From an uncultured Armatimonadetes bacterium (GTDB lineage: Bacteria; Armatimonadota; UBA5829; DTJY01): a stretch of 64,000 nt of DNA. Shown piece by piece: positions 1 through 64,000 of the stretch. The notes under the pieces were generated by a model. The model worked only from the letters and a program-made list of their open reading frames with translations. It did not search any database and was not told where the DNA came from. The stretch covers positions 416,001 to 480,000 of the forward strand of contig OY970325.1 of the NCBI GenBank assembly GCA_963717145.1, read 5' to 3'. How positions within the stretch are numbered: the stretch's first letter is position 1; the number at the start of each line of letters is the position of its first letter. The translations under genes were made by a program, and so were the position numbers.

Positions 1-60
1 GAGACTGTACTGAAGGAGCGGGTGGATCACATGAAGGAAACCCCCGCCGAGTCCGAGTAG
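1..60 (+). CDS. 3' end of an unidentified CDS entering the window
   Basis: Open frame ETVLKERVDHMKETPAESE* ends with TAG at 58-60 and is followed by a hairpin. Confidence 0.45.
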   Translation, partial: ETVLKERVDHMKETPAESE

Positions 61-163
61 TGAATACGGCGGGCGCCCGGGGTCATCCAGACTTTCCCAG
101 GAGCGAAGCGAAGAATCCGGGCGGCGGAGGGTCGATAGTACGCCCGCTCGTGCCAACTCAAAC

Positions 164-194
164 AAGAACGCCTGCCATTGAGGCAGGCGTTCTT
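164..194. terminator. Probable bidirectional terminator hairpin
   Basis: 13-bp perfect stem AAGAACGCCTGCC/GGCAGGCGTTCTT between convergent genes. Confidence 0.65.
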
Positions 195-281
195 ACACCA
201 TCGGTAGTGGTTGTGAAGGCGGCATTATCAGCCGTCTCAAATATCACTGTCAGTCAATACGATTGGTTGCGCCGATACCGA

Positions 282-923
282 CTACGAAGATTCAAGGATC
301 AGAGCGATCTTGTCCACGTAGCTCTGCACCCAGTAGCCATGCCAAGCCTGCAAGACCCCGGTCGACGCGAAATCTTCGGGTATGCCGAAATCACAGAGAC
401 TCTGAGTCGAACCGTCCCACCAGAATCCGAATGAGTTCAGCCAGCCCTCTGTCTTTGCGGCCTGCTGAAGGCTGATGGTGACGTTGCCGTCCACAACCTT
501 AGCATTCTCCCAAGTGAACTCCGTGCTGAAGGGATTGCCGATGATAGCCCAACCGGCTTTCGGCAGGCTGACCCAGACGTCCATAGCGTCGTTGTCATCC
601 AGGCCGGGGTAAGAGATTGTCCCAGCCGCGTCGGTGACCAGCCAGTATCCATCCGTCAGGAGCATGTTCCCGAACGCCTCGGGAGACCATGTGTCGTAGA
701 GAAGGATGCTCTGTGTAGCCGCGTCCCAGCGATAGAGGCTCCCGTCGATCGGGATGCTGCCAAAAACGCTGGTGGGTGTGGGATCGACAGGTATGCCTGG
801 CAGAGCCAAAAGGTTCCAACCAGCATTCACTGTTCCAGCCGGGGACGTGATCGTTGTGAGAGCCGCCGTTGCAGGCACTGAAAGAACCGCAATCAGTGCC
901 AATCCGATGAGCAATCGCTTCAT
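282..923 (-). CDS. Secreted hypothetical protein with GWNL-type beta repeats
   Basis: Signal peptide, GWNLLALP/GWAIIGNPF and GYW motifs, RBS GGAGG. Confidence 0.75.
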   Translation of the reverse strand: MKRLLIGLALIAVLSVPATAALTTITSPAGTVNAGWNLLALPGIPVDPTPTSVFGSIPIDGSLYRWDAATQSILLYDTWSPEAFGNMLLTDGYWLVTDAAGTISYPGLDDNDAMDVWVSLPKAGWAIIGNPFSTEFTWENAKVVDGNVTISLQQAAKTEGWLNSFGFWWDGSTQSLCDFGIPEDFASTGVLQAWHGYWVQSYVDKIALILESS

Positions 924-1051
924 TTCGTTACCCTCCTACCGATGAGTTAGAAACTTGCCGGCCTCGGCTTCATGGCATGTTTACCCATCAATCAGCGGGA
1001 TGATGCGCGAACACGCCTGACGTTACGTACCGAGAGTCAGCCTCGGTTACT

Positions 1052-1080
1052 AATTTAGCATCTTGTGACAAAAGAGTCAA
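1052..1080 (-). promoter_or_regulatory. Sigma-70-type promoter of the 282..923 gene
   Basis: TTGACT-N17-TAAATT on the minus strand. Confidence 0.5.
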
Positions 1081-1132
1081 CAGGTAAAAATACCTAATTT
1101 GTGTTGCTCGGGCAGATGAGCACGATCCAACC

Positions 1133-2122
1133 CTAGCGTCTCAACTCCTCTGGCACGGTGGAGTCGAGGTTCGACTCGACCTCACCGGCGACTTCTATGC
1201 CTGCCTCTTCGAGCGCGAGCATCAGTGCGCCGACGACCGGCTCGTACCTCGGGGTGATGACGAGTGCCCTCGGAGCGACCGGCTTGATGATCCCTTTGAT
1301 GGTGTCGAGCATCAGCGGGCCCTTGCCTTTGAAGACGCTTCCGGCAAGCACGACCTCGAACTCGTCGTCTTCGAGTCCGAGCTTCCTGATGAGATTGTTC
1401 GCCGAGATGCCGGCTTCGACCCCGAACCTGGTGATAAGTTCGATGGCCACTTCGTCGCCCTCGAAGGCCGCCTCGAAACAGATGGGGCAGAGACCGGGAA
1501 TGCGCTTGTGCGGCTCGCGGTTGTAGTAAAGGTAGCGGGCGAGTTCGTACATATCGTCGTAGACGAAGTATTCCCTGACCCTCTGCTCCAGGACGGTCTT
1601 CTTGCCCCGCCCGTCCCACGAGCGGAAGGCATGATGAAGGACCTCCCGCGCGATCGTATGCCCGCCCCCGACATCGCCGTAGAGAAACCCTTCTGAGATG
1701 TACCGTACCTCCGTGCCGTCCTTCCCGAGACCGGCTCCGTTGAACCCGCTGCCCATGATGATGCAGACGCCGAACGGACGGCGAATTCCCGCCCTCAGTC
1801 CGGCGATCGAGTCGTTCTTCACGGTGCACTTGCGGGCGACATGCAGATCCTCCATCGCCTGGGTCAGCATCTCGAAGTCCTCGGGGTAGAAGTCGGCGCC
1901 TGCGAGTGCGAAGACTCCCTGCCGGACCTCGTCCTTCGCCGGGCCGCCCTGATTGATCGCCTGCTCGACGCACTTGAGGATGTTGACCTTCGCGGTTTCC
2001 AGGCCGACGACCTCGAAACTCCCCGGGCCGGCTTTCCCGAAACCCTTGATGGTTCCATCAAGTTCAGCCGCCAGGCAGAAGGACTTCGTACCTCCCGCGT
2101 CAACACCGATAACGTATGTCAC
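1133..2122 (-). CDS. BadF/BadG/BcrA/BcrD-family (N-acetylglucosamine-kinase-like) sugar kinase
   Basis: IGVDAGGTK phosphate-1 motif, ND motif, LAGSVF; GTG start after GGAGG. Confidence 0.85.
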   Translation of the reverse strand: MTYVIGVDAGGTKSFCLAAELDGTIKGFGKAGPGSFEVVGLETAKVNILKCVEQAINQGGPAKDEVRQGVFALAGADFYPEDFEMLTQAMEDLHVARKCTVKNDSIAGLRAGIRRPFGVCIIMGSGFNGAGLGKDGTEVRYISEGFLYGDVGGGHTIAREVLHHAFRSWDGRGKKTVLEQRVREYFVYDDMYELARYLYYNREPHKRIPGLCPICFEAAFEGDEVAIELITRFGVEAGISANNLIRKLGLEDDEFEVVLAGSVFKGKGPLMLDTIKGIIKPVAPRALVITPRYEPVVGALMLALEEAGIEVAGEVESNLDSTVPEELRR

Positions 2123-2138
2123 GAGAACCTCCTGCGGA

Positions 2139-2197
2139 GAATGGGAGAGTGGGGGAATGGGAGCGCCCAGTCTCCCATTCCCCCACTCTCCCATTCA
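2139..2197. repeat. GGGAGAGT/ACTCTCCC octamer-built palindromic element
   Basis: 25-bp perfect arms GAATGGGAGAGTGGGGGAATGGGAG; relatives at about 32900, 44120, 61300 and 62295. Confidence 0.8.
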
Positions 2198-3469
2198 TCT
2201 CCGCTGTCTCCCAAACTGCGGCAGATACTCCGCGTTTGCCTCCAGAATGCGGTCGAGAAGCTGCTGGGCTACCGTGAACGACGGCACGAGCGGATGAGCC
2301 ACCAACGCCTTGAGCGCTATCTTCTTTGACCCTTCGACTGCCGCCTTGACCGTAAGCTCCTCGTAGGATTTCACCGCCTGAAGCAGCCCGCGGATCTCCA
2401 GCGGGATGTCTCCGATCGCCAGAGGATGTGCGCCTCCGCCGTCGATCATGCAGTTCGCCTCGATCGCGCAGTCCGGCGGAAGACACGGGATCGTGCTCCC
2501 GTTCCGCGCGTTCACGATGTGCAATTCCTTCTTGTTGTTGTGGATCGCGCTCGCGAGCGACACGGCCGCGGTCGAGTAATGCGCTCCACCTCGCTTCTCG
2601 AGTTCCTTCGGCTTCCTCTTCAGATTCGGGTTCTGGTATTTCTTCAACAACGCCGCCTCGACCTCGGCCACTATCTCGCCGCGCGTCTTCTCCGCCTTCT
2701 TGAGCGCTTCCATAACCTTGTCTCGGGCATAGTAGTAGTGGAGGTATCCGTTTGGGATCATGCCATATGCCTTGATCCACTCCTGATCTTCCTCCGGACG
2801 CCCGGCGAGCGACTTTTTCACGGCTTCTTTGGTGACGTCCTTCCCCTTGACAGTGACCTTTGTGATCCAGCTCAGGTGGTTCAAACCGACATATGTGAGC
2901 AGAAGGTCCTCCGGCTCACATTCCAGCTTCTTGGCAAGGGATTTCGTCATGCCGATCGGAACATTGCAGAGCCCGATGACGTTGGTCCTGGAGTGCTTAA
3001 GGAGCGCCTCCGTGACGATGCCGCTCGGGTTCGTGAAGTTGATCCACCAGGCATTCGGCGCGAGTTTCTCGATATCGCGGGCGATGTCGAGCATCACGGG
3101 GATGGTCCGGAGCGCCTTGGCGAATCCGCCCGGACCGGTTGTCTCCTGGCCGAGGATGCCGAACTCGATGGGTATATGCTCGTCGCGAATCCGCGCCGGG
3201 ATACCGCCGACCCTGATCTGCGTAAGCACGAAATCCGCGCCTTCAAGGGCCTTCTTCCGATCGGTGAGGAGTTCGACTCTCGCGCCGAGGCCCGCCTTTT
3301 CCACCATTCGTGTGGCGAGGCTGCCCACGATACTGAGTTTGTCGCCGTCGATATCCATGAGGGCGATCCTCTCGACGGGCAGCTCTTTCTTTCGCTTGAT
3401 GAACCCCTCGATCAGTTCAGGAGTATATGTGCTTCCCGCGCCGATGACGCAGATCTTCAGCCCATCCAT
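2195..3469 (-). CDS. GH4 6-phospho-beta-glucosidase
   Basis: IGAGSTYTP, GQETTGPGG, NFTNP, GLCN and GLNH motifs. Confidence 0.92.
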   Translation of the reverse strand: MDGLKICVIGAGSTYTPELIEGFIKRKKELPVERIALMDIDGDKLSIVGSLATRMVEKAGLGARVELLTDRKKALEGADFVLTQIRVGGIPARIRDEHIPIEFGILGQETTGPGGFAKALRTIPVMLDIARDIEKLAPNAWWINFTNPSGIVTEALLKHSRTNVIGLCNVPIGMTKSLAKKLECEPEDLLLTYVGLNHLSWITKVTVKGKDVTKEAVKKSLAGRPEEDQEWIKAYGMIPNGYLHYYYARDKVMEALKKAEKTRGEIVAEVEAALLKKYQNPNLKRKPKELEKRGGAHYSTAAVSLASAIHNNKKELHIVNARNGSTIPCLPPDCAIEANCMIDGGGAHPLAIGDIPLEIRGLLQAVKSYEELTVKAAVEGSKKIALKALVAHPLVPSFTVAQQLLDRILEANAEYLPQFGRQRR

Positions 3470-3484
3470 GAGGATTCACCGCCC

Positions 3485-4765
3485 TTACATCGTTCTCATC
3501 ACCATGCCGGTGAGGAGCTTGGGGTAAAAAAACGTCGATTTCTGCGGCATGATGTCGCCCGCCGCCGCGACCTCGCGGACCTCTTCGACTCTCATCGCAT
3601 TCATCAGAAATGAGAGACGGAACTCCCCGCTGTCCACGCGCGTCATCGCCTCCGAGTCGTCTCTCGTGTAGGCGACCCTGGCCTGACCGTCGGGAGTCTT
3701 GGTGTCGACGCCGAGGATGCCGTCGAGGATCATCGAATGCAGCACCGTGACGTCGAGCCGCTTGAGCGCATCCGAGCCGGGGATCTCCAGTGCCGTCGGG
3801 TCGAAATCAGCCCTCAGACGGATCATGTATGCTTTCCCCTCGCCGAGGTAGAGGCCGAATACCGCGCCGGCGTCATGCTCTGATGCAACGGCCGTCGCCA
3901 GGTCGTCGGGACTGAACTCGGCAACATCGAAGCTCCCTCTCAGGCGCTCGATCAGCGAGTTCTCATCGATCTCGATGTCGCAGACGAGTCTGTGGGTGGG
4001 GAGAATCGTGAGTCCGTCGTCCTCAAATGAGACGATCGTCATCATGACGAACTCGTGCGGCGCATTCGGATCTGTTGTTCCCGACTTGGCTCTCATCTCG
4101 TTTCGGTATGCCAGCGCCGAGTCGTAGCGGTGATGACCGTCCGCGATCAGAATCGGCTCGCCCTTCAGACGCCTGCTGAGTTCACCTGCGATCGCCGGAT
4201 CGGACACCATCCACATCCGGCACTTGATGCCCGCGGAGTCGGTGGCCTCCGCGCTCGGGATGCCCTCCGTGATCGTCTGCAGAACAGCCTGGACGCCTTT
4301 ACCGTCGTGAAGGCCGAAGATCGAATCGAGATTGGTCCTGGTCGCGCGGATCAAGTTCAAGCGATCTTCCCTCGCAAGGGCGAGCACTCGCTCATGAGGA
4401 AGAATCGCACCCGTGCCGTAGTCCTCAAGGCGTATCAGGCACGTCAGGCCGATGCGGCACATGGTCGTCCCGCCCGTATCGTAGGACTGCTCGCACACGT
4501 ACATCATCGGCGCGCGATCCTCGATCAGGATGCCATAATCGAGCCACTCACGCAGGAGACGCCCCGCCTCGGAGTACTTGTCTTGCCCGGGAGTCGCGTC
4601 GGGCAGAATCAGCCGGACTACGTTGTTTGGATGCTGCGCGAGGAGGCCTTCCTTCTGCTCCGGGGAGATGACGTCATAGGGTGGGGCAACAACTGAGTCG
4701 AGATCTCGAATCTTCTCGCTGTTGTACCTGATGCCGTGAAACGCCTGAACGTTCGCCGTCTCCAT
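3485..4765 (-). CDS. DUF1015 family protein
   Basis: PPYDVI, PHE, IADGHHRY, PTHR and MPQKSTFFYPK motifs; start overlaps the GH38 stop. Confidence 0.9.
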   Translation of the reverse strand: METANVQAFHGIRYNSEKIRDLDSVVAPPYDVISPEQKEGLLAQHPNNVVRLILPDATPGQDKYSEAGRLLREWLDYGILIEDRAPMMYVCEQSYDTGGTTMCRIGLTCLIRLEDYGTGAILPHERVLALAREDRLNLIRATRTNLDSIFGLHDGKGVQAVLQTITEGIPSAEATDSAGIKCRMWMVSDPAIAGELSRRLKGEPILIADGHHRYDSALAYRNEMRAKSGTTDPNAPHEFVMMTIVSFEDDGLTILPTHRLVCDIEIDENSLIERLRGSFDVAEFSPDDLATAVASEHDAGAVFGLYLGEGKAYMIRLRADFDPTALEIPGSDALKRLDVTVLHSMILDGILGVDTKTPDGQARVAYTRDDSEAMTRVDSGEFRLSFLMNAMRVEEVREVAAAGDIMPQKSTFFYPKLLTGMVMRTM

Positions 4766-7572
4766 TATCTCCGGACCTCCGCCTTCAGGGTGACTATCTG
4801 CCTGGTCTTGATCGCCAGGTTCGCGGATCCGCCGCTCCACTGCTCGCCGCCCTCGGGCACATCCTCATTGAGGTCCGTCTGAACGACGCTGTGCAGGCCC
4901 GAGAGATGAATCTTGCACGAAGCTGTATCGGCATGCGTCATGTTGACCGCGCGCAGGACGAGAGCATCCTCCCTTGAAGCTTTCTTCAGCGCGGTCATCA
5001 CGACCTCCGGCGAATCGATGCCGACGAAGCTACTTTCGCCGGGAAGGTCCCCGGAATGGATGCCGGTCTGGACCGCGCGCATCGGAACGTTGTGCGCCCA
5101 CGCCTGCTGCCAGGCCTTCGACTCCTGCCAGCCGTCCTTGTGCGGGCTGATTGCGTAACTGAACCGCTGCTTCCCGATGAGCTGCCCACCCTCCTGGTTC
5201 TCCGGTCCGCCGACGCCGCCGATGACCGAGCGCATCAGTGTGACGGCCACCGTCCGATCCACATCGTCCAGTACCTCGAACTCCGGCTGCCCGGCGTTGA
5301 TGACGGTGAGCCCGATCCCCTCGCCGCTGACGTCGACGAACGACTTCTGCGGGTGGGTCGAGGGCATCGGCTCGATCCAGTCGGGGCACTCCATGGTCTT
5401 GATCGGCCGGGTGACGACATCGAAGAGGCTCTCGGAGTTCGACTCCTCGGCTTCGACACCCGAGGGGAACAGCACTCTCAGCCGGTGATCGCGCGCCGTG
5501 TTGTCCACGTGAGTGACAATGTCCACGCGTCTAGAACCTCGCGCGAGGCTGACGTAGCTGGTGAAGGGGATGTCCGTCGTGTTGGCGCTTCTCTCGCGGC
5601 CGTTCGGATTCATCGACCCCGGCACGGTCAGAACCGTGTCGACCTTGAACGTGGCGCGCGCCGGACCGTTCTCGACGAGCGAGACCTGCGCCCGGCTGCC
5701 GATGCTCATCACCACCGTGTCCTTGAGCGGCTTGCGGTAGTTCCATCCGTCGCCGAAATCGCCGCCGTCCTCGAAGATCATCCCGCCCGCGTAGACTTCC
5801 TCGGTCTCTTTGTCTATCACAGTCAGCGTGCCGTCGGAATCGATCGCTACGATGAGGTGCTCGTTCTCGGCGGAGTTCGGGCCGTTCACGAGCGTCCCGA
5901 CCGGTCGATAGGGCGTATCGAGCGCCCGGACGTAGAAGGTCTTGTATCCGACCGAGGGAACTCCATTGGCGAGGAATGCGATCTTGTAGAGCTTAGTCGG
6001 AGTGCCGGTCGGGATATCGTACCACTCCTGATCGAACAGGCTGCCTTGATGCGCGTCGAGCACCTGGAACGGGACTTCAGATCCATCCGCGTCCACGACC
6101 TTGATGCCCTTCACATGCCAATCGTTCGGCAGATTGACTTCGGCGTCCACGACCTCCGAGCGTTCCCAGGACAGCGGGTTGAAGACGACGAGGGCGATGG
6201 CTGATGGGGAATGGTTGATGGTTGATGGTTGATGGGGGATGGTTGATGCTTCCGGCTCCCCATTAGCCATTAACCATGAACCATTGACCGTCGTCGTCAC
6301 CTTTCCCGCTATGAACTGAAGGCTTGTCGATGCGACCGGCTCGGCGATCATGCGCGCCTGATCGAAGCGGTAGACCATGTCCTTGTGTACGTGATCGAGG
6401 CTGCAGCCGCAGATCGAGTCGTGCGGGTGGTTCTGGAGCAGGTACTTCCACGCCAGCGCGATGTACGACGACGGATAGTCCCGCCCAAGAGTCCACGCGA
6501 TCGCGGAGAACGGCTCGGCCCACTTCTCGAGCAGCGTCTCGATCTGATGGTTCGCCTGCTTGAGATGGATGCGCGATGACATCACGCCGGCGAGAACGGC
6601 CTGCAGTTTCCACTTGCGGTTGCTCCATCGAAGCTCGCCCTCGATCGCCTGCAGTTCGGGGTTCTCCGACCTCACTGCCTCGACGAAGTCCGGGAGCGTG
6701 CTGTGGACCATCGCGCCGAGGTCCGTGTTGTGGTTCACGTCGCGAATGATTGCCGGGATCAGAGGGTTGGCGAGGATGTGATCGACCCCATCCATGAAGA
6801 GCAGGTGCGAGGTTGTCGGCTTCTCGCGCTCGCAGTCGGCCACGAGATCGGCGACCTCCTGCCGTGCCTTCGTGAGCCACTCGGTATCGGACGCCGGATC
6901 CCAGTCGGGTGCTTCGGATGGCTGAGGGGTGGGCGATGGTCCGGCTGACTGCAGTCGGTTCTCGCTCGCAGTCTTCAATCTGTTCGCTAGCGCGAGGGTC
7001 GTTCTCAGTCTGTAGTAGAAGTTGGAGTATGCATTGTCGTCCGGCATCTTTACGCACAGCACCTCTGAGCCGTCCGGACTGCGCCATGTAAACTCCGACT
7101 TAACCTGGTCGGCGCTGATGCCGCGGAAGAGCACAGCGTTGTCGATCCCGAAGCTGCGCATGAGTTGCGGGAACTGCGAGATGTGGCCGAAGCAGTCGGG
7201 CACGTATCCGATGCGCATCCAGTTGCCCCAGTCGTCGCCCATCGCGCGGCCGAGCATCAGGTTGCGGATCATCGACTCGCCGCTCACCAGGAACTCGTCC
7301 GGCTGGTTGTACCACGGGCCGATGAGGATTCGCCCCTCGCGCACCAGGCTCCGCAGTACCTCCTCGTTTTCTGGGCGGATCGCGAGGTAGTCGTCGAGCA
7401 TGATCGTCTGGCCGTCCATGTGGAAGTGCTTATACTCAGGGTTGGCCTGGAGGAGCTTGATCAGCTCGTCGATCAGGTCCACAAGGCGCATGCGGAAGTG
7501 TTGGAACGAGCGATACCACTCCCGGTCCCAGTGGGTGTGGCTGATGACATGCATGGTGTACTTCTTGGGCAA
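4765..7572 (-). CDS. GH38 alpha-mannosidase (MngB-like)
   Basis: SHTHWDREWY, DGQ, GPWY, PDCFGH and HDSICGC motifs. Confidence 0.92.
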   Translation of the reverse strand: MPKKYTMHVISHTHWDREWYRSFQHFRMRLVDLIDELIKLLQANPEYKHFHMDGQTIMLDDYLAIRPENEEVLRSLVREGRILIGPWYNQPDEFLVSGESMIRNLMLGRAMGDDWGNWMRIGYVPDCFGHISQFPQLMRSFGIDNAVLFRGISADQVKSEFTWRSPDGSEVLCVKMPDDNAYSNFYYRLRTTLALANRLKTASENRLQSAGPSPTPQPSEAPDWDPASDTEWLTKARQEVADLVADCEREKPTTSHLLFMDGVDHILANPLIPAIIRDVNHNTDLGAMVHSTLPDFVEAVRSENPELQAIEGELRWSNRKWKLQAVLAGVMSSRIHLKQANHQIETLLEKWAEPFSAIAWTLGRDYPSSYIALAWKYLLQNHPHDSICGCSLDHVHKDMVYRFDQARMIAEPVASTSLQFIAGKVTTTVNGSWLMANGEPEASTIPHQPSTINHSPSAIALVVFNPLSWERSEVVDAEVNLPNDWHVKGIKVVDADGSEVPFQVLDAHQGSLFDQEWYDIPTGTPTKLYKIAFLANGVPSVGYKTFYVRALDTPYRPVGTLVNGPNSAENEHLIVAIDSDGTLTVIDKETEEVYAGGMIFEDGGDFGDGWNYRKPLKDTVVMSIGSRAQVSLVENGPARATFKVDTVLTVPGSMNPNGRERSANTTDIPFTSYVSLARGSRRVDIVTHVDNTARDHRLRVLFPSGVEAEESNSESLFDVVTRPIKTMECPDWIEPMPSTHPQKSFVDVSGEGIGLTVINAGQPEFEVLDDVDRTVAVTLMRSVIGGVGGPENQEGGQLIGKQRFSYAISPHKDGWQESKAWQQAWAHNVPMRAVQTGIHSGDLPGESSFVGIDSPEVVMTALKKASREDALVLRAVNMTHADTASCKIHLSGLHSVVQTDLNEDVPEGGEQWSGGSANLAIKTRQIVTLKAEVRR
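6199..6290. repeat. ATGGTTG heptamer palindromic tract inserted in frame in GH38
   Basis: (ATGGTTG)n and CCATTAA units encode VNGSWLMANG..STIPHQPSTINHSPS. Confidence 0.75.
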
Positions 7573-7599
7573 CTGATCGCGCCTCCTCCATCCGAGATC

Positions 7600-7668
7600 A
7601 TACTCATACTCCTACTCCTACTCAAAAGGCCCGGAAGCATGAGTACGAGTAGGAGCATGAGTATGAGC
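7600..7668. repeat. Hexamer (TACTCM/GAGTA) inverted repeat
   Basis: tactcatactcctactcctactc...gagtacgagtaggagcatgagtatgag. Confidence 0.6.
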
Positions 7669-7809
7669 AGGCAGCCGACGGCTACTGGCTAGATGATAGC
7701 CGTTCAACAGGCGAGGTGTCAAGGAATCCGACTGCCGCCGTGAAGGTCTATTCCCCTCGCGGGTCTAACGTCATGACGTAACAACTTCGAGGAGGAGACC
7801 GCAACAACA

Positions 7810-9024
7810 ATGCCACGCAATCGTATCTACATTGCGATGATCGCCATCATCCTCGTCTGCTCGGCGGCATATGCCCAATTGCCGCTGATCCAGGAGGCCG
7901 AGGACTGCGCGGTCACCTGCAAAGCCGGGATGCAGATGCAGGACAACATCTGGGCGCGCAACTACAAGGAGACGCCCGCATTCTGGGGCAGGGACAAGGA
8001 AGACTCGATCGTCTGGGAGTACACCTTCAAGACCGCGCACAGCGACCTGAAGTTTGGCCTGCGCTACTCCTACGCCCAGGGCCACTACAGCGGGTTCGCC
8101 ACCCACAATCCCAAGCGGGTCCTCCATCTCATTGTGGACAGGAACAAGCCGATCGAGATCAAGGTGCCGGATACCGGTTGGTGGGACCTCTTCGAGACGG
8201 TCGCCGTCCCGCTCCCAAAGCTCTCGGCCAGGAAGCATACGTTCAAGATCACGCCGCCCGAGCCGGACATGACGACCAACATCGACAGCCTGATTATCTT
8301 CAACGGCAAGCTGGAGGCGCTTCCGATCAAGCTGCGGACAACGATCATCGCCCAGTCGAAGCACTTCATCCTGCGCACCTCGTTCGGCGCCACGCTGCCG
8401 ATGAAAGAGGACGCGATCCTGAAGGAGTTCGAGCGGATCTACGATCACTACAGCAAGTTCATGGGCTGGGAGTTCGTGGGGAAGATCCCGATCAACGTCA
8501 TCGAACAGGCGAAGTGGCCCTCGAACGCAACCGCATTCCAGAACGCCGGCGGGGTCTTCTTCCGGGCCGAGGTGATGGCGACCGAGCAGGGCAACTGGAC
8601 CCACGAGATGATCCACCAGATGTACGTCGCGCATTTCCCCGGCTGGTTCGACGAGGCGTCGGTCCGCGTGCTGACGACGCTCGTCTTCTATCAGGAGCTT
8701 TTCCCGCCCAAGAGCGGCGGTCCCATGTCCGACCCCGGGTACGTCGAGTATACCAAGGCGGGCCAGGACGTGCTGGCGACCCGTGACAAGACCTACGACG
8801 GCCTGGAGCCGATCCTTTGTGCACTGGCGGTGAAGTACGGGCCTGATGTCTACAGCAAGTTCTTCCATGCCTGTGCCGAGGCGGGGAAGAACAAGGAGAT
8901 CGACTTCACGCCGGGCCGCTGGCTCTCCAAAGACGAGATGATGAAGATGATGTCGAAGGCCGCCGGCGAGGATGTCACCCCGCTCTTCAAGCGCTGGAAC
9001 GGATTCGAGGGAGCACAGCCGTAA
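7810..9024 (+). CDS. Secreted CBM6/35-like domain plus gluzincin metallopeptidase-like domain
   Basis: Signal peptide, EAED, LRYS, PDTGWW, NIDSL; THEMIH followed by WFDE. Confidence 0.65.
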   Translation: MPRNRIYIAMIAIILVCSAAYAQLPLIQEAEDCAVTCKAGMQMQDNIWARNYKETPAFWGRDKEDSIVWEYTFKTAHSDLKFGLRYSYAQGHYSGFATHNPKRVLHLIVDRNKPIEIKVPDTGWWDLFETVAVPLPKLSARKHTFKITPPEPDMTTNIDSLIIFNGKLEALPIKLRTTIIAQSKHFILRTSFGATLPMKEDAILKEFERIYDHYSKFMGWEFVGKIPINVIEQAKWPSNATAFQNAGGVFFRAEVMATEQGNWTHEMIHQMYVAHFPGWFDEASVRVLTTLVFYQELFPPKSGGPMSDPGYVEYTKAGQDVLATRDKTYDGLEPILCALAVKYGPDVYSKFFHACAEAGKNKEIDFTPGRWLSKDEMMKMMSKAAGEDVTPLFKRWNGFEGAQP

Positions 9025-9106
9025 TGCGGAAGGCTCGGTCCGGGTGCTCGAGAGGACCGGGTCATCCCAACACCCAACACCCCCGTCCAGCCAGCGGCTT
9101 CCCCAA

Positions 9107-9136
9107 TTGACATGCCGATTTTGCCGGTGTTATACT
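9107..9136 (+). promoter_or_regulatory. Sigma-70 promoter of accB (leaderless)
   Basis: TTGACA-N18-TATACT with the ATG 6 nt downstream. Confidence 0.65.
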
Positions 9137-9142
9137 TGCGGC

Positions 9143-9619
9143 ATGCCGATTGACCATGACAAGATCAAGAAGCTGATCTCGCTGGTTGAGCAGAACAGCC
9201 TCACCGAACTCACGGTCGAGGAGGAAGGGCTCAGCGTCACCATCAGGGCCGAAGCCGCCGTCGCGCCTCAGGTCGTCTCCATGCCGGTGACGGAGGTTGC
9301 CATCGGGGTCGAATGCCCCGCCGGCGAGGTGACTGAGGCCGTGTCGGTTGAAGCGGTTGACGAGTCACATCTCTTCCGAGTCGAGTCGCCGATGACCGGA
9401 GTCTTCTACCGAACGCCCGCGCCCGACCAGCCGAACTACGTGGAGATCGGCGACGAGATAGAGGTCGGCCAGACCATCGGCCTTATCGAGGCGATGAAAG
9501 TCTTCAGCGAGGTACCATCGGATGTCGCGGGCATCGTCGTAGAGATCCCGGCGGAGGGCGGCAAGCTGGCCCAAGTCGGCGACGTGCTCGTCATCGTTGA
9601 CACCTCGGCAGCAGTTTAG
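9143..9619 (+). CDS. accB: Acetyl-CoA carboxylase biotin carboxyl carrier protein
   Basis: SPMTGVFY and IEAMK biotinylation motif. Confidence 0.93.
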   Translation: MPIDHDKIKKLISLVEQNSLTELTVEEEGLSVTIRAEAAVAPQVVSMPVTEVAIGVECPAGEVTEAVSVEAVDESHLFRVESPMTGVFYRTPAPDQPNYVEIGDEIEVGQTIGLIEAMKVFSEVPSDVAGIVVEIPAEGGKLAQVGDVLVIVDTSAAV

Positions 9620-9808
9620 AACACAGAGGCACAGAAGGCAGAGGAAGGCACAGAAAAGGCGTTTATCAGGAAACCAGGAAGATAGGAATCCAGGAAGGGA
9701 GAAAAGGCAAGACGGGGAACTCATCCGTTCTACCGCTCTCCGATTTCCTTCCTGCCTTCCTCATAGAGAATTCCGTGTTTCTGTGTGTTTCCGTGCTTCT
9801 GTGTTCTC
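9618..9808. repeat. Nested palindromic element (ACACAGA outer arms, CAGGAA inner arms)
   Basis: acacagaggcacaga...tctgtgtt encloses ccaggaa...ttcctg; same architecture at 11110-11280. Confidence 0.7.
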
Positions 9809-9820
9809 CGGAGAATCATA

Positions 9821-11107
9821 GTGAAAGAGCAGATCAACGTCGGTATCATCGGGCTCGGGACGGTCGGGACTGGCGCGCTGAGGGTCCTGATCGAGAACGA
9901 GAAGGAGATCGCGCGCAAGGTCGGATGCCCGATCGAGGTGATCAAGGTCGCCGACCTGGATATCACCAGCGAACGGCCGGTGCAGTTCGACAAGAGCATC
10001 CTCACCACGGATGTCAGCGAGGTGGTCGACAACCCCGAGATCGACATCGTGATCGAAACCATCGGCGGCGTGCAGCCGGCCAAGGATTTCATCCTCCGCG
10101 CCATGAGGAACGGCAAGCACGTGGTCTGCGCGAACAAGGAGCTTATCGCCAAAGAGGGCGCGGATATCCTCGGCACGGCATGTGTCAAGGGCGTCGATTT
10201 CTACTTCGAGGGTGCGGTCGGCGGCGGAATCCCGATCATCCGGGCTATGAAGACCTGCCTGGCCGCGAACAAGATCCTCGAGGTGATGGCGATCCTCAAC
10301 GGCACGACGAACTACATCTTGACCAAGATGGCGAACGAAGGCAGGGATTTCGATGAGGTCTTGCAAGAGGCTCAGGCTGCCGGTTACGCCGAGTCCGATC
10401 CGGCAGCGGACATCGAGGGCCATGACGCGAAGTACAAGCTCTCGATCGTCGCGAGCATCGCCTTCACGAGCCGCGTGAACGTGAACGATATCTACTCCGA
10501 GGGCATCACCAAGATCGCCCCGCAGGACATATGCTATGCCCGCGAACTGGGCTACGTGATCAAGCTGCTCGCGATCGCCAAACGGAACGGCGAGCAGATC
10601 GAGGCGCGAGTACATCCGACGCTGATTCCCATCGGCCATCCTCTGGCAACGGTGAACGACGTCTACAACGGCATCTACATCCGCGGCGACTTCGTGGGTG
10701 ACGTGATGTTCTACGGGAGGGGAGCGGGTTCTCTCCCGACAGGGAGCGCGGTGGCCGGCGACGTGATGGATATCGCGAGGAACATCAACTACGGCTGCCC
10801 GGGTAGGATCCCATGCACGTGTTTCGACAAGCGCGAGATCCGAAGCATCGACCTCGTCGAGACTCGCTACTACATGCGGATGCTCGTCGCGGACGAGCCC
10901 GGCGTACTGGCGAGCATCGCGCAAGCATTCGGGGACAACAGCGTCAGCATCGCCTCGATGGTCCAGAAGGATATGTACGGCGACAAGGCGGAGATCGTCA
11001 TGGTGACCCACCAGGTGGCGGAGAAGAACTTCCGCAAGGCCATAGAGACGATCGAACGCCTCCCGAACGTCGCCGAGGTCAGCAACTGGTTGAGGGTAGA
11101 GGAGTAA
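9821..11107 (+). CDS. hom: Homoserine dehydrogenase with ACT domain
   Basis: GLGTVG, ANK, EGAVGGGIP, ILNGTTNYIL, GYAESDP and GRGAG motifs. Confidence 0.95.
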   Translation: MKEQINVGIIGLGTVGTGALRVLIENEKEIARKVGCPIEVIKVADLDITSERPVQFDKSILTTDVSEVVDNPEIDIVIETIGGVQPAKDFILRAMRNGKHVVCANKELIAKEGADILGTACVKGVDFYFEGAVGGGIPIIRAMKTCLAANKILEVMAILNGTTNYILTKMANEGRDFDEVLQEAQAAGYAESDPAADIEGHDAKYKLSIVASIAFTSRVNVNDIYSEGITKIAPQDICYARELGYVIKLLAIAKRNGEQIEARVHPTLIPIGHPLATVNDVYNGIYIRGDFVGDVMFYGRGAGSLPTGSAVAGDVMDIARNINYGCPGRIPCTCFDKREIRSIDLVETRYYMRMLVADEPGVLASIAQAFGDNSVSIASMVQKDMYGDKAEIVMVTHQVAEKNFRKAIETIERLPNVAEVSNWLRVEE

Positions 11108-11109
11108 CG

Positions 11110-11279
11110 AACACAGAAACACAGAAGGACACAGAAAGTCGGAAGTTTGGTCAGGAAGCCAGGAAGGGAGGAAACCAGGAACAACTGATTTCGAATTCTT
11201 CCTGGTTTCCTCCCTTCCTGGCTTCCTGATAGAAAAGCTTTTTCCGGGTCTTCCGTGTTCTTTCCGTGCTTCTGTGTTC
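11110..11279. repeat. Nested palindromic element, second copy
   Basis: aacacagaaacacagaag...cttctgtgtt encloses tcaggaagccaggaaggg...cccttcctggcttcctga. Confidence 0.72.
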
Positions 11280-11295
11280 CGAAGGAGTTTACGCC

Positions 11296-12378
11296 ATGGT
11301 TATGGAGAAGACAATGCCGATGCCGCGGACGGTCGGCATCATCGAGCGGTACAGGGAGTTCATGCCGGTGACCGACCGGACCCCGATCATCAGCCTGCTC
11401 GAGGGGAGCACGCCGCTCATCCGAGTCGACCGTCTTGCGAAGGAGATCGCGCCGAACCTCACGATTTACGTCAAGTACGAGGGCCTCAACCCGACCGGCT
11501 CGTTCAAGGATCGCGGCATGACGATGGCCATCTCCAAGGCCGTCGAGGAGGGCTCGAAGGCCGTCATGTGCGCCTCGACCGGCAACACGGCGGCGTCGGC
11601 TGCGGCTTATTCGGCGCGCGCAGGGCTCGACTGCATCGTCCTGATCCCTAAGGGCAACATCGCATACGGCAAGCTCTCCCAGTCGATGATTCACGGTGCG
11701 AAGGTCGTGCAGGTCGAGGGCAACTTCGATGAGGCGCTCAACCTCGTGAAGGAGATGACCTCCAACTATCCGATCACACTGGTGAATTCGCTCAATCCAT
11801 ACCGCATCGAGGGCCAGAAGTCCGGGGCATTCGAGGTCTGCGATGTTCTCGGTGAGCCGCCCGACTTCCATGCGATCCCCGTCGGCAACGCGGGCAACAT
11901 CACCGCGTACTGGAAGGGCTACAAGGAATACCTCGAAAACGGCAGGATATCGCGCCTGCCGAAGATGATCGGCTTCCAGGCGGCGGGATCGGCCCCGATC
12001 GTTCTCGGTCATCCGATCGAGAATCCCGAGACGATCGCGACCGCGATCCGCATCGGCAACCCGGCGAGCTGGATTCAGGCCGAGGCCGCCCGCGACGAAT
12101 CCGGCGGCCTGATCGACATTGTCACCGACGAGGAGATACTGGAGGCATACAAGATGCTTGCCCGCATCGAGGGCATCTTCTGCGAGCCTGCATCGGCGGC
12201 ATCGGTTGCCGGGGTGCGGAAGAAGGCATCGCAGGGATTCTTCAGGGAGCCGGCGACCGTCGTCTGCGTCCTCACGGGCCATGGCCTCAAGGATCCCGAC
12301 TGTGCGGTCAAGCAGGCCTCCGCGCCGTTCAACGTCCCGCCGACGATGGACGCGCTGCTGAAGGTGCTGGGATATTAG
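11296..12378 (+). CDS. thrC: Threonine synthase
   Basis: NPTGSFKDRG, ASTGNT, PVGNAGN and TGHGLKD motifs. Confidence 0.95.
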   Translation: MVMEKTMPMPRTVGIIERYREFMPVTDRTPIISLLEGSTPLIRVDRLAKEIAPNLTIYVKYEGLNPTGSFKDRGMTMAISKAVEEGSKAVMCASTGNTAASAAAYSARAGLDCIVLIPKGNIAYGKLSQSMIHGAKVVQVEGNFDEALNLVKEMTSNYPITLVNSLNPYRIEGQKSGAFEVCDVLGEPPDFHAIPVGNAGNITAYWKGYKEYLENGRISRLPKMIGFQAAGSAPIVLGHPIENPETIATAIRIGNPASWIQAEAARDESGGLIDIVTDEEILEAYKMLARIEGIFCEPASAASVAGVRKKASQGFFREPATVVCVLTGHGLKDPDCAVKQASAPFNVPPTMDALLKVLGY

Positions 12379-12441
12379 GATGTAGCACCGCTGCCAGGTA
12401 TCCTTTTTCCGTACTTTGCTTGCGAGAGGAGGTTCTTGGCG

Positions 12442-13044
12442 ATGCATCTGCGATTCCTGGGCGATGCGCTTGATCACTGGAAGGGATCTGCGCTTGAGTG
12501 GCTATGCGGCGGAGACCTTCTAGAGGAATTGGCTGTCGATGCCATGACTACCGATGCGTGCGACTGGTCGGACAACGATTGGCAGACGTACTCTCGCCTA
12601 CTTAGGGTTCCGGACGATCATCTTGTAAGACACTCGAGCAGTCTAGTATCAGAGCGCCTTCAGTATTTCGCTGAGATTCCTAAGCACGCTGACCTATTTC
12701 TTGATCCTGACACTGGGATCGCAACTCATGGCGTCAGTCGCAAGGATAGGCCCCGCTATATAATGCCAGGCGAATTGCTTGGCTTGCTGACAGATAACGA
12801 TGCACGAGTCGTCGCCGTGTATCAGCATGGGGCGCGCGGGTGCGAGATGAGCCGGCGCGCGGATGCTGTACTAGGCTGCGTATACGGGCAGAACGCCTGC
12901 ATAGCTTGTGCCTCATATGAGGCCACGAGCGTGGCAATGCTGTTCTTGTCACTGAACTGCCACCGGGTAGCAGCAATCGCTGATTATCTTGGCCGTATGC
13001 TGGAAGGTCGCGCTGCAAGTCGGGTTCGTCTCTACCGGCCATAG
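12442..13044 (+). CDS. Hypothetical accessory protein (GD..D.K / FLDPDTG / YQH)
   Basis: Intact ORF with RBS and lower GC than its neighbours, lying between thrC and purC. Confidence 0.65.
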   Translation: MHLRFLGDALDHWKGSALEWLCGGDLLEELAVDAMTTDACDWSDNDWQTYSRLLRVPDDHLVRHSSSLVSERLQYFAEIPKHADLFLDPDTGIATHGVSRKDRPRYIMPGELLGLLTDNDARVVAVYQHGARGCEMSRRADAVLGCVYGQNACIACASYEATSVAMLFLSLNCHRVAAIADYLGRMLEGRAASRVRLYRP

Positions 13045-13090
13045 GTCTAGATTTGGCCGCAGAGAGTTCTTGCCCGTTCCAGGAGGACAC

Positions 13091-14017
13091 ATGGTTATCA
13101 CATCGACAGACATCAAGGGTCTGAACAAGTTCATTTCCGGCAAGGTGCGCGACGTGTACGATCTGGGCGATGAGCTGCTTATCGTTGCGACCGACCGGCT
13201 GTCCGCGTTCGACGTCATCATGCCGACCGGCATCCCCGACAAGGGGCGCGTGCTCACTCAGCTCTCCCTGTTCTGGTTCGACCTGACCCGGGATGTCGTC
13301 GAGAACCACCTCATTACCGCCGACACGGACGAGATCCTGGCGAGGCTCAAGTCGCTCGGCGTTGAGACGGAGGGGCTGCGCGAGGTGCTCGACGGCCGCT
13401 CGATGATCACGCGCAAGGCGAAGACATTTCCGGTCGAGTGCGTTGTCCGCGGCTACATCTCCGGCTCGGCGTGGAACGATTACAGGGACCTCAAGGCGTC
13501 ATCGAACAGCAAGGTCGTCCTGCATGGGATCGACCTTCCCGCCGATCTGGTCGAGTCCGACAAGCTGCCCGAGCCGATCTTCACCCCGGCGACCAAGGCG
13601 GAACTCGGCGACCATGATATCAACATAAGCGGCGCACAGATGGCCGAGATCATCGGTGAGGCCGATGCGAAGGCCCTGCGCGAGAAGACCCTCGCCGTGT
13701 ACACCAAGGCCTCCGAATATGCCGCCTCCAGGGGCATCATCATCGCAGACACCAAATTCGAGTTCGGACGGGTAGGGGACGATATCATCATCATCGACGA
13801 GGTATTGACCCCCGATTCGTCACGCTTCTGGGATGTCGAGACCTACAAGCCCGGCGGGGCGCAACCGAGCTTCGATAAGCAGTATGTCCGCGACTGGCTG
13901 CTCAGCGTCAACTTCAACAAGCAGCCCCCGGGCCCGGAGCTTCCGGACGATGTGGTAAGGAATACCGCCGACAAGTACCGCGAGGCCTACCGCCGCATCG
14001 TAGGCAAATCGCTCTAG
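13091..14017 (+). CDS. purC: SAICAR synthetase
   Basis: GKVRDVY, DRLSAFD, ECVVRGY, DTKFEFG, DEVLTPDSSRFW and SFDKQ motifs. Confidence 0.96.
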   Translation: MVITSTDIKGLNKFISGKVRDVYDLGDELLIVATDRLSAFDVIMPTGIPDKGRVLTQLSLFWFDLTRDVVENHLITADTDEILARLKSLGVETEGLREVLDGRSMITRKAKTFPVECVVRGYISGSAWNDYRDLKASSNSKVVLHGIDLPADLVESDKLPEPIFTPATKAELGDHDINISGAQMAEIIGEADAKALREKTLAVYTKASEYAASRGIIIADTKFEFGRVGDDIIIIDEVLTPDSSRFWDVETYKPGGAQPSFDKQYVRDWLLSVNFNKQPPGPELPDDVVRNTADKYREAYRRIVGKSL

Positions 14018-14137
14018 TTTGGAGTGCGGCGGCTTGACGCCGCTTCGGAGTGCGATGGCTCGACATCGCTTTGGAATCCGGCGCCGCCGTGTCAAGCCAC
14101 GGCTCAGCAAAGCGATGTCGAGCCATCGCACTCCAAA
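14018..14137. repeat. GGAGTGCG-type REP-like composite palindrome
   Basis: GGAGTGCGATGGCTCGACATCGCTTT and its reverse complement, plus an extra GGAGTGCGGCGGCTTGACGCCGC unit. Confidence 0.75.
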
Positions 14138-14148
14138 GGAGCATCAGC

Positions 14149-14874
14149 ATGGACCTGCAGTCGTTGGCAGAGACGAACTTCGAGGCGTTGGCCGCGAACC
14201 CGTACCCCGGTCGCGGCATAATCCTCGGCCGCAGCCCGAACGGCGAGTCGCTCGTTCAGGTCTACTGGATCATGGGCCGGAGCGAGGGCAGCCGGAACAG
14301 AGTCTTCGTCGAGGAAGATGGCTTCCTCAAGACGAAGCTCTGGGACGAATCGAAGGCGACCGACCCGACGCTGCTGATCTACTACCCGATGAAGCACATC
14401 GGGAGCGTCCACATCGTCTCGAACGGCGACCAGACCGACACGATCTACAAGGCGCTCCAACAGGGCGGCACATTCGAGTCGGCGCTCGACACGCGGACCT
14501 TCGAGCCGGACCCGCCGATCTACACGCCGAGGATCTCCGGCCTGACGAATAGCAGCACTCCCGACGAGTATAAGCTCTCCGTCTTGAAGCCGATGTCGGG
14601 CGACTCGGACTCGGTCGTCCGGTGCTACTACAGCTTCGTGACCCCCGCGAAGGGCATCGGCAACTGCGTCCACACTTACTGGATCACCGCGGAGGGCCAG
14701 CCCGTGCCGTTCGTCGGCGAGCCCTACCTGTTGCCGCTATTCGACGACCTCGAAGAGACAGTGGAGGCCTACTGGGATGCTCTCGATGAGGACAACAGGG
14801 TCTCTCTCGCGGTGAAGTTCATCAATATCACATCAGGTCAGTTCGACCTGCGGGTCATCAACAAGCATGGATGA
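14149..14874 (+). CDS. IMP cyclohydrolase-like (PurO-type Ntn fold) protein
   Basis: YPGRGI, GRS..SRNR, SNGDQTD, FEPD..TPRISG motifs; follows purC. Confidence 0.85.
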   Translation: MDLQSLAETNFEALAANPYPGRGIILGRSPNGESLVQVYWIMGRSEGSRNRVFVEEDGFLKTKLWDESKATDPTLLIYYPMKHIGSVHIVSNGDQTDTIYKALQQGGTFESALDTRTFEPDPPIYTPRISGLTNSSTPDEYKLSVLKPMSGDSDSVVRCYYSFVTPAKGIGNCVHTYWITAEGQPVPFVGEPYLLPLFDDLEETVEAYWDALDEDNRVSLAVKFINITSGQFDLRVINKHG

Positions 14875-14901
14875 GTGCCGGTAGCGGAAGGATGTACGCA
14901 G

Positions 14902-15258
14902 ATGAAGCGTACCATGTTGGGACTGCTCCTGTTTTATGGTGTCATAGGCCTGACCTATCTAAGCGGTTCCTGTGGCGAGGAGTTGCCAACTCGAGGCATC
15001 GGGCTTTTCTTTGTGATAGCGTGCGTGGCTTTTCTGCTCCGCCCGAAAGCCGGGTGGTGGATGTTAGTAGGGCTGACTGCCATCTTCATGGTCATTCCTA
15101 CTGTCGAGGTAATACTCGATGGTTTCAGGCAGCCGGAGCCTCTACTGTATCCGTTCTTCTTCGGTATCTGCTTGCTCGTCTTGCTAGACGGCAAGCCTGC
15201 TAGAACAAAGGGTGTGGATCGATCGGCAGACGAGATCGGCAACTCTGTTCCAAGGTGA
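14902..15258 (+). CDS. Small membrane protein
   Basis: About four hydrophobic segments, lower GC. Confidence 0.6.
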   Translation: MKRTMLGLLLFYGVIGLTYLSGSCGEELPTRGIGLFFVIACVAFLLRPKAGWWMLVGLTAIFMVIPTVEVILDGFRQPEPLLYPFFFGICLLVLLDGKPARTKGVDRSADEIGNSVPR

Positions 15259-15264
15259 AAACAC

Positions 15265-16464
15265 ATGGCAACCACCTCTGGTATCAAGTACATCCTTCTC
15301 GTGCCCGACGGCATGGGTGATCGGCCGCTGCCCGAGTTGGACGGCAAGACCCCCATGCAGGTCGCGAAGAAGCCGAACATGGATCGGCTCGCGGCGAACG
15401 GTCGGGTCGGCGCGGTGAACACCATCCCCCAGGGCATGGATCCGGGAAGCGATGTCGCCGCGATGTCGCTCCTCGGCTACGATCCGCACAAGTACTACAC
15501 CGGGCGCGCCCCGATCGAGGCCGCCAGCATGCAGATCCCGCTCGATAAGAAGGATGTCGCCTTCAGATGCAATCTGGTGACCTCCGATGGCGAGACGATG
15601 ATCGACTACAGCGCCGGGCATGTGACCACTGAGGAGGCCCGCGAGTTGATGACATTTGTCAACGAGAAGCTCCGCACGCGGATGATCTCCTTCTTCCCGG
15701 GAGTCAGCTACCGGCACATCATGGTCTGGCGCGATGCCTCCCCCGAAGTCAAGACGACTCCACCGCATGACATCCTCGGCAAAGGGATTGCCGAGTACCT
15801 GCCCGCGGGTGACGGCGAGAGCACCCTCCGCGGCCTGATGTTCGACTCCCATGAGCTTCTGGAGAACCATCCGATCAACCAACGGCGGCGCGCCGAGGGC
15901 CTGAATCCCGCCAATATGATCTGGCTCTGGGGACAGGGGCGGGCGCTCAGCGTCCCGAGCTTCTCCTCGAAGACCGGGCTCACCGGCGGGGTCATCTCGG
16001 CGGTCGATCTGCTGAAGGGCCTCGGGCGCGCGACAGGCATGGCGGTTCCCGACGTTCCCGGCGTGACCGGATTCCTCGATACGAACTTCGAGGGCAAGGC
16101 TCAGTACGCGCTCGATGTGCTCAAACAGCGCGATTTCGTCCTCATCCACGCCGAAGCGCCCGACGAGGCGGGCCATATCGGTAGTCTCGACAAGAAGATC
16201 GAGGCGATCGAGTTGATCGATCGGCGTCTCCTCGGGCCGCTGTTGGAGGGGCTGAGGGAGGTCAAATGCTTCCGAATCATGATCCTGCCCGACCATGTGA
16301 CGCCGATCTCCATCCGCACCCATGCCTCAGACGCCGTGCCGTTCCTGCTCTACTCGTCCTTCGAGCCCGCCGAGACGAACCTTCCGTTTGACGAGCGCGC
16401 CGTCGAGGAAACAAAGCTGAGGGTGGAGGAAGGGTATCGGCTGATCGAGCTTCTCTTGGGATGA
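15265..16464 (+). CDS. apgM: Cofactor-independent phosphoglycerate mutase family (ApgM-like)
   Basis: DGMGD, PGSD, TGRAPIEA, DEAGH, PDH and TH metalloenzyme motifs. Confidence 0.88.
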   Translation: MATTSGIKYILLVPDGMGDRPLPELDGKTPMQVAKKPNMDRLAANGRVGAVNTIPQGMDPGSDVAAMSLLGYDPHKYYTGRAPIEAASMQIPLDKKDVAFRCNLVTSDGETMIDYSAGHVTTEEARELMTFVNEKLRTRMISFFPGVSYRHIMVWRDASPEVKTTPPHDILGKGIAEYLPAGDGESTLRGLMFDSHELLENHPINQRRRAEGLNPANMIWLWGQGRALSVPSFSSKTGLTGGVISAVDLLKGLGRATGMAVPDVPGVTGFLDTNFEGKAQYALDVLKQRDFVLIHAEAPDEAGHIGSLDKKIEAIELIDRRLLGPLLEGLREVKCFRIMILPDHVTPISIRTHASDAVPFLLYSSFEPAETNLPFDERAVEETKLRVEEGYRLIELLLG

Positions 16465-16530
16465 CCCGTGTGGCTGGTTGGGCCGGATGGTGTGTGGTAT
16501 AATGACAATGGAACTGAGAGAGGTTTGTTG

Positions 16531-16905
16531 ATGACATGGCGTGAGATGAGCGTAGATTGCCGCCGAGCGGCACAGTACCTCCTCAAAGAAGAGTGCCTGC
16601 GCAGCAGCATCAGCAGGTCCTACTATGCGGCGTATGCTGCGGTTGCCTCCGGCCTCGAGGAAGCGAAGATCAGTTACCCGGATGGGCGCGCCAATCCGCG
16701 TCATGCAGATATGCCGAGATACATAAAGAGCTGCTTGCGTTCGGTCTCTGCGCATGAACGGCAGGCCATTTCCAGGGCAGTCAGGCGGTTATGGCGGGCA
16801 AGGGTGGAAGCCGATTACATTCCGTCAGCATCTTTTGACCGAGCCGGTGCTCTGAATGCTCTCCATGATGCCCTGCGCGTAATGGAGACCATTGGGGTCA
16901 AGTAA
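16531..16905 (+). CDS. HEPN domain protein
   Basis: RSSISRSYYAAY and R..ADY motifs; TGGTATAAT extended -10 upstream. Confidence 0.8.
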   Translation: MTWREMSVDCRRAAQYLLKEECLRSSISRSYYAAYAAVASGLEEAKISYPDGRANPRHADMPRYIKSCLRSVSAHERQAISRAVRRLWRARVEADYIPSASFDRAGALNALHDALRVMETIGVK

Positions 16906-16916
16906 GGGGAAGGGTT

Positions 16917-17156
16917 ATGGATAAGCTCAAGATAATCCAAGCTGTCAAACGTCATCTCGCGGAACGGCAATTGGAAGGCATAACCATCAGTATTATTGAG
17001 CAAGGGGTGAGAAACGATCAGAACTGGTGGTATGTCCCTGTGCGCGCTGATCGAGAGCCGAGGAAGACATATGAGTACTACGAAGCGCTGGCAGAGATAG
17101 AGGACGACCTGAAGAGCAAGGAGAAACTCGATGTTCTGCTTGTTCCTGCGGCTTGA
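16917..17156 (+). CDS. Small hypothetical protein, probable HEPN partner (degenerate MNT-like)
   Basis: 79 aa with RBS, immediately after the HEPN gene. Confidence 0.6.
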   Translation: MDKLKIIQAVKRHLAERQLEGITISIIEQGVRNDQNWWYVPVRADREPRKTYEYYEALAEIEDDLKSKEKLDVLLVPAA

Positions 17157-17192
17157 TGGCCGAGAGCCGGTGCCCTTATCCCAGAGACCGGG

Positions 17193-18617
17193 ATGACCCA
17201 GGATTCTGACCTGATCAGCCGTGTACGCCTTGCCATCCGCCGATTTTCCATGGTGGATTGCGACAGCACGGTCCTCGTCGCCGTGTCCGGTGGCCCGGAT
17301 TCGGTCGCACTCCTCCACGCCCTCCTCACACTCCGTGAGGAACTCGGCCTCACGCTTCACGTCGCGCACCTCGATCACTCCTTCCGCGGCGAGGCGTCTG
17401 ACGAGGATGCCGAGTACGTGCGTCGTCTCGCCGACGAGATGGGCATCCCTGCGACGATAGAGAAGGCCGATGTTCCCCAGATCCAGCGAACGCTCAGACT
17501 ATCACCAGAGGAAGCCGCGCGCCTCGTCCGCTACGAGTTCCTCAATCGAGTCGCCGACGAGGTCGGCGCCGCACGCATTGCGCTCGGACACACCGCCGAC
17601 GATCAGGTCGAGACGGTGCTGATGAACCTCCTGCGCGGAACCGGGATCGATGGACTCAGGGGGATGCCGCCCGTGCGCGACAGGATCATCCGCCCGCTCA
17701 TCAAGGTCCGCCGCACGGAGATCGAGGAGTATATCAGGGCGAACGGTCTCCATCCCCGGACCGATGAGACGAACCTGATGCCCGCATTCACGCGCAATCG
17801 GATCAGGCTGGAACTGCTTCCGATGCTGAGGCGTCAGTATAACCTGGGAGTGGATGCGGCGATTCTCAAGTTGGCGGAACTAGCACGTGCGGATACCGCG
17901 TATATGAATATGGTGGCCGATGATGCTGTAAGGGGTATCACCCTCGCAACCGGCGATGGCATGCTGTCACTCGACACGGCGGGAATGAGCGGTATGACTC
18001 CCGCGATAGGTCGAAGGGCCGTGCGGAGCGCCGTGAAACAGGTGCGGGGCGATATCGCCGATATCGGGCTTCGGCATGTGGACGAGCTTCTGTCGCTCCT
18101 GGAGTCGTCGAGCAGCTTTCGGTATGAGCTGCCCGGAGGAGTTTTCGTCGAGAGGTCGGGGGACACACTCACATTCCTCTCTCAGCGGCCCTCCGATCAG
18201 CCGATCATATACAGTTGCGAGTTGACGGTCCCGGGTGAGACCCGCGTGCCCGAGGCGCAGGCAGTCATCACCGCGGAGATCGTGGATCAGTGGGCAGACC
18301 CGACGCGATCGCATGGGAGCATGGAAGCCGTATTCGATCTCGGGTTGATCGTGGGGACACTGGTCGTAAGGAATTGGCGGCCGGGAGATCGGATCCGCCC
18401 GCTTGGAATGCAGGGGTCCAAGAAACTGCACGACATCTTCGTCGATGCGAAGATTCCCCGGAGCGAAAGGCATCGGATCCCGGTCGTCGCTGACGACGCA
18501 AAAGTGGTGTGGGTTTCCGGCCTGGCGGTGTCCGATGAGGCCAGGGTGACGGAAGCCACACGGCGTTCCCTGGTGCTTGCCGTTCGACCGGATCAGAGTT
18601 GCGTCGGGGCTGATTGA
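17193..18617 (+). CDS. tilS: tRNA(Ile)-lysidine synthetase
   Basis: AVSGGPDS, GHTADDQVET, RPL and RNRIR motifs; precedes ftsH. Confidence 0.95.
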   Translation: MTQDSDLISRVRLAIRRFSMVDCDSTVLVAVSGGPDSVALLHALLTLREELGLTLHVAHLDHSFRGEASDEDAEYVRRLADEMGIPATIEKADVPQIQRTLRLSPEEAARLVRYEFLNRVADEVGAARIALGHTADDQVETVLMNLLRGTGIDGLRGMPPVRDRIIRPLIKVRRTEIEEYIRANGLHPRTDETNLMPAFTRNRIRLELLPMLRRQYNLGVDAAILKLAELARADTAYMNMVADDAVRGITLATGDGMLSLDTAGMSGMTPAIGRRAVRSAVKQVRGDIADIGLRHVDELLSLLESSSSFRYELPGGVFVERSGDTLTFLSQRPSDQPIIYSCELTVPGETRVPEAQAVITAEIVDQWADPTRSHGSMEAVFDLGLIVGTLVVRNWRPGDRIRPLGMQGSKKLHDIFVDAKIPRSERHRIPVVADDAKVVWVSGLAVSDEARVTEATRRSLVLAVRPDQSCVGAD

Positions 18618-18667
18618 ATGGTATAATCTAATACTCTCGGAGATGGATTGACATGGGAGGAGAGCAT

Positions 18668-20593
18668 TTGAACAGGTTTCTCAAGAGTTTCATGGTCGCG
18701 GCGCTGGTGCTGTTCGCCATTTACATGGCCGGGCAGCCACTGGCGAAAAAGAACGCGCCCAAACAGATATCCTACGCCACTTTCTACAAGCTGATCGAGG
18801 ACGGCAAAGTCAGGTCCGGAACATTCTTCAAGGACAATCATTTTGAAGGTGTACTGGCCAATAACGACAAGATACGGGTCACTCTCTCGACATCCGATCA
18901 AGCGCGCTCCGCTCTCGAATCCGACCTGCGGAAGCATGGCACGAACTACGCCTACGACAAGCCGATGCTGTCGGACGGCCTGCAGAGCCTGCTGCTCACG
19001 TTCCTGCCCATGGTGGTCCTGATCATCTTCTTCTACATGCTGATCCTGCGTCAGGCGCAGGCCGGCGGCAATCAGGCCCTGTCGTTCGGACGAAGCCGAG
19101 CGAAGCGGCTTTCCGAGAACGTGCCCAAGGTCACATTTGATGACGTTGCGGGCATTGACGAGGCCAAGGCCGAACTCGAGGAAGTCGTCGAATTCCTGAG
19201 GAACTCCAAGAAATTCCAGGCGCTGGGGGCAAAGATTCCCAAGGGCGTACTACTTCTCGGGCCTCCCGGGTGCGGCAAGACGCTCCTGGCCCGCGCGATT
19301 GCGGGAGAAGCGGGCGTCCCGTTCTTCCACATCAGCGGTTCGGATTTCGTCGAGATGTTCGTCGGCGTCGGCGCATCGAGAGTGCGCGACCTTTTCGAGA
19401 CTGCGAAGGCCAACCGCCCAAGTCTCATCTTCATCGACGAGATCGACGCAGTCGGTCGCCAGAGAGGCGCAGGCCTCGGCGGTGGGCACGATGAGAGGGA
19501 GCAGACACTCAACCAGCTCCTCGTCGAGATGGACGGATTCGATCCGAATGCCGGCGTCATCCTGATTGCCGCGACGAACAGACCGGACGTTCTCGATCCG
19601 GCGCTGCTCAGACCGGGCAGGTTCGATCGACGCGTCACAGTGGACAACCCGGATGCCAGGGGTCGCGAGGCGATCCTCAAGGTGCATATGCGTGGAAAGC
19701 CGCTGGACAAGGACGTCAATTCCGAGAGCCTCGCACGGCGCACACCTGGATTCTCGGGTGCAGACCTGGCGAACCTCGTGAATGAGGCGGCGCTGCTTGC
19801 AGCGCGACGTGAGAAGACCAAGATCGCGATGTCGGAGTTCGAGTCCTCCGTCGACCGAGTGATCGCGGGCCCGGAGCGGAAGAGCCGCTTGATCAGTGAG
19901 AGCGAGAAGGAGATGGTCGCCTACCATGAAGTCGGCCATGCGATAGTCTCCGAACTGCTCCCGCTGGCAGATCCGGTTCACAAGGTATCGATCCTGCCGC
20001 GTGGCATGGCTCTCGGATATACGATGCAGCTTCCCCTGCAGGACAAGTACCTGACGACTCAAGGCGAGCTGCTCGATGATATCGCCGGACTCCTCGGCGG
20101 GCGTGCCGCGGAGAAGTTGATCTTCGGAGAGGCGACCACCGGCGCAAACAGCGACCTCGATCGCGCGAGTGAGATCGCCCGCGCGATGGTCTGTGAGTTC
20201 GGCATGAGCGACAATCTCGGCCCGATCACTCTGGGCAAGCGGCACGGCAACCCGTTCCTCGGGCGCGACATCATGGAAGATCGCAACTACAGCGAGGACG
20301 TAGCGAAGTCGATCGATCAGGAGATCAGGAAGATCATAGATGCCTCGTATGAGCGCGCTGAGCACCTCCTGGTCGAGAACAGGGACAAGATGGACCTGAT
20401 CGTCAAGCAACTGCTCGAGAAGGAAACCATCGAGCGCGAGGAGTTCGAGATCCTGATGTATGGCGAGAAGCGCCCGGCCAAGGATACGACGCCGAATGAG
20501 CCGATGACGGCCTCTGAGGAGCCGCAGGATGGCCAGGCGGAAAAGCCGAACAAGCAAGAGGGGAAGACTCGCCTCGAGCCGGGTGTAGCATAG
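18668..20593 (+). CDS. ftsH: ATP-dependent zinc metalloprotease FtsH
   Basis: Two TM segments, [22 protein letters not shown] and HEVGH. Confidence 0.97.
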
Positions 20594-20620
20594 GCACCCC
20601 GGATTGGCTTGTGATAGAGT

Positions 20621-20655
20621 AGAAGCGGCCGTCCATTGGGGCGGCCGCTTCTTTT
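20621..20655 (+). terminator. Intrinsic terminator after ftsH
   Basis: AGAAGCGGCCG stem followed by a T tract. Confidence 0.75.
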
Positions 20656-20663
20656 ACTGATGA

Positions 20664-20777
20664 GGGCTGTAGGGGCGATCCTTCAACGGTCGCCCGTTCG
20701 GTTTCGGCGGGCGACCGTTGAAGGATCGCCCCTACAGCCCTGGCAACATGGCCGGCACAGAGGGACGGCCACTACAG
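20664..20777. repeat. GTAG-type REP palindrome plus a half copy of a second GTAG REP
   Basis: GTAGGGGCGATCCTTCAACGGTCGCCC and its inverse, then GGCCGGCACAGAGGGACGGCCACTAC. Confidence 0.8.
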
Positions 20778-20790
20778 ACAGAGCACCGAT

Positions 20791-21678
20791 ATGCAACAGA
20801 TCATCCAATCCGCGCCGAATTTCAGCGAAGGACGTGACCGGGCGACGATCGAGGCGATTGCCGATGCCTTCCGATCCGTGGAGGCAGTCCGACTCATCGA
20901 CCACTCGTCTGATGTCGATCACAACCGGTCGGTCTATACGATCCTCGGCGGTCCGGTAGCGGTCAGAGCCGCCATATTCGCCGCCGTATCCGAAGCCATC
21001 AAGCTGATCGACTTGGGGGAACACCAGGGCGGCCACCCCCGCATCGGCGCGGCGGATGTCATTCCGCTCGTCCCGCTCAGAAACATCACCATGCGGGAAT
21101 GTGTCGAGGCCTCCTACCTGATCGGCGAGGACCTGTCCTCCCTTGGCATTCCGGTCTACTACTACGAGCAATCGGCGAGTCGGCTGCATCGCACGAATCT
21201 GGCCGATGTCCGTCGCGGTGGATTCGAGCGCCTCTGCACCGTCCGCCTTGAGGGCGAGTGCGAGCCGGACGCCGGACCGCGTGCGGTCCATCCCAGTGCG
21301 GGAGCGACCGCCGTCGGCGCGCGAGGTCCTCTGGTCGCCTACAACATCAACCTCGACAGCGAAGACATCGATGCGGCCCGTCAGATCGCTCGCGATACCC
21401 GGGCGCACCGATCCGGGCTCGTCGGCGTCAAGGCGATAGGCGTGTGGCTGGCAAGCAGGTCTGTCGCCCAGGTTTCGATGAACATCACCCGGCCCGACCA
21501 GGTTACGCTGAAGCGCGTGTTCGAGTATGTCAGCGACCGAGCGGCCGAACGCGGAATCAGTGTGTTGGAGAGCGAGGTCATCGGCGCCATCCCGCGGAAA
21601 GCCCTCGAAGCAACGACCCCGGAAGCGCTAAGAATCGCCGGATTCAAAGACACGCAGGTCCTCGAGACCTGGCTGTAA
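20791..21678 (+). CDS. ftcD: Glutamate formiminotransferase
   Basis: PNFSEGR, DHNRSV, HPRIGA.D, GAR..L.AYN and QVSMN motifs. Confidence 0.9.
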   Translation: MQQIIQSAPNFSEGRDRATIEAIADAFRSVEAVRLIDHSSDVDHNRSVYTILGGPVAVRAAIFAAVSEAIKLIDLGEHQGGHPRIGAADVIPLVPLRNITMRECVEASYLIGEDLSSLGIPVYYYEQSASRLHRTNLADVRRGGFERLCTVRLEGECEPDAGPRAVHPSAGATAVGARGPLVAYNINLDSEDIDAARQIARDTRAHRSGLVGVKAIGVWLASRSVAQVSMNITRPDQVTLKRVFEYVSDRAAERGISVLESEVIGAIPRKALEATTPEALRIAGFKDTQVLETWL

Positions 21679-21870
21679 ACGCTGTGCGCACCCACCAGTA
21701 TTCTGCTCGCATATTCTTCCTGCCTTGGGAAAAAGGAATACCCGCGATCAGCGTAGAAACCAGAAACGGATTCTCGGCACATGAGCATGCGGACGGCGAC
21801 TAATCGAGTGCAAGTCTGGGTATGGAATTATCGGCTGTGTGCCTGATATGAGAGAATAGAGGTCTAGACG

Positions 21871-22638
21871 GTGAAGACGATAAGTGGTATCGGAGCCCAT
21901 CTGGAGCGGGCGAAGCTGCTGCGCGAAGAGGGCGACCTCGAAGGCGCGATTGCGTCGCTGCAGAAAGCGCTGAAGTCGGTCGGCGACAAGTCGCCCGTCT
22001 ATCTCGAGCTTGCCGATCTGTATCGCGACCAGCGGAAGTCCGGGATGGCGATCGAGGCGATGCGCAAGGCGATCAAACGCCGTCCGAACGACGTGCAGGT
22101 TCGTGAGACGCTCCTCGAGATGCTGCTCGAGATCGGCCGGTTCGACGACTGCATCGAAGAGAGCAAGGCGCTCCTCAAGTTGAGTCCCAAGAGCCTGAGC
22201 GCGCGGGATGTCCTCAGCATCGCCTATATCCAGAAAGACATGATCGAGAGGGCGATGCAGGTCACCAACGAGATGATCAACCTGGACCCCAGTTCGCCGG
22301 GAAACCATTTCAAGAAGGCACTGCTCTACCAGCAGAAGGACGACATCGGGAATGCGATCCATGAGTTCACCCGCGTTCTCGAGATGGGTGCCGACGATGA
22401 ACTGGCGGAAGGCGCTCAGCAGGCGATCGAGGTGCTCGACCAGTTGCAGATCCGGCACATCGTGATGCTGGCGGTCGAGGACTTCATATTCCGGGCCAAG
22501 CTGATGCGCGATCCGGAGTCGGCGGCCCTCGAGCGGGGTTTCAGCCTCAGTTACATGGGGATGTCGATGCTCAAACAGATCGAGTTCGACGAGCTGTCCG
22601 ACGTCTGGAGCGAATGGAAGCAGAGGTTCTACCATTGA
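21871..22638 (+). CDS. TPR protein with C-terminal NHLP-leader-like domain
   Basis: About five TPR helix pairs; C-terminus LAVEDFIFRAKLMRDP...GFSLS. Confidence 0.75.
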   Translation: MKTISGIGAHLERAKLLREEGDLEGAIASLQKALKSVGDKSPVYLELADLYRDQRKSGMAIEAMRKAIKRRPNDVQVRETLLEMLLEIGRFDDCIEESKALLKLSPKSLSARDVLSIAYIQKDMIERAMQVTNEMINLDPSSPGNHFKKALLYQQKDDIGNAIHEFTRVLEMGADDELAEGAQQAIEVLDQLQIRHIVMLAVEDFIFRAKLMRDPESAALERGFSLSYMGMSMLKQIEFDELSDVWSEWKQRFYH

Positions 22639-22641
22639 GCA

Positions 22642-22710
22642 CTGACCCCGGATGACCCTCACCCCAACCCTCTGAGGGAGAGGGTTGGGGTGAGGGTCAT
22701 CCGGGGTCAG
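22642..22710. repeat. CCCTCACCCC-type palindromic element
   Basis: ~31-bp arms CTGACCCCGGATGACCCTCACCCCAACCCT. Confidence 0.8.
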
Positions 22711-22759
22711 CGCGGTATCCGCTCGTGCAGCGCCGGACCAACGGGAGGGTTCAGTTCTC

Positions 22760-24004
22760 GTGACTGAGCAGGGACAGAGCGACAGATACAACGTCCGGAT
22801 CCATACCACACAACGAACCGCGGAACTGGCGGCCATGATGACGAGAGTCGGGGCGGAACCGCCCGGAGTAGCCAGGATGGTCCCAAAGGCGGTTCATTAT
22901 GTTGTGGAGGTACATGGCGTCCGCACGCCTGCCGCTCTGATCATGAAGGAGGAGATGCTCTCCAAGGGCGGGGACGCCGCCATCCACCGCGACTGCATCA
23001 CGGGAGGGGGCGATCGCTCTGACGTGATCCTCATGGGCAGTGAGAAGGCGTTTCGCCGTGTGATCGCGGCTCTTCCGGTCCAGCCATTCTCCCTCAAACG
23101 GATTGCGCGAGAGATCCAGGAGGCCATCGACGGCTTCAATCGCGTGGACTTCCGCCGCCCACCGGATGACCTCCCTTCTGATTCCATCCACAGGCTCTAC
23201 GATACCATCTCAGAGCGCACGGTCATCATGGGCATCCTCAATCTTACGCCCGATTCGTTCTCCGATGGCGGACTCCATGCGAGCGTCGATGCTGCCGTCG
23301 AGCATGGGATGCGCATGATCGGTGACGGCGCGGACATCATCGACATCGGCGGCGAGTCGAGCCGTCCGGGAGCCGATCCGGTTTCCATCGACGAGGAGAT
23401 GTCGCGCGTTCTGCCGGTGATCGAGAGATTCGCTCCCAAGACGTTGGTCTCGGTGGATACGTGCAAGCCTGAGGTCGCACGGGCCGCTCTCGATGCCGGG
23501 GCGCACATCGTCAACGACATCACCGGCCTGTCGGAACCGGCAATGAGAGAGCTCGTGGCCGAGCGGAAGTGTCCTGCGGTGATGATGCACATGAAGGGCA
23601 CCCCTCAGACGATGCAGCAGGAGGCGGCCTACGACGACGTGACCTCCGAGGTGATGGCGTATCTCCGCGAGCGGATCGCGTTGGCGGTCGAGGCCGGCAT
23701 CGCGCGGGAGCTGCTGATCGTCGATCCAGGGATCGGTTTCGCGAAAACGACCGAGCACAATATGGAGATCATCCGCAACTTGGGCGACTTCAGGTCGCTC
23801 GGACTTCCCATCCTCATCGGCACGTCACGCAAGCGGTTCATCGGTCAGGTGCTCGGCGATCTCCCCGCAAACGAGCGGGTCGAGGGCACGGCCGCGACGG
23901 TCGCGCTCAGCGTCGCCAACGGAGCGAACGTCATCCGCGTCCATGATGTGAAGGAGATGTCCCGAGTGGCCCGAATGACGGATGCGATTGTCCGGGGCAG
24001 GTAG
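22760..24004 (+). CDS. folP: Dihydropteroate synthase with N-terminal extension
   Basis: MGILNLTPDSFSDGG, DPGIGFAK, SRKRF and RVHDV motifs. Confidence 0.94.
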   Translation: MTEQGQSDRYNVRIHTTQRTAELAAMMTRVGAEPPGVARMVPKAVHYVVEVHGVRTPAALIMKEEMLSKGGDAAIHRDCITGGGDRSDVILMGSEKAFRRVIAALPVQPFSLKRIAREIQEAIDGFNRVDFRRPPDDLPSDSIHRLYDTISERTVIMGILNLTPDSFSDGGLHASVDAAVEHGMRMIGDGADIIDIGGESSRPGADPVSIDEEMSRVLPVIERFAPKTLVSVDTCKPEVARAALDAGAHIVNDITGLSEPAMRELVAERKCPAVMMHMKGTPQTMQQEAAYDDVTSEVMAYLRERIALAVEAGIARELLIVDPGIGFAKTTEHNMEIIRNLGDFRSLGLPILIGTSRKRFIGQVLGDLPANERVEGTAATVALSVANGANVIRVHDVKEMSRVARMTDAIVRGR

Positions 24005-24010
24005 GACAAT

Positions 24011-25051
24011 CTACCGCGTCATCTTTTTCCGTCCTCGCAGCAGCAGGAATCCGACTCCTCCTGCGAGCGCGAGCAACGACGATGGTTCGGGAACCATGGT
24101 TGAGAGATAGATATCCGTGCGCCGTTCGGTGCCTTCTCCTGCCCAAGCTACCTTATTGCCGTACACGGAAGGGCTCCAGCCATAAGTGCTTTCACTAACG
24201 CGGCTGATGCCGTGAACAGGATCGAAAGACCGGACCCGGGCCAGATCGATCCCACTCTGCCACACGACCAAGTCGCCCCATAGCTGCGTATATTGGACTT
24301 GAGACCACTCGGTGAACCAATGTTCAGCAAGCGTCCTCCACCCCCCTGCTGGTGTCCATTCATTAAGGTAACCTGGTATCAGATCATAGCCATTGCCGTT
24401 CCAATGATCGTAGCCAAGCGACCAGGCGACCACCTTGTCCTCATACACGGCGGGCGATATCCCACTCCCCAGGTTTACCGCTCCTCCTTCCGCAGTCCAC
24501 ATATACGTCCCGTGCTGGCTGTCATCCCAGACCACGCGGTTTCCCCAGATCTTTGGATCTTCCTGCCACGTGTTGCTCGGGAACAGCGCTCTATTGCCGT
24601 TTATGGGGTCATACATGTAGACCTGCGGTCTGCCGCTCTCCCAATTCTCATAGACAACGGTGTCGCCGAAGATGGATGCGTCGTATTGATCTCCCGGCGC
24701 GGTGCTTATCGGCCTCTCGCCGTTGATGGGATCATAGATATACAGATCGAGTTGGTCGTTCACGTAGTGGTTCGTCACCAGCTTGTCTCCATACACGGCG
24801 TTTATATTCCGATTTACGCCATCGCCGCCCAGCAGTCGTCTTGATGCCTGAGCCTGATCCCGAACGTAGATTTCCCCGTAGCTGCTCTCCCAGCTAGCAT
24901 AGTAGAGGTTGTCTCCCCAGACTTTCGGTGTATGTTCAGCCCATGGCGTGTTGGTGATCCTTTGTTCCTGCCATATCTGCTGGGAGAACGCATGCGTGGA
25001 GAGGATGGCCCCAAGAGTGAGGGCCAGGAGGGTAATGCGAGTCGTCTTCAT
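24011..25051 (-). CDS. PEP-CTERM surface protein (beta-propeller-like repeats)
   Basis: Signal peptide; VPEPSS, TM segment and RGRKK tail. Confidence 0.88.
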   Translation of the reverse strand: MKTTRITLLALTLGAILSTHAFSQQIWQEQRITNTPWAEHTPKVWGDNLYYASWESSYGEIYVRDQAQASRRLLGGDGVNRNINAVYGDKLVTNHYVNDQLDLYIYDPINGERPISTAPGDQYDASIFGDTVVYENWESGRPQVYMYDPINGNRALFPSNTWQEDPKIWGNRVVWDDSQHGTYMWTAEGGAVNLGSGISPAVYEDKVVAWSLGYDHWNGNGYDLIPGYLNEWTPAGGWRTLAEHWFTEWSQVQYTQLWGDLVVWQSGIDLARVRSFDPVHGISRVSESTYGWSPSVYGNKVAWAGEGTERRTDIYLSTMVPEPSSLLALAGGVGFLLLRGRKKMTR

Positions 25052-25180
25052 TCGTGTACCGCCTTCCGTTCGGTGTGCTGGTACTGCTGAAAACCTTCCG
25101 CTACTATGTGAGACACTGCTTGGCCGCAAAAGGTTAGGCCGTTGAAGTGGAAAAGCCGGCAAACCTCACAGTACTCTATC

Positions 25181-25196
25181 TGCAAGATTCGTGCCA
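25181..25196 (-). promoter_or_regulatory. Sigma-54 (-24/-12) promoter
   Basis: TGGCACGAATCTTGCA upstream of the PEP-CTERM gene. Confidence 0.8.
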
Positions 25197-25278
25197 GTTA
25201 CGCGTTTGTCGGCATATCTACGGAAAGTCGTCGTTGGGGCAGGCGATCGACGTGCTGGGCGATCGTGCGCGGTGTCGT

Positions 25279-25343
25279 GTAGTGGCCGTGCCTCTGTGCC
25301 GGCCATATCACGTTGCAGGCCGGCACAGAGGCACGGCCACTAC
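25279..25343. repeat. GTAG-type REP palindrome
   Basis: GTAGTGGCCGTGCCTCTGTGCCGGCC and its inverse; near-identical arms at 55261-55326. Confidence 0.82.
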
Positions 25344-25347
25344 ATGC

Positions 25348-25992
25348 TCAGTAGAGCCCTTCGAGGAGCACTTCGCGGCCGAGAGGGATGACCTCGCAGT
25401 ACTTCCACAGGCTGTCCAGGAAGCAGCGGTTGGCGCACAGTCCGCCGGAGACGTAGAGCCTCTCGGGCTTCTGCGCGAAGGTGTGGACGTTGAACGCGAT
25501 GCCGTGAACGAACGCCGCGAGCGCATCCTCCGCCAAGCCCCCGTGGATGATCGCGTCGAAAATCCTCTCGATGGCGAACACCCCGCAGGTCACCGGCAGG
25601 CGCTGATCCGAGACCGGCAGCCTGCTGTAGTCCACCTTGTAGTACTCGCCGAGCAGCTCCAGCGTGAACCCCGTCGTCGCCCCGCACGCCTGGTTCCAGT
25701 CGAGCTTGTCGAGCTTGCGATCGGTGAACCGAACGTACTTCGTGTCCCGGCAGCCGATGTCCACCACCGTGAAGTTGTCCTCGTGTACCAGCTTGAGGCT
25801 CCCCTGTGCGAGGGCGACAAGCTCGTTCTCGTAGCAGTCGGTCCGTCCACGTCCGAGGTGCCCGGTCGCGACATCGAAGCGGATCGACTCGTCGGCCAGG
25901 ACCTGGCGTGTCGGCGCAATAAGAACTTCATTCACCTCGAGGTTCTTGATCTTGCTCCACGAACTTCCACAGTCAGCAATCACAGTAGGCAT
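25348..25992 (-). CDS. HgdC/BadF-like activator ATPase (compact)
   Basis: DCGSSWSK, ATG.G, DIG..DTK, N..C...TG, TCGVFA and SGG motifs. Confidence 0.8.
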   Translation of the reverse strand: MPTVIADCGSSWSKIKNLEVNEVLIAPTRQVLADESIRFDVATGHLGRGRTDCYENELVALAQGSLKLVHEDNFTVVDIGCRDTKYVRFTDRKLDKLDWNQACGATTGFTLELLGEYYKVDYSRLPVSDQRLPVTCGVFAIERIFDAIIHGGLAEDALAAFVHGIAFNVHTFAQKPERLYVSGGLCANRCFLDSLWKYCEVIPLGREVLLEGLY

Positions 25993-26013
25993 GGTTGATG
26001 GTTAATGGTCTAT

Positions 26014-27085
26014 TGTCCAGTCTCATGACATTATGAACACCGTGGGTTGAAAAGAAGGAGGTGCATGCGGTAGTCTCTTTGATGATCGCCAAACCAAAAA
26101 AGGAGACCACTCGCATGCAGATCCATTCTAACGCAACCAGCAATATGAAGCAACGGCGGTTTTTCAGGCAGAGTCCCAAGAGCTGCAGAAAGCTCGCAGA
26201 TATCTGCCATGTATCGCCGGCAACAGTCTGCAAATGGAAGGCCCGGGGTGACCAGCAAGACCGCAGCAGTCGGCCCAGGAAGATCCATTATGCATTCAGC
26301 CCCGAAGAGGAGGAGATCATCCTCTCGCTCCGGGACAAAGGTCTAGCACTCGATGCACTGGTGCGTGCAGTAGTCACAGTTCTGCCGAATGCAGAACGCG
26401 CCAGTATACATCGCTTACTGAGCAGAAAAGGGGTGAGCAGACTCCCCCAGTACCAAAAAGAAAAGAGAGAAAGTCCAGGCAAGTTCAAAGAGTATCTGCC
26501 TGGATACCTTCACATAGACTGTTTCTACCTGCCCAAGATCGGGGGCAAGAGGAAGTATTGCTTCGTTGCGGTAGACAGAGCAACAAGGCTAGCCTTCCTC
26601 CAGGTGTACGACAACCTAACCAAGGAATCCGCAGTGGGCTTCCTTGGACTGTGCATGTGGTTCTATCCGTTCATGATCCACAAGATCCTGACAGACAACG
26701 GTAGAGAGTTCACTCTGGCCAATTGGAGCCGTTGGGGCAGTCCGGCGAAGAGACCTCACTTCTTTGATGAAGTATGCTCAGCCTGTGGTATTGAACACAG
26801 GCTCACCCGGCCGTATACACCAAAGACCAACGGTCTGGTGGAACGCATGAACGGACTGATCCAGGAGGGCACGTACAAGATGCACAGATATCCTGGATAT
26901 CCGGAGTTGATAGATGGACTCCACCAGTGGCTGACCATCTACAATCTAAGGAGACAGCACAGCGCGATCGGTGGCAAGACACCCTATGAGAAGGTCTGCG
27001 ACTGGTACGCGCAAAGACCAGATCTGTTTATCAAAGAGCCTACCGACTTACTGAACTACCGTTCACAACGTGGTGGGACTTGACA
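26014..27085 (+). mobile_element. IS481-family insertion sequence
   Basis: TGT...ACA ends with imperfect 25-bp IRs TGTCCAGTCTCATGACATTATGAAC / TGTCAAGTCCCACCACGTTGTGAAC; no clear target duplication. Confidence 0.88.
26115..27083 (+). CDS. IS481-family DDE transposase
   Basis: IHSNA start, HID, TDNGREF and TPKTNGLVER motifs. Confidence 0.92.
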   Translation: MQIHSNATSNMKQRRFFRQSPKSCRKLADICHVSPATVCKWKARGDQQDRSSRPRKIHYAFSPEEEEIILSLRDKGLALDALVRAVVTVLPNAERASIHRLLSRKGVSRLPQYQKEKRESPGKFKEYLPGYLHIDCFYLPKIGGKRKYCFVAVDRATRLAFLQVYDNLTKESAVGFLGLCMWFYPFMIHKILTDNGREFTLANWSRWGSPAKRPHFFDEVCSACGIEHRLTRPYTPKTNGLVERMNGLIQEGTYKMHRYPGYPELIDGLHQWLTIYNLRRQHSAIGGKTPYEKVCDWYAQRPDLFIKEPTDLLNYRSQRGGT

Positions 27086-27148
27086 GTTGATGGTTCATGG
27101 TTAATGGGGAATGGGAATGGGAAATGAGACTTGGTCTGCCATCAACCA

Positions 27149-27880
27149 TCAACCATTTCCCCGTAGTCTGACGAACGCCGAGACCTTCGCGACTACGCTG
27201 TTTGTCACCGGGCCGTCGCAGTCCACATACAGGCCGTGGTGCTTCTCGGCCAGATACCGCGCCAGGCTGTTTTTCGCACAGAACGACTGCGCGTAGAAGA
27301 CCGTCGGGACAGCCGGATCGACCTCCATCTCGAGTTCGAGGTCGGCTGGCGCCCCGGCCTCGACGCACCTCGACCAGCCGTAGACGTGAGTCGTATCCGG
27401 GAAGAGTCGCAGCAGATCGAAGTCGTGCGGAGGAACGCCCCAGAACCCGTGAGTCGGCTCGACCCACTTGTGCCGCTTGCGGTTCGGTGCGACCACCGTA
27501 TTGGTGATCCGTTTGATCTTCTCCACGAGCGGCAATCCGCACGTCGAGATCGTGATCGGCCCCCGCTCCGTCTCGGTGTTGCGTGTCTCCACGATCGGAA
27601 AGCCCAAGTCGCTCAGGATGATAGCCGCGAACCGTCCGCCGTCGCATTTATCCTCGCCGATCGCTGCGATGATGATTCGAAGCTCCTTGCGGAGGTGGAC
27701 CGAGTTGTCCACGATGTTGGTGATGATCTGGCAGTACGCATCCGGCACAAGGCCGCACGGAGGCGCGCTCATGTCCAGGTCCAGGTCGATGAACTCATCG
27801 AACGGGTGCTTGCGCCTGTACTGATCTATCACCTGTCGGGGAGGCACTCCCCAGTAGCCGATTAGCTTTGACTGAGCCAT
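27149..27880 (-). CDS. Cys-rich hypothetical protein, possible 2-hydroxyacyl-CoA-dehydratase-like partner of the ATPase
   Basis: Two GYWGVPP/GFWGVPP half-repeats; Cys motifs YC, KCD, RC, FC; co-oriented with the ATPase. Confidence 0.65.
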   Translation of the reverse strand: MAQSKLIGYWGVPPRQVIDQYRRKHPFDEFIDLDLDMSAPPCGLVPDAYCQIITNIVDNSVHLRKELRIIIAAIGEDKCDGGRFAAIILSDLGFPIVETRNTETERGPITISTCGLPLVEKIKRITNTVVAPNRKRHKWVEPTHGFWGVPPHDFDLLRLFPDTTHVYGWSRCVEAGAPADLELEMEVDPAVPTVFYAQSFCAKNSLARYLAEKHHGLYVDCDGPVTNSVVAKVSAFVRLRGNG

Positions 27881-27925
27881 ATGATCCGCGCGTAGTATAG
27901 CACGCGGCCCCTTCGGCAGTCCATC

Positions 27926-27955
27926 TTGACCGAGAGGGCCGATACAGGCTATAAT
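27926..27955 (+). promoter_or_regulatory. tRNA promoter
   Basis: TTGACC-N18-TATAAT. Confidence 0.65.
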
Positions 27956-27965
27956 GCAGTAGCAT

Positions 27966-28039
27966 TCCGGGGTCGTCCAACGGCAGGACACGGGCCTTTG
28001 GAGCCCGGTATTCAGGTTCGAATCCTGACCCCGGAGCCA
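27966..28039 (+). tRNA. tRNA-Gln(TTG)
   Basis: Acceptor stem TCCGGGG/CCCCGGA, anticodon arm CGGGC-CTTTGGA-GCCCG, GGTTCGAATCC, encoded CCA. Confidence 0.96.
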
Positions 28040-28103
28040 CATCTTTCACCCCAACTCCCACCACCGCTTGACACATCCGACGCTTCCTGCCATCATCGGT
28101 GTG

Positions 28104-28204
28104 CGGACCCTCACCCCCGACCCCTCTCCCTCAGAAGGGCGAGGGGAGCAGCTTGCAGTCCCCCCTCGCCCTTCTGAGGGAGAGGGGTCGGGGGTGAGGG
28201 TCCG
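28104..28204. repeat. CCCTCACCCC-type palindromic element
   Basis: GGACCCTCACCCCCGACCCCTCTCCCTCAGAAGGGCGAGGGG and its inverse. Confidence 0.82.
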
Positions 28205-28227
28205 TGCCAAAGGGAGGAATCGAACCA

Positions 28228-29451
28228 ATGGACCATTCGAGGAGGGATTTCCTGCGCCGAAGCGGTATGGCACTCGTGGGAGTCGCGCTGGCACCGGAAC
28301 TGGTCGGCGCGCAGACGACAGGAGGCACGGAGAGAAGCATGGACAAGAAGATCAGGATCGGCGTGGTCGGCGGCGGATTCGGGGCCGCGTTCCACTGGCA
28401 TCGGGACCCGAACTGCATCGTCGAGGCGGTGAGCGACCTCAGACCGGACAGGCGCAAGCATCTCCAGGACGTCTATGGGTGCAACAAGCCCTACGATTCG
28501 CTGGAGGATCTGATCAAGGACAAGGACGTGGATGCGGTGGCGATATTCACCGGCGCGCCGGACCACGTGAAGCATGCCGTCGCCTGCATGAAGGCCGGCA
28601 AGCACGTGATCTCCGCCGTTCCCGCCTGCATCTCGCTCGACCAGGCGGAGGAACTCCTCGCCGCGCAGAAGAAGACCGGCCTGACCTACATGATGGCCGA
28701 GACGAGCTACTATCACCCCGTCTTCATCTCGGCGCGCAAGTTCTATGCCGAGGGCAAGTTCGGCGATATCTACTACACCGAGTCCGAGTACCACCACGCG
28801 GGGATGGAATACTCGCTCTGGGAGGACGCGCAGGGCAAGACCTGGCGATGGGCCTACCCGCCGATGCTCTATCCGACCCACTGCACCTCGTTCCTCGTCG
28901 GGCTCACGGGCGAGCGGCTGACGGAGGTCTCCTGCATCGGCTGGGGCGACGGCGACCCGATCATGGACGGCAACATCTACAACAACAAGTTCTGGAACGA
29001 GACCGCGCTCTTCAAGACCGACAGGGGCAACGCCTTCCGCGTCTCGATCAACTGGCGAGGGGCGTTCGGCGGGACGGAGCGGGCGCAGTGGTATGGCAGC
29101 AAGATGAGCCTGTTCGAGGGGCATCCGAACGGTGTGGGACCGGTAATGCGAAGATCGACGGACAAGTTCGTCAAGGACGGGGCAGGGTATGATGTCGGTC
29201 TGGCGGCGTTCGAGCAGTACGATACGCCGAAGTGGGCCGAGATGCTGCTCCCCGAGCCGATGCGCGTCGGCGGCGGACACGACGGGGCCGAGCCGTTCCT
29301 GACGCACGAGTTCATCGATGCGCTGGTGAACGGTCGCAAGCCCGCGATCGACATCCACGAGGCGCTGGCGTATACCGTGCCGGGGATCATCGCGCACAAG
29401 TCGGCGGTCGAGGGCGGCAAGCAGATGAAGGTCCCGAGCTTCGACCGGTAG
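28228..29451 (+). CDS. Tat-exported Gfo/Idh/MocA oxidoreductase
   Basis: SRRDFL Tat motif, GVVGGGFG, GKHVISAVP, YPTH and GGHDG. Confidence 0.88.
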   Translation: MDHSRRDFLRRSGMALVGVALAPELVGAQTTGGTERSMDKKIRIGVVGGGFGAAFHWHRDPNCIVEAVSDLRPDRRKHLQDVYGCNKPYDSLEDLIKDKDVDAVAIFTGAPDHVKHAVACMKAGKHVISAVPACISLDQAEELLAAQKKTGLTYMMAETSYYHPVFISARKFYAEGKFGDIYYTESEYHHAGMEYSLWEDAQGKTWRWAYPPMLYPTHCTSFLVGLTGERLTEVSCIGWGDGDPIMDGNIYNNKFWNETALFKTDRGNAFRVSINWRGAFGGTERAQWYGSKMSLFEGHPNGVGPVMRRSTDKFVKDGAGYDVGLAAFEQYDTPKWAEMLLPEPMRVGGGHDGAEPFLTHEFIDALVNGRKPAIDIHEALAYTVPGIIAHKSAVEGGKQMKVPSFDR

Positions 29452-29562
29452 CGGGGAAGTGAACAGTCGACGGTGAACGGTGAATGGTGAACGGTGCAAA
29501 TGGTTGGGGCAGGAGTTGGACTCCTGCCCCGTGTGGAAAAGCTGTTTGATGCGAGGGATGAT

Positions 29563-30612
29563 CTACCGTCGCCTTCGGATGAGCCCAGCCAGTGCGAGCA
29601 GGCCGCTCCCCAGTGCGAGGAGGCTCGACGGCTCGGGGACGACGTTGTGCCACAGGACCGCGTCATACTTGTTTGTGGCCCAGTTGTGCGCGTAGCCGGA
29701 GATCCAGATATCGTTGCCCACCACCTCGATGCTTCGTGCGCTGGATTCCTGATGCCCAGTGCCCAGTAAGGCGTGGAGATCCACAAAGCTCTCCGCCGTT
29801 CCGCTCCATATGCCCGCGTGGCCACCGCTCCCGAAAGACGCGCCTCCGACCTGCAGGCCGCCGGAGACGTCTCCGATAGACGAACTGATGGCACCGGCGG
29901 GATTGAGGTCCATCCAGCTTGCCGCCGTGCCACTCCACATGCCGGCATGATCATGCGCCTCTCCGAACTGCTGCGCACCTGAAGCGTCACGGACCATAGA
30001 CCAGTTGCTCCCGATGGGATTGAGGTCCACGAAGCTCTGCGCCGTTCCGCTCCATATGCCCGCGTGACCTCCTGCAATCCCATACTGATGGCCGCCTGAG
30101 GCGCCGAAGGCATAGGAAAAAGTCCTCCCGGCGGGATGCAGATCCACCCAGGTCGCCGCTGTCCCGCTCCACATGCCGGCGTGACTAGCTCCGCCGATTG
30201 TGGCATATCCGACCTGCTGACCGCCTAGGACTCCCAAGGCAATGGACCACGGGCTCCCAGCGGGATGGAGATCCACCCAACTTGCCGCCGTCCCGCTCCA
30301 CAGCCCGGCGTGCTGGACGCCGCCGGTGACGGCGAATCCGACCTGCTGGCCTGCTGCGACGCCATAGGCTCGGGACTCGGTGGCTCCGGCGGGATTGAGG
30401 TCCAGCCAGCTCTCGGCCGTCCCGCTCCAGATGCCGCCGCGAGTGCTGCCGCCGATGGTCGCGTATCCGGCCTGCTGGCCTCCGGACATGCCGTAAGCAC
30501 GGGACTCAGTGGCTCCGACGGGAGTGAGGTACGTCACCGTCCATCCGGCCAAAGCGGAGGTGGTGACTACGAAGACAAGTAGTGCGGTGAAGATGAGCCA
30601 ATGCTTGTTCAT
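29563..30612 (-). CDS. PEP-CTERM protein with HAF-like repeats
   Basis: About seven HAG.WSGTA.S.VDL.P repeats; VPEPSS, TM segment and RRRR tail. Confidence 0.9.
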   Translation of the reverse strand: MNKHWLIFTALLVFVVTTSALAGWTVTYLTPVGATESRAYGMSGGQQAGYATIGGSTRGGIWSGTAESWLDLNPAGATESRAYGVAAGQQVGFAVTGGVQHAGLWSGTAASWVDLHPAGSPWSIALGVLGGQQVGYATIGGASHAGMWSGTAATWVDLHPAGRTFSYAFGASGGHQYGIAGGHAGIWSGTAQSFVDLNPIGSNWSMVRDASGAQQFGEAHDHAGMWSGTAASWMDLNPAGAISSSIGDVSGGLQVGGASFGSGGHAGIWSGTAESFVDLHALLGTGHQESSARSIEVVGNDIWISGYAHNWATNKYDAVLWHNVVPEPSSLLALGSGLLALAGLIRRRR

Positions 30613-30672
30613 TCCGAATCTCCTCTAATACAGGATTGTGGCGAGAAGACTGGTCCGCCAGTAGACTACACA

Positions 30673-30688
30673 TGCAAGATTCGTGCCA
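30673..30688 (-). promoter_or_regulatory. Sigma-54 (-24/-12) promoter
   Basis: TGGCACGAATCTTGCA, identical to 25181-25196. Confidence 0.8.
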
Positions 30689-30804
30689 AAGCGGGCAGCA
30701 AGCCGGTAATACTGCCTGGAGATGGCCAGGAGAAGTCGAATTGCCCATGACTTTGCATCACGCCAGGTGGTATACTAGGCGAAACGGCGATGAGAGGTGA
30801 GATC

Positions 30805-31590
30805 ATGACACACGCGCGAATCATGTACGACATGACCGTCAAGGAGATAGTCGAGGGCCTGGAGGAGACCCGGACCGTCGTCATCCCCATCGGGATGATC
30901 GAACAGCACGGGTATCATCTGCCGACGAGCGTGGACGTCCACAACTCCGCGGAGATCGCCCGCAGGACGTCCGAGGCGACCGGCTGCTTCGTGACACCCT
31001 CGGTCCACTACAACATATCCGGCGGGATGCTCCCCGGCACGATCAACATCACCCCGCAGGTGTTCTCGCTCATGCTCATGGACATCATGCAGAGCCTCGT
31101 GATGCAGGGGTTCAAGAACATCATCCTGCTGCTGGGACACGGCGGCCTGGAGAGCGGGACGGCTGCCAAGGATGCCGCCACGTTCTTCCAATGGCTCAGA
31201 CCCGAGATGCCGGGGGTCAACGTCTGCCTGCTCGGATTCTGGGAGCTTTCGCCGACGTACTGGGAGATGTGCCAGAAAGGCGACTGGCATGCGGGCCTGC
31301 TCGAGACCTCGATGATGCTCTACTGGAAGCCCGAACTCGTGAAGCTCGACCAGGCGCAGTATGACGAGGGAGAGATACTCCCGCTCATGCGCAAGGACCC
31401 GTATATGTTTGCGAACAAGCTCAAGAACGTGGACAACAAGTTCGTCGTGCCGAGAATCATCCAGGACCCGCGAATCAAGGTGGGCGTCATGGGCGACTTG
31501 ACGGGCGCGAACCCGGAACTCGGCCGCAAGATCGCGGAGGAGTGCATCTCCGGCCTGGCCAAGTTGATAGCGGAGTTGGAGGCAGATTAG
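30805..31590 (+). CDS. Creatininase family amidohydrolase
   Basis: EQHG.HLP..D, GHGG and HAG..ETS motifs. Confidence 0.88.
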   Translation: MTHARIMYDMTVKEIVEGLEETRTVVIPIGMIEQHGYHLPTSVDVHNSAEIARRTSEATGCFVTPSVHYNISGGMLPGTINITPQVFSLMLMDIMQSLVMQGFKNIILLLGHGGLESGTAAKDAATFFQWLRPEMPGVNVCLLGFWELSPTYWEMCQKGDWHAGLLETSMMLYWKPELVKLDQAQYDEGEILPLMRKDPYMFANKLKNVDNKFVVPRIIQDPRIKVGVMGDLTGANPELGRKIAEECISGLAKLIAELEAD

Positions 31591-31593
31591 TCT

Positions 31594-31696
31594 GTAGGGG
31601 CGTGCCTTGTGCCGCCCACCCGGCGTACCGTTCCTGTAGGGGCGTGCCTTGTGCCGCCCGGCATGCGGTTGCAGGCGGCACAAGGCACGCCCCTAC
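31594..31696. repeat. GTAG-type REP cluster (two direct copies, one inverted)
   Basis: GTAGGGGCGTGCCTTGTGCCGCC twice, then the inverse. Confidence 0.82.
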
Positions 31697-31718
31697 AGCG
31701 AAAGTGCAGGAGGATAGG

Positions 31719-32899
31719 ATGCCTAAGGACAAGCTGCTGGAGCAGGAAGAACAGACCGGCCGCACATACGGCGGGAACGAACTGAAGTACCTGCGCGAGG
31801 TGATCGAATCCGGGCGGCTCTCCAGCCTCAACGGAGGGACGTTCGTCCCGCGCTTCGAGGAGGCCTTCTCGCGACTCCTCGGCGCGAACCACGCGATTGC
31901 GATCAATACCTGTATGAGCGCCCTCCACGCCGCCGTCCTCTGCGCCGATGCCGGTCCTGGCACGGAGGTCATCTGCGACTCGGAGTTCGTCTTCGGCTCG
32001 ATGGCCGTCCTGTACAACAATGCCATCCCTGTGTTCGTAGACTTGGACAATGTAACCCACAATATGGACCCCGACGGCATCGAGGCGGCGATCACCGAAC
32101 GAACGAAGGCGATCATCTGCACCCACGCATGGGGCTGCCCGCCGAGATGGACCGCATCGTCGAGATCGGGCACCGTCACGGCCTGCTCGTGATCGAGGAC
32201 TGCGCGGAGTCGCTGCTCGCCGACTATAAGGGGCGGTACACCGGCGCTTGGGGCGATGCCGGATGCTTCAGCTTCCAGGCGAGCAAGCAGCTCTCCCTCG
32301 GCGACGGCGGGATGGCGACGGCGATCAACGAGAGTCTGCGCGACAAGATCGCCTCGCAGGCCGGCGCGCCCACCTTCAAGTCGGTCGCCTACGATCTCGA
32401 CTACAACTACCGGATGAACGAGCCGACCGCCGCCGTGGGGCTCGCTCAACTCGAAGTCATGCCCGCGTTCATCGAGAAGCTCAAGGCAAACGCCCGCCAC
32501 TACGACGACGCGGTGGCGGGCTGCCCGTGGATCGTCCTCCAGCGTGGACCGGAGGGTGCGAACCACTCGTTCTACCACTGGGCGGCGACGTTCCAGGGTG
32601 ATGATGGGGAGCTGGCCGAGTTCAAGAAGGCGATCGAGTCTGCCGGCTTCGAGTCGGTCTCGGTCGGCTACACGGGCAAACCGGCGTACAAGCACCCCGT
32701 GGTCGAGGAGCGTCGGGCGCATGCGTTCCACTGCCCGGAGAACGCCGGCCACTCCGGGCGGTATGAGGAAGGCACGTGTCCGGTCGCCGAGCGCATCATC
32801 GCGCGCCTGCTCCTTGCCTTTGTCGTCGAGCCCGAGGAGACGGCCAAGCGCGAGGCCGAGAAGCTGCACCATGTGATCCGGCAGGTTCAGGGAGGATGA
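31719..32899 (+). CDS. DegT/DnrJ/EryC1/StrS aminotransferase, frameshifted near 32130
   Basis: N-half 31719-32130 plus IEDCA and FSFQASK..GDGG in another frame; the shift lies in a G run (possible sequencing error). Confidence 0.82.
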
Positions 32900-32971
32900 T
32901 GGAGAGTGTGGGAGTGTGGGAGACGGAGTCCGCCCACTCCCATACCCCCACACTCCCATACTCCCATACTC
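32899..32971. repeat. GGGAGTGT octamer palindromic element
   Basis: gagagtgtgggagtgtgggag...ctcccatacccccacactcccatactccc. Confidence 0.7.
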
Positions 32972-32989
32972 CGCGAAAGGGAGGCTGAC

Positions 32990-33724
32990 ATGAAGATAAT
33001 CGACGCCCATTGCCACGTGGGCTCGGGCGTGACCTGCTCGCAATCGGCGGATGACCTCCTTCGGCAGATGGACCGCCATAAGGTCGATTCGGCCGTCATC
33101 GTGCCGATGGACAGGTACATCGCCGTGCTCAACCGCGAGGGGAACGAGCGGACCCTCAGCACTGCGAAAAAGCATTCGAAGCGCTTCATCCCGTTCGCGA
33201 CGGTGAACCCATGGTACGGCGAACAGGCGGTGAGCGAACTGAGCCGGTGCTTCAATCTCGGCGCGGTCGGGCTGAAGCTTCACCCGGAGATCCAGGGCTT
33301 TCAGATCACCGACGCCATCGTCTTCCCGGTCGTAGAGTACGCGGTCGAGCAGGGGATGCCGATCTACTTCCATACCGGGACGGCCGTCAGTTCCTCGCCG
33401 TTCCAGCTTACCGAACTGGCGATGAGGTATCCCGAGGGGACGTTCATCATGGGGCACGCGGCCTATGCCGACTACTGGAACGATGTCGCCTCAGCCGTCA
33501 AAGCCGTGCCGAACGTCTACGTCGAGACCTCCCAACACCTGCCCGTCTTCATCCGCGCCTTGGTGAAGGAGGTCGGCGCCGACCGGGTCGTTTACGGCTC
33601 GGACTCCCCGAAAGCCGACATGGGGATCGAGATCGAGAAGATCACCCGCTACATCACCGATGCCGACGACTTGGAACGCATCTTCCGCAAGAATCTCTTC
33701 AGGATATTGGGAGGCAAGCGATGA
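32990..33724 (+). CDS. Amidohydrolase_2 family protein
   Basis: DAHCH, KLHP, FHTG, GH and YGSD motifs. Confidence 0.88.
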   Translation: MKIIDAHCHVGSGVTCSQSADDLLRQMDRHKVDSAVIVPMDRYIAVLNREGNERTLSTAKKHSKRFIPFATVNPWYGEQAVSELSRCFNLGAVGLKLHPEIQGFQITDAIVFPVVEYAVEQGMPIYFHTGTAVSSSPFQLTELAMRYPEGTFIMGHAAYADYWNDVASAVKAVPNVYVETSQHLPVFIRALVKEVGADRVVYGSDSPKADMGIEIEKITRYITDADDLERIFRKNLFRILGGKR

Positions 33725-34575
33725 ACACGATCGACTTCCACTGCCACTACGGGAACTGGGGTGGGGGACCATACCCCAAGGGCTCGCAGAAGAAGATGCT
33801 CGACCTGCTCGCGAAGCACGATGTCCACATCGCGCTGATCACCCCTCTGAACAGCCTGTTCTCCGCCTGCCCGAACCCCACCCCAGCCCTCCCCGCTACG
33901 GGGAGGGAGCACGGCGGGCAACTCCCTCCCCGTAGCGGGGAGGGCTGGGGTGGGGTTCGGGACGCTGTCGCGCAGGAGAACGACCGGATCTTCGAGTTCT
34001 GCAGCCAGTCGCCCGATCGGCTCTTCCCCGCGATCGCCGTCAACCCGCTGGCGGGGAAGGCCGCGCTCGATGAGATACGTCGCTGCAAGACCGAGCACGA
34101 CGTGAAGGTGCTGAAGCTCCATCCCTGGCTTCAGGGATTCCCGATCGCGACGCCCGAGATGGATGCGGTCGCGGCCCTCTGCCAGAAGCTCGGGATCGCG
34201 ATCATGTTCCACGACGGCACGCCGATGTACACGCATCCCCTGCAGCTCGCCCGACTCTGCCGCGACTTCCCCGGGCTGACGGTGGTCTCCGGCCATGCGG
34301 GACTCAGCGACCTGTGGCGGGAGGCGATGCTGGCCGCTCAGAGGTATCCCAACTTCATCCTCTGCCTCTGCGGACCGCGCGAGGCCGGGATGCAGGAGAT
34401 CATCGACTCGGTCCCGCCCGAGCAGATATGCGTCGGCTCGGACTTCTTCGCTTCCAACGACGACGATTGCGTCATCTGGTTCCGCTGGGCGAGCTTCCGC
34501 GCGGTAGAGATGCCGGAAGAGACAAGGCGAATTATTGAGTATGAGACGCCTGCGAGGCTAATGGGCTTGGGCTGA
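33721..34575 (+). CDS. Amidohydrolase_2 family protein with an in-frame palindrome insertion
   Basis: DFHCH, KLHP, FHDG, GHAG and GSD motifs. Confidence 0.85.
   Translation: MNTIDFHCHYGNWGGGPYPKGSQKKMLDLLAKHDVHIALITPLNSLFSACPNPTPALPATGREHGGQLPPRSGEGWGGVRDAVAQENDRIFEFCSQSPDRLFPAIAVNPLAGKAALDEIRRCKTEHDVKVLKLHPWLQGFPIATPEMDAVAALCQKLGIAIMFHDGTPMYTHPLQLARLCRDFPGLTVVSGHAGLSDLWREAMLAAQRYPNFILCLCGPREAGMQEIIDSVPPEQICVGSDFFASNDDDCVIWFRWASFRAVEMPEETRRIIEYETPARLMGLG
33871..33960. repeat. 90-bp palindromic element inserted in frame
   Basis: CCGAACCCCACCCCAGCCCTCCCCGCTACGGGGAGGGAG and its inverse; encodes PNPTPALPATGREHGGQLPPRSGEGWGGVR. Confidence 0.85.
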
Positions 34576-34604
34576 TTGAGCATCCGTGAGGAGAAGGGAT
34601 TCCA

Positions 34605-34838
34605 GTGGAGACGACGACAATATACATTCAGTTGCTGGAGGAAGGCACTGTCTGCTATCGTCCGACGGAGGGCGAGAGGCTTCAGGGCGGTTCGTATCGA
34701 GTGCTTCCCACTGAGAACTACGACCCGGAGGATGAAGTCTGGGAGTTTCCCCCGGGGTCGGTTGTGCGTGTGGAGGTCAAAACTCTACGCGATAGCTCGC
34801 CACATGACTGCCTGGTGGCCATAGAGATGGCAAGCTGA
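34605..34838 (+). CDS. Small hypothetical protein (L.EGT...RP / DE.WEF.PG)
   Basis: 77-aa ORF with RBS and lower GC, inserted in the operon. Confidence 0.6.
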   Translation: METTTIYIQLLEEGTVCYRPTEGERLQGGSYRVLPTENYDPEDEVWEFPPGSVVRVEVKTLRDSSPHDCLVAIEMAS

Positions 34839-34901
34839 GGAGTTCCTGCACTTGCACCGCAACGGGATGAAGGGCGTTCGCTACCAGTAACGGAGGTTTC
34901 C

Positions 34902-35966
34902 ATGTCACAGATCAACATTGGTGTCATCGGCTACGGAATACGAAGCGGCGGACTGATCGGGGCGCTCGGCGCGTTCCCGTACGCCAACCTCGTCGCGATC
35001 GCCGACGTGAATCCCACGGCCAGAGGGAAGGCGGCAAAGGACCACCCCGGCGTCGCCGTGTTCGACGACTACCGGGCGATGCTCGACTCCGGCAAGGTCG
35101 AGGCCGTCATGGTGGAGTCGCCTCCCCACACCCACGCCGCGTGTGCCATCGAGGCGCTGAGTCGCGGCATCCACGTCCTGAGCGACGTGCCCGCCGTCCA
35201 CACCATCGAGGAGGACGACATGCTCTGGGCCGCCGGGCAGAGGAGCAAGGCGGTCTACTCCTTCGGCGCGACCACCAACTACTGGGCCTACGTCGACGCC
35301 TGCCTCGACATGAAGCGGAAGGGCCTGCTCGGCGATCCCTTCTACCTCGAGGCGGAGTACGTCGCGGACCTCGGCAACCTGCCCGAGATCACCCCCTGGC
35401 GCAAGCACTACGAGCCGATCCGCTACTGCACCCATTCGCTCGGACCGCTGCTGAAGTGGATCGATGAGGACCTCGCGGAGGTCTCCTGCTTCTCCACCGG
35501 CAGCCACATCCGCCACGACCCGAAGGAGGACGACGCCATGGTCGCCATCTTCCGCACGAAGTCGGGCGTCGTCGTCAAGCTGCTCACCTGCTTCGTCAAC
35601 AAGCACCCGATCCCATTCCACCGATACGTCTGCCACGGGACGAAGGGCTACTTCGAGAAGACCCAGCCGCTCCTTGGCGGAGAGTGCCAGGCCCTCTGGT
35701 CGACGGAGGCCGTCTACGGGATGCGCGGGCTGATGAACGTCCCGGTGACGGAGACGCGGCCCGAGCACGCGCACGATGTCGGGGTAGGGGGACACGGCGG
35801 CGCGGACGGGTTGATGGTCAAGGACTTCCTCGACTCGATCGCCGGCGACAAGCAGCCCGAGGTCAACATGCGCGAGGCCCTCCGCATGACCCTCCCCGGC
35901 CTCTTCGCCCTCCAGTCATCCCAGGCAGGGGGCGAGTTGACGAGGATATCCTATCCCTGGGAGTGA
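34902..35966 (+). CDS. Gfo/Idh/MocA oxidoreductase
   Basis: GVIGYG, HVLSDVP, YCTH and GGHGGAD motifs. Confidence 0.88.
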   Translation: MSQINIGVIGYGIRSGGLIGALGAFPYANLVAIADVNPTARGKAAKDHPGVAVFDDYRAMLDSGKVEAVMVESPPHTHAACAIEALSRGIHVLSDVPAVHTIEEDDMLWAAGQRSKAVYSFGATTNYWAYVDACLDMKRKGLLGDPFYLEAEYVADLGNLPEITPWRKHYEPIRYCTHSLGPLLKWIDEDLAEVSCFSTGSHIRHDPKEDDAMVAIFRTKSGVVVKLLTCFVNKHPIPFHRYVCHGTKGYFEKTQPLLGGECQALWSTEAVYGMRGLMNVPVTETRPEHAHDVGVGGHGGADGLMVKDFLDSIAGDKQPEVNMREALRMTLPGLFALQSSQAGGELTRISYPWE

Positions 35967-36050
35967 CCGCCGGGTCGTACCCCAACTCGTAATTGTACTC
36001 GTACACGGAACGACGGGCGTATTCGCAGAGAGACCGGGGGAGATACCATC

Positions 36051-36840
36051 TTGAGCAACGCAACGTTCATTGCATACGTAGATGAATCCGGCGACGAAGG
36101 ATTCAGGCAGGTTTCAGGCGCATCCCAGTGGTTTGTACTGTCCGCTGTTGTGCTGAAGCGCGCCAACGACCTGAGGGAATGCAAGTTGGTGGACGCCGTT
36201 AGAAGCGGGATCAATGCTCAGCGGCAGCCTGAACACCGCATGCCTCCGAGGAAACCTCTGCACTTCCGTGATCTCGGTCATGACCAGCGGAGGTTCTATT
36301 GCGATCATATCGGCCGAGCCGATCTCAGGACTATCTCCGTCCTGGTCAACAAACATGACATTGCATCCCCGGAGAACTTCACGGAGGAGTCGAGGCTCTA
36401 CTTCTACACAACCCGGCTACTGCTGGAGTGAATCTCCTGGTATTGCCGGGACCACAAGACTATCCACGATCTCGGAGATGGATCGGTGAAGGTGGTCTTC
36501 TCGAACAGGGCGACCATGAACTACAAAGCTCTGCAACAGTATCTGGAGTACCTCGATACGAACCGTGCGGCGCTCGGTTACCGGGCCGCACCGGAGATCA
36601 TCCGACCTGATCAGATATCATCCTTCACCGCTGGGAAACGAGATAGCCGACGCGGTTGCCTGCAGTTACTTCAAGGCAGTGGAGGCAAACGCCTTCGGCT
36701 TCACAGAGGAATCGTACGCAAAGTCTATCGTCGCCAGGGCATATAGACATAATGGCGAACTCTGGGGCTACGGTCTCAAGGTCATGCCCAGGGAGACTGA
36801 GGAGAAACGGCGTGCAGGAGGGATACTACAGGGCTGGTAG
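36051..36840 (+). pseudogene. DUF3800 domain protein, disrupted
   Basis: YVDESGD, LHFRD and IADAVA motifs; in-frame TGA at 36429-36431 and a frameshift near 36640. Confidence 0.8.
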
Positions 36841-36853
36841 CGGCTGAGGAGGC

Positions 36854-36945
36854 AAAAAAATAGCAGGTCCCGGGTCGTAGGATCCCACCGACCAGCGGCT
36901 GCCGCCCGTAAGGGCGACCTACGAGAGTCCCCGCGCATACCTGCA
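36854..36945 (-). ncRNA. Putative DUF3800-associated structured ncRNA, convergent to the gene
   Basis: Nested stems GCAGGT/ACCTGC, TCGTAGG/CCTACGA and CGCCC/GGGCG; U7 tail; own promoter. Confidence 0.7.
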
Positions 36946-36950
36946 TACAC

Positions 36951-36979
36951 ATTGTACCATTGCGTAACGCACTTTGCAA
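36951..36979 (-). promoter_or_regulatory. Sigma-70 promoter of the putative ncRNA
   Basis: TTGCAA-N17-TACAAT with extended TG; predicted TSS ~36944 at the 5' stem. Confidence 0.7.
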
Positions 36980-37007
36980 CACTTTTTGTAATCTTTTGCG
37001 TTACGAA

Positions 37008-37091
37008 CGCATGACGCTCCCCGGCCTCTTCGCCCTCCAGTCATCCCAGTCCGGCGGGCAGTTGACGAAGATCACCCATCCCTGGGAGTGA
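37008..37091 (+). repeat. Copy 2 of the oxidoreductase 3' end (35883-35966)
   Basis: 84 bp, RMTLPGLFALQSSQSGGQLTKITHPWE*. Confidence 0.9.
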
Positions 37092-37102
37092 CCCGTCGGC
37101 GG

Positions 37103-37131
37103 GTGACTTTGCGCAGACATTGAGGTATAAT
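37103..37131 (+). promoter_or_regulatory. Cassette promoter GTGACT-N17-TATAAT
   Basis: Shares ACATTGAGGTATAATG with 57011-57040. Confidence 0.65.
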
Positions 37132-37147
37132 GCCCGTGGAGGCTGAC

Positions 37148-37369
37148 ATGAAGCTCGACCGCATAACATTTCACCCCAATATCCTCGGCGGCAAGGCGTG
37201 CATCCGGGGAATGCGCATCTCCGCGTCCCTGGTGGTGAACCTCGTCGCGAACGGCATGACCCGCCCGGAGATACTCGAGGCCTATCCCGATCTCGAAGAC
37301 GAGGACATAACCCAGGCGCTCAAGTACGCCGCCTGGACTGCCGGCGATCTTGTGACCGAGGCGGCATAG
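37148..37369 (+). CDS. DUF433 antitoxin
   Basis: RI...P.ILGGKACIRG.RI, EILEAYPDL and EDI..ALKYAA motifs. Confidence 0.92.
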   Translation: MKLDRITFHPNILGGKACIRGMRISASLVVNLVANGMTRPEILEAYPDLEDEDITQALKYAAWTAGDLVTEAA

Positions 37370-37371
37370 TG

Positions 37372-37422
37372 ATGCCCTTGCGCTTCCTGGCAGACATGGG
37401 GATCTCCACGACGACCCGCTAG
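37372..37422 (+). pseudogene. Truncated DUF5615 PIN-like toxin
   Basis: LRFLADMGIS N-terminus, cut off at repeat copy 3. Confidence 0.7.
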
Positions 37423-37423
37423 T

Positions 37424-37547
37424 CCCTCCGCATGACGCTCCCCGGCCTCTTCGCCCACCGGTCATCGAAGGCAGGAGGAGAGCTGACGAAGATCACCTAT
37501 CCCTGGGAGTGACCGCCGGGTCGTACCCCAACTCGTAATCGTACTCG
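37424..37547 (+). repeat. Copy 3 of the oxidoreductase 3' end plus 35 bp of downstream flank
   Basis: LRMTLPGLFAHRSSKAGGELTKITYPWE* then CCGCCGGGTCGTACCCCAACTCGTAAT as at 35967-35993. Confidence 0.9.
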
Positions 37548-37688
37548 GAGCGATGGGGGTATCCTCGGGGGGGTTGCACTTCCTCCTGCGTGCCCGAACC
37601 CAAGCAGGAAAGCATCCTCTCAGTATATAATCCATATAAGAGCAAGGAACACAGATGCGAGTTACCCCACCGCCCAGAGGAGCCGCTC

Positions 37689-39980
37689 ATGCCAATACTG
37701 ACCGAACAGGAACAGCAGGAAGTCATCCGCTACATCGAGGCCGGGAAGCCCCTGCCGGATAAGTACCGCTTCCTGCTGTTCGAGGAGAAGCGCGAGGTCG
37801 AACTCGTCTGGAACGGGAAGACCGGCGAGGTTACCAACGTTGTCCTGCCGTTTCAGGTGATCGAGCAGGTAGATGAACCCCGCGCTGAGAAGCCGGAGGA
37901 TACCTCCCTCCAACTCGGCATGTTCGACACTCGCGGTCGGCAGAAGAAGGGCTGGACCAACAAGCTTATCTGGGGCGACAACAAGCTGATCCTCTCCAGC
38001 CTGAAGAACGGTCCCCTGCGCGAGGAGATCGAGAAGCAGGGCGGACTCAAGCTGATCTACATCGACCCGCCGTTCGACGTAGGCGCGGACTTCTCGATGG
38101 ATATCGAGATCGGCGGCGACACCTTCACCAAGAAGCCGAACATCCTGGAGGAGATCGCCTACCGTGATACTTGGGGCAAGGGCGCGGATTCCTTCATCGC
38201 CATGATCTATGAGCGGCTCATGCTCATGCGCGATCTCTTGGCGGACGATGGAAGCATCTACGTGCACTGCGATTGGCGAGTGAATAGTCACATGAGATTT
38301 GTGCTCGATGAGATATTTGGGACAGATACCCAGATAAACGAGCTTATCTGGCAACGATCGAACCCTCACAACGATACAAAGCGGTATGGATGCATTCATG
38401 ACACCATCTTTGTGTATTCCAGGAGTGCGGATTACATCTTCCAGACTCAGTTCACTCCTCCTTCGGAGTCATACATCCGGAGTCACTTCACCCAAGAAGA
38501 CGAAGCTGGGCGGAAGTATACGCTCATGCCTCTGATGGCTAGTGGATCCGGACCAGCAAGACGTTTTGGAGACAAGACGTTGACTCCGCCTCCGGGGACT
38601 CACTGGCGATGGACGCAAGAGCGAATCGACGATGCTATGAACAACGGCATCATTGTTTTCACGAGTGGCGGCACTCCAAGATACAAATTCTATGCGGATC
38701 AGTCTAAGGGAAGGCCCCTGCAGTCAGTATGGAGTGATCTAGTTCCTATCAACTCCCAATCGGCAGAAAGATTGGACTACCCCACGCAGAAACCGGAAAC
38801 TCTGCTGGATCGGATCATCAGAGCATCGTCCAACGAGGGCGATCTTGTGGCCGACTTCTTCTGCGGGTCCGGCACTACCGCCGCTGTTGCCGAAAAGCTC
38901 GGGCGGAAGTGGATCGTCACCGACCTCGGCAAGTTCGCCATCCACACGACCCGTAAGCGGATGATCGGCGTTCAGCGCGAACTCAAGAAGGATGGCAAGG
39001 ACTACCGGGCGTTCGAAATCCTCAACCTCGGCAAGTACGAGCGCCAGCACTACATCGGCGTGAACCCCAACCTGCGTGAGGCCGAGCAGCAGAAGCAACT
39101 GGAGGAGAAGGAAGCCGCCTTCCTCGACCTGATTCTCCGCGCCTACCGCGCTGAGAAGATCGACGGATTCAACACCTTCCACGGCAAGAAGGCCGGGCGG
39201 CTCGTGGCGGTCGGCCCGGTGAACCTTCCCGTGACCCGCCTCTTCGTCGAAGAGGTCATCCTGGAGTGCCGCCAGAAGCACATCACCCGCGTGGACATCC
39301 TCAGCTTCGAGTTCGAGATGGGACTCTTCCCGAATGTCCTGGATGAGGCCCGCGCGAAGGGGATAGACATCGCCCCGAAGTATATCCCCGCCGAGGTATT
39401 CGACAAGCGCGCCGTCGAGAAGAACCAGGTCGTGTTCCATGACGTCTCCTTCATCGAAGTTACACCCCATGTGAAGGGAAACACTGTCGCGGTGGAACTG
39501 ACTGATTTCTCCGTGTTCTACTCCCAGGACTCCATCGCCAACGCAGAGGCGACGATCAAGGACAAGAGCAGCAGGATCGTGGTCGAGAAGGGGCAGATCG
39601 TCAAGGTAAGCAAGGACAAGGACGGCATCGTCACCCGCGAAGTCCTCACCAAGGAATGGACCGACTGGATTGACTACTGGGCGGTGGACTTCCAGTTCGA
39701 GAGCAAGCGGGAGATCATCCGCCGAAAGCTGATACCGGCGGAACAGGAGTCGCTCGACGGACTCGAACCGCCGCAGATGGACCTGGCGCAATACGAGGAA
39801 GTCTGGACCGGCGACTACATCTTCGAGAACGAGTGGCAGTCGTTCCGCACGAAGAAGGACCGATCACTGGAACTGACGAGCGTCTACCACGAGTGCACGA
39901 AGGGACGGCGGAAGGTGGCAGTCAAGGTCGTAGATATCTTCGGCAACGACACGATGACGATTGTGGAAGTCAGCGTCTAG
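37689..39980 (+). CDS. mod: Type III R-M adenine methyltransferase (Mod)
   Basis: IYIDPPF, YPTQKPE and DFFCGSGTT motifs (beta order). Confidence 0.88.
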   Translation: MPILTEQEQQEVIRYIEAGKPLPDKYRFLLFEEKREVELVWNGKTGEVTNVVLPFQVIEQVDEPRAEKPEDTSLQLGMFDTRGRQKKGWTNKLIWGDNKLILSSLKNGPLREEIEKQGGLKLIYIDPPFDVGADFSMDIEIGGDTFTKKPNILEEIAYRDTWGKGADSFIAMIYERLMLMRDLLADDGSIYVHCDWRVNSHMRFVLDEIFGTDTQINELIWQRSNPHNDTKRYGCIHDTIFVYSRSADYIFQTQFTPPSESYIRSHFTQEDEAGRKYTLMPLMASGSGPARRFGDKTLTPPPGTHWRWTQERIDDAMNNGIIVFTSGGTPRYKFYADQSKGRPLQSVWSDLVPINSQSAERLDYPTQKPETLLDRIIRASSNEGDLVADFFCGSGTTAAVAEKLGRKWIVTDLGKFAIHTTRKRMIGVQRELKKDGKDYRAFEILNLGKYERQHYIGVNPNLREAEQQKQLEEKEAAFLDLILRAYRAEKIDGFNTFHGKKAGRLVAVGPVNLPVTRLFVEEVILECRQKHITRVDILSFEFEMGLFPNVLDEARAKGIDIAPKYIPAEVFDKRAVEKNQVVFHDVSFIEVTPHVKGNTVAVELTDFSVFYSQDSIANAEATIKDKSSRIVVEKGQIVKVSKDKDGIVTREVLTKEWTDWIDYWAVDFQFESKREIIRRKLIPAEQESLDGLEPPQMDLAQYEEVWTGDYIFENEWQSFRTKKDRSLELTSVYHECTKGRRKVAVKVVDIFGNDTMTIVEVSV

Positions 39981-40000
39981 ACCCCTCGAATTCGAGGGGT
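39981..40000. repeat. Perfect 20-bp palindrome after mod
   Basis: ACCCCTCGAATTCGAGGGGT. Confidence 0.7.
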
Positions 40001-40063
40001 TTGGAATGGACAGAAGACCATGTTGCTGATGTCAGCACAATGGTCGAGTAGAGGGAGGGGCGC

Positions 40064-40878
40064 GTGGCGGAGAAGATACAGGTTCAAGGAACAGAGATAA
40101 CGGTCATATCGCATCCACAGGGGGACTACATATCCCTGACGGATATGTTGAAGGCGAAAGACGGCGATTTCTTCATCTCGGACTGGTTGAGGAATCGCAA
40201 CACGGTCGAGTTTCTTGGCATCTGGGAGAGCGTCCACAACCCGAACTTCAATTATGGCGAATTCGCCGCAATTAGAAGTCAGGCAGGCCTTAACAGCTAC
40301 AAGATCAGCGTCAAGGAGTGGGTTAGCAGGACGCATGCCATAGGCCTGAAAGCAACCGCCGGAAGATATGGAGGCACCTACGCCCACAGGGATATCGCCT
40401 TTGAATTCGGCATGTGGATCAGTCCGGAATTCAAGATCTACCTGATCAAGGAGTTCCAACGGCTCAAGGACCAGGAGTTCAAGCAACTCGGATGGGACAT
40501 CCGCCGCAATCTCGTCAAGATCAACTACCGGATTCACACCGATGCCATCAAAGGGAATTTGATCCCGCCGGAACTCACCCGGCGGCAGATGGACTTGATA
40601 TACGCCTCCGAGGCGGATGTCCTGAACATGGCGCTCTTCGGTATGACGGCCAAGAAGTGGAGGGACAGCCATCCCGGCGAGAAGGGTAATATCCGAGACT
40701 ACGCGAACGTCTCGCAGCTTGTATGCCTCTCCAATCTCGAGAACCTGAACGCCCTCTTCATCAATGAGAAGATCCTCAGCCGGAACGGCTTCGCAAGTTG
40801 AACCAAATCGCGATTCAGCAGATGAAGATCCTATCGGAAGACTTCGGGATCAGGCAACTGGAGGCGGGGGACAAGTAA
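40064..40878 (+). CDS. KilA-N domain protein, frameshifted near 40770
   Basis: DYISLTD, WLRNRNT.EFLG.WE, GRYGGTYAH.DIAFEF; C-terminus ERLRKLNQIAIQQM in another frame, stop overlaps the res ATG. Confidence 0.85.
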
Positions 40879-43547
40879 TGGCTCTGCACAAGGACTTTCC
40901 GGAATCACCTCACGCGATACTCGATCCGGCGATCCGCTGGTTCCCGGCAGACGAAGCTCTGCGCGAGAGCAGCATGGACAAGCTGCTGCCTCCTCTCGTC
41001 CCGGAACTTCGGAAGAAGGTGAAGGCCTGGAGAGAGAGCGGCTACGACAAGGCTACGGAGACAAGCCGCTCTTTGCTCAACTGGTGGTTCAAGACGCCGC
41101 ACCTTCTGCCCAAGTCCGACGGCACGATGGCCGAGTTCCAGTACTACTTCGCCCAGCGGGAAGCGCTGGAGACGATCATCTTTCTCTACGATGTTGTCGG
41201 AGTCAAAGACAAGTACGACATGATGCGCTTCGACGGCTCCGGCTTCGTATCCACCGGCATGTTCGACGAGGACTGGCGGCGCTTTGTCGTCAAGATGGCA
41301 ACCGGGGCGGGGAAGACCAAAGTGTTGAGCCTGGTCTTGGCGTGGAGCTTCTACCATAAGCTCTACGAGCCGGAGTCGGAACTGGCACGCAACTTCCTGG
41401 TGATCGCTCCAAATATCATAGTCCTCGATCGCATCTACAAGGACTTCAAGGGCCTGCGCATCTTCTTTGAGGATCCGGTGATACCGGATAACGGCATTGA
41501 CGGTCGCAACTGGCGTGATGACTTCCAGCTTACTCTGCACCTGCAGGACGATGTCCGCATCACTCATCCCACAGGTAACATATTCCTGACGAACATCCAT
41601 CGGGTCTATGCCGGTGATGACATTCCCCCTTCGCCCGAAGATGACAACACGATGGACTTCTTCCTGGGAAAGCGTCCGAGCGGCGCAACCACCGATTCCA
41701 AGGTCGATCTCGGGATGATCGTGCGGGATATCGATGAACTCGTTGTACTTAACGATGAGGCTCACCATATCCACGATCCGCGCATGGCCTGGTTCAAGTC
41801 CATTCAGGATATCCACAACCGCCTCAAGCAGAAGGGGGATGTGCTATCACTTCAGGTGGATGTCACCGCTACCCCAAGACACAACGATGGTGGGATCTTC
41901 GTGCAAACGGTCGCCGACTACCCCCTTGTCGAGGCGATCTGCCAGAACGTAGTCAAGCATCCTGTCCTTCCCGATGCACCGAGTCGTGCGAAGCTGCAGG
42001 AACGGCAGAGCCCCAGGTACACGGAGAAGTATGCCGACTACATAAACCTGGGCGTGACGGAATGGCGCAAGGCATATACCGAGCATGAGAAGATGGGCAA
42101 GAAGGCGATCCTGTTCGTCATGACCGACGACACCAAGAACTGCGATGATGTCGCGAAGTACCTGGAAGACACCTATGCCGATTTGAAAGGCGCAGTGCTG
42201 GTGATCCACACCAAAGACAATGGCGAGATCTCGGAGAGGAAGAAAGAGGACCTCGAAGTACTGCGCAAGCAGGCTAACGATATTGATGGAGAAGACAGTC
42301 CCTTTAAAGCCATCATCTCGGTTATGATGCTCAAAGAAGGATGGGACGTGCGCAATGTCACTACCATAGTCGGACTTCGGCCATACTCGGCGAAGAGCAA
42401 CATCCTCCCGGAGCAGACTCTTGGGAGGGGACTACGCCGCATGTATCCGGAGCAGTCCGTTCCCGAATTGGTTAGCGTCGTGGGTACGGACGCATTCATG
42501 GATTTCGTCGAGTCGATCCAGGCGGAAGGCGTCGTGCTCGAACGCCGGGCAATGGGCCAGGACACGGGCGCCATCACTCCCCTGGTCATCGAAGTGGACC
42601 AGGACAACGTGAAGAAGGATATCGATCAACTGGATATCGAGATTCCCGTGCTGAGTCCGCGAGTCTACCGTGAGTACAAGAACCTGAGCCAGCTAGATGA
42701 GACTGCCCTGGGTCATACCAAAGTGACCTACCGGCAGTTCAGCGAAGAGGAACAGCGGGAGATAGTCTTCCGGGACATCACGACCGGCGAGATCACACAC
42801 ACCACCATTCTCGATACGGCGGGCGTCGCGGACTATCGAAGCGTCATCGGCTACTTCGCTCAGACCATCATGAAGGACTTGCGCCTCGTCAGCGGCTATG
42901 ACGTTCTCTACGGCAAGGTCAAGGCCTTTGCTCAGGACCAGTTGTTTGACCAGCCGGTGGACCTTGAGACTCCGAACACCCTTCGCAACCTCTCCGAAGT
43001 ACCTGCGACGCGGACGCTGATCGAAACCTTCAAGAAGGCGATCAACGAGTTGACTATCCAGCAGAAAGGCGACGCTGAGATCAGGGATCACATCAAGTTG
43101 CGGGAGACTCGTCCCTTCGTGGTGAAGGAACAGGGGTACCTGATTCCGAGGAAGAGCATCTTCAACAAGATCATAGGCGACAGCGGCCTCGAACTCCTAT
43201 TCGCGGGTTTCCTGGACGACTGCGAAGACATCATCTCCTACGCCAAGAACTACCTGGCTGTGCGCTTCAAGCTGGACTATGTGAACGCCAACGGCGACAT
43301 CTCCAACTACTATCCCGATTTCCTGGTCAAGGCATCGGACCGCGAGGTCTTCATCGTGGAGACGAAGGGCCAGGAAGACCTCGATGTCCCGCTCAAGATG
43401 GAGCGGCTCAGGCAGTGGTGCGCGGATATCAACCATATCCAATCGGATGTTGTCTACGGTTACGTTTACGTTGACGAGGAAGGCTTCGAGAAGTATCGGC
43501 CCACGTCATTCCGGCAGCTGGTTGATGCGTTCCACGAGTACAAGTAG
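40878..43547 (+). CDS. res: Type III R-M restriction subunit (Res; helicase plus PD-(D/E)xK nuclease)
   Basis: MATGAGKT, NDEAHH, TATP, EGWD, GRGLR and YPDF..VETKG motifs. Confidence 0.9.
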   Translation: MALHKDFPESPHAILDPAIRWFPADEALRESSMDKLLPPLVPELRKKVKAWRESGYDKATETSRSLLNWWFKTPHLLPKSDGTMAEFQYYFAQREALETIIFLYDVVGVKDKYDMMRFDGSGFVSTGMFDEDWRRFVVKMATGAGKTKVLSLVLAWSFYHKLYEPESELARNFLVIAPNIIVLDRIYKDFKGLRIFFEDPVIPDNGIDGRNWRDDFQLTLHLQDDVRITHPTGNIFLTNIHRVYAGDDIPPSPEDDNTMDFFLGKRPSGATTDSKVDLGMIVRDIDELVVLNDEAHHIHDPRMAWFKSIQDIHNRLKQKGDVLSLQVDVTATPRHNDGGIFVQTVADYPLVEAICQNVVKHPVLPDAPSRAKLQERQSPRYTEKYADYINLGVTEWRKAYTEHEKMGKKAILFVMTDDTKNCDDVAKYLEDTYADLKGAVLVIHTKDNGEISERKKEDLEVLRKQANDIDGEDSPFKAIISVMMLKEGWDVRNVTTIVGLRPYSAKSNILPEQTLGRGLRRMYPEQSVPELVSVVGTDAFMDFVESIQAEGVVLERRAMGQDTGAITPLVIEVDQDNVKKDIDQLDIEIPVLSPRVYREYKNLSQLDETALGHTKVTYRQFSEEEQREIVFRDITTGEITHTTILDTAGVADYRSVIGYFAQTIMKDLRLVSGYDVLYGKVKAFAQDQLFDQPVDLETPNTLRNLSEVPATRTLIETFKKAINELTIQQKGDAEIRDHIKLRETRPFVVKEQGYLIPRKSIFNKIIGDSGLELLFAGFLDDCEDIISYAKNYLAVRFKLDYVNANGDISNYYPDFLVKASDREVFIVETKGQEDLDVPLKMERLRQWCADINHIQSDVVYGYVYVDEEGFEKYRPTSFRQLVDAFHEYK

Positions 43548-43591
43548 CCGACGTCGGATCGCCTCCCGGAGTCCAAGTCGGGCCTCAGGTG

Positions 43592-43915
43592 TATAGAAGT
43601 ATGACCTCCCGCTGTCAGCCGGAGACGATACTTCCATCGAAGTATGACCTCCGGGAGTCAGCCGGAGACGACTTGTCTATAGAAGTATGACCACCGGGAG
43701 TCAGCCGGAGACGATACTTCTATGGAAGTATGACCACCGGGAGTCAGCCGGAGACGACTTGTCAATAGAAGTATGACCACCGGGAGCTAGCCGGAGACGA
43801 CTTGTCTATAGAAGAATGACCACCGGGAGTCAGCCGGAGACGATACTTCTATGGAAGTATGACCACCGGGAGTCAGCCGGAGACGATACTTCTATGGAAG
43901 TATGACCACCGGGAG
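43592..43915. repeat. 43-bp tandem repeat array (~7.5 units), each unit imperfectly palindromic
   Basis: Units start at 43596, 43639, 43682, 43725, 43768, 43811, 43854 and 43897; consensus GAAGTATGACCACCGGGAGTCAGCCGGAGACGATACTTCTATG. Confidence 0.95.
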
Positions 43916-44108
43916 ACGGCATCTGCTCATCATTCCCCCGCACGGACTGCTGCCCTCGGCAGCCCTCCGATCTGATCTTCGCCCCTTGTTCTCCTCTCGG
44001 CAAATGATATTGTCACAAGTTTCACTAAAGCTCCCATTGTCATGACCCGACAATTGAATCGGCGGCTAATCTGTACCACAAGCCGCCGGGTTTTTGACCG
44101 ATCTGTGG

Positions 44109-44236
44109 GAAACCTCGCCAACCCTTCGTGTGGGAGTATGGGAGTGTGAGAGTGTGGGAGCATGGGAGTATGGGAGTGCGGGCGATCCGCGCTCCCACAC
44201 GCCCAGACTCCCACACGAAGGGTTTGGGGACGTCTC
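44109..44236. repeat. GGGAGTRT octamer palindromic element
   Basis: aacccttcgtgtgggag(tatgggag)n...ctcccacacgaagggtt. Confidence 0.75.
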
Positions 44237-44273
44237 CGGGGCGGCTCGGTCACTTGAATGGAGGAAACTAGTT

Positions 44274-44951
44274 ATGGGTGATTGGATCCCCACTAAGGAC
44301 CTGGAACTCCAGGTATGGATGGACACGTTCCTGACCTACCTGAGCACGAATCTGGCGCACTTCGGGCTGGTGGCGGCGGATGTCCTCGATCTGACGGCTG
44401 CCTCGCCGGAGTTCAGCCAGGCGAGGGTTGCGGCGGAAGATGCCCGAATCGTGTATAAGGGCCTGGTTTCGGATAAGGGCGCCAAGCGCGATGCTCTCGT
44501 GGACCTGCTCAGGCCGATGGTCGCGCGGCTCCAGACCTTCCCCGCTACGACGAACCAGGACCGCGATTCGCTCGGGATTCCGAGACGCGGCGGGACATCC
44601 GCTGTCCCGCAGGCCATCGAACTGCTCCCGGACAGGCCGGTCGCAGGTATAAACATCGGCACGATCCGGAGGCATACGCTCCGCATCCAGAACGACATCG
44701 ATGGTACCATCACATCGGGCAAGCCCGAGGGCGTGAAAGCGGTCGAGGTCTGGGTGAAGGTCGGGGAAGCGCCGACGGGAGAGCCAGAGACGGACATGCG
44801 GTATGTGAACATGTCGACCAAGAATACGCTGGCGGTGGCGTTCGCGCCGGAGGATGGAAACAAGCAGGCGCATTACAAGATGCGCTGGATCTATAACGGC
44901 GGTCAGAAGGGCGGCTGGTCCGAGCTCCAGAGCGCGACGATCGCGGCCTAG
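44274..44951 (+). CDS. Hypothetical protein: helical N-domain plus FN3-like C-domain
   Basis: GGAGG RBS; WIP..D start, amphipathic helices, LGI, KPEGV...EVW and Y..RW...G..G.WS. Confidence 0.75.
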   Translation: MGDWIPTKDLELQVWMDTFLTYLSTNLAHFGLVAADVLDLTAASPEFSQARVAAEDARIVYKGLVSDKGAKRDALVDLLRPMVARLQTFPATTNQDRDSLGIPRRGGTSAVPQAIELLPDRPVAGINIGTIRRHTLRIQNDIDGTITSGKPEGVKAVEVWVKVGEAPTGEPETDMRYVNMSTKNTLAVAFAPEDGNKQAHYKMRWIYNGGQKGGWSELQSATIAA

Positions 44952-44955
44952 GGGA

Positions 44956-45105
44956 ATGGTTGATGGTTGATGCCGGAGACCGGATGCCGGACGCCGGACA
45001 TGGCTGATGGCTGATGGTTGATGGCTGATGCCGGAGACCGGATACCGGAAATGGTTGATGGTTGATGGCTGATGGTTGATGCCGGAGACCGGATGCCGGA
45101 TGCCA
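44956..45105. repeat. Higher-order heptamer repeat [(ATGGYTG)n(ANRCCGG)n]x3
   Basis: Strict 7-bp periodicity with 2-nt joints. Confidence 0.85.
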
Positions 45106-45146
45106 GGGGATTCTCTATGAGGAATCCAGGAATGCAGGAAGTGATC

Positions 45147-45176
45147 GGGGCGGGGGATGATTCCCCCGCCCCTTTT
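45147..45176 (+). terminator. Intrinsic terminator
   Basis: GGGGCGGGGGA/TCCCCCGCCCC stem followed by TTTT. Confidence 0.75.
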
Positions 45177-45236
45177 CGTCAGTCGATGGAGGTCGACTTC
45201 GTGCCTTGCCCAGGGTCGATTTCGATTCGTGCGGGC

Positions 45237-46830
45237 TCAGAAGCTGAAGTTGGCCGATGCTGCCAGGAACGTGCCCTGTCTTTGTACGGATACTGTCTTG
45301 ATCTCAGAGGCCGTCGTCGTATCTCCAACAGATACGCCGTTGAGCCTTTCCACCTTTCCGACAGCCAATCCGTACGTAAGGAACACCCGCGTCCTTCCCG
45401 TGCGGTGCGTTCCTCCGATCACAGCGGTGACTCCCAGCAGATATCGGACAGGATCTTTGGCGACCACTCCGAAGGTAATAGCAGGTGTGACAGATTGGTC
45501 TTTCAGGCAGTAGAAATGAGCCAAGGCAGCAGCCCCTATGTCAAGTCTGTCTGATGCACCCTCCTGGATGACCGTGGTAAAGTCGGTGGGCGGGTTCTTC
45601 GGCCCGACGATATAGTTGCGCTTCTTCAAGTTGGTGCCAGCCAGTCCGAGGCTGTAGTCGAGAATCCAGCGCCCGTAGACCGGGATAGTCTCTTCCGCCC
45701 GAGATGGCTTCGTGCCGCTGGTATCGGCTGTGGAGGCGTCCTTTGTAGCCGAATCCCCGCCGCCGCCTGCCTTCGGAGTCTCGGGGGCGCTCTCTTCACC
45801 TCCGGCCGTCTTTTCCTTCACCTGGACGACGATCTTCAGTTCATCCTTTGTCGGGGTGCACGGGTAATCTTTGTAGGCAGGGCTGTCCATAATCGCGATG
45901 AACATGTCCCGTGCTTTCCCAAGTCTGAGCTTGATCTCACTCAGATCGTTCCGAACTCCCGTTCGCTGTTCGTTGGCAATTGCGAGCAACTGATTGACCT
46001 GGGCGTCAGCGCCTGCAAGATACTTCAGGAGTTGCTCCGCGTTGGCCGGTGGCGTTCCAGAAGAGGGGTCCAGGGTCGCGACGATCCCCGCATAAGACGT
46101 CTTCCATCCATTGTAGGCCTTTCGAAGATCTTGGTAGTCCTTTTCGAGCTTACGAAGCGCGATGTTTGCCGGCTTTGGTATATCCTCTGCCCAATCACGC
46201 AGTCCCTGAACGTCTGCGGAAGAGTAGTCGTTCTCGTATGGGCCGGGCCCCCAGTGCAGAGACGTTGGAAATCCAGTGTTGATGCCATCAACATTCTTCA
46301 GAAACTCGGCCGCTTTGTATCTCATCTGCGGGTTCGTGTCCGCCGACTTGACTTGCTTTGCCAGATCGTAATCCAGCGTTGCAGCTCTTTCGAGTTTCGG
46401 CGAGACGACGGCTTTTAGCATGAAGAGGGTGAACGCTTTTGTGAAATCCTCTAGTGGCGTGGTCCCTCCTATCAACTGCAAGGCTTGGACTGTCGCTGCG
46501 GGCACCTCTTATCGGAATCGTAACAGACTTCGATTTCAGTATGAAGTCCTCGAGCGGTTTCGGCATCGTAGCCGTATGGTAATCAGTCTCCGTCATCGTG
46601 ACTGCGTAGTCATTTCGGAGGGTGTTCCATCTGATCACCCGCAATACGACCGGAGAGTCGCATTGGAGCTGGCGTACGCCACCGCTCACTTCTTGTTTGC
46701 CATTGTCCCATGTGTCGCCGAACGTCATAGTCTTCGCGTCGAAGTAGATCATCCTCTCTCCCGCTGCCCAGGCCGAGGCCGAGCAGACGAGCGCGAGTAG
46801 TAGCAGAGCCAGTCCCAGCGTTTTGTACAT
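45237..46830 (-). CDS. Secreted, probable outer-membrane protein, frameshifted near 46505
   Basis: Signal peptide after GGAGG; helical middle; alternating beta strands ending ANFSF. Confidence 0.65.
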
Positions 46831-46990
46831 GAAGTACCTCCTGTAATGTATTTGCAGACAGGCCGCCTGACTGCGTGCTCGGTAGGCTACGAGCAGCAGA
46901 CCATGCCGGCTTGCCCCCAAGATGCTTATCCGAGGGCATATGGCACGGTCGTCTGTAGTGCTACAGGTCAGTCGTTCTGAAAGTGTTAGA

Positions 46991-47019
46991 ATAATAACGT
47001 CATCTTATCGACCTGTCAA
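46991..47019 (-). promoter_or_regulatory. Sigma-70 promoter
   Basis: TTGACA-N17-TATTAT. Confidence 0.65.
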
Positions 47020-47188
47020 GCAGTTTTTTGGCATCAAGAGAAGACTGGAACGCGTGTGCGGCAAATGCTTTCTGCGTCTCCGGGCTCAGGGCGGGGAGCT
47101 GGTCAATAGCACTCCGGAAGGCATTCCTGTGGAATGGGGTAGCTGTACTTCAAGCTCTTGCTTTTCTAAGGGTGTTGGTGCAACCCTG

Positions 47189-47218
47189 GCCCTCCGTGCC
47201 TCGGGCGGCACGGAGGGC
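47189..47218. terminator. Hairpin ending the paralogue array
   Basis: 12-bp stem GCCCTCCGTGCC/GGCACGGAGGGC; no T tract. Confidence 0.5.
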
Positions 47219-47237
47219 ACGCAGAGAAGCTCGGGAG

Positions 47238-48069
47238 CTATATCAGAGGGGGCAACGCGAGCGCGCCGCTGACGTGATAGATGCTCCTCCGCGCGTAATC
47301 GTAGACATCGATATTGACCTTGAAATCTATGATGTAACCGTCCCGGAAGGGAAACACGATCTCGCACATCCGGGTCACCGGCTCGGAGTTGCCGATCGTG
47401 AACTCGCAGTACCCGGTGATGCGAATATCGACGCCGCTCCTCGCAGACGTCAAGTACCGTTCGTAGGCTTGTCGGAACTCCCTCATGCGAATCCGGACCG
47501 CGCCTCCGGGATTGTCGGGATCCAGGAGCAGGAACTGCTCGGGGCCTTCATCCGGAAAATACATGTAGGAGTAGGGCGAGCCGAGCCTGAAGTCGACCAT
47601 CCCCATGACGGGATAGTACATCGCGAAGGTTGCATTACGGCTCTGAGTCCGGCTCGGTCCCCGGATTGGCAATACCGACGCGATGTTGAGTCCTGGCTGT
47701 TCCCTGGAGGGCGACACTGTGATGGCGACGGGCTTGGATGTGATCCCGGCAAGGATTCCGCCGTCCGCGCCGAACGCCTGGACCTCATAGGCTCACCGGC
47801 GGGAGGTTGACCCTCAGGCAAGCGCGGCCGGCGCCATCGGTCTGAGCGAGACTGACCGAGGGCGTTCTCGTTGTGTTCGAGAGATCGAGGGCTCTGAACC
47901 AGACGGTCTCGCCGGCGAGCGGCTGGTTCATGTCGCCGAGGGCATCGGCGCAGAGGCGGACGTTGCCGGAGTACATCAGCAGATCGCTGGTGTAGGTGAG
48001 AGTGGCTGCGGTTGCCGGCATGGTGATGCAGAGACCGGCGACCAGTAACATATAAAGCTTGAACTTCAT
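47238..48069 (-). CDS. Secreted paralogue A (frameshift near 47795)
   Basis: Signal peptide; LTY..DL, CLRVNL, EQFLLLDPD.PGG.VRIR, GYCEF and DYARRSIY motifs. Confidence 0.75.
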
Positions 48070-48101
48070 TTCAGTGTCCTCCTTGCGATATGACCTTTGC
48101 T

Positions 48102-48131
48102 GATGCTTCGGCAGTCTGGTGACGAAGCATC
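48102..48131. promoter_or_regulatory. Conserved leader hairpin GATGCTTCG...CGAAGCATC (gene A)
   Basis: Also present upstream of paralogues C and D. Confidence 0.65.
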
Positions 48132-48159
48132 GTCAATACTCAACACCCAACATCCCGCG

Positions 48160-48964
48160 CTACAGGTACCAGTACCAGTACACCTTATCCGGCCAGCCGC
48201 CTGCGTGGTAGATAGTCCTCCGAGCGAAGTCCAGGACATCGACCTGGAATCCCAGGGTGTAGCCGTAATACGCCACGTGGCAGGTCGCCCTCACCGGCGC
48301 GGAGTTGCCGGCCTTGAACTCGCAGTACCCGATGAAGTGGCAGTCGTAGACCGGCGGCGGCGCAAATCGATACCGCAGGTAGGCCTGATGGAATCCCTGT
48401 ATGCGGATGCGTACGGGCCCGCCGGGGGCATCGGGATCCAGGAAGAGAAACTGCTGGTTGCGCGTCCTGGTGAAGTACATGTAGGAGTACGGCTCGGCGT
48501 CGATGTTGGTGGGATCTCCGTAGAACTCCAGGTAGAGCCCGAAGGTTGCGATCCTCGTGGAAGACTGTCCCCGCTCCTTGAGCGGCAGCTCTGCCCGACC
48601 ACGCCATGAGGTCCCCGCGGGTGGGATCCATCACGGTGAGCGCCACTGGGTCGGACGCAACCCCCATGCCAGAGGCCTGGAACTCATAGACCCCCGGCTG
48701 GAGGTTGGCTCTCAGGCATGCATACGCGCCGTTCGGCTGCCCGTAGCTCATGGGCGCGAGCCTGTTGATGTTGTAGACATCCACTGCGCTGAACAGGAAC
48801 GGCTCGCCGGTTATGGGGACGCCCATGTCATCGAGGCCCTGGACGCACAGCGGGACGCCGGCGTTCTGCTCAAAGAACAGGTCGCCGGTGTATGAGAGAC
48901 TGGATGCGGCTGCCGGTGTCGAGATACAGACGGCGAGCAGTAGCACGTAGAGCAGGGATTTCAT
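48160..48964 (-). CDS. Secreted paralogue B (frameshift near 48600)
   Basis: Same motifs split over two frames. Confidence 0.72.
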
Positions 48965-49016
48965 CTGCGTATCCTCCTTTGGTCGGATGGGTTATTGGCT
49001 GCCTGTAAACGGCGTT

Positions 49017-49817
49017 TCAATCCCAGGCCCACAAGGGCAGGCCTCCGGCATGGTAGATGCTCCTTCTTGCGTAGTCGTAGACATCGACGTCCATCCTTGT
49101 ACCGAGTGAGGAGAACACGATCTCGCCCCACCGGGTCGCGGGCTCGGAGTCGCCTATGGTGAAGTCACAGTAACCGATGAACCAGGTATCGAGATAGACA
49201 TAGCTGTCTGGCTTGATCTCCCGGTATCGATCATAGGCCTCCCGGAACTGCCTCATGCGGACGCGGACGGCGCCGCCGGGGTGATCCGGATCGAGGAGGA
49301 GGAACTGCTCGGTGCTTCCTTCCGTGTAATACTTGTACCCGTACGACATGGCGCTTGTGAAGAACATCGACGGCCATGCATAGTACATCCCGAAGGTTGC
49401 GAGCCGGCTCTGCGACTGGCCTGGCTCCCGGAGCTGCAGTGTACCTGAGTTGGCCTGCCAGGCAGCGTACCGGCCCACCACCGTGATTGCGACCGGCTGA
49501 GACATCGCGCCATCCGTGCCGAATGCCTGTGCCTCATAGACTCCCGGCGAGAGGTTGGCACTCAGGCATGTGTGTCCTGCGGAGTCGGTCTCTGCGATGC
49601 TTCCCGGGGCGGTGCGGGTGATGTTCCAGAGGTCGAGGGCACGGAACAGGACCGGCTCCCCGGCGGCCGGCTGGTCGAGGTCGTTCAGCCCCTCGGCGCA
49701 GAGGCGGACGTTGCCGGAGTACATCAGCAGATCGCTGGTGTAGGTGAGAGTGGCTGCGGTTGCCGGCATGGTGATGCAGAGACCGGCGACCAGTAACATA
49801 TAAAGCTTGAACTTCAT
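49017..49817 (-). CDS. Secreted paralogue C
   Basis: Intact ORF with the same motifs and AAGGAGG RBS. Confidence 0.8.
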   Translation of the reverse strand: MKFKLYMLLVAGLCITMPATAATLTYTSDLLMYSGNVRLCAEGLNDLDQPAAGEPVLFRALDLWNITRTAPGSIAETDSAGHTCLSANLSPGVYEAQAFGTDGAMSQPVAITVVGRYAAWQANSGTLQLREPGQSQSRLATFGMYYAWPSMFFTSAMSYGYKYYTEGSTEQFLLLDPDHPGGAVRVRMRQFREAYDRYREIKPDSYVYLDTWFIGYCDFTIGDSEPATRWGEIVFSSLGTRMDVDVYDYARRSIYHAGGLPLWAWD

Positions 49818-49849
49818 TTCAGTGTCCTCCTTGCCAAATACCCTTTCCG

Positions 49850-49893
49850 GATGCTTCGGTAGCAGGGGGGCCTGACGGCGCTGCCGGAGCATC
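49850..49893. promoter_or_regulatory. Conserved leader hairpin (gene C)
   Basis: GATGCTTCGGTAGC...GCTGCCGGAGCATC. Confidence 0.65.
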
Positions 49894-49916
49894 GTCGGGC
49901 CGCGAGAAGCTCGGGC

Positions 49917-50750
49917 CTACATGAAAGGCAATATGGGCACGCCGCCAACGCGGTAGATGCTCCTCCGGGCGTAGTCGAAGACATCGACATTGAACCTGAG
50001 ATCGACGGTGTAGACGTCATTGAAGGGAAACACGATCTCGCACATCCGGGTCACCGGCTTGGAGTCGCCGATCGTGAACTCGCAGTAACCGGTGAAGCGT
50101 AGATCGATGCCGGTGAACGGAGACGTGAGGTACTTGGCGTAGACTTGCCGGAAGTCCCTCATGCGGATCCGGACCGCGCCTCCGGGGTTGTCGGGATCCA
50201 GGAGCAGGAACTGCTCCGTGCGCGCATCGGGAAGATAGATGTAGGAGAAGGGCGCGCCGGGCTTGATGATGACGCCTGCGGTGTAGGGATAGTAGAATGC
50301 GAAGGTTGCATTGCGATTCTGAGTCCGGACCGGTCCCCGGACCGGCAATATCGCCGCCAGGCTGAATCCTTCCAGCTCCGCGGGGGACACGACTGCGATG
50401 GCGACGGGCTTGGACCCGACTCCCGCAAGGATTCCGCCGTCCGCGCCGAATACCTGCACCTCATAGGCGCCCGGCGGGAGGTTGACCCGCAGGCATGCGC
50501 GGCCGGCGCCGTCTGTCTGAGCGACGCTGAGCACGGGCGTCCTCGTTGTGTTCCAGAGATCGAGGGCTCTGAACCAGACCGTCTCGCCGGCTACGGGCCC
50601 GCCGAGGTTGTCGACGGCATCGGCGCACAGGCGGACACTGCCGATGTCCATCATCAGATCGCCGGTGTAGGTGAGAGTGGCTGTGGCTGCCGGTGTGGAG
50701 ATGCAGAGACCGGCGAGGAGCAGCAGGCAGAGCAGGGACTTCATTTGCAT
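49917..50750 (-). CDS. Secreted paralogue D
   Basis: Intact ORF with the same motifs. Confidence 0.8.
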   Translation of the reverse strand: MQMKSLLCLLLLAGLCISTPAATATLTYTGDLMMDIGSVRLCADAVDNLGGPVAGETVWFRALDLWNTTRTPVLSVAQTDGAGRACLRVNLPPGAYEVQVFGADGGILAGVGSKPVAIAVVSPAELEGFSLAAILPVRGPVRTQNRNATFAFYYPYTAGVIIKPGAPFSYIYLPDARTEQFLLLDPDNPGGAVRIRMRDFRQVYAKYLTSPFTGIDLRFTGYCEFTIGDSKPVTRMCEIVFPFNDVYTVDLRFNVDVFDYARRSIYRVGGVPILPFM

Positions 50751-50828
50751 TTCCTCCGTGATAGAGTGGTTGAGTAGTTGACCATCAAGGGTATACCCAC
50801 CTTTTAGGCATCCAAACCAAGGCTTTCA

Positions 50829-50870
50829 GATGCTTCGGCAGCAGAGGCCCGGCGGCGCTGCCGAAGCATC
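50829..50870. promoter_or_regulatory. Conserved leader hairpin (gene D)
   Basis: GATGCTTCGGCAGC...GCTGCCGAAGCATC, 14-bp perfect stem. Confidence 0.68.
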
Positions 50871-50945
50871 GACAAGTGATAGGGGTGGGGTCTCCGGATC
50901 GGGGTCCGTGTGCAGGAATCGCATGCACGGTAACCGAATGCAGAG

Positions 50946-52244
50946 GTGTTGGTGGGGATCCGCCCGAAGAGTGTGAGTAGGAGATACGCCTTGAGCAGAT
51001 GGTTTCTCGTGTTGACAATGCTTTCCGCAAGGATATGCCTGACCGTCGCAGATGCGAAGCCGATCCTCGACCGGAGCGATGAGCCTTTCCGCATCATGAA
51101 CTGGTGGAGTCCGGTCAGGGAGCATCTGACCGAGAAGCAGGTGGACCTCATGGTCGGGAGCGGCCTGAACTTCCTGCTGTTCATGGGATACACCCCCGAG
51201 CACTGCAAGCGCGCGCTCGGCTATGCGTCGAAGTACCCCTGGGTCGAGGCGCTCGTGTGGGATGAGCGCATATTCGGGGCAGACCCGGATATCCCCGGCT
51301 CATCGAAGAACATCGATGCGGTCGTCAAGGACTACCAGAGCTATCACGCGTTCAAGGGCTTCGTCGTTCGGGACGAGCCGCCGGTGAAGGAGTACGCCCG
51401 CCTGGGATGGGTGTTCGACTACACCCGCGAGCGATGGCCCGGCGTCATCCCATACGTGAACCTCTATCCCAACTATGTGAACGCCGCCGATGTGGGGGCG
51501 AAGGACTATGCCGACTACATCCGCCGGTACATCGCCCTCCGCCCGCCGATGGTATCGTACGATCACTATCCCTTCCTGACCGAGGCCCTCGCGCCGGAGT
51601 GGTTCCATAACCTGGAGGAAGTGCGCCGGGAATGCCTGACCGCGGGGATTCCGCCGTGGGTGATAGTCCAGTTCTCGGCATGGCCGGGGATGCGTGCTGT
51701 GAATCAGGGCGAGCTGCGATGGTGCGTCTTCTCCGCGATGGCGTATGGGTACAAGAGCGTGTGCTACTTCTGCTATGCCACTCCTGAGGAGGTATTCACC
51801 CAGTGCGCGATCAACCTTGACGACACGGTGAATGCGGAGCGCTATGCCCTCCTGAAGCGGGTGAACAAGGATGTCGCTGCGCTCGGCCCGGTGATGATGG
51901 CGCTCACCTCCAAACGGGTCTATCACACTGAGCCGCTGCCGGCGGGGACACAGGGCGTCCCCTCAGACGGCTGGGTTCGGGCGTTCTCCGGCGGCGAGTG
52001 GATGGTCGGGGAGATGCGGGGCGAGCACAGCTCCTACGTCATGCTCGTCAACCGGAATCCGAACAAGGCGCAGAGTGCCTCGGTAAGCTGGTCCCCGGAT
52101 GTCAAGGCGGTCTACCGCGTGTCCGAGGACCTCTCTCTGCAGCCGGTCCGACTGCGAGCCGGGAAGTCGGGCCAGCGCGAGAGTTCGGTCAGTCTGCCCG
52201 CCGGTTCAGGTGCGCTCTACTGCATCGAGTTCGCAGGAGGATGA
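50946..52244 (+). CDS. Secreted putative glycoside hydrolase (GH-A-like TIM barrel); start uncertain
   Basis: RDEP, YVNLYP and SYDHYPF motifs; C-terminal beta domain. Confidence 0.6.
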   Translation: MLVGIRPKSVSRRYALSRWFLVLTMLSARICLTVADAKPILDRSDEPFRIMNWWSPVREHLTEKQVDLMVGSGLNFLLFMGYTPEHCKRALGYASKYPWVEALVWDERIFGADPDIPGSSKNIDAVVKDYQSYHAFKGFVVRDEPPVKEYARLGWVFDYTRERWPGVIPYVNLYPNYVNAADVGAKDYADYIRRYIALRPPMVSYDHYPFLTEALAPEWFHNLEEVRRECLTAGIPPWVIVQFSAWPGMRAVNQGELRWCVFSAMAYGYKSVCYFCYATPEEVFTQCAINLDDTVNAERYALLKRVNKDVAALGPVMMALTSKRVYHTEPLPAGTQGVPSDGWVRAFSGGEWMVGEMRGEHSSYVMLVNRNPNKAQSASVSWSPDVKAVYRVSEDLSLQPVRLRAGKSGQRESSVSLPAGSGALYCIEFAGG

Positions 52245-52245
52245 T

Positions 52246-53289
52246 ATGAGGTACAGAACACAGGCGATAGTGGCGCTACTCCTGCTCTGGGGATGTACGT
52301 GTGCCTCTGGGCAGGACCTGAAGTTGTTCGGGACGCTCGGCAAGCTCGAACCTGTCTCCTCGTGGGATAGTGGGAAGGCCAAGTCCGTGGTCCTGGTGTA
52401 CAGGAATCGCGGAGTCGTGTTCCAATCATACGCTGGGAGCATAATGGTTGCGGCGGTGTTCGCCCCTGCCTCCTCCCGGTCTGTCGGTTCACACGCCATG
52501 CGGGCGAGTGACCTGGTACCCGGTGTCGGTGCGCGCGGAGTGATGCTGGGAGCATCCATGGATCAGGTGAAGCAAAGCCCGTTCATCATCGGTGCGAAAC
52601 TGGAAGCGGATCAGGCGGACGGGGCGATGTACAGAGGTGACCGGAACGAGATTCTGATGGTGCGCATCACTGGCGATAGCGTATCGCAGCTCGATATCAT
52701 GGGGGCGTTTCGGACACCGGAGGGCGTCACAGACAGGAGTACGATCCCGGAGATCGAAAAGGCATACGGTCGTGCGGATCAGTACTATCAGATCACCGAT
52801 GCTCGAAACCCTTTAGCGTTGCTTATCGTCATGCCTGTTCTGCTGGCCCTCGGGTTGGGATTCGGGTTGCTTGCGGGAATCATCATACGCGGCAGGATGC
52901 AGGACGATTCCGGGAGTGGGGCGCTGGTCCATGCGATGGTGATCGCGGGCGCGGGGCTGGCCGCATACTCGTTGCTGTTCGGCTTCGTATTCCTCCGCTC
53001 GATGGGCATGCCCGTCGACTGGAAGATAGTGCCCGTCAACATGGTTTCGGCGGGCATCACGGGCGCGATATGCGTGCTGATAATGAAGGTTCTCAAGAGT
53101 CGCATGACCGGCTGCCTGGGCGCCCTGGTCATCCTGTTCTCGATGGAGCTGGTTTCGCTGGTGGTCACGTTGCTGACGACGGGGACAGGGCCGGTAACCT
53201 TCGATGCCCGGGGAATGCTGGGCGGCATTCTGTACCTGCCCTTTGTGATCGGCTTGTTCGTCACCGGCAGGCCGAAGACCCGGTCGTAA
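52246..53289 (+). CDS. Membrane protein with extracytoplasmic N-domain and about five C-terminal TM helices
   Basis: Signal peptide, hydrophobic C-terminus, RBS. Confidence 0.7.
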   Translation: MRYRTQAIVALLLLWGCTCASGQDLKLFGTLGKLEPVSSWDSGKAKSVVLVYRNRGVVFQSYAGSIMVAAVFAPASSRSVGSHAMRASDLVPGVGARGVMLGASMDQVKQSPFIIGAKLEADQADGAMYRGDRNEILMVRITGDSVSQLDIMGAFRTPEGVTDRSTIPEIEKAYGRADQYYQITDARNPLALLIVMPVLLALGLGFGLLAGIIIRGRMQDDSGSGALVHAMVIAGAGLAAYSLLFGFVFLRSMGMPVDWKIVPVNMVSAGITGAICVLIMKVLKSRMTGCLGALVILFSMELVSLVVTLLTTGTGPVTFDARGMLGGILYLPFVIGLFVTGRPKTRS

Positions 53290-53379
53290 TAGTGATCGTA
53301 CTGGACGTTGGTGCGGATTTGTAATCCAGCACCCGAGGGCCACCTGGCATCTGTGATGCCGAGGAGGAGACTGTTGCTA

Positions 53380-54585
53380 ATGCGACCTATATGGATCATC
53401 GCGGTGACTGCCTCGCTGCTCCTATGCATAGGCATGTCCGGCTGTCGCGGCTCGAAACGAGCTGAAGCGGGACCGCCTGCCGCGCGGATGTTATACGCAG
53501 TCGCGTCGAAGTCCAAGTGGAGTCTCCGGACCGCCACCTGGCCCAACCCAAAGCCCACTCCCCTGAATCCTCACGTCCTTGGCAGATACCGTCTGGGCAG
53601 CTTCATCCGCGACACTCAGTTCTCGACCGACGGGACGAAGGTGCTCCTTGTCGCCACTACTATGCTCCCGAACGGCAAGGAGACGGAGCTATCGGATATC
53701 AATGAGGTCGGCACCGATCTCTGGATACTCGATCTGAAGGCCAACATACTGAAGCCGCTTACGACTGATGGCTTCGGATACCAAGACGCGAGGTGGTCGC
53801 CGGACGGCCGCTACGTCTCCGCCATCTGTCTCGAGGGTGATGACATCCCTGGGCATCTCGAGCACGTGGCGGTTATGATGGACAGCACCTTTCAGTACGA
53901 TCACAACCTCTACGTCTGGGATACCTACACCGGGAAGCGCGCAAAGTTGGCGGAGTACGTGGATAATGCCATCTGGTTTCCGGACAGCAGGACGATCTAC
54001 TACGAAGGCGTGGAAGGTCAGAGAGAGACGAGTATAATATTTCGTATGGACGTGATCAGGCGCAAGCCGACGAAGATCGTGGTCGGCAACCCAAATGTGT
54101 ACCTGGGAGAGTGGTCACCGAACGGCAGATACCTCGCGTATATCACCGACAGGGTGGAAGCAGGGCGAAGCGGCAATGTTCTGGCGGTGCTTCGCCGAGG
54201 CAGCAAGGAGCCGAAGTTATTCAAGGATTATGTGTCTGGACATATGTGGTCGCCGGATAGCCGCAAGCTCCTGGTCTTCTCGGAGGAAGGTCGTTATCGT
54301 CGATCTGACTCCAATCTGTTAGTCCTTGATATCGCCACAGGGCAAGTGAAGACGCTGCACGTGGTTCTTGGAGAGGATGATGGAATAGCGGCGTGGTCGC
54401 GGGATGGCAAGTGGTTGATCGTCACGCGTTACCTGAAGCCCGATCCGGTTTGGAGCATGCAGGTGGAGGCATACCCCGTCGATGGAGGTAAGCCCGTCGT
54501 CCTTCTCACGTCGCCCGAACGGACGATTGCCATGGTCTGGCACGAGCTGACGCCTCAAGAGGCTAGGGAAGAGGGGAAACCATAG
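53380..54585 (+). CDS. TolB-like beta-propeller lipoprotein
   Basis: MSGC lipobox; repeated WSPDG motifs. Confidence 0.78.
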   Translation: MRPIWIIAVTASLLLCIGMSGCRGSKRAEAGPPAARMLYAVASKSKWSLRTATWPNPKPTPLNPHVLGRYRLGSFIRDTQFSTDGTKVLLVATTMLPNGKETELSDINEVGTDLWILDLKANILKPLTTDGFGYQDARWSPDGRYVSAICLEGDDIPGHLEHVAVMMDSTFQYDHNLYVWDTYTGKRAKLAEYVDNAIWFPDSRTIYYEGVEGQRETSIIFRMDVIRRKPTKIVVGNPNVYLGEWSPNGRYLAYITDRVEAGRSGNVLAVLRRGSKEPKLFKDYVSGHMWSPDSRKLLVFSEEGRYRRSDSNLLVLDIATGQVKTLHVVLGEDDGIAAWSRDGKWLIVTRYLKPDPVWSMQVEAYPVDGGKPVVLLTSPERTIAMVWHELTPQEAREEGKP

Positions 54586-57014
54586 TGAAGCATCGCACGT
54601 TGATTTCTGGAATGCTGATCATGCTCAGTCTCGGAACAGTCTGCGCACAGGAGGGGAAGATGAACACCATCGAGCCGAATATGGAGATCGCAAAGACGTG
54701 GTGGGCCGACATGGAGAAGAAGTGGACCGTCGTCGGGTGGCCGGAGCACCGCACGCGGTTCAACGTCCTCTACGACGGGACGCTGGTCAACTACTTCGCA
54801 TTCCATCACCACCCGACCGCCCCCGCGGGTTCGAGGCCGGATATCCCCGAGCCGTTCACCCAGTTCGCCTTCACCCCGGCGGCAAGCATCGGCGAGGTCA
54901 CCGCGCCCGCCTACAACATCCCTGCCGACTACCACGATGTCGTCCAGGGATGGGCCGACTCCGAGACGCCGGTGCTCTGGAGCGAATGGGCCTGGCACGG
55001 GTATCTCCTCCGCTCGCAGGTCTTCGTGCACACTCCAGGTGGCAAGAAGCTTGAGCGGGGCGACGAGCCGCTCTTCGCATGGGTCCGGCTCGCCGTCCAC
55101 TACGTTTCGCCCGGCCTTCCGTTGGAGCAGACTCCCGGCTTCGGCATCAGGATCAACTCCTTCGCGGTCAACGCCTCGATGGAGGTGAAGCACAACCTGA
55201 ACACCCTCAACGCCAAGCCGAAGTATCCGCGGGAGTTGAAGGCGGAATATTCGCCGATGGGTAGTGGCCGTGCCTCTGTGCCGGCCAGCGAGGTGACAGA
55301 GGCCGGCACAGAGGCACGGCCACTACTTGTCCTCGAACCGGACGGCCGGGTACGGATGGCCCTCGCGCCTGGATCAGCCGTCAAGGCCGAGTTCAAGGCC
55401 GGCGCTCCCACCGCCGATGACAGCCTCCTGTACGTCCAGCTTCCCCCGACGCAGGGATCGCACGTCGATCTCCTCATCCCCATGCTCCCGACCGACCGCG
55501 ACACCTTCGACAAGGAACTCGCGCTGGGATACGACGGCGCATTCAAGGAGGCGGAGGCCTTCTGGAAGAAGACGTCCGCCGCCACGAAGTTCGAGGTCCC
55601 GGAGGAAGGCATCACCCAGGCGATCAGGCGCAACCTGCAGATCAGCCGCATCACCTCCGAGAAGTGGCCCGACGCCGGGACCTACGTCATGACCGGCGGG
55701 TTCTGGTACGGGATCGCCTGCTGGGGGACTCCCGTGTGCACGGCGATCGTCCGATTCCTCGACCCGCTCGGGTATCATGGCGTCGTGGAGGAGTACCTGA
55801 GGCCGTTCAAGGACACGCAGGGTAGGGTGCTTCCCCCCGGTGACGGATTGAAGCAGCATCCCGGATACCTCGGCGTCCCACCCGAGACGGCGATCATCAA
55901 CTGGCTGCCCGACCACGGCGCGATCCTCTGGACGATGGCCGAGCACGGGCTGCTCACCCACGACGCGAAGTTCATCGAGGAGTACACGCCGGTGATCGTC
56001 AAGGCGTGCGAGTGGATACGCGACGCCCGGCGGACGACGGTCGAGGGCGCGGTGCCGGGGATCATGCCGCCCGCGGGGGCGTCGGACGATGAGTCGCACA
56101 TCCAGAACTGCTGGACCGACGGCTGGATCTACAAGGGGCTCACCTCCGCGGTCGACTTCCTGAAGATGACCGGCAACCCGCGCGCCGCCGAGTTCGAGGC
56201 CGAGGCGAAGGAGTACAAGGCGACATTCCAGAAGGCGTTCCGGGCGAAGGCGAAGACGACCGCGACTTGGACCGACGACGCGGGGAAGGTGCGGCACATG
56301 GTCCCGTTCTCCCTCTCGAAGGAGCAGGACTGGCAGTGGCGATTCCTATTCTACCTTGACACCGGTCCGATGCACCTCGTGTTCTCGGAGTTGATGGACG
56401 CCGATGACCCGCTGATGAAGGATGCGGTCGCATGGTATCGCGAGGGCCCGCCGTCGAAGATGTATCGTCCCTACGGCGACCTCACTCATGTTCCATCGCT
56501 GAGGTACGAGATGTCGAGCTGGGAGTGCTGCTACAGTTGGAACGTCTACCACAACTGGCAGCTCGGCGACCGCCGGTATTTCCTGGAGGGGCTCTATTCG
56601 CAGTTCGCCGGCGCGATGTCACAGCAGACATACACCGTCTGCGAATCACGCGGCGGGATGACGTCGGGCATCTTCTGGATTCCTGCGTTCGATGTCGCGC
56701 GTCAGGCGGTGATCGACGATCAACTGGAGGAGGGGAAGCTCCATCTCCTCCGCCTCTGCCCGCTCGCCTGGCTCGAGGGTAAGGGGTCGAACTTCGAGAA
56801 CATGCCCACGCGCTTCGGCCCGGTTGATCTGCATGCGAAACTTACCGGCAGCCAACTCGATGTCTCGTACTCGATCCGCCCACATTCCCCATCAACCATG
56901 AACCCTCAACCATCAACCATTCTCCATCTCCCGGCGGGCCTCAAGTCCGTCACCCTCAACGGCAAGCCTCTGAAGTGGGATGGGATGGCGGAGAAGGTGG
57001 AGATCCGGCCGTGA
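54585..57014 (+). CDS. Secreted putative (alpha/alpha)6 glycosidase-like protein
   Basis: Signal peptide, Trp/Asp-rich helical core, PTRFG C-terminal beta domain. Confidence 0.6.
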   Translation: MKHRTLISGMLIMLSLGTVCAQEGKMNTIEPNMEIAKTWWADMEKKWTVVGWPEHRTRFNVLYDGTLVNYFAFHHHPTAPAGSRPDIPEPFTQFAFTPAASIGEVTAPAYNIPADYHDVVQGWADSETPVLWSEWAWHGYLLRSQVFVHTPGGKKLERGDEPLFAWVRLAVHYVSPGLPLEQTPGFGIRINSFAVNASMEVKHNLNTLNAKPKYPRELKAEYSPMGSGRASVPASEVTEAGTEARPLLVLEPDGRVRMALAPGSAVKAEFKAGAPTADDSLLYVQLPPTQGSHVDLLIPMLPTDRDTFDKELALGYDGAFKEAEAFWKKTSAATKFEVPEEGITQAIRRNLQISRITSEKWPDAGTYVMTGGFWYGIACWGTPVCTAIVRFLDPLGYHGVVEEYLRPFKDTQGRVLPPGDGLKQHPGYLGVPPETAIINWLPDHGAILWTMAEHGLLTHDAKFIEEYTPVIVKACEWIRDARRTTVEGAVPGIMPPAGASDDESHIQNCWTDGWIYKGLTSAVDFLKMTGNPRAAEFEAEAKEYKATFQKAFRAKAKTTATWTDDAGKVRHMVPFSLSKEQDWQWRFLFYLDTGPMHLVFSELMDADDPLMKDAVAWYREGPPSKMYRPYGDLTHVPSLRYEMSSWECCYSWNVYHNWQLGDRRYFLEGLYSQFAGAMSQQTYTVCESRGGMTSGIFWIPAFDVARQAVIDDQLEEGKLHLLRLCPLAWLEGKGSNFENMPTRFGPVDLHAKLTGSQLDVSYSIRPHSPSTMNPQPSTILHLPAGLKSVTLNGKPLKWDGMAEKVEIRP
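55261..55326. repeat. 66-bp GTAG REP inserted in frame
   Basis: Same arms as the intergenic 25279-25343; encodes SGRASVPASEVTEAGTEARPL. Confidence 0.85.
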
Positions 57015-57039
57015 CTCGGCGACCACATTGAGGTATAAT
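57011..57039 (+). promoter_or_regulatory. Cassette promoter GTGACT-N17-TATAAT
   Basis: Matches 37103-37131. Confidence 0.65.
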
Positions 57040-57082
57040 GATCTTAGGAAGGATGCAAGGCGCATAGCCCCGACCACACAGC

Positions 57083-57397
57083 ATGAATGCAGACGAAGCA
57101 ATAGGAATAATGGTCGAGCGGATAGCAACACGCTTCAGGCCGGAGAGGATCATCCTGTTCGGCTCGCGCGCTCGCGGAACTGCGGAACCCGACAGCGATG
57201 TCGATCTGCTCGTGGTCTTCTCAACGTGTGTGGATCGGAAGGCTGCGAGCCTATCTATCATGAAAGCCCTCGCCGATCTGCCCGTCGGCAAGGATATCGT
57301 TGTCACTACATCGGCGGAACTGGCGACGCGCGGGAGGCTGGCCAGCACGATTCTGTACCCCGCGTGCCACGAGGGTAAGGTGCTCTATGCCGGATGA
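57083..57397 (+). CDS. Minimal nucleotidyltransferase (MNT) antitoxin
   Basis: LFGSRARG...DSDVDLLV and EGKVLY motifs. Confidence 0.9.
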   Translation: MNADEAIGIMVERIATRFRPERIILFGSRARGTAEPDSDVDLLVVFSTCVDRKAASLSIMKALADLPVGKDIVVTTSAELATRGRLASTILYPACHEGKVLYAG

Positions 57398-57791
57398 ACT
57401 GATACTGAAGGAGACAACTCGTTGGCTTCAATACGCCAGCGAAGACCTCGATGCCGCACGCATTCTGCTGCAATTCGAAACCCCGAGGCACGTCTGCCTG
57501 CTCGCGCAGTAGAGCGCGGAGAAAGCGATCAAGAGCATCTATGCTTTTCTGGACATGCCTATCCAGAAGAGCCACGACCTCGACATGCTCAAGAACCTCC
57601 TTCCTGACGGATGGTATACCAAGAGTGAAGCAAAGGATCTCTCCGAGCTGAGCTTCTGGGCGGTTGAGTCGCGTTATCCCGGCGATCTACCGGAAGCGAC
57701 GAAGGAAGATGCAGACAATGCTCTGGCCAAAGCAGAGTACATCCTTCGGTCCGTTCAAGACGATCTCCGAAGACACGGGTTTGCCAGTTGA
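57387..57791 (+). pseudogene. HEPN toxin with an in-frame TAG at 57510-57512
   Basis: W...A.EDL..A, AQ*SAEKAIK, KSHDL and RYP motifs in one frame. Confidence 0.85.
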
Positions 57792-58163
57792 CCTCGGCCC
57801 CTCGCCCCTGGTGTCCTCTGTGCCTCCATGGTCTCCCTTCTGACTCCTGACGCCTCGCTCTTCACCCTACACTCCCCTTTCCCCACCGAAGGCAGAGGGG
57901 ATTGACCGGGGTAGGTATAATTACCAGATTTTTGTGAAATGATTGACAGAATCGTCAAGAGGCGTTAACATCTCCTCGGGAGTTGTAGTCTCCGTGCCCC
58001 GATCAACCGCTCCATGCAGGTGAAGGCACGGGGATCGTCAGCTCACAAAACCACCACCGGCTTCCTGGGAACATCCATCGCATGGCCTATCCCCTGAGCA
58101 AGTCTCCGGATATGTCACGGGAAGCGGACCACCATCGCAGTACCTTATTGGAGAGGGCAAGAA

Positions 58164-61100
58164 ATGTCACATTGGAAGGGCAATCGTTTTGTCGGATTCA
58201 GTCTGTTGGTCTCCGTCACCTTACTCGCCGCACTGACGCTCCTCATGCTGACTGTTCCGGCGCTCGCGGCCCCGGACGCAGGCGCACCAGGGCAGATCAT
58301 CTCACAGGGAGCGAAGCCGTTCTCGGACACCTGGAAGGCCATGGGGAAGCGGGACGCATCCCTGAGCAAGTCCTCTTCCCGGAAGCCGGAGTTCATCCCC
58401 CGCAAGAAGGATCCGCGTTTCAGCACGAGAACGTCTGTCGGCGGGACCGCCGTGCAGCAGGAGCGCTCGCTGCCGGTCATACAATCACCGCAGCCGATAG
58501 GCACGAGCTTCCAGGCGATCAACTACCAGGACCAGATCAACGCATTCGGCGGCGGATCCTTCCCGCCGGACACCATGGGGGCCATCGGCCCGAGCCACTT
58601 CATGGAAGTGATCAACTCGTCGGTCGCCATCTATGACCGGGTGGGCACGCTCCAGAGCCACGTGAGTCTCAACAACTTCTTCACCGTCGTGGTTGGAGGC
58701 GTCACCTATCCCCGGAACGGCGCATTCGATACCAGAGTGCTCTTCGATCGGCGGAGCGATCGCTGGTTCGCCATCGCCCTCGAGCGGGGGAATCCCTCGC
58801 GCACCCAGAACCATATCCTCCTGGCCGTCTGCCGAACCAACGATCCCACGACGGGTACTTGGGACAAGTATGTGATCCAGGTGGGCGTCGCGAACCAGGG
58901 AGCAACGACCTACTTCAGCGACTACGATACCCTGGGCGTCGATGATAACGGCGTCTACTTCGCAGTCTCGATCTTCGGCTCGGACAACTCCTTCCGCTCG
59001 AAGATCGCCGCGACCGGTAAGGCCTCTCTGATCGCCGCAACGCCGGCTCTGGGGGCGATTTACCAGTGGGACAACATCACGGACATGTTCTCGACTCCTC
59101 AGCCGGTGCAGAACTACGACGGGGCAGGCGCGACCTCCCCAGCCTGGTTCGTCGGCGGATCGTCGACTGTCTACGCTGACGTGCTCTACCGCACCCTCAA
59201 CTGGGCCACGGGAGCACCCGCACTGAGCGGCCCGAGTACGGTAGTGAGCACGCCGGCATATGGCGCGCCGATCAATGCTCCGGCTAACGGGAGTACGACG
59301 AATATCGACGTAGGCGATGACCGGCTGCTGAGTGCCATGATCCGCAACAACCGGCTGTGGACCTGCCGGCATGTGGGAGTGAATTCCAACGGCGGCGACA
59401 CGAATCCTACCCGCACGGGATGTGAGTGGCTGGAGCTGGATCTTCCGGGACACCGGCGTCACTCGCCCAGAGCGGACGGGTGTACGATTCCGCCTCCAGC
59501 GGTCCGCGGTATTACTACTTCCCATCCATCGCGGTAAGCGGCCAGGGCCACGCGGTCATGGGCTTCTCGGGATCGAGGTCAACGGAATACATCGGCGCAT
59601 ACACCTCCGGGCGATACGCCGGTGATGCGGCGGGAGTGATGGGAACTCCCTCCCTCATCAAGGGCGGTGAGGCCGCTTATACCCGGCTGGATGGTTCCAG
59701 CCGTAACCGCTGGGGCGACTACAGCTACACCAGCATCGACCCGAATGATGACATGACTCTCTGGACGATTCAGGAATATGCATCCAATGTGGGCACAAGC
59801 AACTGGGGCACATGGGTCGCCTCGATGATGGCCCCAGCGCCGGCGCTGATGCCCGTGCCGCCTCCAGCGCCCACCTTCTGCGCCGGGACGTTCGGCAATA
59901 TGTTGACGCTCAACGGCGGGAACTTCTACGATCCCGGCCCCGGATTCGCCAACCGCCTGATGGTGATGTTCCCCGGCGGAGCGATCAACGGGATACTGGT
60001 TACCGGCATTGGATGGATGGGCCCGGGCATGGTCAATGTGTTCTTCGATGTCATGCCGATCGCCAGCGCCGGTCCACGGAACATCATGCTGACGAACCCG
60101 GATGGCCAGGTCGCCTTCGTTCCGAATGGCATCAACATATTGGCCGGCCCGACGATCATCGACCAGACCAGGGATCTGACCGCGTGCCTGGGTCAGCCGG
60201 AAGTGATGTGCGTGCACGCCACCGGCACGCCGCCGATCACTTATCAGTGGATGAAGAACGGCCTGCCCATCCCCGGTGCCACGATGAGTTGCTACAACAT
60301 CCCATCCGCCACATGTCTCGACATGGGTATGTACCAGTGCATGGTGACGGACACATGCGGGACGATCCCGAGCATGCCGATCCCGGTGCAGGTTACCGGT
60401 CCGCCTCAGATCATGCAACAGCCGGAGAGCAGGGTGGCGTGCATGGGAGAGATGGTGAACTTCTGCGTCGGAGCTTTCGCCGAGTGCGGAGGCGGCATCA
60501 TGAACTACCAGTGGCGGAAGAACTGGATCGACATCCCGGGCGCAACCAACCCCTGCTATGATACCATCGCCAACCCGATGTCCGCCGGAGCATACACCTG
60601 CCTCATCAGCAACCAGTGCGGCGTGGTGGTGAGCGCCGAGGCCCGGTTGGGAGTAGGTCCGTGCATCCAGAAGATCTCCCAGGTCAAACATGCGCCGGAC
60701 GGCTTCCAGTTCGTGATCAAGGGCAAGGCCGTCGCCGCCGCCTTTGCGAACTACTTCTACATCGAGGAGACGGATGCGAGCAAGGGGATCCGCGCCGAAG
60801 AGCCCTCCCATGGCCTGAGCATCGGCGACTCGGTGGACATTCAGGGCATCGTGCGGACGAACACCTATGGCGAGCGGTACATCGATGTGCAGTTGGCGGT
60901 CAAGAACGGGAGCGGGACGGTCGGTCCACTCCTGATGACGAACCGCGAGCTTGGCGGCGCGGACTGGCAATACATCTCGGGCAACGGCGCGGGACAGCAG
61001 GGAGTGCTGGGCGGAGCGGGGCTGAACAACATCGGCCTGCTGGTGACGAGTACCGGCGCGTTCACATACGTCAGCTCGACCCGCTTCACCATCGATGACG

Positions 61101-61267
61101 GCTCAATGGGCGGCGTCACGGTGGACGTTCCCTCCACGGTGACTCTCGACTCCGGCTGGCAGTACGTGACTGTGACCGGGATAAGCTCCTGCAGGAAGCC
61201 GGGATCAGACGTACTCCGCTGGCTCCTGGTCCGCCAGCAGTCGGACATAGTCCCTCGCCTGCCGTAA
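58164..61267 (+). CDS. Large secreted protein (beta-rich N-domain, Ig-like repeats, C-terminal OB-like module), frameshifted near 59445
   Basis: Signal peptide; PPD..GA.GP and RWGDY motifs; YQW.KNG Ig domains; FYIEE..GIR and GLNNIGLLV C-terminus. Confidence 0.78.
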
Positions 61268-61524
61268 TCACGCATCACACGGGGCGGGACTCACACTCCC
61301 GCCCCGTCTCCCCGTCCCTCCTCCCCCCATCTCCCCCTCTCCCGATTCGTGTACCGGTAGCTTGAGAGTATGACCCACCGCCTGATTGTCCGAGTTACCG
61401 AATACCGCGAGCCCGGATTCTCCCCATATTCGCCCATTCGTGTGATTCGTGTTTCCCCGACTCCGCATTCCGAAAAGTGGGTACTATCCCTTCGAATGAC
61501 AATTCACTCATGAGGAGGCGCAAC

Positions 61525-62292
61525 ATGCTGCGACCCATGCACTTCGAGATCATGGCTGCCGACCCGGAACGGGCGGCGAAGTTCTACACCGATGTCTTCG
61601 GGTGGAAGTTCCAGAAATGGGAAGGCCCGATGGAGTACTGGTTGATCATGACCGGCGACAGAAGTCAGCCTGGCATCGACGGCGGAATGATGAAGGGCGA
61701 CACGCCCATGACCATCAACACCGTTCCCGTCCCGAACATCGATGAGTACATCGAGAAGGTCACCGCCGCCGGTGGGAAGATCCACAAGGCCAAGCACGAG
61801 ATCCCCGGCGTTGGATACCACGGGTATGTCGAGGACACGGAGGGCAACGTGTTCGGCGTCCTGCAGCCGGCGAACGAGAAGATGGAGGGTGCCGAGTTCG
61901 AGAGTACGCACAAGACTCCGCGACCCGTACACTTCGAGATCACCGTTGCCGATCCGGACCGGGCGGCGAAGTTCTACACCGATGTCTTCGGGTGGAAGTT
62001 CCAGAAATGGGAAGGCCCGATGGAGTACTGGATGGTCATCACCGGCGACAAGGATGACCCGCACGGCATCAACGGCGGCATGATGAAGGGCGACGCCCCG
62101 AAGACCGCCAACACCATCGCCATCCCGAACATCGATGAGTTCGTCGACAAGGTAATCGCGGCCGGAGGGAAGGTCATCATGCCGAAGGACGAGATTCCGA
62201 CCGTAGGCATGTTCGCGTATGTCGCGGATACGGAAGGCAACGAGTTCGGCATCCTTCAGCCGTCGGAAGAGATGATGCGCGCCGCGGCGTGA
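61525..62292 (+). CDS. VOC/glyoxalase family protein with two tandem domains
   Basis: HFEI...D..RA.KFY..VFGW and GI.GG...DTEGN.FG occur twice. Confidence 0.9.
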   Translation: MLRPMHFEIMAADPERAAKFYTDVFGWKFQKWEGPMEYWLIMTGDRSQPGIDGGMMKGDTPMTINTVPVPNIDEYIEKVTAAGGKIHKAKHEIPGVGYHGYVEDTEGNVFGVLQPANEKMEGAEFESTHKTPRPVHFEITVADPDRAAKFYTDVFGWKFQKWEGPMEYWMVITGDKDDPHGINGGMMKGDAPKTANTIAIPNIDEFVDKVIAAGGKVIMPKDEIPTVGMFAYVADTEGNEFGILQPSEEMMRAAA

Positions 62293-62360
62293 TGGAGTGG
62301 GAGAGTGGGAGAGTGGGGGAGTCCCGTCCCTCCTCCCTCCTCCCCGCGTCCCTCCTCTCC
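62293..62360. repeat. GGGAGAGT octamer palindromic element, degenerate
   Basis: ggagtgggagagtgggagagtgggg...ccctcctccctcctcccc between convergent genes. Confidence 0.55.
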
Positions 62361-62376
62361 AACGTAGAGGGTCGCC

Positions 62377-63960
62377 CTATTTCGGATTACTACCGGCAGC
62401 CGGCATGTGCCTGGCCCAGTAGAGGTCCTGCTTCTTCACGGCCAGGTACCCAAGACTCCCGTCCGTGCGGAACACCGGGCCCGTGCCGGGAAAGAAGTGG
62501 GCCGTCCCTGGACTGCTCGGGCCGAGCCAGACACCAGTGGCCTGCATGGTCTGTAACCTTATGAACTCCTGGAAAGAGTCCAGGAGGACCTTCTCGGCCA
62601 CAAGCACGCCCAGTGCGTCATATTCCGGCCCCTGCTGCCCGTCCAGGACCACAAACTGCTTCTTGCCTTTCTGCGCGGCATAGGCAATGTGCTGCCCGTC
62701 ACTGCTGAAGACAGGGGTCGTCTCCAGGATAAGATCGAATTCCGGCTGCTCCTGCCCATCCAGGACGACCGCCTGCGTCTTCTTTCTGATCACGACATAG
62801 GCGCAGTGCTTCCCGTCAGCGCTGAGAATCGGACTGCTTATCGCATCATACTCCGGCCCCTTCTGCCCGTCCAGAACGATACACTGCTTCTTGCCATCCT
62901 GCGCCCAATAAGCCAGGTGTTTCCCGTCGGAGCTGAGGACGGGATTACCCACGCCGTCTAACTCCGGCCCTTGTTGCCCGTCCGTTACTATCATCCACTT
63001 CTTGCCGTTCACCGCAAGATGGGTGAACCTTCCGTCAGCGCCGAAGACGGGCAAGCCCAACTGGTCATATTCGGGCCCCTCCCGACCGTCCAAGACCATC
63101 ACCAGTTTCTTGTTCCTCAGTGCAGGATAGGCGAAATGCTTTCCGTCAGGGCTGAAGGCGGATTGCGCCCCCGTCCCATCGTATTCCGGACCTGCCTGTT
63201 CGTCCAGGACAAAGAACCCTCTGTTGTTCCTGGTAGCTGCATAGGCAGAGTGCTTGCCATCAGCGCTGAAGATGGGATCGAACAGCTTGTCATACTCCGG
63301 CCCCACGCGTCCGTCTACCACCATCGTCCACTTCTTGTCGTTCTGCGCCGCATAGACCAGCTTCCCGTCCGGGCTGAAGAACGGGTTGCTCACCGCATCG
63401 TATTCCGGCCCCTGCTGCCCGTCCATGACCATCGCCCACTTCTTGCCGTTCTGCGCGATATAGGCAAGCTTTCCGTCACGGTTGAAGAAGGGTGAGCCCA
63501 GCGTGTCATGCTCCGTGCCCTCCTGCCCGTCCAGGACCATTACCCATTTCTTATCCCTGGTTGCACCATAGACCCAGTGTCTTCCGTCCGGGCTGAAGTA
63601 TGGGTTGCTTGTGCTATCGTACTCCGGCTGTTCCTTGCCATCGAGGACGATGAGCCATCTCTTGCTCCTGGTCACAGCATAGGCAAGCTTACCATCGGAG
63701 CTGAAGACAGGCTGGCCCACGCCATCATATTCGGACCCCTTCTTCCCATCCAGGACCATGAGGTGCTTCTTGCCTTCCTTCATACCGTAGGCGAAATGAC
63801 CGCCGTCGGCACTGAACGAGATTGACAGGACGAGGTCCTTGTACTCGCATAGCCGTGTCTCCTGAAGAGTGAACCCGCCTTCGACCGCTGCTGGAGACTG
63901 AGACGCCACTGCGCCAGATAGTAGAACGAGCCCAGCCAAGAAAACCACTAAGCGTGCCAT
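62377..63960 (-). CDS. Secreted WD40/TolB-like beta-propeller repeat protein
   Basis: About eleven FS.DG.H.AY...K...V.DG..GPEYD repeats; signal peptide. Confidence 0.85.
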   Translation of the reverse strand: MARLVVFLAGLVLLSGAVASQSPAAVEGGFTLQETRLCEYKDLVLSISFSADGGHFAYGMKEGKKHLMVLDGKKGSEYDGVGQPVFSSDGKLAYAVTRSKRWLIVLDGKEQPEYDSTSNPYFSPDGRHWVYGATRDKKWVMVLDGQEGTEHDTLGSPFFNRDGKLAYIAQNGKKWAMVMDGQQGPEYDAVSNPFFSPDGKLVYAAQNDKKWTMVVDGRVGPEYDKLFDPIFSADGKHSAYAATRNNRGFFVLDEQAGPEYDGTGAQSAFSPDGKHFAYPALRNKKLVMVLDGREGPEYDQLGLPVFGADGRFTHLAVNGKKWMIVTDGQQGPELDGVGNPVLSSDGKHLAYWAQDGKKQCIVLDGQKGPEYDAISSPILSADGKHCAYVVIRKKTQAVVLDGQEQPEFDLILETTPVFSSDGQHIAYAAQKGKKQFVVLDGQQGPEYDALGVLVAEKVLLDSFQEFIRLQTMQATGVWLGPSSPGTAHFFPGTGPVFRTDGSLGYLAVKKQDLYWARHMPAAGSNPK

Positions 63961-64000
63961 GTCTAACTCCATTCTCGCACATTCGACCGGAGCACGATGC

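Follow-up and report, generated by a model that had tools for sequence, protein, structure and literature searches.

The window, which is the whole 64,000-nt stretch of DNA analysed here, contains at 34902-35966 a 354-aa gene of the GFO/IDH/MocA family of oxidoreductases (Pfam PF01408 and PF22725), with weak NCBIfam matches to sugar and inositol dehydrogenases. Its 3' end is a repeated unit; the gene, the copies c1-c3 and the cargo of the array described below lie on the forward strand unless stated otherwise. The initial annotation had reported that the last 84 nt of the gene (35883-35966) recur at 37008-37091 and 37429-37512, and this proved true: both are direct copies, with identities of 87-89%. 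The gene-linked copy, c1 (35871-36001), comprises these 84 coding nucleotides and about 35 nt of native post-stop sequence, which is similar to what follows the orthologs and L025b, an orphan gene end on a metagenome contig. The orphan c2 (37008-37093), delimited by repeat search and alignments, is identical to c1 at 78 of 85 aligned positions, and its similarity stops 2-3 nt past the stop codon. The orphan c3 (37417-37547) reaches 12 nt further into the gene at its left end than c2 does, followed by the 84 nt and 35 nt of c1-like post-stop sequence; c1 and c3 are identical at 117 of the 131 positions.

The copies differ from one another at 10-11 of the 84 positions. They keep the reading frame without indels within the 84 nt, and their translated tails are those written down earlier. 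These tails had been called diverged and mostly conservative. The divergence was borne out, whereas conservation received weak support, from only a mild third-position excess: the substitutions between c1 and c3 were distributed 3/3/5 over the codon positions, with 6 synonymous and 5 changed codons, too few to decide on selection. The orphan tails of 27 residues showed 4-6 residue differences, which is within natural allelic variation, and the proposed role of the copies as alternative C-termini found no support.

The cargo had been described as DUF3800 with an RNA, DUF433-DUF5615 and type III R-M, and this order stands, although the DUF3800 gene turned out to be a pseudogene and "DUF5615" a stump of 16 codons. 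The spacings between the copies are 421 and 1125 nt. The DUF3800 pseudogene (36051-36840; Pfam PF12686) has an in-frame TGA at 36429-36431, found by family search, and an 11-nt deletion after 36643, judged by alignment to a distant copy. It is followed on the reverse strand by a full-length DUF3800-VII RNA motif (36857-36945; Rfam RF02967, 85.3 bits against a gathering score of 36.2). Behind c2 lies a gene for a DUF433 protein of 79 aa (37130-37369; Pfam PF04255, E 2e-23), an antitoxin-like partner of DUF5615, and then the probable DUF5615 stump (37372-37422), severed where c3 begins. The name of the stump, which is too short for Pfam, relies on its place behind DUF433 and on the few residues of its RFL.D start, as compared with the N-termini of two intact DUF5615 genes. 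The remainder of the DUF5615 gene is absent from the window; in the genome (G000), family search finds DUF5615 only at 352579 and 2808388 and, weakly, at 1555934.

The R-M system follows c3. It consists of the type III methyltransferase gene mod (37590-39980; Pfam PF01555; PADLOC MTase_III, E 6e-115), a gene for a KilA-N domain protein (40064-40801; Pfam PF04383; PADLOC candidate defence gene PDC-S22, E 5.9e-120) and the restriction subunit gene res (40764-43547; Pfam ResIII; PADLOC REase_III). Directly behind res, TRF identified a tandem array with a 43-nt unit present in 7.5 copies (43592-43915). A genome search found no later copy of the gene end that closes mod and res. PADLOC and NCBIfam returned no match for the ORFs at 44094-53343, for DUF3800 or for DUF433.

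A search of the whole 5.37-Mb genome listed 22 matches to the gene end at E<=10, four of which were strong: c1, c3, c2 and a fourth copy, c4 (E 3e-63 to 3e-25; the next best match had E 0.6). c4 lies at G000:1795683-1795794, 1.34 Mb away, where the same DUF3800/RNA/gene-end seam stands before a type I R-M system and Mrr. The left junction of c2 with the DUF3800/RNA segment is common to c4, and the 43-nt array behind res also closes the c4 island, according to genome BLAST and a pattern count. The distant segment begins partway through DUF3800, and a melibiase-family gene precedes it by about 25 nt. The gene order around this melibiase gene is not kept in the related genomes G001 and G006, and the island edges could not be set there. 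The first 48 nt of c4 are c2-like (2 differences, versus 9 to c3), and its last 36 nt are c3-like (1 difference, versus 4 to c2), as is the part after the stop codon. On these 16 variable sites, c4 looks like a mosaic, a recombinant of two other copies, which agrees with the earlier suggestion that the copies may recombine with each other. The flank differs at 15 of 542 positions and the orphan at 6 of 84, a borderline difference (Fisher p 0.05).

The array is absent from relatives. Orthologs of the oxidoreductase with 76-79% aa identity occur in G001, G006 and G007, each with a single copy of the gene end at its locus. G001 and G006, which represent two related genera, lack about 18.6 kb at this site. 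According to tblastn of the relatives' ORFs against G000, the first gene that again adjoins the oxidoreductase in both is that at 54585-57014, which marks the far edge of the absent segment; the region to the right of c3 (37548-54585) is likewise missing from them, which places the orphan in the interior of the additional DNA.

Variable cargo across strains had also been predicted, and a metagenomic relative provides an example. The 1320-nt contig L025 of a close relative carries the gene end (L025a), a membrane-protein ORF, an orphan (L025b) and then an EcoRV-family nuclease; its gene end is thus also duplicated, but around cargo unlike that seen here. P0122, a full-length allele with 90% aa identity, has an end identical to the orphan L025b. 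Over 76 nt, c1 and c3 differ at 11 positions, c1 and L025a at 7, c3 and L025a at 8, and all of them from G001 at about 15. Judged by these sequences, the copies have diverged from one another to the degree seen between alleles from different organisms. Two soil contigs of 5.0 and 5.8 kb are about 93% identical to the gene up to 35964 and thereafter unlike the 2.7 kb compared (35400-38100). Three sequencing runs, the only ones found, contain 5-6% of the words, all as contigs, and represent relatives instead of this organism; across 35400-38100 they show no joint between copies, with 36128-37128 uncovered, a result that does not bear on excision. A second metagenome match, L024, was rejected because it reflects chance similarity over 24 nt within a DUF1501 gene. 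The search for related loci returned only two MAGs, one of them labelled Armatimonadota, and a pattern scan of genome contigs found nothing.

The breakpoint is not as constant as had been thought. The copies were said to start at nearly the same point, but c2 and c4 start at CGCATGAC, whereas c3 starts about 12 nt earlier. The left boundaries correspond to 35883 for c2 and c4 (one event), about 35871 for c3 and about 35861 for L025b, with offsets of 12 and 22 nt; they are near one another without being identical.

Further duplicated gene 3' ends had been anticipated in the genome, and we found five loci (A-E) of the same architecture, bringing the total to six loci with six different target genes; the five others carry non-R-M cargo. 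This count leaves out the ambiguous pairs 72025/74037, 3018471/3019521 and 4761333/4762007, together with one 5'-end candidate (1193098/1193696), as judged by the ORF map. The repeat at G000 3338004/3348062/3443571 was rejected as a gene-end repeat and is a palindromic REP/MITE-like element. The orphans are 84-191 nt long with identities of 80-93%. At loci A-E the similarity stops within about 15 nt of the stop codon, and in c1, c3 and c4 it runs another 25-35 nt into the native post-stop sequence; both are expected if the sequence beyond is strain-specific. Length differences of 1 nt and stop codons occur in the orphans of loci C, D and E. At locus A, the HEPN gene near the target gene is also present in G009 at the same place, and the next 270-nt block is also present in G006, G001 and G009, with the orphan and DUF7225 beyond. 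At locus D, the orphan is followed by a 372-aa gene and further DNA. Since the proximal genes at locus A are common to relatives and the orphan lies beyond them, the orphan seems to travel at the head of incoming distal DNA. The idea that each incoming module supplies a new 3' end and displaces its predecessor is conjectural. For the target gene of locus B, no ortholog at E<=1e-60 was present in 10 family genomes, hence no empty site was found. PADLOC gave no match among the scanned ORFs of loci A, B, D and E.

The array had been called integron-like, with a shared breakpoint motif to be looked for. Genome-wide family searches agreed with the statement that the window lacks an integrase: neither tyrosine (PF00589) nor serine (PF00239) recombinases were found in the window or at the five other loci. 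Genome-wide, PF00589 gave 3 hits (G000 935441, 2213149 and 2568136), each of them more than 400 kb from the window, and PF00239 gave 7, which likewise fall outside the window and the five similar loci. The tyrosine-recombinase locus at 2.21 Mb showed no tRNA and no informative repeats, and the 1320-nt contig L025 carries no integrase. An rve-type transposase is encoded at 26061-27083 in the window. Folding of the 66-71 nt to the left of c2 and c3 as DNA revealed no recurrent hairpin at the junctions (c2, -9.1 kcal/mol, z -1.5, 19 of 200 shuffles as good; c3, -8.1 kcal/mol, z +0.7), and an Rfam scan of the window at gathering thresholds returned only tRNA and DUF3800-VII. No breakpoint motif is shared across the six loci. 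With no integrase, no recurrent hairpin, no common motif, no constant breakpoint and genes that are cut, the integron-like interpretation was abandoned. An accretion array at a variable-cargo site was nevertheless upheld.

We consider it most likely that related strains repeatedly supplied the imported DNA, that the copies are the scars of these events and that no novel type of integron is involved. To the specific explanation that we favour we assign an even chance: recombinase-free accretion at a hotspot of variable cargo, where homology-facilitated illegitimate recombination acts on one side and leaves short gene-end fragments as scars. The site behind the oxidoreductase would be a hotspot where related strains carry differing cargo, such as R-M systems, TA pairs and DUF3800. 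DNA from a foreign strain would recombine homologously on one side, in the common downstream flank, and the other side of the incoming fragment would reach only about 85-190 nt into the gene. Because a crossover would require a longer and less diverged stretch, the end of the fragment would be joined illegitimately into the resident cargo. The cargo would stack, the gene piece of each fragment would remain as an orphan at each seam, and resident genes would be severed at the joint, with no dedicated recombinase required. Genes are cut at two junctions, as seen in the DUF5615 stump at c3 and in the halved DUF3800 gene near c4. Later, the orphans could act as portable homology, so that recombination between copies would delete or reshuffle cargo, and whole pieces could land elsewhere in the genome.

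The copies, their divergence, the cut genes, the lack of recombinases, the insertion as compared with related genera, the differing cargo of a close relative and the other loci are direct observations; the recombination mechanism, the direction of stacking and uptake by transformation are inferred. ComEC and DprA are present, but they also match 10-11 of 14 control genomes, and their presence therefore does not establish competence. Against the one-sided reading, the three independent left boundaries share an interval of 22 nt, which we estimate would occur by chance about 3 times in 100 for random ends within 200 nt and which hints at a preferred site. In addition, the empty-site relatives belong to other genera (76-79% aa identity), so several unrelated indels could mimic an orphan in the middle. 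For this array the opposite direction is also possible by analogy, with the anchor in the gene and the newcomer beside it, as proposed for Rhs/T6SS arrays. More tentatively, the orphan ends may be portable homology handles, through which host recombination alone would stack, delete, exchange and move defence and TA cargo.

TA and R-M modules are the parts likeliest to survive decay, owing to post-segregational killing. This would suit a tandem accretion of site-specific integrative elements, each with the gene 3' end in its attP so that integration restores the gene, that have decayed to CIME-type remnants with nothing but their addictive TA and R-M modules left, or that were served by an integrase in trans. 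Direct repeats of the 3' end of an intact target gene with similarity stopping near the stop codon, the classic att layout of islands in tRNA and protein genes as treated for CIMEs and accretion in PMC5704250 and for ssrA islands in PMC3146451, are in line with such elements, as are the three independent left boundaries within 22 nt. Nonetheless, we regard this possibility as rather doubtful. There is no integrase in the array or at the five other loci, the three tyrosine-recombinase hits being all more than 400 kb away, and the six target genes have no common core. The boundaries are offset by 12 and 22 nt instead of identical, although the extent of attP homology can vary between elements; the junctions cut genes, the rightmost copy is not followed by the relatives' flank, and the units, at spacings of 421 and 1125 nt, are very small. 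An insertion of the Campbell or long-target-duplication type, in which circular or other DNA that carries or duplicates a 90-150 nt piece of the target enters by one crossover, so that the piece flanks the insert on both sides, would explain why c1 (35871-36001) and c3 (37417-37547) have equal extents, as would two ends of one event, and a crossover inside the repeat fits the mosaic c4. In PMC2853133, R-M units of types I-IV have target duplications of 30 to about 400 bp without mobility genes, by a mechanism described as unknown. However, the published repeats there match one another and the empty site almost perfectly (e.g. 45/46 and 417/423), whereas 10-11 of 84 positions differ here, and c1 and c3 are each closer to the copy of another organism than to one another. 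The R-M systems also lie outside the repeats, part of the inter-copy DNA at locus A is common to relatives, and a transfer route for circular double-stranded DNA is not evident. We judge this insertion unlikely.

That the copies are in frame, free of indels and endowed with plausible tails would be expected of a switching system, in which silent cassettes are swapped into the gene in the style of shufflons or antigenic variation. We hold this to be highly improbable: an 84-nt stretch with about 10 substitutions is often indel-free by chance, the differences at 4-6 of the 27 residues stay within natural allelic variation, no invertase or recombinase was found, and the orphans at loci C, D and E contain 1-nt length differences and stop codons. 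An assembly artefact or chance similarity can scarcely be credited, given within-genome E-values of 3e-25 to 3e-44, a divergence (10-11 of 84) unlike that of a collapsed or duplicated assembly repeat, and the same kind of duplication on an independent metagenome contig (L025).

The pattern bears on how defence islands grow at hotspots without mobility genes. If the orphan ends are scars of one-sided recombination, they would provide a searchable signature in any genome that counts and dates imports, and a testable mechanism by which defence, R-M and TA genes accumulate additively, not by replacement. Six loci with the pattern are present in this genome from the little-studied phylum Armatimonadota. 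Should the portable-handle reading be true, it would amount to a recombinase-free system of cassettes, perhaps widespread, through which defence islands arise behind ordinary genes without any integrase or transposase, and the c4 seam before the type I R-M and Mrr island would be one such move. If the copies are instead decayed att sites, this would be an ordinary accretion array.

Insertion of R-M units with long target duplication was reportedly described by Nobusato in 2000. Long target duplication of R-M units, as treated by Furuta, Abe and Kobayashi 2010 (PMC2853133), resembles our case in that repeats of more than 30 bp match a single copy in insert-free genomes, no mobility genes are present, defence genes occupy the site, the repeats often overlap a gene 3' end and the mechanism is unknown. 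In our array, by contrast, the repeats are 87-89% alike, while the published ones are near-identical, and stand three in a row; the R-M system comes after the last repeat, with TA-type and DUF3800 cargo between the repeats; and the same pattern occurs at five other loci with non-R-M cargo. Tandem accretion with CIMEs at a gene 3' end, as PMC5704250 describes for ICESt1/fda of Streptococcus thermophilus, and the ssrA islands of Dehalococcoides (PMC3146451) likewise have a string of target 3'-end copies with cargo, an intact gene and remnants without integration genes. Our array differs from both in its lack of a nearby integrase, its inconstant boundaries, its cut genes, its units of 0.4-1.1 kb and a last copy that does not abut the conserved flank.

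Rhs, CDI and T6SS arrays share with our locus the orphan 3' ends downstream of a constant gene, each with its own following genes. C-terminal displacement arrays of Rhs/CDI toxins are said to have been described by Jackson in 2009 and Poole in 2011. For T6SS effector-immunity arrays, homology-facilitated illegitimate recombination has been proposed by authors who noted a comparison with integrons and rejected it, there being no integrase (Kirchberger 2017, PMC5361080). In these systems the orphan ends encode distinct toxin domains with cognate immunity genes, which supplies a selective logic. The orphans of our locus, by contrast, encode 27-residue tails from a metabolic enzyme, between which no functional difference is evident, and their cargo has no relation to the gene. 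As in integron arrays, small and mostly promoterless cargo, TA cassettes included, stands behind a fixed point. Unlike an integron, the array lacks intI, shows neither attI nor attC-like hairpins where its units join, repeats a fragment of a host gene and follows a pattern that recurs behind six different genes.

In the single-contig genome of 5.37 Mb that contains the window (G000), the final 84 nt of a GFO/IDH/MocA oxidoreductase gene (34902-35966) form a repeated unit. The initial annotation had claimed that this gene end recurs nearby with its reading frame kept, and both points were borne out. Besides the gene-linked copy (c1), there are orphan copies, i.e. gene ends without their gene, at 37008-37093 (c2; 78/85 identity to c1) and 37429-37512 (c3); the 84 nt are free of indels, and the translated tails agree with the earlier reading. 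The similarity between c1 and c3 is longer, reaching another 12 nt upstream in the gene and 35 nt past the stop codon (35871-36001 against 37417-37547, 117/131 identical). Genome-wide, the gene end gave 22 matches at E<=10: four were strong (c1, c3, c2 and a distant copy, c4, at G000:1795683-1795794; E 3e-63 to 3e-25), and all the others had E>=0.6.

Downstream of c1 lies a dead DUF3800 gene, with an in-frame TGA (36429-36431) and an 11-nt deletion after 36643, scored relative to the distant copy at the c4 locus. A full-length DUF3800-VII RNA motif follows on the minus strand (36857-36945, 85 bits); the relevant passages of Weinberg 2017 (PMC5737381) assign no function to RNAs of the DUF3800 type. 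The gene and the full RNA occur together twice in G000 (window 36051-36945 and G000 1795105-1795680), in a shared segment diverged by ~2-3%. The RNA is conserved at both places and the gene is intact at neither, carrying a stop and a frameshift at one and lacking its 5' half at the other; G000 gave no DUF3800 match besides these two. Behind c2 come a DUF433 gene and a 16-codon stump ending at the start of c3, probably the remnant of a DUF5615 gene, the rest of which is absent from the region. After c3 stands a type III R-M system comprising mod, a KilA-N protein and res; the KilA-N domain gene between mod and res (40064-40801) matches PADLOC PDC-S22, a candidate defence family (E 5.9e-120). 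Next comes a 43-nt tandem array (43592-43915).

The window segment 36466-37093, which spans the second half of DUF3800, the RNA and c2, matches G000 1795130-1795768, 1.34 Mb away, at 95.5%. The distant segment begins ~25 nt downstream of a melibiase-family gene. Behind it, post-stop sequence gives way to a type I R-M system plus a nuclease of the Mrr type, and this island ends in the same 43-nt array as the type III island. The first 48 nt of c4 differ from c2 at 2 positions and from c3 at 9, while the last 36 nt differ from c3 at 1 and from c2 at 4, and the post-stop part is also c3-like. Given this c2-like start and c3-like end, c4 looks like a crossover product of c2-type and c3-type copies, with few sites behind that reading. 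Arrays of the 43-nt repeat, all on the plus strand and with each unit bounded by a 7-nt inverted repeat, occur at three G000 loci: in the window (~7 units, immediately downstream of the type III R-M system), at G000 1805357-1805672 (6-7 units, downstream of the type I R-M and Mrr island headed by c4) and at G000 546484-546997 (11-12 units, next to an RHS-repeat gene). They may give moving islands a common right-hand homology.

Several other features surround the array. An rve-type (DDE) transposase gene (26061-27083) lies near a tRNA gene (27966-28036) ~8 kb upstream, and no connection between this pair and the array was seen. A perfect inverted repeat at 33870-33961, inside the amidohydrolase region, has 40-nt arms set 12 nt apart; its G+C-rich palindromic motif seems to be present elsewhere too, e.g. 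in the ORFs preceding the melibiase gene end in L003. A short octamer-repeat tract (44128-44216) and the 285-aa ORF next to it (44298-45035) are part of a family that is present dozens of times, in partial form, across the genome; Pfam, NCBIfam and PADLOC gave no match for the ORF.

On the initial reading, the cargo behind the gene would vary across relatives. Among 41 genomes including G000, 11 contained oxidoreductase matches at E<=1e-30, four of them close orthologs (G001 79%, G007 78%, G006 76% and G013 58% amino acid identity). G001, G006 and G007 carry one gene-end copy per locus, and in G001 and G006, members of related genera, the gene directly adjoins the ortholog of window 54585-57014, so that ~18.6 kb of G000 is missing there; in G007 and G013 the neighbours of the gene differ. 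The DNA missing from relatives includes minus-strand tandem paralogs of 259-291 aa (47224-48000 vs 49904-50675 and 49051-49748; no family match) and a degraded fourth copy. A scan of metagenome contigs for the gene end yielded two matches, one rejected as chance similarity. The other, L025 (1320 nt, 87-92% identity to c1), contains a gene end (L025a), a 188-aa membrane ORF on the opposite strand, an orphan (L025b) starting ~22 nt further upstream in the gene, post-stop sequence and an EcoRV-family nuclease gene. In contigs from soil (5.0 and 5.8 kb), the gene is matched at ~93% up to 35964, beyond which their sequence is unlike the 2.7 kb compared. With other cargo on L025, these contigs indicate a site that is variable among close relatives.

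After filtering, self-comparison of G000 retained 179 pairs of direct repeats lying near each other, among which 13 rows, or 11 distinct pairs, joined a gene 3' end to a downstream orphan. Six pairs were accepted (the window array and loci A-E), three were ambiguous, and two were rejected: a palindromic element that is not a gene-end repeat, and a paralog cluster. The palindromic element, REP/MITE-like and ~65 nt long, is present in at least three copies (G000 3338004-3338068, 3348062-3348126 and 3443571-3443637) and had initially resembled a gene-end repeat. The opposite arrangement, in which an orphan lies upstream of a gene whose 5' end it repeats, was seen in three rows, one of them a candidate. 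The copies enclose HEPN and a 694-aa ORF at locus A (G000 365889-371338; purQ, 87-nt orphan), DUF2589 at locus B (G000 488979-495189; GH31, 145 nt), a gap of only ~440 nt at locus C (G000 674496-678722; GH42-like, 113 nt), a MazF/PemK pair at locus D (G000 2795179-2797208; 329-aa gene, 191 nt) and an Exo_endo_phos protein at locus E (G000 2938671-2941427; GHL10, 154 nt). At all five, the left boundary is sharp and similarity stops within ~15 nt of the stop codon. The purQ-proximal genes of locus A are common to relatives at that place, with the orphan and DUF7225 farther out; further foreign DNA lies beyond the last orphan at locus D and in the window array.

The genome-wide search that the initial annotation had suggested thus turned up similar loci, but no breakpoint motif is common to them, and a constant breakpoint was not borne out: the left boundaries of independent orphans of the oxidoreductase gene are offset by 12 and 22 nt. 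None of the six loci holds a recombinase, the only such matches in G000 (3 tyrosine-recombinase and 7 resolvase-family) all lying away from them; nor was a recurrent hairpin found at the junctions, two of which cut genes. Together, these findings speak against site-specific machinery dedicated to the array. The observation behind the proposal of integron-like cassette accretion is confirmed and its interpretation partly supported; the integron comparison fails, integrase and attC both being wanting.

We give roughly even chances to the array being the scars of recombinase-free accretion. In the simplest account, diverged strains would have recombined on one side only at a variable site. A homologous crossover would take place in the far flank common to both strains, and the near end of the incoming DNA, extending only 85-190 nt into the gene, would be joined illegitimately into resident cargo. 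One-sided recombination would explain why the orphans are limited in length and diverged, why similarity stops at the stop codon or up to ~35 nt past it, why genes are cut and why the stacking is additive; the clustering of three boundaries within 22 nt is left unexplained by it. Decayed integrase elements, the main rival, seem rather unlikely. Duplication of the target in place is argued against by the copies being as distant from each other as from those of another organism (over 76 nt, 11 differences for c1-c3, 7 for c1-L025a and 8 for c3-L025a), and by a full-length allele of the oxidoreductase (P0122, 90% amino acid identity) whose end exactly matches the orphan L025b. Stacking in the opposite direction, a model put forward for Rhs and T6SS arrays in the pertinent part of PMC5361080, is possible.

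The array resembles three described systems and fits none of them fully; in the limited literature sample searched, no description of this pattern was found in which the gene is an ordinary metabolic one and the cargo consists of TA and defence modules. R-M units with long target duplications, as presented in sections of PMC2853133, share the lack of mobility genes, but there the R-M unit sits between repeats that are almost identical. CIME-type accretion likewise occurs at gene 3' ends, but requires an integrase and fixed att sites according to the corresponding passages of PMC5704250. The third system, the C-terminal displacement array of polymorphic toxins, has orphan ends that function as toxin domains.
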